A model generated the notes under the pieces. It had not been told where the DNA came from. It saw nothing but the letters and a program-made list of their open reading frames with translations, and searched no databases. A program made the translations under genes and the position numbers. A stretch of DNA of 64,000 nt, from contig CM102287.1 of the NCBI GenBank assembly GCA_046563655.1, positions 1,736,001 to 1,800,000 of the forward strand. The letters are read 5' to 3'. Positions 1 to 64,000 of the stretch are shown here, piece by piece; positions within the stretch are counted from its first letter, which is position 1, and every line of letters begins with the position of its first letter. The DNA comes from Yuukianura sp. NJ FZ-2021 (taxonomy: Eukaryota).

Positions 1-358
1 TTCAATTGTACTTTAGTTGCGCTACCCCATATTTCACCCATGTACCAAAGTTTAGACAAAACGTAAGATGTCATCAGAGTTTTTCGGTTGTCTTGTGTAA
101 GAAGTCTTTGCATAGGGTAGAGTGAGAATATGATTTTTAAACATTTCTTTGTTGTGTTCATGATATGTGAATCCCACTTCAAGCAACCGTCTATGTTAAG
201 GCCGAGGCTGGTGAGTGTTTCTGTTGTTCCGACTGTTACATTCTGAAATTGAAACTGCACTCCTTGAATTATATTCCTTATCTTCGGTTTTGCCACGATG
301 AGGATTCCAGTTTTCTCAGGGTGAATTGTGAATCCGTTTTTTTGTGAATCCGTTGTGA

Positions 359-1001
359 ATTGTGATCCAACATAGCCCAGAATGACTCCTTTGTCACTTT
401 TTTTGCGAAAAAATTGAATTTTTTCACCAAAAATTGAGTTCTAGGCACTTTATGTGGTGATCGGACTTAAATTTTCGGATTGCAATATTGTGATCCACCA
501 TAGCCCAGAATGACTCCTTTGTCACTTTTTTTGCGAAAAAATTGAATTTTTTCACCAAAAATTGAGTTCTAGGCACTTTATGTGGTGATCGGACTCAAAT
601 TTTCGGATTGCAAAATTGTGATCCAACATAGCCCAGAATGACTCCTTTGTCACTTTTTTTTGCGAAAAAATTGAATTTTTTCACCAAAAATTTAGTTCTA
701 GGCACTTTATGTGGTGATCGGACTCAAATTTTCGGATTGCAAAATTGTGATCCAACATAGCCCAGAATGACTCCTTTGTCACTTTTTTTTGCGAAAAAAT
801 TGAATTTTTTCACCAAAAATTGAGTTCTAGGCACTTTATGTGGTGATCGGACTTAAATTTTCGGATTGCAATATTGTGATCCACCATAGCCCAGAATGAC
901 TCCTTTGTCACTTTTTTTGCGAAAAAATTGAATTTTTTCACCAAAAATTGAGTTCTAGGCACTTTATGTGGTGATCGGACTCAAATTTTCGGATTGCAAA
1001 A
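359..1001. repeat. 128-bp satellite, 5 copies
   Basis: Unit tgtgatccaacatagcccagaatgac...ttcggattgcaaaat starts at 361, 489, 617 and onward. Confidence 0.95.
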
Positions 1002-2030
1002 TTGTTGTTGTTGTTGTTTAGTTTATTTTCCTATTCCGGATAGGTTTTTAAAAATAAACAGTTGTATACTGTCATTAGGTTAAGTGTTTAAAATTGTTTT
1101 CAATCAGTCAATTCGATTAATTAGTAATAGTTGAGCATTATTTTGATAATGAAAATGAAAATCATTTGATAATAGTACACATCAAAGGTAAAAAGGTAAA
1201 AAGAAAGTAAAAATGAGAGAGAAAAAAAAAGAGAAACATTAAATGAACTTCCTACTAGGTTGCTTGTTGTTTTCTTTCGTGAGGACGTCATTTTCTTGTA
1301 TCTTCAGAAACTGTTTGTGTATGGCCGCTTTGAACCTCCTTTAGTTTTGAGTTCCGTCGTTGCTTTTGGCAAGTAACCCCATAGTAGTTTCGTTTTTGAT
1401 TTAAAAGGATTAGGAGTGATTGTTGTGTTCCTGGAGTGAATCATTTTTCGTGTTCTTAAGCCGGCTTCTTCTTCGGTGTCGTGCAAGTATTTCTCAAAAT
1501 ATGGAATGCTACGGTTGTTGAGGATATCAAATGCATGAAGTAGTACCATCATGCTGTGTTGATGAGTAGGGAAGAGCCACCCAAGTTCCTTTGTGATCCG
1601 TAATTTCACTTTGTCGTATTTCTTGCTCTTGAGAATAAAGTGACCCGCCGTGCGTACTAATTTTTCCGCTGATTTCAATTGTACTTTAGTTGCGCTACCC
1701 CATATTTCAGCCATGTACCAAAGTTTAGACAAAACGTACGATGTCATCAGAGTTTTTCGGTTGTCTTGTGTAAGAAGTCTTTGCATAGGGTAGAGTGAGA
1801 ATATGATTTTGAAACATTTCTTCGTTGTGTTCGTGATATGTGAATCCCACTTCAAGCAACCGTCTATGTTAAGGCCGAGGCTGGTGAGTGTTTCTGTTGT
1901 TCCGACTGTTACATTCTGAAATTGAAACTGCACTCCTTGAATTATATTCCTTATCTTCGGTTTTGCCACGATGAGGATTCCAGTTTTCTCAGGGTGAATT
2001 GTGAATCCGTTTTTTTGTGAATCCGTTGTG
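1002..2030 (-). mobile_element. 5'-truncated non-LTR retrotransposon (end of RT domain, C-terminus, 3' UTR, (AAC)n tail); further copies at ~2289-3316, 3572-4600, 4857-5883, 6142-7169, 7812-8840 and partial at 1-358
   Basis: Minus-strand translation NGFTIHPEKT...LGLNIDGCLKWDSHI...LWYMAEIWGS matches the end of the RT domain and downstream region of CR1/L2/Jockey-group LINEs. ttgttgttgttgttg on plus is an (AAC)n tail. aattgt is present at both junctions with the satellite. Confidence 0.85.
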
Positions 2031-5000
2031 AATTGTGATCCAACATAGCCCAGAATGACTTCTTAGTCACTTTTTGGTGAAAAAATTGAATTTTTTCACC
2101 AAAAATTGAGTTCTAGGCACTTTATGTGGTGATCGGACTCAAATTTTCGGATTGCAAAATTGTGATCCAACATAGCCCAGAATGACTCCTTTGTCACTTT
2201 TTTTTGCGAAAAAATTGAATTTTTTCACCAAAAATTGAGTTCTAGGCACTTTATGTGGTGATCGGACTCAAATTTTCGGATTGCAAAATTGTTGTTGTTG
2301 TTGTTTAGTTTATTTTCCTATTCCGGACAGGTTTTTAAAAATAAACAGTTGTATACTGTCATTAGGTTAAGTGTTTAAAATTGTTTTCAATCAGTCAATT
2401 CGATTAATTAGTAATAGTTGAGCATTATTTTGATAATGAAAATGAAAATCATTTGATAATAGTAAACATCAAAGGTAAAAAGGTAAAAAGAAAGTAAAAA
2501 TGAGAGAGAAAAAAAGAGAAACATTAAATGAACTTCCTACTAGGTTGCTTGTTGTTTTCTTTCGTGAGGACGTCATTTTCTTGTATCTTCAGAAACTGTT
2601 TGTGTATGGCCACTTTGAACGCTCCTTTAGTTTTGAGTTCCCTCGTTGCTTTTGGCAAGTAACCCCATAGTAGTTTCGTTTTTGATTTAAAAGAATTAGG
2701 AGTGATTGTTGTGTTCCTGGAGTGAATCATTTTTCGTGTTCTTAAGCCGGCTTCTTCTTCTGTGTCGTGCAAGTATTTCTCAAAATATGGAATGCTACGG
2801 TTGTTGAGGATATCAAATGCATGAAGTAGTACCATCATGTTGTGTTGATGAGTAGGGAAGAGCCAACCAAGTTCCTTTGTGATCCGTAATTTCACTTTGT
2901 CGTATTTCTTGCTCTTGAGAATAAAGTGACCCGCCGTGCGTACTATTTTTCCGCTGATTTCAATTGTACTTTAGTTGCGCTACCCCATATTTCACCCATG
3001 TACCAAAGTTTAGACAAAACGTAAGATGTCATCAGAGTTTTTCGGTTGTCTTGTGTAAGAAGTCTTTGCATAGGGTAGAGTGAGAATATGATTTTTAAAC
3101 ATTTCTTTGTTGTGTTCATGATATGTGAATCCCACTTCAAGCATCCGTCTATGTTAAGGCCGAGGCTGGTGAGTGTTTCTGTTGTTCCGACTGTTACATT
3201 CTGAAATTGAAACTGCACTCCTTGAATTATATTCCTTATCTTCGGTTTTGCCACGATGAGGATTCCAGTTTTCTCAGGGTGAATTGTGAATCCGTTTTTT
3301 TGTGAATCCGTTGTGAATTGTGATCCAACATAGCCCAGAATGACTTCTTAGTCACTTTTTGGTGAAAAAATTGAATTTTTTCACCAAAAATTGAGTTCTA
3401 GGCACTTTATGTGGTGATCGGACTCAAATTTTCGGATTGCAAAATTGTGATCCAACATAGCCCAGAATGACTCCTTTGTCACTTTTTTTGCGAAAAAATT
3501 GAATTTTTTCACCAAAAATTGAGTTCTAGGCACTTTATGTGGTGATCGGACTCAAATTTTCGGATTGCAAAATTGTTGTTGTTGTTGTTTAGTTTATTTT
3601 CCTATTCCGGACAGGTTTTTAAAAATAAACAGTTGTATACTGTCATTAGGTTAAGTGTTTAAAATTGTTTTCAATCAGTCAATTCGATTAATTAGTAATA
3701 GTTGAGCATTATTTTGATAATGAAAATGAAAATCATTTGATAATAGTAAACATCAAAGGTAAAAAGGTAAAAAGAAAGTAAAAATGAGAGAGAAAAAAGA
3801 GAAACATTAAATGAACTTCCTACTAGGTTGCTTGTTGTTTTCTTTCGTGAGGACGTCATTTTCTTGTATCTTCAGAAACTGTTTGTGTATGGCCACTTTG
3901 AACGCTCCTTTAGTTTTGAGTTCCCTCGTTGCTTTTGGCAAGTAACCCCATAGTAGTTTCGTTTTTGATTTAAAAGAATTAGGAGTGATTGTTGTGTTCC
4001 TGGAGTGAATCATTTTTCGTGTTCTTAAGCCGGCTTCTTCTTCTGTGTCGTGCAAGTATTTCTCAAAATATGGAATGCTACGGTTGTTGAGGATATCAAA
4101 TGCATGAAGTAGTACCATCATGTTGTGTTGATGAGTAGGGAAGAGCCAACCAAGTTCCTTTGTGATCCGTAATTTCACTTTGTCGTATTTCTTGCTCTTG
4201 AGAATAAAGTGACCCGCCGTGCGTACTATTTTTCCGCTGATTTCAATTGTACTTTAGTTGCGCTACCCCATATTTCACCCATGTACCAAAGTTTAGACAA
4301 AACGTAAGATGTCATCAGAGTTTTTCGGTTGTCTTGTGTAAGAAGTCTTTGCATAGGGTAGAGTGAGAATATGATTTTTAAACATTTCTTTGTTGTGTTC
4401 ATGATATGTGAATCCCACTTCAAGCATCCGTCTATGTTAAGGCCGAGGCTGGTGAGTGTTTCTGTTGTTCCGACTGTTACATTCTGAAATTGAAACTGCA
4501 CTCCTTGAATTATATTCCTTATCTTCGGTTTTGCCACGATGAGGATTCCAGTTTTCTCAGGGTGAATTGTGAATCCGTTTTTTTGTGAATCCGTTGTGAA
4601 TTGTGATCCAACATAGCCCAGAATGACTTCTTAGTCACTTTTTGGTGAAAAAATTGAATTTTTTCACCAAAAATTGAGTTCTAGGCACTTTATGTGGTGA
4701 TCGGACTCAAATTTTCGGATTGCAAAATTGTGATCCAACATAGCCCAGAATGACTCCTTTGTCACTTTTTTTTGCGAAAAAATTGAATTTTTTCACCAAA
4801 AATTGAGTTCTAGGCACTTTATGTGGTGATCGGACTCAAATTTTCGGATTGCAAAATTGTTGTTGTTGTTGTTTAGTTTATTTTCCTATTCCGGACAGGT
4901 TTTTAAAAATAAACAGTTGTATACTGTCATTAGGTTAAGTGTTTAAAATTGTTTTCAATCAGTCAATTCGATTAATTAGTAATAGTTGAGCATTATTTTG

Positions 5001-8000
5001 ATAATGAAAATGAAAATCATTTGATAATAGTAAACATCAAAGGTAAAAAGGTAAAAAGAAAGTAAAAATGAGAGAGAAAAAAGAGAAACATTAAATGAAC
5101 TTCCTACTAGGTTGCTTGTTGTTTTCTTTCGTGAGGACGTCATTTTCTTGTATCTTCAGAAACTGTTTGTGTATGGCCACTTTGAACGCTCCTTTAGTTT
5201 TGAGTTCCCTCGTTGCTTTTGGCAAGTAACCCCATAGTAGTTTCGTTTTTGATTTAAAAGAATTAGGAGTGATTGTTGTGTTCCTGGAGTGAATCATTTT
5301 TCGTGTTCTTAAGCCGGCTTCTTCTTCTGTGTCGTGCAAGTATTTCTCAAAATATGGAATGCTACGGTTGTTGAGGATATCAAATGCATGAAGTAGTACC
5401 ATCATGTTGTGTTGATGAGTAGGGAAGAGCCAACCAAGTTCCTTTGTGATCCGTAATTTCACTTTGTCGTATTTCTTGCTCTTGAGAATAAAGTGACCCG
5501 CCGTGCGTACTATTTTTCCGCTGATTTCAATTGTACTTTAGTTGCGCTACCCCATATTTCACCCATGTACCAAAGTTTAGACAAAACGTAAGATGTCATC
5601 AGAGTTTTTCGGTTGTCTTGTGTAAGAAGTCTTTGCATAGGGTAGAGTGAGAATATGATTTTTAAACATTTCTTTGTTGTGTTCATGATATGTGAATCCC
5701 ACTTCAAGCAACCGTCTATGTTAAGGCCGAGGCTGGTGAGTGTTTCTGTTGTTCCGACTGTTACATTCTGAAATTGAAACTGCACTCCTTGAATTATATT
5801 CCTTATCTTCGGTTTTGCCACGATGAGGATTCCAGTTTTCTCAGGGTGAATTGTGAATCCGTTTTTTTGTGAATCCGTTGTGAATTGTGATCCAACATAG
5901 CCCAGAATGACTTCTTAGTCACTTTTTGGTGAAAAAATAGAATTTTTTCACCAAAAATTGTGTTCTAGGCACTTTATGTGGTGATCGGACTCAAATTTTC
6001 GGATTGCAAAATTGTGATCCAACATAGCCCAGAATGACTCCTTTGTCACTTTTTTTTTGCGAAAAAATTGAATTTTTTCACCAAAAATTGAGTTCTAGGC
6101 ACTTTATGTGGTGATCGGACTCAAATTTTCGGATTGCAAAATTGTTGTTGTTGTTGTTTAGTTTATTTTCCTATTCCGGACAGGTTTTTAAAAATAAACA
6201 GTTGTATACTGTCATTAGGTTAAGTGTTTAAAATTGTTTTCAATCAGTCAATTCGATTAATTAGTAATAGTTGAGCATTATTTTGATAATGAAAATGAAA
6301 ATCATTTGATAATAGTAAACATCAAAGGTAAAAAGGTAAAAAGAAAGTAAAAATGAGAGAGAAAAAAAGAGAAACATTAAATGAACTTCCTACTAGGTTG
6401 CTTGTTGTTTTCTTTCGTGAGGACGTCATTTTCTTGTATCTTCAGAAACTGTTTGTGTATGGCCACTTTGAACGCTCCTTTAGTTTTGAGTTCCCTCGTT
6501 GCTTTTGGCAAGTAACCCCATAGTAGTTTCGTTTTTGATTTAAAAGAATTAGGAGTGATTGTTGTGTTCCTGGAGTGAATCATTTTTCGTGTTCTTAAGC
6601 CGGCTTCTTCTTCTGTGTCGTGCAAGTATTTCTCAAAATATGGAATGCTACGGTTGTTGAGGATATCAAATGCATGAAGTAGTACCATCATGTTGTGTTG
6701 ATGAGTAGGGAAGAGCCAACCAAGTTCCTTTGTGATCCGTAATTTCACTTTGTCGTATTTCTTGCTCTTGAGAATAAAGTGACCCGCCGTGCGTACTATT
6801 TTTCCGCTGATTTCAATTGTACTTTAGTTGCGCTACCCCATATTTCACCCATGTACCAAAGTTTAGACAAAACGTAAGATGTCATCAGAGTTTTTCGGTT
6901 GTCTTGTGTAAGAAGTCTTTGCATAGGGTAGAGTGAGAATATGATTTTTAAACATTTCTTTGTTGTGTTCATGATATGTGAATCCCACTTCAAGCAACCG
7001 TCTATGTTAAGGCCGAGGCTGGTGAGTGTTTCTGTTGTTCCGACTGTTACATTCTGAAATTGAAACTGCACTCCTTGAATTATATTCCTTATCTTCGGTT
7101 TTGCCACGATGAGGATTCCAGTTTTCTCAGGGTGAATTGTGAATCCGTTTTTTTGTGAATCCGTTGTGAATTGTGATCCAACATAGCCCAGAATGACTCC
7201 TTTGTCACTTTTTTTGCGAAAAAATTGAATTTTTTCACCAAAAATTGAGTTCTAGGCACTTTATGTGGTGATCGGACTTAAATTTTCGGATTGCAATATT
7301 GTGATCCACCATAGCCCAGAATGACTCCTTTGTCACTTTTTTTGCGAAAAAATTGAATTTTTTCACCAAAAATTGAGTTCTAGGCACTTTATGTGGTGAT
7401 CGGACTCAAATTTTCGGATTGCAAAATTGTGATCCAACATAGCCCAGAATGACTCCTTTGTCACTTTTTTTGCGAAAAAATTGAATTTTTTCACCAAAAA
7501 TTTAGTTCTAGGCACTTTATGTGGTGATCGGACTCAAATTTTCGGATTGCAAAATTGTGATCCAACATAGCCCAGAATGACTCCTTTGTCACTTTTTTTT
7601 GCGAAAAAATTGAATTTTTTCACCAAAAATTGAGTTCTAGGCACTTTATGTGGTGATCGGACTTAAATTTTCGGATTGCAATATTGTGATCCACCATAGC
7701 CCAGAATGACTCCTTTGTCACTTTTTTTGCGAAAAAATTGAATTTTTTCACCAAAAATTGAGTTCTAGGCACTTTATGTGGTGATCGGACTCAAATTTTC
7801 GGATTGCAAAATTGTTGTTGTTGTTGTTTAGTTTATTTTCCTATTCCGGATAGGTTTTTAAAAATAAACAGTTGTATACTGTCATTAGGTTAAGTGTTTA
7901 AAATTGTTTTCAATCAGTCAATTCGATTAATTAGTAATAATTGAGCATTATTTTGATAATGAAAATGAAAATCATTTGATAATAGTACACATCAAAGGTA

Positions 8001-8840
8001 AAAAGGTAAAAAGAAAGTAAAAATGAGAGAGAAAAAAAAAGAGAAACATTAAATGAACTTCCTACTAGGTTGCTTGTTGTTTTCTTTCGTGAGGACGTCA
8101 TTTTCTTGTATCTTCAGAAACTGTTTGTGTATGGCCGCTTTGAACCTCCTTTAGTTTTGAGTTCCGTCGTTGCTTTTGGCAAGTAACCCCATAGTAGTTT
8201 CGTTTTTGATTTAAAAGGATTAGGAGTGATTGTTGTGTTCCTGGAGTGAATCATTTTTCGTGTTCTTAAGCCGGCTTCTTCTTCGGTGTCGTGCAAGTAT
8301 TTCTCAAAATATGGAATGCTACGGTTGTTGAGGATATCAAATGCATGAAGTAGTACCATCATGTTGTGTTGATGAGTAGGGAAGAGCCACCCAAGTTCCT
8401 TTGTGATCCGTAATTTCACTTTGTCGTATTTCTTGCTCTTGAGAATAAAGTGACCCGCCGTGCGTACTAATTTTTCCGCTGATTTCAATTGTACTTTAGT
8501 TGCGCTACCCCATATTTCAGCCATGTACCAAAGCTTAGACAAAACGTAAGATGTCATCAGAGTTTTTCGGTTGTCTTGTGTAAGAAGTCTTTGCATAGGG
8601 TAGAGTGAGAATATGATTTTTAAACATTTCTTTGTTGTGTTCATGATATGTGAATCCCACTTCAAGCAACCGTCTATGTTAAGGCCGAGGCTGGTGAGTG
8701 TTTCTGTTGTTCCGACTGTTACATTCTGAAATTGAAACTGCACTCCTTGAATTATATTCCTTATCTTCGGTTTTGCCACGATGAGGATTCCAGTTTTCTC
8801 AGGGTGAATTGTGAATCCGTTTTTTGTGAATCCGTTGTGA

Positions 8841-9763
8841 ATTGTGATCCAACATAGCCCAGAATGACTTCTTAGTCACTTTTTGGTGAAAAAATTGAAT
8901 TTTTTCACCAAAAATTGAGTTCTAGGCACTTTATGTGGTGATCGGACTCAAATTTTCGGATTGCAAAATTGTGATCCAACATAGCCCAGAATGACCCCTT
9001 TGTCACTTTTTTTTGCGAAAAAATTGAATTTTTTCACCAAAAATTTAGTTCTAGGCACTTTATGTGGTGATCGGACTCAAATTTTCGGATTGCAAAATTG
9101 TGATCCAACATAGCCCAGAATGACCCCTTTGTCACTTTTTTTGCGAAAAAATTGAATTTTTTCACCAAAAATTTAGTTCTAGGCACTTTATGTGGTGATC
9201 GGACTCAAACTTTCGGATTGCAAAATTGTGATCCAACATAGCCCAGAATGACTCCTTTGTCACTTTTTTTGCGAAAAAATTGAATTTTTTCACCAAAAAT
9301 TTAGTTCTAGGCACTTTATGTGGTGATCGGACTCAAATTTTCGGATTGCAAAATTGTGATCCAACATAGCCCAGAATGACTCCTTTGTCACTTTTTTTGC
9401 GAAAAAATTGAATTTTTTCACCAAAAATTGAGTTCTAGGCACTTTATGTGGTGATCGGACTTAAATTTTCGGATTGTAATATTGTGATCCAACATAGCCC
9501 AGAATGACTTATTTGTCCCTTTTTGGTGAAAAAATTGAATTTTTTCACCAAAAATTGAGTTCTAGGCACTTTATGTGGTGATCGGACTTAAATTTTCGGA
9601 TTGCAATATTGTGATCCACCATAGCCCAGAATGACTCCTTTGTCCCTTTTTGGTGAAAAAATTGAATTTTTTCAATAAAAATTGAGTTCTAGGCACTTTA
9701 TCTGGTGATCGGACTCAAATTTTCGGATTGCAAATTGTGATCCAACATAGCCCAGAATGACTC
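8841..9763. repeat. 128-bp satellite, ~7 copies
   Basis: Same monomer in tandem; ends abruptly at cccagaatgactc. Confidence 0.95.
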
Positions 9764-12700
9764 AAGTGTTTTTAGTAGGTCTACATTGCACTCAAAGTCT
9801 TACATTAACAACGTCAAAATATGCGGCTGCTTCGCGTTGCAGTTTCTTAAGTCCTCAAAATTTTTGTATTAGGTCTGCATTGTACTCAAAATATTTTTAA
9901 ACAACGAAGTTTTGATCTTCTCATTTTCTGACATTATGTTTAGTTACGTTGTTAAATTAAGACTGATTAGAGGGTAGAAAATCCGGCTTAAATGATTACT
10001 ATGTGAATTGTGAATGACAAGGGTCAAATTTCCGTTTACTAGACATTTCTATAACTTCGATTTTAAACAATCGATATTTGATACCTGCACCTCAACGCTC
10101 AATTTTGTGCATGATGCACACTTATAGATACAGAAACGTTGAATTGTGCATTTTGATTTTGATTGTGAACCGATTTTGATTTTAAAGAAACGATATTTGA
10201 CACCTGTCCTTCAACGTTCAATTTTGTGCATGCTACACGCTTATTGCACTTGAATGTAAAATTGTGCAGATATTTTGACGCTGGGTAATAGACGTTATTA
10301 CGTCATAGGTGCTCAATTATTGTGCACCAAATAATTTTGAAGAGAGTGAAAATTGTGCAGAGTTTACTTTTTACAACATTTTCATGCAAACGGTTTTTTA
10401 ATATTTTTTCCTATTGGACAATTTGTTGCCAAAATGCAGATAGTAGGACCTCATATCCGCCCTGACAATTTTAAGCGATGTTTGGTATCATGGATTGCAT
10501 GAAAACGTTCTCATCTATGTGTTCCACGATTTTACGACCGGCCAATCTAAGTCGTATCAATTGTCTAGATTTACTAGAAATTTACTAGAAATGTTTATAA
10601 TTTCGATTTTAAACAATCGACATTCAAACCCTATCCCTCAATGTTCTATTTCTGCATTATGCACAAAGCTCAACTTCGACACCATTATTTTGATGCAGTT
10701 AGGTTTACGCTCTTTTCGATACTGCATTGTCATGGCAATATTTACAGTAAATTATGTGTATGTTGTTTATTTTCTGTGTTTTGTAATGAACCATTTCTGG
10801 CTGCAATTTGTAATTGGTAAACTTGCAATTTGTCTGAATAGCGTGTCATGTCAAAGATATAAATGTTACACACTTAAGATCAATTGACGACAATTTTCAT
10901 TCAAGTGTTAGTTTAATTCACAGTACTCAGATATATTTTAAGTAGTGAATTAGGTCTTAGGTTTATATTGTACAGCTACATCAGGTAAGTATATTTTATC
11001 TATTCTGATATATTATTTTAAAAGTGTTATCAATTAAAATCAATGCATTTTATATAGAAATATGGCTAGTCGTGAAGAACGGGCTAGAAGGAGGAACCAG
11101 AGGCAGCTTTTAAGGGGTACTGAATCCATAAATCAAAGTAACCAGAGCATTGACTCGCTTGCAAGACGAATGGTTCGCGATAATGAAGGAATGCGTGTTC
11201 TCGAGCAAGAACGGAATACTGAGGCTCATCGTCTCCTTCGGGAAAACGAAGAGTACCGGCTACTGGAACAACAACGAAATACTGAGGATCATCGTTTTCT
11301 TAGGGAAAACGAAGAGTACCGGGAACTTGAACAACAACGGAATACTGATGCTCATCGTAACTTTCGTGCTCAGTTTCATGATCAACCTTGGGAGTCTGTG
11401 GTTGATGTATTTGAAGCAAACTGCAGAGAAGGCCCTTCACATATCTGTATCTCCTGTGGTGGCCTTTGGTTCAAGAAATCTATCAAGCATCTGCGACGAT
11501 ACGACTGTACCCGATCCGATGACAACTTTCTGAACACTGTTTTCTTTATGGAACTGGAAGGAGACTTTTGTATCACGTGTTATGCGGCAGTGAAATCTGG
11601 TCGTAGTTCTCGGCTAGCTTTAACCAATGGTCTCCAGTTTCCCTCTGTACCAACTGAAGTATCGTCGTTGACCCGGTTGGAAGCCAGATTAGTTTCACCA
11701 TACCATGTTTTTCAGGCTATTTGGGCAGTACAAGGACCGCAAGGTACTTCAGAATTGTTTAGCTAAGCTATGGTAACGTTTATTTACGGTAATTATAATA
11801 TTTCCAGGTCAATTGAAGACAAAAGGTCGAATTGTGAATGTTCCTGTCTCTGTTACTAATATCGTCCAATCACTGCCGCGCAGGCCTTCCGACGATTCAG
11901 TCCTGCATCTCCGGCTGGCCCGTCAGATGCATGTTGAGAAGAATTATACTTCCGGAAACATCCGTCCAGAGAAGGTTATTCAAGCTGCCAAAGTTCTATG
12001 CAAATCTCCATTGTACTCTCAACATGGGATATCAGTTTCGAATTCCTGGATTGCGGATTCTCAACAAGAATTGAATTCGTTTGACTCAGCCTTGGAGAGT
12101 CAGCTTGAAAACTCTCATATAATTGCGAACGAAGAAAATCCGGACGCTGAAACCGAAGACTCGACAGCGGGTGAGACGATGCTAACAGATGCCTCGGGGC
12201 TTCGGATGGCCCCCGCTGAGGGAAATCGGCCTGTTTCTGTTCTTCTGGATGACGACGCTATATTTCTAGCTTTTCCTCAAATATTCGGCGGAGAAAAGCT
12301 CAATCCAATGTATGCCGGTAAAAAAATCTCAAAAGCTGACATGTTCAAGTCGTTTGCAAGGAACAAAGACCGACGTGCTGCCGAGTCAGTGGATTTCCTC
12401 TTGTACATGGCGAAGACTCTAGAAATTGCACGAATATCTAGCAATCGCACCATTCACTTGAGGAAACGAAAAATAAATGGTGAGCATATCATTCCAACTG
12501 CGGGACAAGTCTTGCACCAGACTTACGTTGATGGCCTCATCAAGGACGACAACGCTTATAAAGTCTTGTCCGGAATACGGAACGCAGGAGTACACTGGAA
12601 GAATGAAGGCAACAAAGTTCGAGCGATGATACGTACGTTTGGGATTGCCACATTGTTTGTCACGATTAGTGCTGCAGAGTTGAAGTGGAACGAGCTGTTG

Positions 12701-13311
12701 GTGTTATTGAAGAAAGTTCTGGACGGCATCGACATTTCTGAGCAGGAAGCCCAAGAATTGTCCACTTCTGAGAAAGCGTTGTTGATTCAGCGTGATCCAA
12801 TCACATGCGCGCGGTACTTTGACCACCGTTACTCCGCTCTGAAATCTACCTACAGATCTCGAAACGGGCCTTTTGGTAATCGTGAAATCCGACACTTCTA
12901 CGAAAGAGTGGAGTTCCAGCACCGAGGAAGCCCCCATGTGCATGCAATGTTTTGGCTGTCGGACGCTCCAATTTTAACTCCAGAGAGTGAATCGCATGAT
13001 GAAGTGACTGATTTCATTGACAGTATGATAACATGCCGTACAGACTACCCTCCGGAGGATACAATCACTGGTCTACTATATCTCCAAACTCATCGCCATA
13101 CACACACTTGCCACAAGCGAACACACAAGGGAGTCAAATGTCGTTTTGGAATACCCTTTTTTCCGATGGATCGTACACGCATCCTGTTGCCACTAAATGA
13201 ACCAGCAGACTTCAAAGATCTCAAGCTACAACACAAAGCTATTCGACGTTATCTGGAAACTCACGTTCCGGACACCGGGACGACATTTGATGCTTTTCTG
13301 GAAGAAATTAT
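9764..13311 (+). mobile_element. Helentron/Helitron2, 5' half (copy A), truncated
   Basis: Unique sequence starts where the satellite ends. It contains degenerate internal repeats and a spliced Rep gene. The exact 5' terminus is uncertain. Confidence 0.8.
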
Positions 13312-13318
13312 TGAATAA
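11062..13318 (+). pseudogene. Helentron Rep (HUH endonuclease) N-terminal part of RepHel; exons 11062-11743 and 11808-13311; truncated
   Basis: GT-AG intron 11744-11807 joins the two ORFs in frame. Motifs TLFVTISAAE, VEFQHRGSPHVH (HUH) and QTHRHTHTC...CRFGIP. N-terminal 21-aa charged repeats and a CxxC...CxxC module. Probable 5' UTR intron at ~10985-11057. Confidence 0.92.
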
Positions 13319-13744
13319 ACTTGAAGAACTCACAAACTGTAGCAACTGAAATTGGATTTTCTGAGAGTTCTTATTTTACACAATAAACTGTTAAGTCCAA
13401 CAATCTACGAGGCACTACTAATTCTAACAATCTAGGTAACTAGTATTTATACTAACCTAGTGACCTAGACTTAACACTAGTCATTTCCTAGTGACATTAA
13501 CTAAAACGTTATTCTTCCTAGAGTGTACGGCAGAACTGACCTTATAACTATTTTCCTGGTTCCTGGTTCTAACTTATAAATTATACACAAAGAATAACCT
13601 CGTATTAACAACCTAATTAATTGTAGGCGACCAATTCCTGTTCCTACTTACGTAGTAAAAAGTCCTAGACCTTAATTAGTCATATAGAACAAATCATGAA
13701 TCCTAATAAGTAATTAATCATAATCTTGTTTGGTATTTTCAACA
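13312..13744 (-). mobile_element. Probable solo LTR (433 bp), BEL/Pao-like termini, no TSD
   Basis: On the minus strand it starts TGTTGAAAATAC and ends TTCA, like the BEL LTR in this window (TGTTGAGAATAC...CTTCA). TATAAATA on minus at ~13444-13451. It cuts both the Rep and the integrase reading frames. Flanks attat and cacaa differ. Confidence 0.55.
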
Positions 13745-13745
13745 C

Positions 13746-14594
13746 ACAAAAACTGATGTACTAAAAGCATTAGAACAAATTCCAGCGTATACTCTTCACA
13801 AACCGGCTCGGAAACGCTACAAAAGACGAAAAGTTTTTATACCGTCCATAAGATATCAGTATATAATTGATCTAATCGATATTTCAAAGTATTCCGAAGC
13901 AAATACGAATCATAGGTTCTTGTTGACTTGTGTTGACGGTTTTTCTAAAGTCGCTGACGTCATCCCTTTAAAAAATAAAACTGGGAGTCAAGTAGCAAAC
14001 GCTTTACAAAAAATCTTTAAGAAAAGAGGCCCTCCAAAGTCAATTCAATTTGACGAAGGGAAAGAATTTTTAAATCGAAATGTTAAACAGCTTTTAAAAC
14101 AAAACTCTGTTTCATTCTTTAGTACTAGATCAGAACTGAAGGCAGTTATTGTTGAAAGATTTAACCAAACATTAATGAGAAGGTTGGCGAGATATATGAC
14201 ACACAATCAGACCACAAAATTCTTAGATGTGTTGCAAAATATTGTAACTTCATACAACAACACATATCATCGCTCCATAAAATGTACACCAAACCAAGTC
14301 AATGACGACACAAAAACTGAAGTATTTCTAAATTTGTACGGACACTTACCAAAACAAAACCAAACGAAACGGAAACCTGCTACCTTCAATGTTGGAGACT
14401 CCGTACTACTTAGTAAATATAAAACACTTTTTGAAAAGGGCTACGCCCAAAGCTGGACAAAAGAAATTTTCCAGATTGTTGAAGTTTGTAACTCCGTTCC
14501 CGTCACTTACAAGTTAAAAGACGGCAAAGGTGAAGACATATTTGGAATATTTTACAACGAAGAGCTGCAACGCGTTCCTCAGTCTTCAGTTTAA
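13746..14594 (+). pseudogene. Polinton retroviral-like (DDE) integrase, N-terminally truncated
   Basis: The frame is open upstream of the called ORF: AYTLHKPARKRYKRR...IIDLID...LTCVDGFSK...QFDEGKEF...IVERFNQTL...FEKGYAQSW...GIFYNEELQ. No in-frame ATG before the LTR-like junction. Confidence 0.92.
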
Positions 14595-14606
14595 CTTCGT
14601 CGTGAC

Positions 14607-15101
14607 ATGAGCTCGTGTCAAATTTGCTCTCTGTGGCGTTCTTTTGCAAATTTTTGCTTCAAAAAAAATTCAACTACAACAATTACTGTTTGTGAAACCT
14701 TTTCTTGTAACTGTAACCTCAATAAAACGTCGGAACTCCAGCCAGTCGAAATGGATTCTCCAATTCAAGATTTTCTTAACCTAAACCCAAATATACTCAC
14801 GGATACTACCCAAGAAAAAAAACAACGCAAACGAGTTCGAATTCCCAAGATTCCTCGTAAAGTCACATCTTTGGCAATGGTTGTTGAAGTTCGTCAAGAA
14901 TTTCCTAAACCACATCCACCACCACGAGTAAATTTGGAAGATGGTTGGCAGCTCTACATTGGCAATGAACAAGGAAATGACCAAGGACCGCTCACACATT
15001 TACATATTAAAAATGTTTACGATGCTGGATCTAGTGTTGTGATTCCAATTCATTTATTTGATTGTCTCACAGAAGGACTGTCAAAGTTGAAACGAAACTA
15101 A
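14607..15101 (+). CDS. Polinton hypothetical protein (164 aa)
   Basis: ATG-started ORF filling the space between the integrase and the convergent ATPase. Basic patch KKQRKRVR. Confidence 0.55.
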   Translation: MSSCQICSLWRSFANFCFKKNSTTTITVCETFSCNCNLNKTSELQPVEMDSPIQDFLNLNPNILTDTTQEKKQRKRVRIPKIPRKVTSLAMVVEVRQEFPKPHPPPRVNLEDGWQLYIGNEQGNDQGPLTHLHIKNVYDAGSSVVIPIHLFDCLTEGLSKLKRN

Positions 15102-15107
15102 GGTATG

Positions 15108-15766
15108 TTACTTTTTCAAATATACTATACAAGATTCTGGATCTGCAAATACATTTGATCTTTTTCGAAAGTCATCATTTTGACTTTGAGACATATCTAA
15201 AAATAAATAGCTATTTGGCTTGTTCTTTGTAGCATCCTCAAATGCTTCTTCTAGCGTCGAATTTGATTTTCCGCCATTCATTTGTCGTCCCAAATATTTT
15301 ATTATAGTCTTATCCCTTGGATTTCGAAATAATGCAACATATTTTGCATTTAAAGTCAAATTCCTACATCCTTTGAAGAAAAATTTTGAATCGTAATCAT
15401 AAGAGACAGTGAACGGTGATGAGAACCCCGAGTAACCATTCTACAAATATCCAAAGATGATCCAAGGTCTTCCATAAAGTCATCCAACACCACAAGGGTT
15501 GGTGTCTTGTTTCCAATGTCAACATCAATTTGATCCATACCTTGGCGAAAATCAATTTCAATTCCTTTTCCCCTGTTAACTCCTTTTAAACTTTTTGCAA
15601 AATCCGGCTCATCCTCGGCATAACAGTAGATTACACGCTTGATTTTTGGCTCAACAACTTCGTCTACGCGTTCCAAAACTTTTTTTATCAATGTACTTTT
15701 TCCACTTTGTGTAGGACCGGCCAACACCATGACAAACGGATGCTGCAATGAACATTGGATTTCCAT
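15108..15766 (-). pseudogene. Polinton A32-like packaging ATPase, frameshifted near 15380
   Basis: HPF...LAGPTQSGKST (Walker A), LVVLDD (Walker B), RGSHH...IQN, then LNAKYVALFRNPRD...YLFLD in the next frame. Confidence 0.92.
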
Positions 15767-15829
15767 CCCAACAAATCAAACTCCAAACAACTACTAACTG
15801 GAAGGACATTTAGTCTAATTGGCTTTATT

Positions 15830-18800
15830 CATCTTCTTCCATACCGTCTACAATTTGATGCAAATTCTTTTCTAATTCAATTCTATAATGACCAAATCTT
15901 AATGAATCAATTGGAGACAAATGTACATTGTAGTTGTATACAAACGATGATTTAAACTTCGAATTGTATTCATACTATAAGACTTGAACTGCCCGTTTTC
16001 TAAAACTTTTTTGTAATCTTCAAAATCCAATTCATTCTCCACAACCGAGCGAACTGTTCCTTTTGCCTTCTTCAGCTGAGTTTGGGTCCCATCCTCCTTC
16101 AACATCTTGATTGCATACATTTTTGGCTTCAATGCTATTGCTTCCGAAATTACTTCGTTGGCGCATTCATCCTTGAAGCAACCACCAACCCCTTCAAATT
16201 GCTCGCTCCACAAATATCCAAATTTTTCATTTGCTCTGTCGTACTTTGATGTGTCAAAGACGCCTTCATTCCTCCTCACACTTTCAGCAATATCTGCATA
16301 AACATCTTCCGTCTTTATGTGAAGCAAAAAACTATCAGTATCCGTATACATCAGCCTCATGTTGTCTCCATATCGCGGCTTTAACCACTTGTAGTAAAAG
16401 CTGTACATTCTACATTTGGAATCATCCAAAATGCACTGTCCAACAAAAATAGGTTTGTCCAGCCTAGCAGCCAACTTTTTCATCACAAACAAAACACACT
16501 CATCATGAACGATTTTGACGTCCTCAACGGTTGGCTTTCGGGCATACTCTCTCATCTTCTCTCTTGATAATGCAATGTTGATCCGCCTATATTTCCGGAC
16601 ATTCTGGTAAACTTTTCCCGCCAAAATGTTTCCCATGGCCTTGTAAAAGTTCTTATCCACCGGATTCGTAGCTTCGCGTCGACGTGTTATACAAATGTCC
16701 GTGTATACACGAAATAATGGAGCCTGAGTAAACCGTATGGCTCTGTGAACCTTCACAAGTTTCAGTCCAAGCTATAAAAACAACTTCAAAAGTCGATAAT
16801 GGACAATGTAGTTTGTTTTGTTACACAACGTTCCCAAAAGTTTTGTTTTTTTGCAAGATCCAGGTGTAGCTCCCACGTTCTTCAAAACTTCTTTCGTGTA
16901 GTCAGAGAGCCAATCGTATGTTATTTCACTTCGTTCTACTGCTAATGGGTAGTCATTGTGAGAATCATGTAATTCTTGTGGGTAATCCAAATCTACCTCC
17001 AAAACTAATCCCTCCGGACCACAATCATCCAAATCCATGATCATCTTCACAACACAATCCAAATTTCTTGTTCTGTTTTCCAAGGACTTTTCCCAAACAA
17101 AATCTTTCCAAGGTACGTAGTTTCTCAAACAAGTTGCGTACAAGGCGTTTGCATCCCAGTAGCAAATGTAACTCAATGGAAGCGTGGGGTCATATAAATT
17201 CCCCAAGTAAGGGTTATTCGCTTTTGCATAACGTAGTCCGACAGAACAAATTCCACCCCGAATCCCGCGTTCAAAATACATGTACTTGTCAATCTCATCC
17301 AGATACTCGTACTCCACTTTTCCTGCCAGCATTGCTGCGTCGTATGCTATTCCTGGAAGAGTGAGGTAGTGAGCAGGATCCAGGCGGAAACTCTCGAGCA
17401 TACTTCTTCTCATATTCTGGAAACAATCCGCCAGGAGGCAAACATCAAGAGAAACGTACAAGTTGTGATAATCTCTCAATGTTTGACAGCCAAATTCCCG
17501 CCAAACCGTATGCGCATGTTCCAAACCTTCAGGACTTATGGATTTTCCAGTCAAATCGCTTTTCCATTTTTCGGCAGGTGGCAAACACGTTTCATCAAAT
17601 CGCTCCATGGAGTCAAAGTAACTGTAAGGGTAAACCCCTTTTCTTAAAAGTAATTCAATTTTACTTCCGTACTGTTGAAAATGGTGACAAGTCACACCAA
17701 ATTTTTCTTTTCCTTCTTTGGCAAGCATTTTGACTTGCTCTGCTAAGCTCGCACTAATAAACTGATACGAATCAATCATTCGCAGAACATGATCTCCATG
17801 GGTTGTCAACCGAAGCGCAGTAAACTTCTCGGTGCTGCTGCTCGCCAAAACTTCCACAGATTTAATTGTACTAGCACGCAACGCTTGTACAATAAATTTC
17901 GAATCATAATGTCGAAAACCATGACAAACAACTGGAATGAATGAACAAACTTGGGCGTTCAGGTTACAAGGACCGCAACTCACTCCACGAATGGTTGATG
18001 TAATATGGCAGTGGTCAATGCACTTAGTGTCAACCCCTTCCACAAACTCCAGTCCACAATGAATACAGTGAGTTGAAGCCAGCAAAAGGCGAGCATAGTC
18101 AGATTCTGTCCATCGTGGGTCGAGGCCTACATCTTCTTTCAAAATTGGATATATCTTTCCGGCAACAGACACGAGCTCGTCAACCAACCTCAGTGCAGCA
18201 TTCGGACCACAAAATGTCACAACACGGTCCGCCAGATAACCGTCCGGCCCAATGATACTCATTGACCACCCACAGTCTAAATGTTCATTATAAACGGCAC
18301 CAATTTGTCGAGTACTAATGCCGTCTGTAGGTACTAACAGTGCTTCAAAGTCTAAGTATATGACATACGGCACAGGAAGACGTTGCACGATGAATCTTGA
18401 CGTGAATTATTTTTCGGTTGGTAAAACGACGCGTTGTATGTCCAAAGCCGCACAAAACTTTTCGTGATTTCGCAATTTCGTTTCGCTTTTTGAAAAACAC
18501 ATACAAAAACGACACACAAACTTTTCATACCCCCGTTCACCTTTTCCTAGCAATCGAGACAGCCCCTCCGTAGGATTATAATCACTTTGTCGCAACAGTG
18601 TGTAATGAGACTTGTTTCCGTCGATTAACAATAACAAATCAACTTTTTAACTTTTAGCAGAGGAAAAATGTCAATCTTCTTTTTCCCCTTCAAACTTGGA
18701 ACAAGTTCGTCTCGAGGTTCGTAACCAAACACATTTACTGCAATCTGTGGATTGAAGTGGTGGAACTTGTCAAGTTGAGCGATGGTCATCGGAAACTTTA

Positions 18801-20026
18801 TACAATCCCAGTCAATCTTACCAAGATCCGCCGGATAATTTTTAGGATTGGTAAAGGCGTACCAGTCTACATTTGGGTTTTTGTAAAGTGGGTTGAGTTC
18901 TGCCATGATAGCGTACTTGAAGCAGAAATCGTCATTGTTACGAATATTTATGATGCATCGTTTGTCGCGAATGACTTTTGGAGTCGGAATCCAACTTGAA
19001 CCTCGGTCCATCCTAAACTCGAAAACTCTCAGTTGAAGTACCAAGAAGCGCTTCAATTTCCAGCCCGAACCGTGGTGAACGAATGATTCCATAGACAATC
19101 TCATTTTAGAATACATTTGCCTCAGAATAGTTTGAATCATACTCTGATGAAAACATCCATGTAGAAAACTGTTGAACGGAAACCGTTCCACCTCGGCTTC
19201 ACTTGGTCGATCCCTTGATGTTCTTGTCATCTCTGCAACCAACGTACAAATCAACTTCATACCCCCAAACTCCTGAAGAAGTCCTTCCACCAAAATTGTC
19301 AGTGCGTTAGCTGTACTTCGCATCACACCCGTCACATCTGCAAAGAGTTGTGGAGTCAAATCCACCTCGAATTCACGTACAATACCAGCGTCAGCGCCAT
19401 TTCGCCGACGTCTGGCCCTCTGAACTTCTCGAATCTCGAGCCCACCTTGAGTTCCTCCCCACTGTTGACCTTGCAGTTGATCAGTGTAGAGTTCCCGATG
19501 AAACTCAAACCGATGGTAGTCGAGCTCTCCTGCGTTCTCAAACTTGATCGCGCAATATGAACAGAACCTCTCGCGATAGTTTGACAAGTCTGCAGTGATG
19601 ACCGATTGTTGAGTTTCTGACAATTCTTCTACAAAAAACATCAATTTCTTAATTTCAACACAAAGCCATCTACTTCGCTCTATTTCTGTTCTGTTGCTAC
19701 TACCTTCGTAATCAAGCAGCCCTTCTAAAATTTCATCAACAGTTGGGTCAACTGGTCTTTCCAAATTCCTTGCTCTAGATTCGTCATTGACTGGTACCCT
19801 GGGACGACTTGGACCCGCAACTTGTTCGTCATTTGGTTCCCACTCTAACCAAATTTAAACACCTTCATAAGATACTCCAAAGCCAATGTTTTTTTTAAAG
19901 CAAAATACCTTGACGTGGTATGCGAAGGTCGTAAACATGACGTTCAAAAGCGTGATCCCAAAAGGAATCTTGTGAATCGAAACGTTCTCCACAATTGTCA
20001 CATACAAATCTGCGTATTCCTTCCAT
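15830..20026 (-). pseudogene. Protein-primed family B DNA polymerase with N-terminal zinc fingers and an endonuclease VII-like insert; one intron; disrupted
   Basis: YLDFE (ExoI), CIHCG..DHCH..RG..C..CN, RKGVYPY, YWDANALY, KAMGNILAGK, YTDTDS, KPKMY, KAKG. In-frame TAG at 16772, frameshifts near 18400 and 18635, damaged C-terminus. ATG at 20026 with GT-AG intron 19845-19908. Confidence 0.93.
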
Positions 20027-20302
20027 GCTTCTTCCTCTTAGCTCGCACAACAAATGCTCACTTCCTCAAAACTTTCACTTCATTATATAGTAATTCACAA
20101 AACGTACCTCAAACGAAAATACATAAAACTTGAATCGATTTTTTATTCATTTCTCAACGTAGGATTCGATTTTTTTTTATTCATTTCTCAACGTAGGATT
20201 CGAACTCATAGCAACAAAGTCATCCCACAACTCAATTCAACATTTACTTGAATTGGGTTGTGGGAGGACTTGGGAAACTTGACACAAAATATCAACACTT
20301 GA

Positions 20303-21232
20303 CTAGGTATACACCCTAAATCTAATTAGTATAGGTTCTCTGCAAACTGCACAACTTTTTAATGACAATGAACATTTACGACATGCAACCAAATGTTTAC
20401 ATGGCAAGAACACGTCGCAAGCTTCTTTGTCCCAACAAATCTTACAAGTAAGGCTGTTGCCAGAGTCGTCTTTAGTAACACCAGAAACCATAGCGCCGGA
20501 TGCCGCTGTTAAAACGTGTTCAGTTGTCCCGGCAACACCAGTTCCTCTTACACTGGGTATATTAGTTTCGAGGGTAGTTATTTCTGCCACGTAACGTGTT
20601 GCAGCACCGGCCAAATCGGCTCCTCCATCGCCGGGAACGTCGGTTTCGGGCGCGGTTGCTGCGACCAACTCGGTTCCTCCCGTTTCAGCACTGGCAGCAT
20701 CTGTTCCCGGCTGGTCAGGGTCGGTGGAAACATCAGAAGCTACCGCGCTGCGCATACCGGTTCCTGTGCTCACATATTCGAAAACATCAATTCTCGTTGC
20801 TCCGGTCGCCTCGATTCCGTGGGTCCCAGTTACATCCGGAACGGTAACAAACCCAACCCCGGATAGTAGACCGGTCATGACCACAACATAAGGACAACGT
20901 GGGAAATGTTTGCGGTGCTCCAACAACGGCTCATCACCAACCACCCACTCCCCGACGACACCTCGGCAATACGGACACGCAACCTGATTTACGAGAGAAA
21001 AATATTAACACTTTTTTTTACATTTTTAAAGAAATTTGCAAATTACCCACCATGTCACCTACCCACGTTATCTTTTCACATAAAGCTGAAAATTACCCAC
21101 CTTGTCATCTACTCCGAGGTAGTAAAATCCCGCAAACGAACATGCTTCCGGGGTCACAAAATTCAATAGCCATCTTAGTTGAGCGTTCTGAAAAGTTTGT
21201 AATCTCCCCTCATAACTCATGAGGACCTCCAT
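20303..21232 (-). CDS. iap: Inhibitor of apoptosis (one BIR plus C-terminal RING), 270 aa; exons 21232-21101 and 20983-20303
   Basis: Spliced translation MEVLMSYEGRLQTF...W...TPEACSFAGFYYLGVDDK/VACPYCRGVVGEWVVGDEPLLEHRKHFPRCPYV gives the BIR C-x2-C-x16-H-x6-C pattern. RING CKICWD...FLPCKHLVACRKC...CAVCR. GT-AG intron 20984-21100. TATA-like element at ~21270. Confidence 0.93.
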
Positions 21233-21664
21233 ATTTCTTTGACTGACTTCTTACAACTCAAACCTAACTATATATACATGCGCAAAACCTAACTTTAGGG
21301 TCGACTAGTAATAGTACAAGTTGAAATGACGATGAAAATACAATTCTGGACTTTGTACGCACGTGTGCACTTACGGTCGTGACTCACATCCGTCCTTGAA
21401 AACTGGGCGGACTTTGGACCAAATACAAGTCTTCCAAAGATCTTAAAATGCGATCATTTAACCTTGCATAATTGCATGACTTATCCCCGTCTAATTTCGC
21501 TGAGTCACCTTCCGAAAGGAAACGTTTTCCGAAATAGGATACATAAACCAAGCTCAATGACTCATGACTGAAAACCTCAAACTTAAAAACAGAATGCAAT
21601 TTACCTTGAGTCACACAACGAAACTAAAACGTTTTACGTTCTTGGATAGACTAATCATGCTACT

Positions 21665-24600
21665 AAAGGACATCTAAATAACTTGTGTCCAAAAACAGTC
21701 CGAAATTTTATTTTAGCACAACTCTACTATGCAACAAGTGCATAAATCTAATAGCCATTTAGGTTTAACTAATGGGTGAACTATACAACAAAGCCTGAAA
21801 CCCTAAAACATGGAATTTACCTTTGTTACCGTTGATAACCATCTTTATGTTATGCATCAAATACCGGTCCACTTTGTCGTACTGCATCAACGACAAAATC
21901 ACAAAGTGAACCACATGTTGTCAGGGTTCATCTTTGAGCACAAACGAGAAGTGCCTGTGAAATGTCGAGCTTGTCCTCACTCCAGATACCAACCAGGAGT
22001 TCTCACTTTGACACTAGGAATCATGATCACTCAGTTGCCTATGGAATTTCAGGGAATATTCGATTATAACACTTTCCAAATAAAAATTGAACATTCACCA
22101 TTATTTGCAATTATTGGTTGGAATTTTTACGAAATACTTTTGTATGTTTTACTAACATCGTTCACTTCAAATAAAGGACATCTTAATAACTTGTGTCCAA
22201 AAACAATCCGAAATTTTATTTTAGCACAACTTTACTATGCAACAAGTGCATAAATCTAACAGTCATTTAGGTTTAACTAAGTGGTGAACTATACAACAAA
22301 GCCTGAAACATTAAAACATGGAATTTACCTTTGTTACCGTTGATAACCATCTTTATGTTATGCATCAAATACCGGTCCACTTTGTCGTACTGCATCAACG
22401 ACAAAATCACCCAGTGAACCACATGTTGTCAGGGTTCATCTTTGAGCACAAACGAGAAGTGCCGGTGAAATGTCGAGCTTGCCCTCACTCCAGATACCAA
22501 CCAGGAGTTCTCACTTTGATACTAGGAATCACGATCACTCAGTTGCCTATGGAATTTCAGGGAATATTCGATTATAACACTTTCCAAATAAAAATTGAAC
22601 ATTCACCATTATTTGCAATTATTGGTTGGAATTTTTACGAAATACTTTTGTATGTTTTACTAACATCGTTCACTTCAAATAAAGGACATCTTAATAACTT
22701 GTGTCCAAAAACAATCCGAAATTTTATTTTAGCACAACTTTACTATGCAACAAGTGCATAAATCTAACAGTCATTTAGGTTTAACTAAGTGGTGAACTAT
22801 ACAACAAAGCCTGAAACACTAAAACATGGAATTTACCTTTGTTACCGTTGATAACCATCTTTATCTTATGCATCAAATACCGGTCCACTTTGTCGTACTG
22901 CATCAACGACAAAATCATCCAGTGAACCACATGTTGTCAGGGTTCATCTTTGAGCACAAACGAGAAGTGCCGGTGAAATGTCGAGCTTGCCCTAACTCCA
23001 GATACCAACCAGGAGTTCTCACTTTGATACTAGGAATCACGATCACTCAGTTGCCTATGGAATTTCAAGGAATATTCGATTATAACATTTTCTAAATCAA
23101 AATTGAACATTCAACATTATTTGCTATTATTGGTTGGAATTTTTAGGAAATACTTTTGTATGTTTTACTAACATCGTTCACATCAAATAAAGGACATCTA
23201 AATAACTTGTGTCCAACAACAATCCGAAATTTTATTTTAGCACAACTCTACTATGCTACAAGTGCATAAATCTAACAATCATTTAGGTTTAACTAATGGG
23301 TGAACTATACAACAAAGCCTGAAACACTAAAACATGGAATTTACCTTTGTTACCGTTGATAACCATCTTTATGTTATGCATCAAATACCGGTCCACTTTG
23401 TCGTACTGCATCAACGACAAAATCACCCAGTGAACCACATGTTGTCAGGGTTCATCTTTGAGCACAAACGAGAAGTGCCTGTGAAATGTCGAGCTTGTCC
23501 TCACTCCAGATACCAACCAGGAGTTCTCACTTTGATACTAGGAATCACGATCACTCAGTTGCCTATGGAATTTCAGGGAATATTCGATTATAACACTTTC
23601 CAAATAAAAATTGAACATTCACCATTATTTGCAATTATTGGTTGGAATTTTTACGAAATACTTTTGTATGTTTTACTAACATCGTTCACTTCAAATAAAG
23701 GACATCTTAATAACTTGTGTCCAAAAACAATCCGAAATTTTATTTTAGCACAACTTTACTATGCAACAAGTGCATAAATCTAACAGTCATTTAGGTTTAA
23801 CTAAGTGGTGAACTATACAACAAAGCCTGAAACACTAAAACATGGAATTTACCTTTGTTACCGTTGATAACCATCTTTATGTTATGCATCAAATACCGGT
23901 CCACTTTGTCGTACTGCATCAACGACAAAATCACAAAGTGAACCACATGTTGTCAGGGTTCATCTTTGAGCACAAACGAGAAGTGCCTGTGAAATGTCGA
24001 GCTTGTCCTCACTCCAGATACCAACCAGGAGTTCTCACTTTGATACTAGGAATCACGATCACTCAGTTGCCTATGGAATTTCAGGGAATATTCGATTATA
24101 ACACTTTCCAAATAAAAATTGAACATTCACCATTATTTGCAATTATTGGTTGGAATTTTTACGAAATACTTTTGTATGTTTTACTAACATCGTTCACTTC
24201 AAATAAAGGACATCTTAATAACTTGTGTCCAAAAACAATCCGAAATTTTATTTTAGCACAACTTTACTATGCAACAAGTGCATAAATCTAACAGTCATTT
24301 AGGTTTAACTAAGTGGTGAACTATACAACAAAGCCTGAAACACTAAAACATGGAATTTACCTTTGTTACCGTTGATAACCATCTTTATGTTATGCATCAA
24401 ATACCGGTCCACTTTGTCGTACTACATCAACGACAAAATCACCCAGTGAACCACTTGTTGTCAGGGTTCACCTTTGAGCCCAAACGAGAAGTGCCGGTGA
24501 AATGTCGAGCTTGCCCTCACTCCAGATACCAACCAGGAGTTCTCACTTTGATACTAGGAATCGCGATCACTCAGTTGCCTATGGAATTTCAGGGAATATT

Positions 24601-25725
24601 CGATTATAACACTTTCCAAATAAAAATTGAACATTCACCATTATTTGCAATTATTGGTTGGAATTTTTACGAAATACTTTTGTATGTTTTACTAACATCG
24701 TTCACTTCAAATAAAGGACATCTTAATAACTTGTGTCCAAAAACAATCCGAAATTTTATTTTAGCACAACTTTACTATGCAACAAGTGCATAAATCTAAC
24801 AGTCATTTAGGTTTAACTAAGTGGTGAACTATACAACAAAGCCTGAAACACTAAAACATGGAATTTACCTTTGTTACCGTTGATAACCATCTTTATGTTA
24901 TGCATCAAATACCGGTCCACTTTGTCGTACTGCATCAACGACAAAATCACCCAGTGAACCACATGTTGTCAGGGTTCATCTTTGAGCACAAACGAGAAGT
25001 GCCGGTGAAATGTCGAGCTTGCCCTCACTCCAGATACCAACCAGGAGTTCTCACTTTGATACTAGGAATCACGATCACTCAGTTGCCTATGGAATTTCAG
25101 GGAATATTCGATTATAACACTTTCCAAATAAAAATTGAACATTCACCATTATTTGCAATTATTGGTTGGAATTTTTACGAAATACTTTTGTATGTTTTAC
25201 TAACATCGTTCACTTCAAATAAAGGACATCTTAATAACTTGTGTCCAAAAACAATCCGAAATTTTATTTTAGCACAACTTTACTATGCAACAAGTGCATA
25301 AATCTAACAGTCATTTAGGTTTAACTAAGTGGTGAACTATACAACAAAGCCTGAAACACTAAAACATGGAATTTACCTTTGTTACCGTTGATAACCATCT
25401 TTATGTTATGCATCAAATACCGGTCCACTTTGTCGTACTGCATCAACGACAAAATCACAAAGTGAACCACATGTTGTCAGGGTTCATCTTTGAGCACAAA
25501 CGAGAAGTGCCTGTGAAATGTCGAGCTTGTCCCTCACTCCAGATACCAACCAGGAGTTCTCACTTTGATACTAGGAATCACGATCACTCAGTTGCCTATG
25601 GAATTTCAGGGAATATTCGATTATAACACTTTCCAAATAAAAATTGAACATTCACCATTATTTGCAATTATTGGTTGGAATTTTTACGAAATACTTTTGT
25701 ATGTTTTACTAACATCGTTCACATC
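21665..25725 (+). repeat. 508-bp satellite, ~8 copies
   Basis: Near-identical ORF starts every 508 bp (21810, 22318 ... 25366). Confidence 0.98.
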
Positions 25726-25825
25726 NNNNNNNNNNNNNNNNNNNNNNNNNNNNNNNNNNNNNNNNNNNNNNNNNNNNNNNNNNNNNNNNNNNNNNNNNNN
25801 NNNNNNNNNNNNNNNNNNNNNNNNN
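25726..25825. other. Assembly gap (100 N)
   Basis: Run of N. Confidence 1.
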
Positions 25826-28800
25826 AAGCTACAGCACAAATCGATTCGTGAATTTTTGGAAGCTCAAATCCCGAACGCGGGAATGTCATTTGAAGAATTC
25901 CTAGGTGCCATAACTTGCGATCTACCTATTTACGCGTGATACAAGTTAAACTAAAGAAGCCTCATGTGTTTTTGAAACGTAAACCGAGCGAAATCTATAT
26001 CAACGCCTACAACGAGAAGATTTTGCGACTGCAAAAGTCCAATATGGATAGTCAATATATACTTGATCCATACGCCTGTTGTAGCTATATTGTTGACTAC
26101 ATAAACAAAAGCAATCGAGGTCTTTCGGAACTGTTGAGGAATGTTGTGGACGAAGTGCGGAAAGGAAACACACCTCTAAAGGACAGCCTGCAAGCAATTG
26201 GAGCAGCTCATAACTTGAATAGTGAATTATCCGCGCAAGAAGCCGCCTACAATGTTCTACAGATGCCAATGAGCTACTCTTCGGAGAAGTGTGTCTTTGT
26301 TCAGACTGGTCCTGCCAGCCATCGTACAAGAATGTTGAAGTCTCAGGCGGATCTATCCCAGTTGGACCCCGATGACCAGAACATTTTTTTTACAAGTCCA
26401 ACTGATCACTATGCTCAACGACCACTCGCATTGGAATCACTGAATCTTGCTCAATTCTCTGCATGGTATGAATATTCCAAAACTATGAGAAAACAGGTAG
26501 TCGAACAACACGAAGAAGACGACGCATCTCCCAAAGAAGAAACGGGAACCGAAGTTTACAAGTTGAGAGACGGTTCTGGATACGTACGAAAGAGGAAATT
26601 TGCAAAAGTCATTCGCTTCGTGCGTTATAACAAAGAAAAAGATCCAGACAACTTTTTCCGGGAACTCTTGATGTTGTATAAGCCATGGAGAAACGAAGAG
26701 CAAGAGTGTGGGGAAAATACGGACTGTCGAAAAATTCTAGCTGAAAATATTGACTTGATCACCAGAAGCAGAAAAGAATTTAATTTCTTTGAAGATTGTA
26801 TTCTTGACATTGCGATGGAGGAAGTTCTCGCTAGGCCACCGGAGAATGAAGATGACTTGGATGAAAATCAGCCTTCGGCCGAAGACCTGCGCGAGTATCG
26901 TCTGGAAGATTCTTCAGGCACTAACGCAGTTGACTTTGGAAGCTACGAAAGACGACCATTTGCTGAAACTTTCAAGAATCCACAGTTGACTTCTAATGAT
27001 GAGTACTGGGCGCTACTTGCGTCTTTGAACGACGAACAAAGGGATTTGGTGTATCATACTTTTGATCAAGTGAAGCGGCATGACAATATACAATTTCAGA
27101 TCTACTTGAAAGGAGGAGCGGGTGTCGGAAAATCCCATGTTATAAAGACATTGCATCAGGGGCTCGTCAGAATTTTCAACTCTGATGTCAATCGTAATCC
27201 GGACAAAATCTGTGTATTACTGGTGGCACCCACTGGAAAAGCGGCCTTCAACATTGGAGGCTCCACTCTTCACACTGCATTTCAGTTACCTGTTAACCAA
27301 CGTGAAGCTGGCACCCTTTCGGCCGATGTTTCAAATACGATGGCTGCAACTTACTCGGAACTGAAGGTCTCACATTCTTTCACATATTTTATGTTCTTAG
27401 CTTAATCTAACTTAACATGCTGATTTTCAGATCGTTATATGCGACGAAATTAGCATGGTGGGCGAACATTTGTTGGAACAAGTGGACAAGCGCTTACGTG
27501 ATCTATTTACTTCAAGCGCACCTTTTGGGGGAATCTCTTTCATTGCCGTTGGTGACTTCTACCAGCTACCACCAGTTCTGGCTGTCCCGTTGACGCATGG
27601 CACGATGAGCAACTCCATTTCATCTTTATTCCATCGGCCTCTTTGGCACCACTTTCTTGTGCACGAGTTGACCACAATCATGCGCCAAAGCGAAGATATC
27701 GCCTTTGCTGTGGCCCTCAATAACATGGCCAGGGGAGTGATGACTGATTCAGATAAGGAACTGATGCGAAGCCGGTGCTTCGACACCCTGGCAACGGAAG
27801 TGGCGGAACTGAGACCTATCCACTTCTTCCAGACCAATGCTGCAGTGACCGCGTTCAACGAAATGTTCCTTCAGCAGATGCCAGGAGAACTGATCCTCAG
27901 CAGAGCTACCGATAGTGTTCGTGGTGATCTCCCTCAGACGTCAAGAGTCCGACTTCTGCAACGGTTTCAAACGAAACCGCTGAACGAAACAATGGGCCTT
28001 CCCATGGAACTTCAATTGAAAATTAACGCTCGTTATATGATGACCAACAACGTCGATTGTGCGGACGGATTAGTAAATGGTGTAACTGGTATATTACGAA
28101 GAATCGATCTTGGTGTGGCGATAAACGACCCTAGCGACCGTATTCCACTGCGACTATGGATAGAATTTGAAGACGCACGCAGTGGCCAGCAATTACGTTG
28201 CCGGTACCAATCAATTGCAGACAATTTGGGCGTTGAGTCAACTTGGACGCCAGTGGAGCTACTCACACAAGAGATACATCAAAAGAATGCCAGCATAAAA
28301 ATCACACGGAAGCAGTTTCCACTTGTTCCTGCAGAAGCAATCACCATTCATAAGAGCCAAGGAATCACGTGTCAATCGTAAGTATATAATAAGTATTCCA
28401 ATTTATTTTACAATTTAAGCATTCCGATTTATATTGTGCAGTGCTGTACTCCATATTGATCGTACTCGCCACCTTTCTCGAGCTTTGATCTACGTCGGCT
28501 GTTCTCGACCTACGAAAGCCAGTGGCCTTTACATTATGGGGGACTTCAGGCCTCCTAAACCAATTTCACCGACAAGTCCTCTCGCCTTGGAAATGGCTCG
28601 TCACGAAACCATGAAGCTGGTCCCAGTATTTCAATCGCTTCACAAAAGGGATGATGGTTTAATCCAGTTCCTTTACCACAACGTCCAGTCATTGCCAAAG
28701 CATTCCGCAATTTATTCTTCGGATGCAAGTTACAAAATGAGCGACATTCTTCTCTTTGGTGAAACATGGACTCTGCCGGAAGACAATGTCACAATTGGAG

Positions 28801-29285
28801 ATCATGTGAAAATCTGCAGTGTCGATTGTGTGACAGAAAGGCGACCACTCGGAGCCAGAATTTATTTGCGGCAGCATTTGACAAATCGCATCCTGAGTAC
28901 TACTACTAGATTTGTCGAAGATGAGCATGGAAGTTGCAGCTGTGTAGCCATGAATTTTGCTGGAACAAACGTAATTGGAATTTACATCAGCCCACGTTTT
29001 CGTTGGTGTCTCTTTACCTCCATAATTTCATCTCTAATCAACTCCCTTGGTGGCTCAAGGACGATCGTCGCCGGAGACTTCAACGTTAATTTCAATCTCA
29101 TTGCTTCAGCTGAACGCAAGTCGATGTTGGATCTTGGACTACAACTTCGTTCTACTGACTTGCCTACGACAAAGTTCGGTACCCAAATCGACGCGGTCTT
29201 TGCTTCATTTGAATTAGATGCGATTGGATTGTACACGTCCGCGACATCTATCCACGAGCCAATTTGGGGAAGGTTCTCTCAATAA
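25826..29285 (+). CDS. Helentron RepHel C-terminal part: Rep motif 3, Pif1-like SF1 helicase, AP endonuclease; introns 27367-27430 and 28378-28441; frameshift near 25925
   Basis: YIVDYINK (catalytic tyrosines), GGAGVGKS, APTGKAA, IVICDEISMV formed across the intron, GDFYQLPPV, RKQFPL..AEAITIHKSQG, YVGCSR. Endonuclease motifs HNVQSL, GETW, AGDFN, IDAVF, SIH. Both introns are GT-AG and restore the frame. Confidence 0.93.
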
Positions 29286-29711
29286 TTATTTCAATAATCA
29301 TATATTAAACATTAATAACCTTCAAAATGTAAATAAATCGCACCATCTCAAGTGTAATACAATTAAATTTTCCATTTAAAGAGTTTTACTACTTAAACGC
29401 TACGAAGAATTTTTAAGAAATAAACCTTTTTCTGTTCTATACAGTTGGTAGAATGCAGAAAAATTAAAGCTCAGCTCTAGCCTTCAACAAGTTCAACTTA
29501 TTGTTACAAACTTCAGTAAGTTTTCCTAGTTTGTGTATAGTTTGTAAAAAAAACTCAGGTTTAACTCTAGACTCGAACTTGAAACGATCTTAGCAAAGAA
29601 CTTCAATTTCTAATAAATCAATACCATAAACACTTTTGTTGTATTTATTAGTTTAATTAGTTTCGTTCTTGTAAATTGATCACTTTGTATGAGAATTGAT
29701 TCATATTTTCA

Positions 29712-30968
29712 CTATTGTAATAGTCGATTCAGCGTATCTGCCTCCGCGGCTTCGAACCACTCTAACAAAAGCTTGGCCGTGCTATGATCTTTTCCCACTA
29801 AGATCAAATCGCCGGGGTTGCATTCAATTGAGTTGACGCCGTTGTAACTTGAGATCTTCACCAGTTTGAACAGAATCACCTCAAAGGGGATGATTTCCTC
29901 CATTTCCACCAAGTGGTTCCACAATTTGGCATTGAATTTTCCCGTCTTGTCCACCAGAGTGATTTGTCGAAGCTTGCATGTAGGAAACTCACGAATCTCA
30001 CCGACATCAATTACGAGTCCAGCCATATCGACAAATTGGCCATCGGACATCAACTTGAGATCTTCTGAGTCGATTGGAGTTAGTTTGACTTCATGACTCG
30101 CCCCTTTGGGCTCTGTAATGGAGGTGGCGTCAGTGCTGCTTGCATCAAATGATGCACTTGTCCATTTGTTTCGATTATCCTTTGGCCGAAGAAGAAAGCC
30201 TTCTACTCGAACAAAAGAGTTGACCTGAAACATGTTATTTGATAACTTTTAATATATTTTAAAATAATGGTGATAGAAATAATACGTTACACATACCTGA
30301 AGCAGGGACTCCCATTGTGGTTTCATTACTCCGAATAACGTGAACTGGATCTCCCCGGACTCGTCACCAAAAACAAAATGCTGCAGTTGGCCTCCGTTCC
30401 CGTACGTCATTGGTCGTGCAACCTTCAACACGAGGACTTCGATTGCACGAGATGTAACTGGGAGGTTAGGATGCAGCTGCTTCACAGCGATCACGGGAAG
30501 TTCAGCTGGGTCCTCGTTTGATTTCACTTGAGCTTTTTCAATCTGGCTTTTCCACTGCTGAAACGGCGACATGCAGCTTTGAGTACCGCTAGAACCAGGC
30601 ATGGGTTCAATCAGAGCGGATCCACTTTGATTGGCTTAATAAATAAAAATGATTAGTCATACTACTGTAAAAGCGACATTGGTTTTCAAAGTACATTTAA
30701 CAATTACCTGAAGGTTGTACATTTTGTTCCGCACTTGAAGTATTGGATTCAAGGCTCTCACTCACATCACTGGCATTTTGCGCTTGATCAATAGTAGCGT
30801 CACACTTTTCGTTTTCTATTAAATAAATGAACGATTTTCAAAAAATGTATATTTACGATGTTGAAAATTTGTTCTATTTTAAGAATTACCATCTGTGTCT
30901 TGCAGTTTCAGAACCTTCGGAGCAGGTTCGCCTTTGGTATTAGAGCACCCCTTCTTCTTAGGTGGCAT
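29712..30968 (-). CDS. RPA70-like OB-fold ssDNA-binding protein, about 4 exons
   Basis: VFGDESGEIQFTLF, FVDMAGLVIDVGEI and LRQITLVDKTG..NAKLWN are RPA1 OB-fold-like. Start MPPKKK at 30968. GT-AG introns at about 30818-30889, 30636-30707 and 30225-30296. Confidence 0.8.
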
Positions 30969-31757
30969 ATTGTCCCTTTACGAGTAGATACTTGACAATG
31001 ATGTTGAAAAGTTACTAAGATTTAATGGAGGTCACTTTGATCAAGGCAAATCTGAACGAACTTCAACGGACTAAATCGGCTGCAAAATGGTTTTTGTTAA
31101 CAAATTCGAAACGTATTTTAGGACTAATTCTTATAAACATTAAAAAATAAACATCAGTTTTGTTGTTGTGACGATTTGTTTACTTCATTGTTGTATAGTT
31201 AATTTTCAGTAACTAAATAATGTATTTTATATAACTCGAATAGTTAGAATTTGAAGAATGTCGTCAGACAGTTTTCTAGATTGATTCGTGACATATTTTA
31301 AATTCTTTTTACATGAAAATTATGTTTTTCTCAAAAAAAGTTATCAATTTTTGAAATGTTGGAAACTACATTTTTCACGTTTTCCAACTAGCCAAGGTTT
31401 CCCTGACAACATATATGACAGTGTTTCGTATTGTTTATTACTATTTAAAACTACTCTACTCGTGAAACAAATTTCTGCCATGATGTAATTCGATGCCATG
31501 ATGCCATGATGGCAAAACTTGAACATGATTTTAGTGCGTTTAAATGTCATTGGCAACCCAGTTTTGGTGCAACGCATGCACAAAATAGGACCTCACATCC
31601 GCGCTGAAAATTTTGAGCGACGTTTTGGTACATCCGCTGCATGAAAACGGTTTCTCAGTTCTTCTACAATTTTGAGGCAGGACGGTTTAAGTCGCATAAA
31701 TTGTCAACTACCTCCAGAAGACCTAAGCTCAACCCTTGAGCATCGCCCTACCTTGTT

Positions 31758-34700
31758 TATTTGGAAAGTGTTATAAACGAATATTCCCTGAAATTCCATA
31801 GGCAACTGAGTGATCGTGATTCCTAGTATCAAAGTGAGAACTCCTGGTTGGTATCTGGAGTGAGGGCAAGCTCGACATTTCACCGGCACTTCTCGTTTGT
31901 GCTCAAAGATGAACCCTGACAACATGTGGTTCACTGGATGATTTTGTCGTTGATGCAGTACAACAAAGTGGACCGGTATTTGATGCATAAGATAAAGATG
32001 GTTATCAACGGTAACAAAGGTAAATTCCATGTTTTAGTGTTTCAGGCTTTGTTGTATAGTTCACCACTTAGCTAAACCTAAATGACTGTTAGATTTATGC
32101 ACTTGTTGCATAGTAAAGTTGTGCTAAAATAAAATTTCGGATTGTTTTTGGACACAAGTTATTAAGATGTCCTTTATTTGAAGTGAACGATGTTAGTAAA
32201 ACATACAAAAGTATTTCTTGAAAATTCCAACCAATAATTGCAAATAATGGTGAATGTTCAATTTTGATTTGGAAAGTGTTATAATCGAATATTCCTTGAA
32301 ATTCCATAGGCAACTGAGTGATCGTGATTCCTAGTATCAAAGTGAGAACTCCTGGTTGGTATCTGGAGTGAGGGCAAGCTCGACATTTCACCGGCACTTC
32401 TCGTTTGTGCTCAAAGATGAACCCTGACAACATGTGGTTCACTGGATGATTTTGTCGTTGATGCAGTACGACAAAGTGGACCGGTATTTGATGCATAAGA
32501 TAAAGATGGTTATCAACGGTAACAAAGGTAAATTCCATGTTTTAGTGTTTCAGGCTTTGTTGTATAGTTCACCACTTAGCTAAACCTAAATGACTGTTAG
32601 ATTTATGCACTTGTTGCATAGTAAAGTTGTGCTAAAATAAAATTTCGGATTGTTTTTGGACACAAGTTATTAAGATGTCCTTTATTTGAAGTGAACGATG
32701 TTAGTAAAACATACAAAAGTATTTCTTGAAAATTCCAACCAATAATTGCAAATAATGGTGAATGTTCAATTTTGATTTGGAAAGTGTTATAATCGAATAT
32801 TCCTTGAAATTCCATAGGCAACTGAGTGATCGTGATTCCTAGTATCAAAGTGAGAACTCCTGGTTGGTATCTGGAGTGAGGGCAAGCTCGACATTTCACC
32901 GGCACTTCTCGTTTGTGCTCAAAGATGAACCCTGACAACATGTGGTTCACTGGATGATTTTGTCGTTGATGCAGTACGACAAAGTGGACCGGTATTTGAT
33001 GCATAAGATAAAGATGGTTATCAACGGTAACAAAGGTAAATTCCATGTTTTAGTGTTTCAGGCTTTGTTGTATAGTTCACCACTTAGTTAAACCTAAATG
33101 ACTATTAGATTTATGCACTTGTTGCATAGTAAAGTTTTTCTAAAATAAAATTTCGGATTGTTTTTGGACACAAGTTATTTAGATGTCCTTTATTTGATGT
33201 GAACGATGTTAGTAAAACATACAAAAGTATTTCTTGAAAATTCCAACCAATAATTGCAAATAATGTTGAATGTTCAATTTTGATTTGGAAAGTGTTATAA
33301 TCGAATATTCCTTGAAATTCCATAGGCAACTGAGTGATCGTGATTCCTAGTATCAAAGTGAGAACTCCTGGTTGGTATCTGGAGTGAGGGCAAGCTCGAC
33401 ATTTCACCGGCACTTCTCGTTTGTGCTCAAAGATGAACCCTGACAACATGTGGTTCACTGGATGATTTTGTCGTTGATGCAGTACGACAAAGTGGACCGG
33501 TATTTGATGCATAAGATAAAGATGGTTATCAACGGTAACAAAGGTAAATTCCATGTTTTAGTGTTTCAGGCTTTGTTGTATAGTTCACCACTTAGTTAAA
33601 CCTAAATGACTATTAGATTTATGCACTTGTTGCATAGTAAAGTTGTGCTAAAATAAAATTTCGGATTGTTTTTGGACACAAGTTATTAAGATGTCCTTTA
33701 TTTGAAGTGAACGATGTTAGTAAAACATACAAAAGTATTTCTTGAAAATTCCAACCAATAATTGCAAATAATAGCGGAATGTTCAATTTTGATTTGGAAA
33801 GTGTTATAATCGAATATTCCTTGAAATTCCATAGGCAACTGAGTGATCGTGATTCCTAGTATCAAAGTGAGAACTCCTGGTTGGTATCTGGAGTGAGGGC
33901 AAGCTCGACATTTCACCGGCACTTCTCGTTTGTGCTCAAAGATGAACCCTGACAACATGTGGTTCACTGGGTGATTTTGTCGTTGATGCAGTACGACAAA
34001 GTGGACCGGTATTTGATGCATAAGATAAAGATGGTTATCAACGGTAACAAAGGTAAATTCCATGTTTTAGTGTTTCAGGCTTTGTTGTATAGTTCACCAC
34101 TTAGTTAAACCTAAATGACTGTTAGATTTATGCACTTGTTGCATAGTAAAGTTGTGCTAAAATAAAATTTCGGATTGTTTTTGGACACAAGTTATTAAGA
34201 TGTCCTTTATTTGAAGTGAACGATGTTAGTAAAACATACAAAAGTATTTCTTGAAAATTCCAACCAATAATTGCAAATAATGGTTGAATGTTCAATTTTG
34301 ATTTGGAAAGTGTTATAATCGAATATTCCTTGAAATTCCATAGGCAACTGAGTGATCGTGATTCCTAGTATCAAAGTGAGAACTCCTGGTTGGTATCTGG
34401 AGTGAGGGCAAGCTCGACATTTCACCGGCACTTCTCGTTTGTGCTCAAAGATGAACCCTGACAACATGTGGTTCACTGGATGATTTTGTCGTTGATGCAG
34501 TACGACAAAGTGGACCGGTATTTGATGCATAAGATAAAGATGGTTATCAACGGTAACAAAGGTAAATTCCATGTTTTAGTGTTTCAGGCTTTGTTGTATA
34601 GTTCACCACTTAGCTTAAACCTAAATGACTGTTAGATTTATGCACTTGTTGCATAGTAAAGTTGTGCTAAAATAAAATTTCGGATTGTTTTTGGACACAA

Positions 34701-37700
34701 GTTATTAAGATGTCCTTTATTTGAAGTGAACGATGTTAGTAAAACATACAAAAGTATTTCTTGAAAATTCCAACCAATAATTGCAAATAATGGTGAATGT
34801 TCAATTTTGATTTGGAAAGTGTTATAATCGAATATTCCTTGAAATTCCATAGGCAACTGAGTGATCGTGATTCCTAGTATCAAAGTGAGAACTCCTGGTT
34901 GGTATCTGGAGTGAGGGCAAGCTCGACATTTCACCGGCACTTCTCGTTTGTGCTCAAAGATGAACCCTGACAACATGTGGTTCACTGGATGATTTTGTCG
35001 TTGATGCAGTACAACAAAGTGGACCGGTATTTGATGCATAAGATAAAGATGGTTATCAACGGTAACAAAGGTAAATTCCATGTTTTAGTGTTTCAGGCTT
35101 TGTTGTATAGTTCACCACTTAGTTAAACCTAAATGACTGTTAGATTTATGCACTTGTTGCATAGTAAAGTTGTGCTAAAATAAAATTTCGGATTGTTTTT
35201 GGACACAAGTTATTAAGATGTCCTTTATTTGAAGTGAACGATGTTAGTAAAACATACAAAAGTATTTCTTGAAAATTCCAACCAATAATTGCAAATAATG
35301 GTGAATGTTCAATTTTGATTTGGAAAGTGTTATAATCGAATATTCCTTGAAATTCCATAGGCAACTGAGTGATCGTGATTCCTAGTATCAAAGTGAGAAC
35401 TCCTGGTTGGTATCTGGAGTGAGGGCAAGCTCGACATTTCACCGGCACTTCTCGTTTGTGCTCAAAGATGAACCCTGACAACATGTGGTTCACTGGATGA
35501 TTTTGTCGTTGATGCAGTACGACAAAGTGGACCGGTATTTGATGCATAAGATAAAGATGGTTATCAACGGTAACAAAGGTAAATTCCATGTTTTAGTGTT
35601 TCAGGCTTTGTTGTATAGTTCACCACTTAGTTAAACCTAAATGACTGTTAGATTTATGCACTTGTTGCATAGTAAAGTTGTGCTAAAATAAAATTTCGGA
35701 TTGTTTTTGGACACAAGTTATTAAGATGTCCTTTATTTGAAGTGAACGATGTTAGTAAAACATACAAAAGTATTTCTTGAAAATTCCAACCAATAATTGC
35801 AAATAATGGTGAATGTTCAATTTTGATTTGGAAAGTGTTATAATCGAATATTCCTTGAAATTCCATAGGCAACTGAGTGATCGTGATTCCTAGTATCAAA
35901 GTGAGAACTCCTGGTTGGTATCTGGAGTGAGGGCAAGCTCGACATTTCACCGGCACTTCTCGTTTGTGCTCAAAGATGAACCCTGACAACATGTGGTTCA
36001 CTGGATGATTTTGTCGTTGATGCAGTACGACAAAGTGGACCGGTATTTGATGCATAAGATAAAGATGGTTATCAACGGTAACAAAGGTAAATTCCATGTT
36101 TTAGTGTTTCAGGCTTTGTTGTATAGTTCACCACTTAGTTAAACCTAAATGACTGTTAGATTTATGCACTTGTTGCATAGTAAAGTTGTGCTAAAATAAA
36201 ATTTCGGATTGTTTTTGGACACAAGTTATTAAGATGTCCTTTATTTGAAGTGAACGATGTTAGTAAAACATACAAAAGTATTTCTTGAAAATTCCAACCA
36301 ATAATTGCAAATAATGGTGAATGTTCAATTTTGATTTGGAAAGTGTTATAATCGAATATTCCTTGAAATTCCATAGGCAACTGAGTGATCGTGATTCCTA
36401 GTATCAAAGTGAGAACTCCTGGTTGGTATCTGGAGTGAGGGCAAGCTCGACATTTCACCGGCACTTCTCGTTTGTGCTCAAAGATGAACCCTGACAACAT
36501 GTGGTTCACTGGATGATTTTGTCGTTGATGCAGTACGACAAAGTGGACCGGTATTTGATGCATAAGATAAAGATGGTTATCAACGGTAACAAAGGTAAAT
36601 TCCATGTTTTAGTGTTTCAGGCTTTGTTGTATAGTTCACCACTTAGTTAAACCTAAATGACTGTTAGATTTATGCACTTGTTGCATAGTAAAGTTGTGCT
36701 AAAATAAAATTTCGGATTGTTTTTGGACACAAGTTATTAAGATGTCCTTTATTTGAAGTGAACGATGTTAGTAAAACATACAAAAGTATTTCTTGAAAAT
36801 TCCAACCAATAATTGCAAATAATGGTTGAATGTTCAATTTTGATTTGGAAAGTGTTATAATCGAATATTCCTTGAAATTCCATAGGCAACTGAGTGATCG
36901 TGATTCCTAGTATCAAAGTGAGAACTCCTGGTTGGTATCTGGAGTGAGGGCAAGCTCGACATTTCACCGGCACTTCTCGTTTGTGCTCAAAGATGAACCC
37001 TGACAACATGTGGTTCACTGGATGATTTTGTCGTTGATGCAGTACGACAAAGTGGACCGGTATTTGATGCATAAGATAAAGATGGTTATCAACGGTAACA
37101 AAGGTAAATTCCATGTTTTAGTGTTTCAGGCTTTGTTGTATAGTTCACCACTTAGTTAAACCTAAATGACTGTTAGATTTATGCACTTGTTGCATAGTAA
37201 AGTTGTGCTAAAATAAAATTTCGGATTGTTTTTGGACACAAGTTATTAAGATGTCCTTTATTTGAAGTGAACGATGTTAGTAAAACATACAAAAGTATTT
37301 CTTGAAAATTCCAACCAATAATTGCAAATAATGGTGAATGTTCAATTTTGATTTGGAAAGTGTTATAATCGAATATTCCTTGAAATTCCATAGGCAACTG
37401 AGTGATCGTGATTCCTAGTATCAAAGTGAGAACTCCTGGTTGGTATCTGGAGTGAGGGCAAGCTCGACATTTCACCGGCACTTCTCGTTTGTGCTCAAAG
37501 ATGAACCCTGACAACATGTGGTTCACTGGATGATTTTGTCGTTGATGCAGTACGACAAAGTGGACCGGTATTTGATGCATAAGATAAAGATGGTTATCAA
37601 CGGTAACAAAGGTAAATTCCATGTTTTAGTGTTTCAGGCTTTGTTGTATAGTTCACCACTTAGTTAAACCTAAATGACTGTTAGATTTATGCACTTGTTG

Positions 37701-40700
37701 CATAGTAAAGTTGTGCTAAAATAAAATTTCGGATTGTTTTTGGACACAAGTTATTAAGATGTCCTTTATTTGAAGTGAACGATGTTAGTAAAACATACAA
37801 AAGTATTTCTTGAAAATTCCAACCAATAATTGCAAATAATGGTTGAATGTTCAATTTTGATTTGGAAAGTGTTATAATCGAATATTCCCTGAAATTCCAT
37901 AGGCAACTGAGTGATCGTGATTCCTAGTATCAAAGTGAGAACTCCTGGTTGGTATCTGGAGTGAGGGCAAGCTCGACATTTCACCGGCACTTCTCGTTTG
38001 TGCTCAAAGATGAACCCTGACAACATGTGGTTCACTGGATGATTTTGTCGTTGATGCAGTACGACAAAGTGGACCGGTATTTGATGCATAAGATAAAGAT
38101 GGTTATCAACGGTAACAAAGGTAAATTCCATGTTTTAGTGTTTCAGGCTTTGTTGTATAGTTCACCACTTAGTTAAACCTAAATGACTGTTAGATTTATG
38201 CACTTGTTGCATAGTAAAGTTGTGCTAAAATAAAATTTCGGATTGTTTTTGGACACAAGTTATTAAGATGTCCTTTATTTGAAGTGAACGATGTTAGTAA
38301 AACATACAAAAGTATTTCTTGAAAATTCCAACCAATAATTGCAAATAATGGTGAATGTTCAATTTTGATTTGGAAAGTGTTATAATCGAATATTCCTTGA
38401 AATTCCATAGGCAACTGAGTGATCGTGATTCCTAGTATCAAAGTGAGAACTCCTGGTTGGTATCTGGAGTGAGGGCAAGCTCGACATTTCACCGGCACTT
38501 CTCGTTTGTGCTCAAAGATGAACCCTGACAACATGTGGTTCACTGGATGATTTTGTCGTTGATGCAGTACGACAAAGTGGACCGGTATTTGATGCATAAG
38601 ATAAAGATGGTTATCAACGGTAACAAAGGTAAATTCCATGTTTTAGTGTTTCAGGCTTTGTTGTATAGTTCACCACTTAGTTAAACCTAAATGACTGTTA
38701 GATTTATGCACTTGTTGCATAGTAAAGTTGTGCTAAAATAAAATTTCGGATTGTTTTTGGACACAAGTTATTAAGATGTCCTTTATTTGAAGTGAACGAT
38801 GTTAGTAAAACATACAAAAGTATTTCTTGAAAATTCCAACCAATAATTGCAAATAATGGTGAATGTTCAATTTTGATTTGGAAAGTGTTATAATCGAATA
38901 TTCCTTGAAATTCCATAGGCAACTGAGTGATCGTGATTCCTAGTATCAAAGTGAGAACTCCTGGTTGGTATCTGGAGTGAGGGCAAGCTCGACATTTCAC
39001 CGGCACTTCTCGTTTGTGCTCAAAGATGAACCCTGACAACATGTGGTTCACTGGATGATTTTGTCGTTGATGCAGTACGACAAAGTGGACCGGTATTTGA
39101 TGCATAAGATAAAGATGGTTATCAACGGTAACAAAGGTAAATTCCATGTTTTAGTGTTTCAGGCTTTGTTGTATAGTTCACCACTTAGTTAAACCTAAAT
39201 GACTGTTAGATTTATGCACTTGTTGCATAGTAAAGTTGTGCTAAAATAAAATTTCGGATTGTTTTTGGACACAAGTTATTAAGATGTCCTTTATTTGAAG
39301 TGAACGATGTTAGTAAAACATACAAAAGTATTTCTTGAAAAATTCCAACCAATAATTGCAAATAATGGTGAATGTTCAATTTTGATTTGGAAAGTGTTAT
39401 AATCGAATATTCCTTGAAATTCCATAGGCAACTGAGTGATCGTGATTCCTAGTATCAAAGTGAGAACTCCTGGTTGGTATCTGGAGTGAGGGCAAGCTCG
39501 ACATTTCACCGGCACTTCTCGTTTGTGCTCAAAGATGAACCCTGACAACATGTGGTTCACTGGATGATTTTGTCGTTGATGCAGTACGACAAAGTGGACC
39601 GGTATTTGATGCATAAGATAAAGATGGTTATCAACGGTAACAAAGGTAAATTCCATGTTTTAGTGTTTCAGGCTTTGTTGTATAGTTCACCACTTAGTTA
39701 AACCTAAATGACTGTTAGATTTATGCACTTGTTGCATAGTAAAGTTGTGCTAAAATAAAATTTCGGATTGTTTTTGGACACAAGTTATTAAGATGTCCTT
39801 TATTTGAAGTGAACGATGTTAGTAAAACATACAAAAGTATTTCTTGAAAATTCCAACCAATAATTGCAAATAATGGTGAATGTTCAATTTTGATTTGGAA
39901 AGTGTTATAATCGAATATTCCCTTGAAATTCCATAGGCAACTGAGTGATCGTGATTCCTAGTATCAAAGTGAGAACTCCTGGTTGGTATCTGGAGTGAGG
40001 GCAAGCTCGACATTTCACCGGCACTTCTCGTTTGTGCTCAAAGATGAACCCTGACAACATGTGGTTCACTGGATGATTTTGTCGTTGATGCAGTACGACA
40101 AAGTGGACCGGTATTTGATGCATAAGATAAAGATGGTTATCAACGGTAACAAAGGTAAATTCCATGTTTTAGTGTTTCAGGCTTTGTTGTATAGTTCACC
40201 ACTTAGTTAAACCTAAATGACTGTTAGATTTATGCACTTGTTGCATAGTAAAGTTGTGCTAAAATAAAATTTCGGATTGTTTTTGGACACAAGTTATTAA
40301 GATGTCCTTTATTTGAAGTGAACGATGTTAGTAAAACATACAAAAGTATTTCTTGAAAATTCCAACCAATAATTGCAAATAATGGTGAATGTTCAATTTT
40401 GATTTGGAAAGTGTTATAATCGAATATTCCCTGAAATTCCATAGGCAACTGAGTGATCGTGATTCCTAGTATCAAAGTGAGAACTCCTGGTTGGTATCTG
40501 GAGTGAGGGCAAGCTCGACATTTCACCGGCACTTCTCGTTTGTGCTCAAAGATGAACCCTGACAACATGTGGTTCACTGGGTGATTTTGTCGTTGATGCA
40601 GTACGACAAAGTGGACCGGTATTTGATGCATAAGATAAAGATGGTTATCAACGGTAACAAAGGTAAATTCCATGTTTTAGTGTTTCAGGCTTTGTTGTAT

Positions 40701-43700
40701 AGTTCACCACTTAGTTAAACCTAAATGACTGTTAGATTTATGCACTTGTTGCATAGTAAAGTTGTGCTAAAATAAAATTTCGGATTGTTTTTGGACACAA
40801 GTTATTAAGATGTCCTTTATTTGAAGTGAACGATGTTAGTAAAACATACAAAAGTATTTCTTGAAAATTCCAACCAATAATTGCAAATAATGGTGAATGT
40901 TCAATTTTGATTTGGAAAGTGTTATAATCGAATATTCCTTGAAATTCCATAGGCAACTGAGTGATCGTGATTCCTAGTATCAAAGTGAGAACTCCTGGTT
41001 GGTATCTGGAGTGAGGGCAAGCTCGACATTTCACCGGCACTTCTCGTTTGTGCTCAAAGATGAACCCTGACAACATGTGGTTCACTGGATGATTTTGTCG
41101 TTGATGCAGTACGACAAAGTGGACCGGTATTTGATGCATAAGATAAAGATGGTTATCAACGGTAACAAAGGTAAATTCCATGTTTTAGTGTTTCAGGCTT
41201 TGTTGTATAGTTCACCACTTAGTTAAACCTAAATGACTGTTAGATTTATGCACTTGTTGCATAGTAAAGTTGTGCTAAAATAAAATTTCGGATTGTTTTT
41301 GGACACAAGTTATTAAGATGTCCTTTATTTGAAGTGAACGATGTTAGTAAAACATACAAAAGTATTTCTTGAAAATTCCAACCAATAATTGCAAATAATG
41401 GTGAATGTTCAATTTTGATTTGGAAAGTGTTATAATCGAATATTCCTTGAAATTCCATAGGCAACTGAGTGATCGTGATTCCTAGTATCAAAGTGAGAAC
41501 TCCTGGTTGGTATCTGGAGTGAGGGCAAGCTCGACATTTCACCGGCACTTCTCGTTTGTGCTCAAAGATGAACCCTGACAACATGTGGTTCACTGGGTGA
41601 TTTTGTCGTTGATGCAGTACGACAAAGTGGACCGGTATTTGATGCATAAGATAAAGATGGTTATCAACGGTAACAAAGGTAAATTCCATGTTTTAGTGTT
41701 TCAGGCTTTGTTGTATAGTTCACCACTTAGTTAAACCTAAATGACTGTTAGATTTATGCACTTGTTGCATAGTAAAGTTGTGCTAAAATAAAATTTCGGA
41801 TTGTTTTTGGACACAAGTTATTAAGATGTCCTTTATTTGAAGTGAACGATGTTAGTAAAACATACAAAAGTATTTCTTGAAAATTCCAACCAATAATTGC
41901 AAATAATGGTGAATGTTCAATTTTGATTTGGAAAGTGTTATAATCGAATATTCCCTGAAATTCCATAGGCAACTGAGTGATCGTGATTCCTAGTATCAAA
42001 GTGAGAACTCCTGGTTGGTATCTGGAGTGAGGGCAAGCTCGACATTTCACCGGCACTTCTCGTTTGTGCTCAAAGATGAACCCTGACAACATGTGGTTCA
42101 CTGGATGATTTTGTCGTTGATGCAGTACGACAAAGTGGACCGGTATTTGATGCATAAGATAAAGATGGTTATCAACGGTAACAAAGGTAAATTCCATGTT
42201 TTAGTGTTTCAGGCTTTGTTGTATAGTTCACCACTTAGTTAAACCTAAATGACTGTTAGATTTATGCACTTGTTGCATAGTAAAGTTGTGCTAAAATAAA
42301 ATTTCGGATTGTTTTTGGACACAAGTTATTAAGATGTCCTTTATTTGAAGTGAACGATGTTAGTAAAACATACAAAAGTATTTCTTGAAAATTCCAACCA
42401 ATAATTGCAAATAATGGTGAATGTTCAATTTTGATTTGGAAAGTGTTATAATCGAATATTCCCTGAAATTCCATAGGCAACTGAGTGATCGTGATTCCTA
42501 GTATCAAAGTGAGAACTCCTGGTTGGTATCTGGAGTGAGGGCAAGCTCGACATTTCACCGGCACTTCTCGTTTGTGCTCAAAGATGAACCCTGACAACAT
42601 GTGGTTCACTGGATGATTTTGTCGTTGATGCAGTACGACAAAGTGGACCGGTATTTGATGCATAAGATAAAGATGGTTATCAACGGTAACAAAGGTAAAT
42701 TCCATGTTTTAGTGTTTCAGGCTTTGTTGTATAGTTCACCACTTAGTTAAACCTAAATGACTGTTAGATTTATGCACTTGTTGCATAGTAAAGTTTTTCT
42801 AAAATAAAATTTCGGATTGTTTTTGGACACAAGTTATTAAGATGTCCTTTATTTGAAGTGAACGATGTTAGTAAAACATACAAAAGTATTTCTTGAAAAT
42901 TCCAACCAATAATTGCAAATAATGGTGAATGTTCAATTTTGATTTGGAAAGTGTTATAATCGAATATTCCTTGAAATTCCATAGGCAACTGAGTGATCGT
43001 GATTCCTAGTATCAAAGTGAGAACTCCTGGTTGGTATCTGGAGTGAGGGCAAGCTCGACATTTCACCGGCACTTCTCGTTTGTGCTCAAAGATGAACCCT
43101 GACAACATGTGGTTCACTGGGTGATTTTGTCGTTGATGCAGTACGACAAAGTGGACCGGTATTTGATGCATAAGATAAAGATGGTTATCAACGGTAACAA
43201 AGGTAAATTCCATGTTTTAGTGTTTCAGGCTTTGTTGTATAGTTCACCACTTAGTTAAACCTAAATGACTGTTAGATTTATGCACTTGTTGCATAGTAAA
43301 GTTGTGCTAAAATAAAATTTCGGATTGTTTTTGGACACAAGTTATTAAGATGTCCTTTATTTGAAGTGAACGATGTTAGTAAAACATACAAAAGTATTTC
43401 TTGAAAATTCCAACCAATAATTGCAAATAATGGTGAATGTTCAATTTTGATTTGGAAAGTGTTATAATCGAATATTCCCTGAAATTCCATAGGCAACTGA
43501 GTGATCGTGATTCCTAGTATCAAAGTGAGAACTCCTGGTTGGTATCTGGAGTGAGGGCAAGCTCGACATTTCACCGGCACTTCTCGTTTGTGCTCAAAGA
43601 TGAACCCTGACAACATGTGGTTCACTGGATGATTTTGTCGTTGATGCAGTACGACAAAGTGGACCGGTATTTGATGCATAAGATAAAGATGGTTATCAAC

Positions 43701-46700
43701 GGTAACAAAGGTAAATTCCATGTTTTAGTGTTTCAGGCTTTGTTGTATAGTTCACCACTTAGTTAAACCTAAATGACTATTAGATTTATGCACTTGTTGC
43801 ATAGTAAAGTTGTGCTAAAATAAAATTTCGGATTGTTTTTGGACACAAGTTATTAAGATGTCCTTTATTTGAAGTGAACGATGTTAGTAAAACATACAAA
43901 AGTATTTCTTGAAAATTCCAACCAATAATTGCAAATAATGGTGAATGTTCAATTTTGATTTGGAAAGTGTTATAATCGAATATTCCCTGAAATTCCATAG
44001 GCAACTGAGTGATCGTGATTCCTAGTATCAAAGTGAGAACTCCTGGTTGGTATCTGGAGTGAGGGCAAGCTCGACATTTCACCGGCACTTCTCGTTTGTG
44101 CTCAAAGATGAACCCTGACAACATGTGGTTCACTGGATGATTTTGTCGTTGATGCAGTACGACAAAGTGGACCGGTATTTGATGCATAAGATAAAGATGG
44201 TTATCAACGGTAACAAAGGTAAATTCCATGTTTTAGTGTTTCAGGCTTTGTTGTATAGTTCACCACTTAGTTAAACCTAAATGACTGTTAGATTTATGCA
44301 CTTGTTGCATAGTAAAGTTGTGCTAAAATAGAATTTCGGATTGTTTTTGGACACAAGTTATTAAGATGTCCTTTATTTGAAGTGAACGATGTTAGTAAAA
44401 CATACAAAAGTATTTCTTGAAAATTCCAACCAATAATTGCAAATAATGGTGAATGTTCAATTTTGATTTGGAAAGTGTTATAATCGAATATTCCCTGAAA
44501 TTCCATAGGCAACTGAGTGATCGTGATTCCTAGTATCAAAGTGAGAACTCCTGGTTGGTATCTGGAGTGAGGGCAAGCTCGACATTTCACCGGCACTTCT
44601 CGTTTGTGCTCAAAGATGAACCCTGACAACATGTGGTTCACTGGGTGATTTTGTCGTTGATGCAGTACGACAAAGTGGACCGGTATTTGATGCATAAGAT
44701 AAAGATGGTTATCAACGGTAACAAAGGTAAATTCCATGTTTTAGTGTTTCAGGCTTTGTTGTATAGTTCACCACTTAGTTAAACCTAAATGACTGTTAGA
44801 TTTATGCACTTGTTGCATAGTAAAGTTGTGCTAAAATAAAATTTCGGATTGTTTTTGGACACAAGTTATTAAGATGTCCTTTATTTGAAGTGAACGATGT
44901 TAGTAAAACATACAAAAGTATTTCTTGAAAATTCCAACCAATAATTGCAAATAATGGTGAATGTTCAATTTTGATTTGGAAAGTGTTATAATCGAATATT
45001 CCCTGAAATTCCATAGGCAACTGAGTGATCGTGATTCCTAGTATCAAAGTGAGAACTCCTGGTTGGTATCTGGAGTGAGGGCAAGCTCGACATTTCACCG
45101 GCACTTCTCGTTTGTGCTCAAAGATGAACCCTGACAACATGTGGTTCACTGGGTGATTTTGTCGTTGATGCAGTACGACAAAGTGGACCGGTATTTGATG
45201 CATAAGATAAAGATGGTTATCAACGGTAACAAAGGTAAATTCCATGTTTTAGTGTTTCAGGCTTTGTTGTATAGTTCACCCACTTAGTTAAACCTAAATG
45301 ACTGTTAGATTTATGCACTTGTTGCATAGTAAAGTTGTGCTAAAATAAAATTTCGGATTGTTTTTGGACACAAGTTATTTAAGATGTCCTTTATTTGAAG
45401 TGAACGATGTTAGTAAAACATACAAAAGTATTTCTTGAAAATTCCAACCAATAATTGCAAATAATGGTGAATGTTCAATTTTTATTTGGAAAGTGTTATA
45501 ATCGAATATTCCCTGAAATTCCATAGGCAACTGAGTGATCGTGATTCCTAGTATCAAAGTGAGAACTCCTGGTTGGTATCTGGAGTGAGGGCAAGCTCGA
45601 CATTTCACCGGCACTTCTCGTTTGTGCTCAAAGATGAACCCTGACAACATGTGGTTCACTGGATGATTTTGTCGTTGATGCAGTACGACAAAGTGGACCG
45701 GTATTTGATGCATAAGATAAAGATGGTTATCAACGGTAACAAAGGTAAATTCCATGTTTTAGTGTTTCAGGCTTTGTTGTATAGTTCACCACTTAGTTAA
45801 ACCTAAATGACTGTTAGATTTATGCACTTGTTGCATAGTAAAGTTGTGCTAAAATAGAATTTCGGATTGTTTTTGGACACAAGTTATTAAGATGTCCTTT
45901 ATTTGAAGTGAACGATGTTAGTAAAACATACAAAAGTATTTCTTGAAAATTCCAACCAATAATTGCAAATAATGGTGAATGTTCAATTTTGATTTGGAAA
46001 GTGTTATAATCGAATATTCCCTGAAATTCCATAGGCAACTGAGTGATCGTGATTCCTAGTATCAAAGTGAGAACTCCTGGTTGGTATCTGGAGTGAGGGC
46101 AAGCTCGACATTTCACCGGCACTTCTCGTTTGTGCTCAAAGATGAACCCTGACAACATGTGGTTCACTGGATGATTTTGTCGTTGATGCAGTACGACAAA
46201 GTGGACCGGTATTTGATGCATAAGATAAAGATGGTTATCAACGGTAACAAAGGTAAATTCCATGTTTTAGTGTTTCAGGCTTTGTTGTATAGTTCACCAC
46301 TTAGTTAAACCTAAATGACTGTTAGATTTATGCACTTGTTGCATAGTAAAGTTGTGCTAAAATAAAATTTCGGATTGTTTTTGGACACAAGTTATTAAGA
46401 TGTCCTTTATTTGAAGTGAACGATGTTAGTAAAACATACAAAAGTATTTCTTGAAAATTCCAACCAATAATTGCAAATAATGGTGAATGTTCAATTTTGA
46501 TTTGGAAAGTGTTATAATCGAATATTCCCTGAAATTCCATAGGCAACTGAGTGATCGTGATTCCTAGTATCAAAGTGAGAACTCCTGGTTGGTATCTGGA
46601 GTGAGGGCAAGCTCGACATTTCACCGGCACTTCTCGTTTGTGCTCAAAGATGAACCCTGACAACATGTGGTTCACTGGATGATTTTGTCGTTGATGCAGT

Positions 46701-49700
46701 ACGACAAAGTGGACCGGTATTTGATGCATAAGATAAAGATGGTTATCAACGGTAACAAAGGTAAATTCCATGTTTTAGTGTTTCAGGCTTTGTTGTATAG
46801 TTCACCACTTAGTTAAACCTAAATGACTGTTAGATTTATGCACTTGTTGCATAGTAAAGTTGTGCTAAAATAAAATTTCGGATTGTTTTTGGACACAAGT
46901 TATTTAAGATGTCCTTTATTTGAAGTGAACGATGTTAGTAAAACATACAAAAGTATTTCTTGAAAATTCCAACCAATAATTGCAAATAATGGTGAATGTT
47001 CAATTTTGATTTGGAAAGTGTTATAATCGAATATTCCCTGAAATTCCATAGGCAACTGAGTGATCGTGATTCCTAGTATCAAAGTGAGAACTCCTGGTTG
47101 GTATCTGGAGTGAGGGCAAGCTCGACATTTCACCGGCACTTCTCGTTTGTGCTCAAAGATGAACCCTGACAACATGTGGTTCACTGGATGATTTTGTCGT
47201 TGATGCAGTACGACAAAGTGGACCGGTATTTGATGCATAAGATAAAGATGGTTATCAACGGTAACAAAGGTAAATTCCATGTTTTAGTGTTTCAGGCTTT
47301 GTTGTATAGTTCACCACTTAGTTAAACCTAAATGACTGTTAGATTTATGCACTTGTTGCATAGTAAAGTTGTGCTAAAATAAAATTTCGGATTGTTTTTG
47401 GACACAAGTTATTAAGATGTCCTTTATTTGAAGTGAACGATGTTAGTAAAACATACAAAAGTATTTCTTGAAAATTCCAACCAATAATTGCAAATAATGG
47501 TGAATGTTCAATTTTTATTTGGAAAGTGTTATAATCGAATATTCCCTGAAATTCCATAGGCAACTGAGTGATCGTGATTCCTAGTATCAAAGTGAGAACT
47601 CCTGGTTGGTATCTGGAGTGAGGGCAAGCTCGACATTTCACCGGCACTTCTCGTTTGTGCTCAAAGATGAACCCTGACAACATGTGGTTCACTGGATGAT
47701 TTTGTCGTTGATGCAGTACGACAAAGTGGACCGGTATTTGATGCATAAGATAAAGATGGTTATCAACGGTAACAAAGGTAAATTCCATGTTTTAGTGTTT
47801 CAGGCTTTGTTGTATAGTTCACCACTTAGTTAAACCTAAATGACTGTTAGATTTATGCACTTGTTGCATAGTAAAGTTGTGCTAAAATAGAATTTCGGAT
47901 TGTTTTTGGACACAAGTTATTAAGATGTCCTTTATTTGAAGTGAACGATGTTAGTAAAACATACAAAAGTATTTCTTGAAAATTCCAACCAATAATTGCA
48001 AATAATGGTGAATGTTCAATTTTGATTTGGAAAGTGTTATAATCGAATATTCCCTGAAATTCCATAGGCAACTGAGTGATCGTGATTCCTAGTATCAAAG
48101 TGAGAACTCCTGGTTGGTATCTGGAGTGAGGGCAAGCTCGACATTTCACCGGCACTTCTCGTTTGTGCTCAAAGATGAACCCTGACAACATGTGGTTCAC
48201 TGGATGATTTTGTCGTTGATGCAGTACGACAAAGTGGACCGGTATTTGATGCATAAGATAAAGATGGTTATCAACGGTAACAAAGGTAAATTCCATGTTT
48301 TAGTGTTTCAGGCTTTGTTGTATAGTTCACCACTTAGTTAAACCTAAATGACTGTTAGATTTATGCACTTGTTGCATAGTAAAGTTGTGCTAAAATAAAA
48401 TTTCGGATTGTTTTTGGACACAAGTTATTAAGATGTCCTTTATTTGAAGTGAACGATGTTAGTAAAACATACAAAAGTATTTCTTGAAAATTCCAACCAA
48501 TAATTGCAAATAATGGTGAATGTTCAATTTTGATTTGGAAAGTGTTATAATCGAATATTCCCTGAAATTCCATAGGCAACTGAGTGATCGTGATTCCTAG
48601 TATCAAAGTGAGAACTCCTGGTTGGTATCTGGAGTGAGGGCAAGCTCGACATTTCACCGGCACTTCTCGTTTGTGCTCAAAGATGAACCCTGACAACATG
48701 TGGTTCACTGGATGATTTTGTCGTTGATGCAGTACGACAAAGTGGACCGGTATTTGATGCATAAGATAAAGATGGTTATCAACGGTAACAAAGGTAAATT
48801 CCATGTTTTAGTGTTTCAGGCTTTGTTGTATAGTTCACCCACTTAGTTAAACCTAAATGACTGTTAGATTTATGCACTTGTTGCATAGTAAAGTTGTGCT
48901 AAAATAGAATTTCGGATTGTTTTTGGACACAAGTTATTAAGATGTCCTTTATTTGAAGTGAACGATGTTAGTAAAACATACAAAAGTATTTCTTGAAAAT
49001 TCCAACCAATAATTGCAAATAATGGTGAATGTTCAATTTTTATTTGGAAAGTGTTATAATCGAATATTCCCTGAAATTCCATAGGCAACTGAGTGATCGT
49101 GATTCCTAGTATCAAAGTGAGAACTCCTGGTTGGTATCTGGAGTGAGGGCAAGCTCGACATTTCACCGGCACTTCTCGTTTGTGCTCAAAGATGAACCCT
49201 GACAACATGTGGTTCACTGGATGATTTTGTCGTTGATGCAGTACGACAAAGTGGACCGGTATTTGATGCATAAGATAAAGATGGTTATCAACGGTAACAA
49301 AGGTAAATTCCATGTTTTAGTGTTTCAGGCTTTGTTGTATAGTTCACCACTTAGTTAAACCTAAATGACTGTTAGATTTATGCACTTGTTGCATAGTAAA
49401 GTTGTGCTAAAATAGAATTTCGGATTGTTTTTGGACACAAGTTATTAAGATGTCCTTTATTTGAAGTGAACGATGTTAGTAAAACATACAAAAGTATTTC
49501 TTGAAAATTCCAACCAATAATTGCAAATAATGGTGAATGTTCAATTTTGATTTGGAAAGTGTTATAATCGAATATTCCCTTGAAATTCCATAGGCAACTG
49601 AGTGATCGTGATTCCTAGTATCAAAGTGAGAACTCCTGGTTGGTATCTGGAGTGAGGGCAAGCTCGACATTTCACCGGCACTTCTCGTTTGTGCTCAAAG

Positions 49701-52314
49701 ATGAACCCTGACAACATGTGGTTCACTGGATGATTTTGTCGTTGATGCAGTACGACAAAGTGGACCGGTATTTGATGCATAAGATAAAGATGGTTATCAA
49801 CGGTAACAAAGGTAAATTCCATGTTTTAGTGTTTCAGGCTTTGTTGTATAGTTCACCACTTAGTTAAACCTAAATGACTGTTAGATTTATGCACTTGTTG
49901 CATAGTAAAGTTGTGCTAAAATAGAATTTCGCACTGTTTTTGGACACAAGTTATTAAGATGTCCTTTATTTGAAGTGAACGATGTTAGTAAAACATACAA
50001 AAGTATTTCTTGAAAATTCCAACCAATAATTGCAAATAATGGTGAATGTTCAATTTTGATTTGGAAAGTGTTATAATCGAATATTCCCTGAAATTCCATA
50101 GGCAACTGAGTGATCGTGATTCCTAGTATCAAAGTGAGAACTCCTGGTTGGTATCTGGAGTGAGGGCAAGCTCGACATTTCACCGGCACTTCTCGTTTGT
50201 GCTCAAAGATGAACCCTGACAACATGTGGTTCACTGGATGATTTTGTCGTTGATGCAGTACGACAAAGTGGACCGGTATTTGATGCATAAGATAAAGATG
50301 GTTATCAACGGTAACAAAGGTAAATTCCATGTTTTAGTGTTTCAGGCTTTGTTGTATAGTTCACCACTTAGTTAAACCTAAATGACTGTTAGATTTATGC
50401 ACTTGTTGCATAGTAAAGTTGTGCTAAAATAGAATTTCGGATTGTTTTTGGACACAAGTTATTAAGATGTCCTTTATTTGAAGTGAACGATGTTAGTAAA
50501 ACATACAAAAGTATTTCTTGAAAATTCCAACCAATAATTGCAAATAATGGTGAATGTTCAATTTTGATTTGGAAAGTGTTATAATCGAATATTCCCTGAA
50601 ATTCCATAGGCAACTGAGTGATCGTGATTCCTAGTATCAAAGTGAGAACTCCTGGTTGGTATCTGGAGTGAGGGCAAGCTCGACATTTCACCGGCACTTC
50701 TCGTTTGTGCTCAAAGATGAACCCTGACAACATGTGGTTCACTGGATGATTTTGTCGTTGATGCAGTACGACAAAGTGGACCGGTATTTGATGCATAAGA
50801 TAAAGATGGTTATCAACGGTAACAAAGGTAAATTCCATGTTTTAGTGTTTCAGGCTTTGTTGTATAGTTCACCACTTAGTTAAACCTAAATGACTGTTAG
50901 ATTTATGCACTTGTTGCATAGTAAAGTTGTGCTAAAATAAAATTTCGGATTGTTTTTGGACACAAGTTATTAAGATGTCCTTTATTTGAAGTGAACGATG
51001 TTAGTAAAACATACAAAAGTATTTCTTGAAAATTCCAACCAATAATTGCAAATAATGGTGAATGTTCAATTTTTATTTGGAAAGTGTTATAATCGAATAT
51101 TCCCTGAAATTCCATAGGCAACTGAGTGATCGTGATTCCTAGTATCAAAGTGAGAACTCCTGGTTGGTATCTGGAGTGAGGGCAAGCTCGACATTTCACC
51201 GGCACTTCTCGTTTGTGCTCAAAGATGAACCCTGACAACATGTGGTTCACTGGATGATTTTGTCGTTGATGCAGTACGACAAAGTGGACCGGTATTTGAT
51301 GCATAAGATAAAGATGGTTATCAACGGTAACAAAGGTAAATTCCATGTTTTAGTGTTTCAGGCTTTGTTGTATAGTTCACCACTTAGTTAAACCTAAATG
51401 ACTGTTAGATTTATGCACTTGTTGCATAGTAAAGTTGTGCTAAAATAGAATTTCGGATTGTTTTTGGACACAAGTTATTAAGATGTCCTTTATTTGAAGT
51501 GAACGATGTTAGTAAAACATACAAAAGTATTTCTTGAAAATTCCAACCAATAATTGCAAATAATGGTGAATGTTCAATTTTGATTTGGAAAGTGTTATAA
51601 TCGAATATTCCCTGAAATTCCATAGGCAACTGAGTGATCGTGATTCCTAGTATCAAAGTGAGAACTCCTGGTTGGTATCTGGAGTGAGGGCAAGCTCGAC
51701 ATTTCACCGGCACTTCTCGTTTGTGCTCAAAGATGAACCCTGACAACATGTGGTTCACTGGATGATTTTGTCGTTGATGCAGTACGACAAAGTGGACCGG
51801 TATTTGATGCATAAGATAAAGATGGTTATCAACGGTAACAAAGGTAAATTCCATGTTTTAGTGTTTCAGGCTTTGTTGTATAGTTCACCACTTAGTTAAA
51901 CCTAAATGACTGTTAGATTTATGCACTTGTTGCATAGTAAAGTTGTGCTAAAATAAAATTTCGCACTGTTTTTGGACACAAGTTATTAAGATGTCCTTTA
52001 TTTGAAGTGAACGATGTTAGTAAAACATACAAAAGTATTTCTTGAAAATTCCAACCAATAATTGCAAATAATGGTGAATGTTCAATTTTTATTTGGAAAG
52101 TGTTATAATCGAATATTCCCTGAAATTCCATAGGCAACTGAGTGATCGTGATTCCTAGTATCAAAGTGAGAACTCCTGGTTGGTATCTGGAGTGAGGGCA
52201 AGCTCGACATTTCACCGGCACTTCTCGTTTGTGCTCAAAGATGAACCCTGACAACATGTGGTTCACTGGATGATTTTGTCGTTGATGCAGTACAACAAAG
52301 TGGACCGGTATTTG
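31758..52314 (-). repeat. 508-bp satellite, ~40 highly homogeneous copies, inverted relative to 21665-25725
   Basis: 508-509 bp periodicity of the same unit on the minus strand. Confidence 0.98.
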
Positions 52315-52861
52315 TGTTGAGAATACTTAGAAGTATCCCAAAAGGGAATAAGAATAAAATTAATATCAAAATGAAATGGGTTAGATTTAAGGAAATTAGG
52401 TTTAAATAGAAGTTAAGTTTACCTCAGAAGAGAGGAGAAGAGAATTTAATGTAAGATTAGGTGAGAAGTGTCAAAGGGTTAATGTTGATCCACTTGAGTG
52501 GAGAATAGAATCAAAGGGAAAGGGTTAGCGTCTACTTTATATGAAAATAGTACTACTGACTTGCGCACTAGAGCAGGGATAGTATGTGTAATTGTAAATC
52601 AACGCTTTCCATAAGGTAGAATCTCTCCCTCCTTTTTACTACAGAAAAGATACACCACAACAAGAGAGTCTTCAAGTAGCTTTTGCAGAGGCAGCAACTT
52701 ACACATAGATTCTCACCTGTCACTTGTCACTTTTCAGTTCTCATTTTAATCACATTTCAATTAGTAGAGTAATGTTAGGTTTCAAGTTTTATTATTAAAT
52801 AAATGAATCAATTAGAAAACGTTCAGTGTTCAGAATCTGGCATTCCATCCAACAATCTTCA
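52315..52861 (+). repeat. 5' LTR
   Basis: TGTTGAGAAT...ATCTTCA, nearly identical to 58722-59268. Confidence 0.97.
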
Positions 52862-52872
52862 TGGTGCCGAAA
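52862..52872 (+). promoter_or_regulatory. Primer binding site, probably tRNA-Phe
   Basis: TGGTGCCGAAA directly after the LTR is complementary to the 3' end of eukaryotic tRNA-Phe (UUUCGGCACCA). Confidence 0.75.
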
Positions 52873-52954
52873 GACGGTTATAGTGAGTCATAATCAATCC
52901 GACTGCTATTACACAAAGGATGACGAACCGATTTGGACATTGAACTGTAAGTGA

Positions 52955-55900
52955 GTGGACTTGAGTGCCTATAGTACCGTAACCACGGCGTCAGGAACGA
53001 GGTCAAAGGTCAAGGCAGCAAATATATCCAAGATGGCGGACAAGAGCGATGATACTGGGACACCTAAGGCTGCTTCAGGAATTGTAGCAGCAGGGACCAG
53101 CATTAGCGTACTTCCGTCTACAGAAACAGACATCATGAAGAAACTGGTGAGGTCATTGAAAGACTTTTCTATGGATCTCCAGTATTTCCAAATGGAAATT
53201 GAAGAGTATGTAACTGCTCCAGCAACAGTCAATGGTACTGCTTTGGTCGTCGAACGTAAGAAACTGGATAATTTTGAATCTATGTTGAGTTCGATCAGAC
53301 AGGAAATTTACATGAATTGTGAAGACGATGACAAGCTTCGCGAACAGGCAAAGGAAATTAACATATGCGACAAATTCATAAAGAGGATTCGCACAAGGCT
53401 TATCTCTCTCGAGTCGAATGCTGGACTCTGCACCACAGGGGGACAGAGCCAAGGCACACAAATGAAGGTCAACATGCCCAAGTTGGAGTTGCCTACATTC
53501 AATGGAAAATACGAGGAATGGTTAAGTTACAGGGACTTAATGCTAACCTACGTTGTTAATAATGCTTCGCTTTCAGGAAGCCAGAAATTAGGTTATCTAC
53601 AACCAACCCTAAAGGGAGAGGCAGAGGAAACGTTGAAGTACTTTGACCTCAGCAATGGATCCTTCGAAGAGGCTTGGGAGACGCTGAAGGAGCGTTACGA
53701 GAACCCTCGTCAGATAATTTTTGCATTTTTGCAGAAAATGTTCAATTTTAAACCAATTGCGCAGGAGACTCCTCAGTCTTTACGCAAATTATTGGATGTA
53801 TTTAACATGTCCATTAGACAGTTGCAGGTTTTGAAAGAGCCTGTGTGTCACTGGGATTCTATACTTATCTTTTTGATTTTAGAAAAACTTTCGCCAGAGA
53901 CAAAAAAGGAATGGACAAAGAATTTCAAGGGAACGAACATGCCAGCATTTTCGGATGTCAAGGACTTCCTCGAGGATCATTTAAGATCACTCAATGTCAC
54001 TTCTGGTGATAAGTCGCGTAATGACAGTCAGAAGGCGATTGACAAGAACAAGGAAAGGAAGGTGCACACTGTGTCAGGCAGTCACCCGAAACCATGTCTT
54101 AAGTGTTCTGGAGAGCATGGATTATTCAAATGTCCAGAATTTGGAGCCTTGCCTCAGGACCAAAGGGAAAAGTACGTAAGGGCTAATAAACTCTGTCTGA
54201 ATTGTTTAAGGCCTGCGCACACTGCAGAAAATTGTCGTGCTCCTTTCACTTGCGGAAAGTGTAAGAAGAAGCACAATACACTCCTTCATCGTGAGAAACC
54301 ACAACCAAGGTCCGAAGGTCAACCAAGGTCAGAAGTTCAACCAAGGTCAGAAGGTCAACAAGGCACTTCGACATCAGCCAACCATTGCGCCGGTGCGCGT
54401 GTGGTTTTAGCCACAGCCATTGTCAATGTGCAAAATTCCCTTGGAGATCTTCAGAGTTGTCGAGTCCTACTCGATCAAGGTTCGGAATCTAATTTCATTT
54501 CAGAACGATGTGTAAAATTTTTAGGTCTGAACCGTCGTGGAACTGACGTCAGAATCACAGGGATTTCTGGAGCCATGGTGCAAAGGGCACTTGGGGAAAC
54601 GTCATTCCAAATTGAGTCAATGGCAAAAAATTACAAATTTACTGTTAATGCATTGATTTTACCCAAAGTAACAGGTACATTGCCATCATTTCAAATTAAT
54701 CCAAGTGATTGGACATTTTTGGACGAATTGGAGTTGGCCGATCCAGAATTTTACAAGCCAAATGACATTGACATTCTGATTGGAGGAGAATTCGTGGCTC
54801 GTCTCAAAACTGGTAAGAAGGTTCAAGGAGACCTTAATCATCCAGTAGCAGAAGAAACAGAACTCGGTTGGGTAATTTCCGGTCCAGTCAAACCAGGCCG
54901 TGTGGTGAGTGTGAACCACGCTTTAGTGGAAACTAATCAGATTTTGCAGAAATTTTGGGAATTGGAGAATGTCCCACACCACCAGCCACTGACAACAGAG
55001 GAGAAAGCCGCCGAGGCACATTTTGTAGCCACTCACTCCAGAAATGATGACGGAAGGTATGTTGTCAAGTTGCCATTCAAACAGAATTGCCAAAATTTAG
55101 GTTCATCCCGAGAAATAGCCCTGAGACGGCTGTACGGAATTGAACGGAGATTAGAAAAACATCCTGAACACAAGGTCGAGTACCGTAAGTTCATGAGTAA
55201 TTATGTTGAACTTGGTCACATGGTCCAGGTTCCCAAGTTGGGGGCAGGTGAGGTGATGGGAGTAACTAATTATTTTCCACATCACTTTGTACTAAAGGAT
55301 ACCAGCTCCACTACGAAATTGAGAGTCGTGTTTGATGGCTCTGCGGAAACGAGCAATGGAATTTCGCTTAACAAATGTCTAATGGTTGGTCCAACTGTAC
55401 AAAAGGACATATTCTCACATTTGCTCAATTTCAGGTCAAAAGAAATTGCTCTAAAGGCGGACATAGTGAAAATGTACCGTCAGTTTCTGGTTCATCCATT
55501 GGACCAAGACAAACAACGGATTCTCTGGAGAGACAGTCCGAAAGATGAAATTCAAGAATTCAGGTTGACTACAGTCACTTATGGCACAAGTTCAGCGCCA
55601 TTCCATGCTGTCAGATGCTTAAATCAACTTGCTGAGGATGAGGGACTTAAATACCCACGAGCAGCAGAGGTAATCAAAAATGATTTTTATGTTGATAATT
55701 TATTGACAGCGGTAGATACATCAACGGAGGCCAGTCAGCTGATTGCTGACTTGACCAGTCTTCTAAGCCTTGGACGCTTGGAACTATCAAAATTCGATTC
55801 GAACTCAAAAGAGGCACTTAAAGATGTTCCTGAGGACAGGAGAGGCAAGAATGACAATTTTAGTGACCTTGACGTGGACAGGGTCTTAGGAGTCTGCTGG

Positions 55901-58290
55901 GATTCGAATGTTGATGAATTCCACTTCCGTGGATTCTCATCTCAGCCAATTGGGATTTTAACCAAACGAATCATTTTGTCTAATATTTCTCGTGTTTTTG
56001 ATCCTCTAGGATTTTTAAGTCCTCTAACTGTGACAATCAAGATTTATTTTCAGGAATTATGGGAGCATGATCACAGGGGTCAGAAGCTCAAATGGGATGA
56101 TGAAATCCCAATAGAATTACAACAGCCGTGGAGAGAGTACATTGACGGGTTAAGTAAAATTAAATTGATTAAAATCCCCAGATTCTTAGGATTAGGTGGG
56201 GCCAGCCAAGTGGAAGTTCATGGATTTTCGGATTCATCTGAACATGCCTACTGTGCTGCAGTCTACATCAGATGTACTTTCCCGGATGGATCAATTGCCA
56301 CGAACTTAGCAGCAGCGAAAACGAAAGTGGCTCCTGCCAAGCAAGTCAGTCTCCCAAGATTGGAACTCTGTGGAGCACTTCTGCTTTCAAGGCTGATTCC
56401 CAAGGTAATGGAATCACTTAATCTAAAATGTTCTATTTCAGCTTGGTCAGACAGTGAAACTGTTCTGAAATGGATTCGGAATTCATCTCGTCGTTTCGTG
56501 ACATTCGTTGCGAACCGAGTCGCTGAAATACAGGAAGTACTACCAATGGAATCCTTGAATTTCGTACCAGGAATAGAAAATCCAGCTGATCTTGGCACTA
56601 GAGGAATCTGTGCAGAGGATTTAGCAATTCATCATTTTGGTGGAAGGGACCAATATGGTTAAGTGACCAAATGATACCTAATTTTGAGCCAGGGGGCAAG
56701 GTGAGTGAGCCTCCTGACTTAGAATTACGAAAGGTAAAGGTTAATCTCTCAATAATTGAGTTGAATTTCATGTTGAGGTTTTCAATCCTCATGAGGCTTA
56801 ATCGTGCAGTGGCATATGCCACAAGATTTATATTCAATTGTAGGAACAAGAAGCTGGGTCAAAGTCACACTGGAGACTTAACGGTAGCAGAAACTCACTC
56901 TGCATTCATGGTTTGTGTCAGATCCGCCCAATGGGATGACTTTTGGGAAGATATCACATTACTACAGAAGGGGAAACCAATTGGTAAGAGTAGTTCCATA
57001 AGTTCACTAAATCCGTTTCTAGATCAAGAAGGTGTACTGAGAGTCGGAGGCAGACTCCAGAATTCGGAAGCTCCAGATGAGCAGAAACACCAGATTATCA
57101 TCAGTGGACATCATTATCTGACACAACTAATCATTATGGACTACCACCGTAAGTTTCATCATGCAAATTATCAGCTGCTTTGGTCCAATCTGTCGAGAAG
57201 ATTTTGGATCATTCGGGCCCGAGTGGCCATTCGGAACATGATTCGGAGCTGCCTTCGTTGCAATAGAATGAAGGCTAAGATCACAGAACAACTCATGGGT
57301 AGCCTGCCCAAGGCCAGAGTCACTCCTTCGTCACCATTTAATCACTGTGGAGTTGACTATGCTGGACCGACTAAGCTCCAAGAAAAATACGGACGTGGGA
57401 AACGACAATTCAATGCCTATTTTTGCATCTTCGTTTGTTTCAGCACCAAAGCAGTTCACCTTGAGCCGGTGACTGATCTCACTACGGAGGCTTTTATAGC
57501 CACACTAAAAAGATTCATTTCCAGGAGGGGGCTCAGTACTAATATTTATTCAGATTGTGGGTCTAATTTTGTTGGTGCTGCTAATGAGTTAAAGGAGTGG
57601 CACTCAATTATCTCAAATTCTAAAGTATTTGATTTTTTGTCTTTTCAAGGTATTCAGTGGCATCTGAATCCACCCGATGCACCCCACATGGGAGGAATCT
57701 GGGAAGCAGGCGTAAAGTCTGCCAAATACAACATTAAGAGGGTCGTGGGAACAACTACGTTGACCCTAGAGGAGTACTATACACTGCTGAGCTCCGTGGA
57801 AGCTGTTCTGAATTCTCGTCCGATTTGTGCTAAGAGCCAAGATCCAGGAGACTACGAGGCACTAACTCCAGGCCACTTTCTTATTGGAAAGCCTCTCATG
57901 TCAATCCCGGAACTGGATCTACGAGAAATCAAGGAGAACCGTCTTTCCCGTTGGCAGAGAGTCCAGCAGATGACTCAACATTTTTGGAAGTGCTGGAGCG
58001 CAGAATACATCAATTCACTCCAACAGAGGAACAAGTGGAAGACCAAAGATGACAATTTAAAATTCGGAGATCTCGTTCTAATCAAAGATGAAGATACTCC
58101 GCCTCTGAATTGGAAGTTAGCACGGATTTCAGCTGTATTCCCCGGTGAAGATGGGCTTGTTCGTACTGTGGAAGTTACTTGGAAGTCAGCTGAGCTAAAT
58201 CACAAGGGTGAAATCATCAAACAAAAGGAACATGTCTACAAACGTCCAATTGTAAGAATCTGTAAATTATTAGACAAGGAATATTTGTAA
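52955..58290 (+). CDS. BEL/Pao gag-pol polyprotein with one frameshift near 56635
   Basis: LPTFNG gag motif, three Cys/His knuckles, protease LLDQGS, RT KLRVVFDGS/ADIVKMY/FYVDN, RNase H HGFSDSS/PRLEL/NPADLGTRG, integrase GVDYAGP/YSDCGSNF/GGIWEAGVK and a C-terminal GPY/F-like domain. Confidence 0.95.
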
Positions 58291-58721
58291 GTTTAGGATT
58301 TTACTCAATTAATACTTAGTGTAAGCTTTACGATTCAATTTAGGAATTAAGGTTTCAATTTTAATCAAATTTAACGTAAGTAGTTAGTTTGGTACTAGTT
58401 TAAGGAAACTGAGAATTTTTAACATTGGCCGTTCGAGTAATTTTGAATTTAATTTTTATAATGCAAATCAGAAGTGATCGTGATTGTATGTGACCTGTGT
58501 TTCCTAGTGAATTGGATGCTGACCAGGTCAAGCAAAGACTGGCCTGCCCGCTCCCAGGCGAGGGACTTAGTCCACCCTCAGGTCACCGAGGTCAGTTGAT
58601 GGTTCACTTCCCTACTCTGTCCTTGTATGTGTGAAGTACAATCACTTTTGATTTCATTTTTGCACTTATGCACTTTGTTTTGATTTTGGGATTTGAATCC
58701 GTGATTCAAATCGGAGGCCAG

Positions 58722-59268
58722 TGTTGAGAATACTTAGAAGTATCCCAAAAGGGAATAAGAATAAAATTAATATCAAAATGAAATGGGTTAGATTTAAGGA
58801 AATTAGGTTTAAATAGAAGTTAAGTTTACCTCAGAAGAGAGGAGAAGAGAATTTAATGTAAGATTAGGTGAGAAGTGTCAAAGGGTTAATGTTGATCCAC
58901 TTGAGTGGAGAATAGAATCAAAGGGGAAGGGTTAGCGTCTACTTTATGTGAAAATAGTACTACTGACTTGCGCACTAGAGCAGGGATAGTATGTGTAATT
59001 GTAAATCAACGCTTTCCATAAGGTAGAATCTCTCCCTCCTTTTTACTACAGAAAAGATACACCACAACAAGAGAGTCTTCAAGTAGCTTTTGCAGAGGCA
59101 GCAACTTACACATAGATTCTCACCTGTCACTTGTCACTTTTCAGTTCTCATTTTAATCACATTTCAATTAGTAGAGTAATGTTAGGTTTCAAGTTTTATT
59201 ATTAAATAAATGAATCAATTAGAAAACGTTCAGTGTTCAGAATCTGGCATTCCATCCAACAATCTTCA
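58722..59268 (+). repeat. 3' LTR
   Basis: Preceded by ggaggccag; only two differences from the 5' LTR seen by eye. Confidence 0.97.
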
Positions 59269-62200
59269 ATTTGGTGCATAAGATAAAGATGGTTATCAAC
59301 GGTAACAAAGGTAAATTCCATGTTTTAGTGTTTCAGGCTTTGTTGTATAGTTCACCACTTAGTTAAACCTAAATGACTGTTAGATTTATGCACTTGTTGC
59401 ATAGTAAAGTTGTGCTAAAATAAAATTTCGGATTGTTTTTGGACACAAGTTATTAAGATGCCCTTTATTTGAAGTGAACGATGTTAGTAAAACATACAAA
59501 AGTATTTCTTGAAAATTCCAACCAATAATTGCAAATAATGGTGAATGTTCAATTTTGATTTGGAAAGTGTTATAATCGAATATTCCCTGAAATTCCATAG
59601 GCAACTGAGTGATCGTGATTCCTGGTATCAAAGTGAGAACTCCTGGTTGGTATCTGGAGTGAGGGCAAGCTCGACATTTCACCGGCACTTCTGGTTTGTG
59701 CTCAAAGATGAACCCTGACAACATGTGGTTCACTGGATGATTTTGTCGTTGATGCAGTACGACAAAGTGGACCGGTATTTGATGCATAAGATAAAGATAG
59801 TTATCAACGGTAACAAAGGAAAATTCCATGTTTTAGTGTTTCAGGCTTTGTTGTATAGTTCACCACTTAGTTAAACCTAAATGACTGTTAGATTTATGCA
59901 CTTATTGCATAGTAAAGTTGTGCTAAAATAAAATTTCGGATTGTTTTTGGACACAAGTTATTAAGATGTCCTTTATTTGATGCGTACGATGTTAGTAAAA
60001 CATACAAAAGTATTTCTTGAAAATTCCAACCAATAACAGCAAATAATGTTGAATGTTCAATTTTGATTTGGAAAGCGTCATAATCGAATATTCCCTGAAA
60101 TTCCATAAGCAACTGAGTGATCGTGATTCCTAGTATCAAAGTGAGAACTCCTGGTTGGTATCTGGAGTGAGGGCAAGCTCGACATTTCACCGGCACTTCT
60201 CGTTTGGGCTCAAAGGTGAACCCTGACAACATGTGGTTCACTGGATGATTTTGTCGTTGATGTAGTACGACAAAGTGGACCGGTATTTGACGCATAACAT
60301 AAAGATGGTTATCAACGGTAACAAAGGTAAATTCCATGTTTTAGTGTTTCAGGCTTTGTTGTATAGTTCACCACTTAGTTAAACCTAAATGACTATTAGA
60401 TTTATGCACTTGTTGCATAGTAAAGTTTTTCTAAAATAAAATTTCGGATTGTTTTTGGACACAAGTTATTTAGATGTCCTTTATTTGATGTGAACGATGT
60501 TAGTAAAACATACAAAAGTATTTCCTAAAAATTCCAACCAATAATAGCAAATAATGTTGAATATTCAATTTTGATTTGGAAAGTGTTATAATCGAATATT
60601 CCTTGAAATTCCACAGGCAACTGAGTGATCGTGATTCCTAGTATCAAAGTGAGAACTCCTAGTTGGTATCTGGAGTGAGGGCAAGCTCGACATTTCACCG
60701 GCACTTCTCGTTTGTGCTCAAAGATGAACCCTGACAACATGTGGTTCACTGGATGATTTTGTCGTTGATGCAGTACGACAAAGTGGACCGGTATTTGATG
60801 CATAAGATAAAGATGGTTATCAACGGTAACAAAGGTAAATTCCATGTTTTAGTGTTTCAGGCTTTGTTGTATAGTTCACCACTTAGTTAAACCTAAATGA
60901 CTATTAGATTTATGCACTTGTTGCATAGTAAAGTTTTTGCTAAAATAAAATTTCGGATTGTTTTTGGACACAAGTTATTTAGATGTCCTTTATTTGATGT
61001 GAACGATGTTAGTAAAACATACAAAAGTATTTCCTAAAAATTCCAACCAATAATAGCAAATAATGTTGAATATTCAATTTTGATTTGGAAAGTGTTATAA
61101 TCGAATATTCCTTGAAATTCCATAGGCAACTGAGTGATCGTGATTCCTAGTATCAAAGTGAGAACTCCTAGTTGGTATCTGGAGTGAGGGCAAGCTCGAC
61201 ATTTCACCGGCACTTCTCGTTTGTGCTCAAAGATGAACCCTGACAACATGTGGTTCACTGGGTGATTTTGTCGTTGATGCAGTACGACAAAGTGGACCGG
61301 TATTTGATGCATAAGATAAAGATGGTTATCAACGGTAACAAAGGTAAATTCCATGTTTTAGTGTTTCAGGCTTTGTTGTATAGTTCACCCATTAGTTAAA
61401 CCTAAATGGCTATTAGATTTATGCACTTGTTGCATAGTAGAGTTGTGCTAAAATAGAATTTCGGACTGTTTTTGGACACAAGTTATTTAGATGTCCTTTA
61501 TTTGATGCGAACGATGTTAGTAAAACATACAAAAGTATTTCGTAAAAATTCCAACCAATAATAGCAAATAATGTTGAATGTTCAATTTTGATTTGGAAAG
61601 CGCCATAATCGAATATTCCCTGAAATTCCATAGGCAACTGAGTGATCGTGATTCCTAGTATCAAAGTGAGAACTCCTGGTTGGTATCTGGAGTGAGGGCA
61701 AGCTCGACATTTCACCGGCACTTCTCGTGTGTGCTCAAAGATGAACCCTGACAACATGTGGTTCACTGGGTGATTTTGTCGTTGATGCAGTACGACAAAG
61801 TGGACCGGTATTTGATGCATACCATGAAGATGGTTATCAACGGTAACAAAGGTAAATTCCATGTTTTAGTGTTTCAGGCTTTGTTGTATAGTTCACCCAT
61901 TAGTTAAACCTAAATGGCTATTAGATTTATGCACTTGTTGCATAGTAGAGTTGTGCTAAAATAGAATTTCGGACTGTTTTTGGACACAAGTTATTTAGAT
62001 GTCCTTTATTTGATGCGAACGATGTTAGTAAAACATACAAAAGTATTTCGTAAAAATTCCAACCAATAATAGCAAATAATGTTGAATGTTCAATTTTGAT
62101 TTGGAAAGCGTCATAATCGAATATTCCCTGAAATTCCATAGGCAACTGAGTGATCGTGATTGTTAGTATCAAGGTGAGAACTCCTGGTTGGAATCTGGAG
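59269..62200 (-). repeat. 508-bp satellite, ~6 more diverged copies
   Basis: Same unit with more substitutions and ORF-breaking stops. Confidence 0.96.
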
Positions 62201-63537
62201 ATGGATTCAATAGAGAATGGGAAAAAACCAAAACCAACCACAAACCTCGAAAAACTAAAACCAACCCAAAGCTAAACAGAAGTTGAAGCTCGGATTCAAT
62301 TGGAATCTTGAGTTCAGCTTCTCTCGGTTTGGGTTTCCAAGCTGAAACTGAGCCGATCGTCTCAAACCTATACCTCCTTACAAAAGCAAGTTGGGGCGGG
62401 AAAAATTTTGAATTGCAATTTCAAATTGACATTATGTTTACATAATCAGCTGACTTTTACAAAATCAAACTTTATAACCTTTTTACATTCCATATCATGC
62501 AAATTGTGTTTACCTAATCAGCTGACTTTTACAAAATCAAACTTTATAACCTTTTTACATTCCATATCATGCAAATTGTGTTTACCTAATCAGCTGACTT
62601 TTACAAAATCAAACTTTATAACCTTTTTACATTCCATATCATACGGATTTGTTCCCATCTCACTACTTTCAACTTTCAACTTTTCAGACAAGGAATAGGC
62701 ACTGACCACTACGGCGCTGACCTATCCCTTGCTTCATATGATGTATTCGATTAATTGTAACCGCCTCTTATGAATTTGTTTTTATTATAGGGAATGTTAC
62801 CAGTAATGAATTAGTTTCATTCCATTCCATCCCAAGTGTACCAATTAGATTTGGTTAGGGGCAATGTTTATTGGTAGAACCACCGGATGGTCAGAGCCAC
62901 GAAAATGGTCAGCGCTTCCGGTGAGTCCAAATCATTTGACATACCGGGAGAACGTTTAAGACATAAAACGACTTACTGTCACTGTTAGCAGGAATCTTAG
63001 CGTAATGTTCAAATGTGATGATTAGGTTACTGCAGATCTCATTTTAATAGTATAGTTACTCCCTCCACTGCATGAAAGTAAGAAGTTTCTCTATTCCGAA
63101 CAGGGAGCTGACGTCATGACTTTAATGTCACAACCACTGCACAATTAGTGTTGTTGCGTATGGTTTTTGACTTTACCACCTTTATATTCTAGCGGACTAC
63201 TGCGCTGACCACTTATTATGGCGCTGACAGTAGTCCTAAACAGTGGTAATTAGTAATTAGTAATGGAGAAGTAATGGGTAAACCAGTTCCAAGCCTGGTC
63301 TGGACCTGGATTGCAAAAAGCTTGGTTTTGGCTAACTTTTGGCTTACTCGAAAAGTCTATTGCATAAGCCAATGCAATAGACTTCACGTTTTCCCCTCTT
63401 TCGCTCGGTTTCGGCTAGGTTTGCAGATGGTTTCGGCTAGGTTTTCGCTTCAAAATTTTGGATTGCATAGGTTTTCGCTTGCAATCCGCTTCTAAGCATA
63501 AACCAAGCCGAACTCAATTCTCTATTGAATTCGACTA
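62201..63537. mobile_element. Non-coding ~1.3-kb insertion with subterminal inverted repeats (non-autonomous DNA element?)
   Basis: attcaatagagaat (62205-62218) is the reverse complement of attctctattgaat (63517-63530). ctggag occurs on both flanks and the satellite resumes in register. Confidence 0.6.
62435..62641. repeat. 72-bp minisatellite, ~3 copies
   Basis: tgtttacctaatcagctgacttttacaaaatc...tccatatcat repeated; the 24-aa repeat in the overlapping ORF reflects it. Confidence 0.92.
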
Positions 63538-64000
63538 CTGGAGTGAGGGCAAGCTCGACATTTCACCGGCACTTCTCGTTTGGGCTCAAAGGTGAACCCT
63601 GACAACAAGTGGTTCACTGGGTGATTTTGTCGTTGATGTAGTACGACAAAGTGGACCGGTATTTGATGCATAACATAAAGATGGTTATCAACGGTAACAA
63701 AGGTAAATTCCATGTTTTAGTGTTTCAGGCTTTGTTGTATAGTTCACCCATTAAGTTAAACCTAAATGACTATTAGATTTATGCACTTGTTGCATAGTAG
63801 AGTAGTGCTAAAATAAAATTTCGGATTGTTTTTGGACACAAGTTATTAAGATGTCCTTTATTTGAAGTGAACGATGTTAGTAAAACATACAAAAGTATTT
63901 CTTGAAAATTCCAACCAATAATTGCAAATAATGGTGAATGTTCAATTTTGATTTGGAAAGTGTTATAATCGAATATTCCCTGAAATTCCATAGGCAACTG
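63538..64000 (-). repeat. 508-bp satellite continuing to the window end
   Basis: Same unit. Confidence 0.95.

Follow-up and report, generated by a model that had tools for sequence, protein, structure and literature searches.

A candidate intron-split BIR and RING gene as probable accessory cargo of a decayed Polinton/adintovirus fragment

To understand how an apoptosis inhibitor gene (IAP) comes to lie beside the polymerase gene of a Polinton, we were interested in a locus within a 64-kb stretch of DNA, hereafter the window. Its Polinton fragment (13.4-21.66 kb) holds four genes, namely an rve integrase, a P-loop ATPase, pPolB and the IAP. Two questions arise: whether the IAP is cargo of the element or a neighbour by accident, and whether its BIR domain is assembled across an intron. 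We consider it probable (roughly 0.7) that the IAP belongs, as an accessory gene, to an endogenised Polinton/Maverick, an adintovirus-like provirus. The coordinates of the features are collected in Table 1.

Table 1. Features of the Polinton fragment, the IAP gene and its flanks in the window
Feature	Coordinates	Strand	Details
rve-type integrase	13710..15101	+	rve E 5.1e-12 at 13710-14594; in-frame stop 14592-14594
P-loop packaging-type ATPase remnant	15108..15775	-	frame change within 15356-15440
pPolB	15864..19854	-	DNA_pol_B_2 and Endonuclease_7; broken
IAP 3' flank	20139..20264	-	hairpin-forming palindrome 20224-20264; AATAAA at 20181-20176 and 20147-20142; 34-bp tandem repeat 20139-20203
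IAP exon 2	20303..20983	-	coding 20983-20306, 226 codons; stop 20305-20303; second BIR half, Thr/Gly/Ala/Val-rich linker and IAP-type RING
IAP intron (predicted)	20984..21100	-	117 nt, phase 0, GT..AG, 4 in-frame stops
IAP exon 1	21101..21232	-	ATG 21232-21230; 44 codons; first BIR half; Pfam BIR positions 1-36, E 0.027; own BIR profile 25.3 bits
Candidate TATA box TATATATA	21269..21276	-	37-44 nt upstream of the IAP start codon; read from the sequence
TGA(C/G)TCA heptamers, four (AP-1/TRE-like)	21380..21613		IAP 5' flank; candidate enhancer or subterminal repeats
508-bp satellite array	21664..25725		abuts the Polinton and marks the end of recognisable Polinton sequence; self-BLAST

A sequence-only reading of this DNA had proposed a 117-nt GT-AG intron splitting a complete BIR, and a spliced IAP of 270 residues free of stops and frameshifts. 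As a gene model, both proposals were borne out. When the exons were scanned separately, exon 2 matched positions 37-69 of the Pfam BIR (E 1.4e-7) as well as zf-C3HC4_3 (E 1.7e-11), and BIR positions 36 and 37 abut exactly at the proposed exon junction. The donor reads AAG/GTGGGT, and at the acceptor CAG/G comes after a pyrimidine-rich tract. The joined exons form an 813-nt coding sequence of 270 codons with the terminal stop alone, in which our own BIR profile, home-made from six BIR sequences, finds a single ungapped match of 75.3 bits, compared with 42.1 and 25.3 bits for the separate halves. BIR and RING were thus both recovered, by Pfam on each exon and, for the BIR, by the home-made profile on the join. 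The remark that the list of open reading frames shows only the RING half needs an amendment: the RING is there, but the frame at 20303-21004 holds the second half of the BIR as well.

In the spliced reading, a CX2CX16HX6C zinc-site motif occupies residues 47-74, and the predicted protein is laid out as one BIR, a linker of about 140 residues that looks disordered and is dominated by T, G, A and V, and a C-terminal IAP-type RING. The best PDB matches of the latter are the RINGs of cIAP1, cIAP2, XIAP and ML-IAP (3t6p, E 7.2e-16; 3eb5, E 1.4e-11), and every Cys and His of the aligned block is conserved in the alignment to PDB chains and relatives. The home-made profile found neither a second BIR nor a remnant of one, including in the linker, in any frame of the whole 64-kb window. 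The gene model of Table 1 is far above chance. With a BIR bearing the zinc site and a C-terminal zf-C3HC4_3 RING, the predicted protein is classified as a member of the IAP family.

The IAP is encoded upstream of pPolB and on its strand, at a distance of 450 bp from the pPolB ORF. Its companions are in poor condition. The ATPase ORF (15356-15775) matches AAA_22 (E 6.5e-5), Adeno_IVa2 (E 8.1e-4) and Pox_A32 (E 0.014), all of them weaker than the curated cut-offs. Aligned with its best relative (P0004, 47% identity), pPolB is read in three frames, with two frame changes and two in-frame stops; its identity to many animal Polinton PolBs is 36-40%. The polymerase region also contains an Endonuclease VII-like insert at 16775-18406 (PF02945, E 6.2e-7) and an N-terminal ORF with a C2H2-like motif, and several relatives of pPolB show the same Pfam families. 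Pfam revealed no double-jelly-roll capsid, penton or adenain-like protease among the 16 window ORFs of at least 150 residues and five further ORFs; the region 13710-21232 is filled by integrase, ATPase, PolB and IAP, leaving no space for virion genes. Apart from a local palindrome, we found no inverted repeats of at least 25 nt in 10000-31000, and a sensitive BLAST of 21233-21700 against 13250-13760 gave nothing above 11 nt on the opposite strand. The TIR and 6-bp target-site duplication typical of a Polinton were accordingly not found in the window copy, which is a decayed, capsid-less deletion derivative of a Polinton/adintovirus.

The survival of the IAP reading frame beside a decayed pPolB and ATPase had been put forward as meaningful, and this argument carries no weight. 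Given six lesions in the 5.8 kb of the other genes (integrase, ATPase and pPolB), an 813-nt coding sequence escapes without any with P about 0.43, so that its intactness has no statistical value. It is most simply explained by luck or by the youth of the copy, and is no proof of host co-option.

Contigs from four public DNA runs were aligned to 12800-21700 with a likeness threshold of 80%. Organism A supplied three of the runs (X1, X2 and X4), all from a single sample, and organism B the fourth (X3); depth here reflects contigs and says nothing about copy number, and thin cover in X3 is not taken as absence. The 332 pieces from X1 comprise 98 at 99% identity or above, 86 at 95-99%, 68 at 90-95% and 80 below 90%, and the whole stretch exists in many diverged versions. 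At position 20411, in the RING exon, the letter differs from the window in four X1, three X2, one X3 and two X4 contigs. One X1 contig (record 8) covers 20423-20845 with six differences, and one X3 contig (record 24, organism B) extends over the 444 letters of 20174-20617, which include the IAP stop codon, and differs from the window at 42 of them. Pieces of PolB from organism B differ in as few as 5 of 469 letters, and its Polinton reaches 96-99% identity in some pieces. The IAP is therefore present in several sequence versions in the runs of organism A and also in a second organism, which fits the cargo of a repeated element.

Other copies also differ from the window in extent. None of the contigs listed connects pPolB with the IAP. 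The gene is jumped over in two X4 contigs, one with a joint from 20210 to 21196 and the other with a joint from 20081 to 21016. The sides of these joints, 29 and 21 letters, were flagged as unreliable; the contigs may stem from copies that lack the gene or have a diverged version of it at that place. One contig carries a 38-letter insertion at 20657, and in one joint the linker is shorter by 424 letters; several other copies may, with such changes in intron or linker, encode a different protein. Contigs of other copies part from the window in each of the four runs, some diverging before 14877 and others behind 14950. This suggests that longer copies have extra sequence between integrase and ATPase, and the stretch missing at 14877-14950 may be the virion module. 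Within the integrase region, one contig each in X1 and X2 swaps 939 letters (13773-14713) for three telomere-like units of the arthropod TTAGG type.

The outer end of the fragment can be placed more closely. The IAP had been described as lying between pPolB and a putative Polinton terminus at 21664. Its place next to pPolB on the same strand stands, but 21664 is the first base of the satellite and no demonstrated terminus. An X4 contig returns from 21658 to 21592 with 16 other letters in between, so that a repeat of 21592-21658 replaces the satellite. Subterminal repeats may thus carry on past 21658 in other copies, and 21663 would be the truncation point in the window.

The surroundings consist of further repeats. 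The 508-bp satellite adjoining the fragment shows, by self-BLAST, 97-98% identity to arrays at 31756-52000 and 59269-63860, which lie in inverted orientation, and its units are 96-98% identical to each other; TRF, with a longest period of 500, missed it for that reason. On the forward strand, the Rep part of a Helitron (DUF6570 and Helitron_like_N) occupies 11038-13318 and a PIF1 helicase 25894-28381, with an RPA-like OB ORF at 29712-30248. The Helitron RepHel thus appears to be split into halves 12.6 kb apart on the same strand, with the Polinton fragment and 4 kb of satellite between them. A BEL/Pao retrotransposon at 52955-58290, located between satellite arrays, has frames of 1235 and 562 residues with Peptidase_A17, DUF1759, DUF5641 and Integrase_H2C2, and may be a young insertion.

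Next we turn to the relatives of the IAP and of pPolB. A word-based search with the IAP returned three matches (P0001-P0003) of 24-26% identity, all with two BIRs and a RING. The exhaustive search gave 3858 matches among 1.84 billion representatives, none better than E 3e-30 and with identity confined to BIR and RING; all ten that were scanned with Pfam have two to six BIR stretches and a RING. The window BIR is closest to BIR1 of P0002 (49% over 57 residues). Arthropoda are commonest among the nearest BIR and RING clusters in Atlas, which we treat as a lead only. Together with the TTAGG-type units in the integrase region, likewise no more than a lead, this makes an arthropod the probable host of the element. 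Single-protein scans of IMG/VR with the IAP and PolB, and a scan with the IAP alignment, gave no close relatives. We collected 93 related pPolB loci, 80 from metagenomes and 13 from IMG/VR, with a median length of 4.5 kb and 22 of them at least 8 kb long. A single one of these (L068) carries a BIR, on which tblastn and our profile agree; judging from these loci, an IAP is an uncommon accessory gene.

L068 is a 13.2-kb metagenome contig (1-13170) with an intact PolB of 1263 residues, a DJR capsid protein, adenain, rve, an A32-like ATPase and a pX-like ORF, and by this gene content is classified as a near-complete adintovirus-like genome. The BIR (E 1.2e-10) and the RING (E 8.6e-13) of this contig are encoded in separate frames. 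The best stop-free GT..AG pair that joins them, CAC/GTGAGT...TTTTCCTACAG/, would remove a 70-nt intron (6463-6394, minus strand) and yield 172 residues. L068 therefore resembles the window in having a single BIR and an IAP-type RING beside pPolB and in needing a short candidate GT..AG intron. The two loci differ in other respects: the pPolBs are only about 35% identical, the BIRs share 40% identity over 42 aligned residues, and the L068 gene sits downstream of PolB on the opposite strand, whereas that of the window sits upstream on the same strand. The L068 intron falls between BIR and RING, unlike the window intron inside the BIR, and its 172-residue product lacks the long linker of about 140 residues present in the 270-residue protein of the window. 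Since intron position, gene position and strand all differ, the L068 gene was probably acquired independently.

The main competitor of the cargo reading holds that the BIR and RING gene belongs to a segmentally duplicated, heterochromatic block made up of Helitron, Polinton fragment and satellite, or that it is a paralogue or pseudogene of a host IAP lying by chance beside a Polinton remnant. Neither TIR nor target-site duplication was found around the fragment, so that the location of the IAP inside the element, like its membership of a full-length mobile unit, is presumed. The position of the Polinton between two RepHel halves and against a satellite indicates a rearranged locus. The neighbourhood is wholly repeated DNA, and all of the placed stretch, including the Helitron part at 12800-13096, occurs in several versions, so that several versions alone are no proof of Polinton membership; 92 of the 93 related pPolB loci, moreover, are without a BIR. 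Against this reading, the strand and compact spacing of the IAP match those of pPolB, and the zone upstream of PolB is, in the text of PMC8502044, the usual place of the adintovirus accessory "Oncoid" genes. A TATA-like box and poly(A) signals of its own accompany the IAP within a span of 1.1 kb, there is no other host-like exon near it, and a second BIR occurs nowhere in the window. Organism B has both the Polinton and the 3' part of the IAP. Independent precedent comes from L068 and from the passages on IAPs in two papers (PMC8502044; bioRxiv 10.64898/2026.07.28.741253). Taken together, we regard a non-cargo origin as unlikely and retain the accessory-gene reading.

Within that accessory gene, the 117-nt segment is predicted to be spliced as an intron. 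A TTAAT branch-like motif, a pyrimidine tract and the donor are in place within 20984-21100. The borders both read AG/GT (AAG/GTGG and CAG/GTTG), and the interior contains a diverged duplicate (21040-21068) of the junction between exon 1 and intron (21087-21115), offset by 47 nt. These features would fit an intron born by insertion or duplication, and equally the look of a proto-splice site. As for other copies, one X2 contig (record 16, 20699-21116) covers the entire intron with 12 differences, and the inner intron 20987-21081 (95 nt) is skipped or replaced in five contigs over the four runs. A quite improbable alternative, to which this loss of the inner 95 nt lends some support along with the duplicated junction, a length divisible by three and the unbroken ORFs of the nearest metagenome relatives (P0001-P0003), is that the 117 nt entered a viral IAP without introns by insertion or duplication and so inactivated it, in which case the GT..AG ends would follow from the AGGT direct repeat that a 4-bp target duplication would leave at both borders; yet the segment separates Pfam BIR positions 36 and 37 precisely, the donor, pyrimidine tract and branch-like motif are in place, another Polinton-borne BIR and RING gene, that of L068, likewise needs an intron, and a transposon- or duplication-born insert with such ends would still be spliced, which amounts to intron gain and not gene death.

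The flanks of the gene contain candidate regulatory signals. Both AATAAA signals sit within the 34-bp tandem repeat downstream of the IAP stop. The heptamer TGA(C/G)TCA occurs at 10 sites in the 64 kb, four of them crowded into 234 bp on the 5' side of the IAP; a rough Poisson estimate puts this cluster far above the average density of the window. In the other copy described above, the 16 letters between the sides of the joint that goes back 67 contain one further heptamer. Sites for bZIP proteins act in the hr enhancers of baculoviruses, and the cluster would act in a comparable way if it drove the IAP. Two ideas, which we hold jointly and regard as tentative and rather doubtful, can be put forward here. 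The heptamer cluster could drive the IAP and so link its expression to the host stress (JNK) response, and spliced anti-apoptotic genes could be a recurrent, independently acquired trait of animal Polintons/adintoviruses, as the differing intron positions of the window and L068 might indicate. If such recurrence were true, the genes would have been taken from host chromosomal DNA and not from cDNA or another virus, or else the introns would have been born inside the virus. In the latter case, the AG/GT borders and the duplicated junction observed here would fit an insertion or tandem duplication.

By analogy with known IAPs, a plausible course of action can be outlined. The gene would be transcribed from its own TATA-proximal promoter and end at the candidate poly(A) signals, and the host spliceosome would remove the 117-nt intron to give a 270-residue, single-BIR RING E3. 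As in cellular and viral IAPs, the BIR may bind caspases or IAP antagonists of the Reaper/Hid/Smac type, and a dimerising RING may ubiquitinate the caspases or antagonists bound to it. Apoptosis would then be blocked in the cell in which the element replicates or reactivates. Expression and anti-apoptotic activity of the IAP are, on this analogy, presumed. A spliced and active IAP would support a true infectious phase, past or present, in which the host cell needs to be kept alive, and would mean that accessory genes of Polintons are processed by the host spliceosome. The general picture of Polinton biology is unchanged, and the window copy is dead.

Compared with cellular IAPs, the RING of the window aligns over about 42 residues with those of cIAP1/2, XIAP and ML-IAP/BIRC7 (3t6p, 3eb5, 4ic2 and 4auq), and has in common with them the zinc ligands and an aromatic tail at the C-terminus. 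The BIR has a leucine where the cIAP1 BIR3 chain has a tryptophan, a residue that we take to line the IBM groove in BIR3 of XIAP and cIAP. The nearest metagenome relatives (P0001-P0003) are arthropod-type IAPs with two BIRs, in contrast to the one BIR of the window. The IAPs of baculoviruses, entomopoxviruses and iridoviruses (Op-IAP/Cp-IAP) have a classical form of two BIRs and a RING and are generally intronless. Like the predicted product of the window, these are viral BIR and RING proteins, and they block apoptosis of infected arthropod cells. The window gene departs from the baculovirus type in its single BIR, the intron within it and the low-complexity linker of 140 residues, and Pfam found no genes of large DNA viruses among the ORFs of the window.

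The closest comparison is with adintoviruses. The IAP had been regarded as lying outside the core Polinton gene set; its presence is no novelty, as adintovirus/Polinton homologs are in print. Section 3.2 of Starrett et al. (2021; PMC8502044) mentions adintovirus homologs of Bcl2 and IAP, and according to the legend to Fig. 5 of bioRxiv 10.64898/2026.07.28.741253, the ORFs of eight leafhopper adintovirus genomes include a baculoviral-type IAP. The terms "splic" and "intron" have no relevant occurrence in the available text of either paper, and IAP, BIR and apoptosis are absent from the supplement text of PMC8502044. In the literature searched, we found nothing on introns in Polinton IAPs; the passage on an intron in PMC10748475 is unrelated. 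The kind of gene is thus already known, and what is new is a single-BIR architecture split by a predicted intron, the reappearance of such an architecture in L068, and the cluster of heptamers. The window IAP provides a concrete example for a brief published remark, with an intron gene model, a candidate promoter and a reduced single-BIR architecture. As far as the cited passages describe them, the published adintovirus IAPs resemble that of the window as BIR-family, presumably anti-apoptotic accessory genes accompanied by pPolB, an rve integrase and a packaging ATPase, the last a candidate in the window; the window differs from them in a gene split inside the BIR and in its carrier, a decayed capsid-less remnant.
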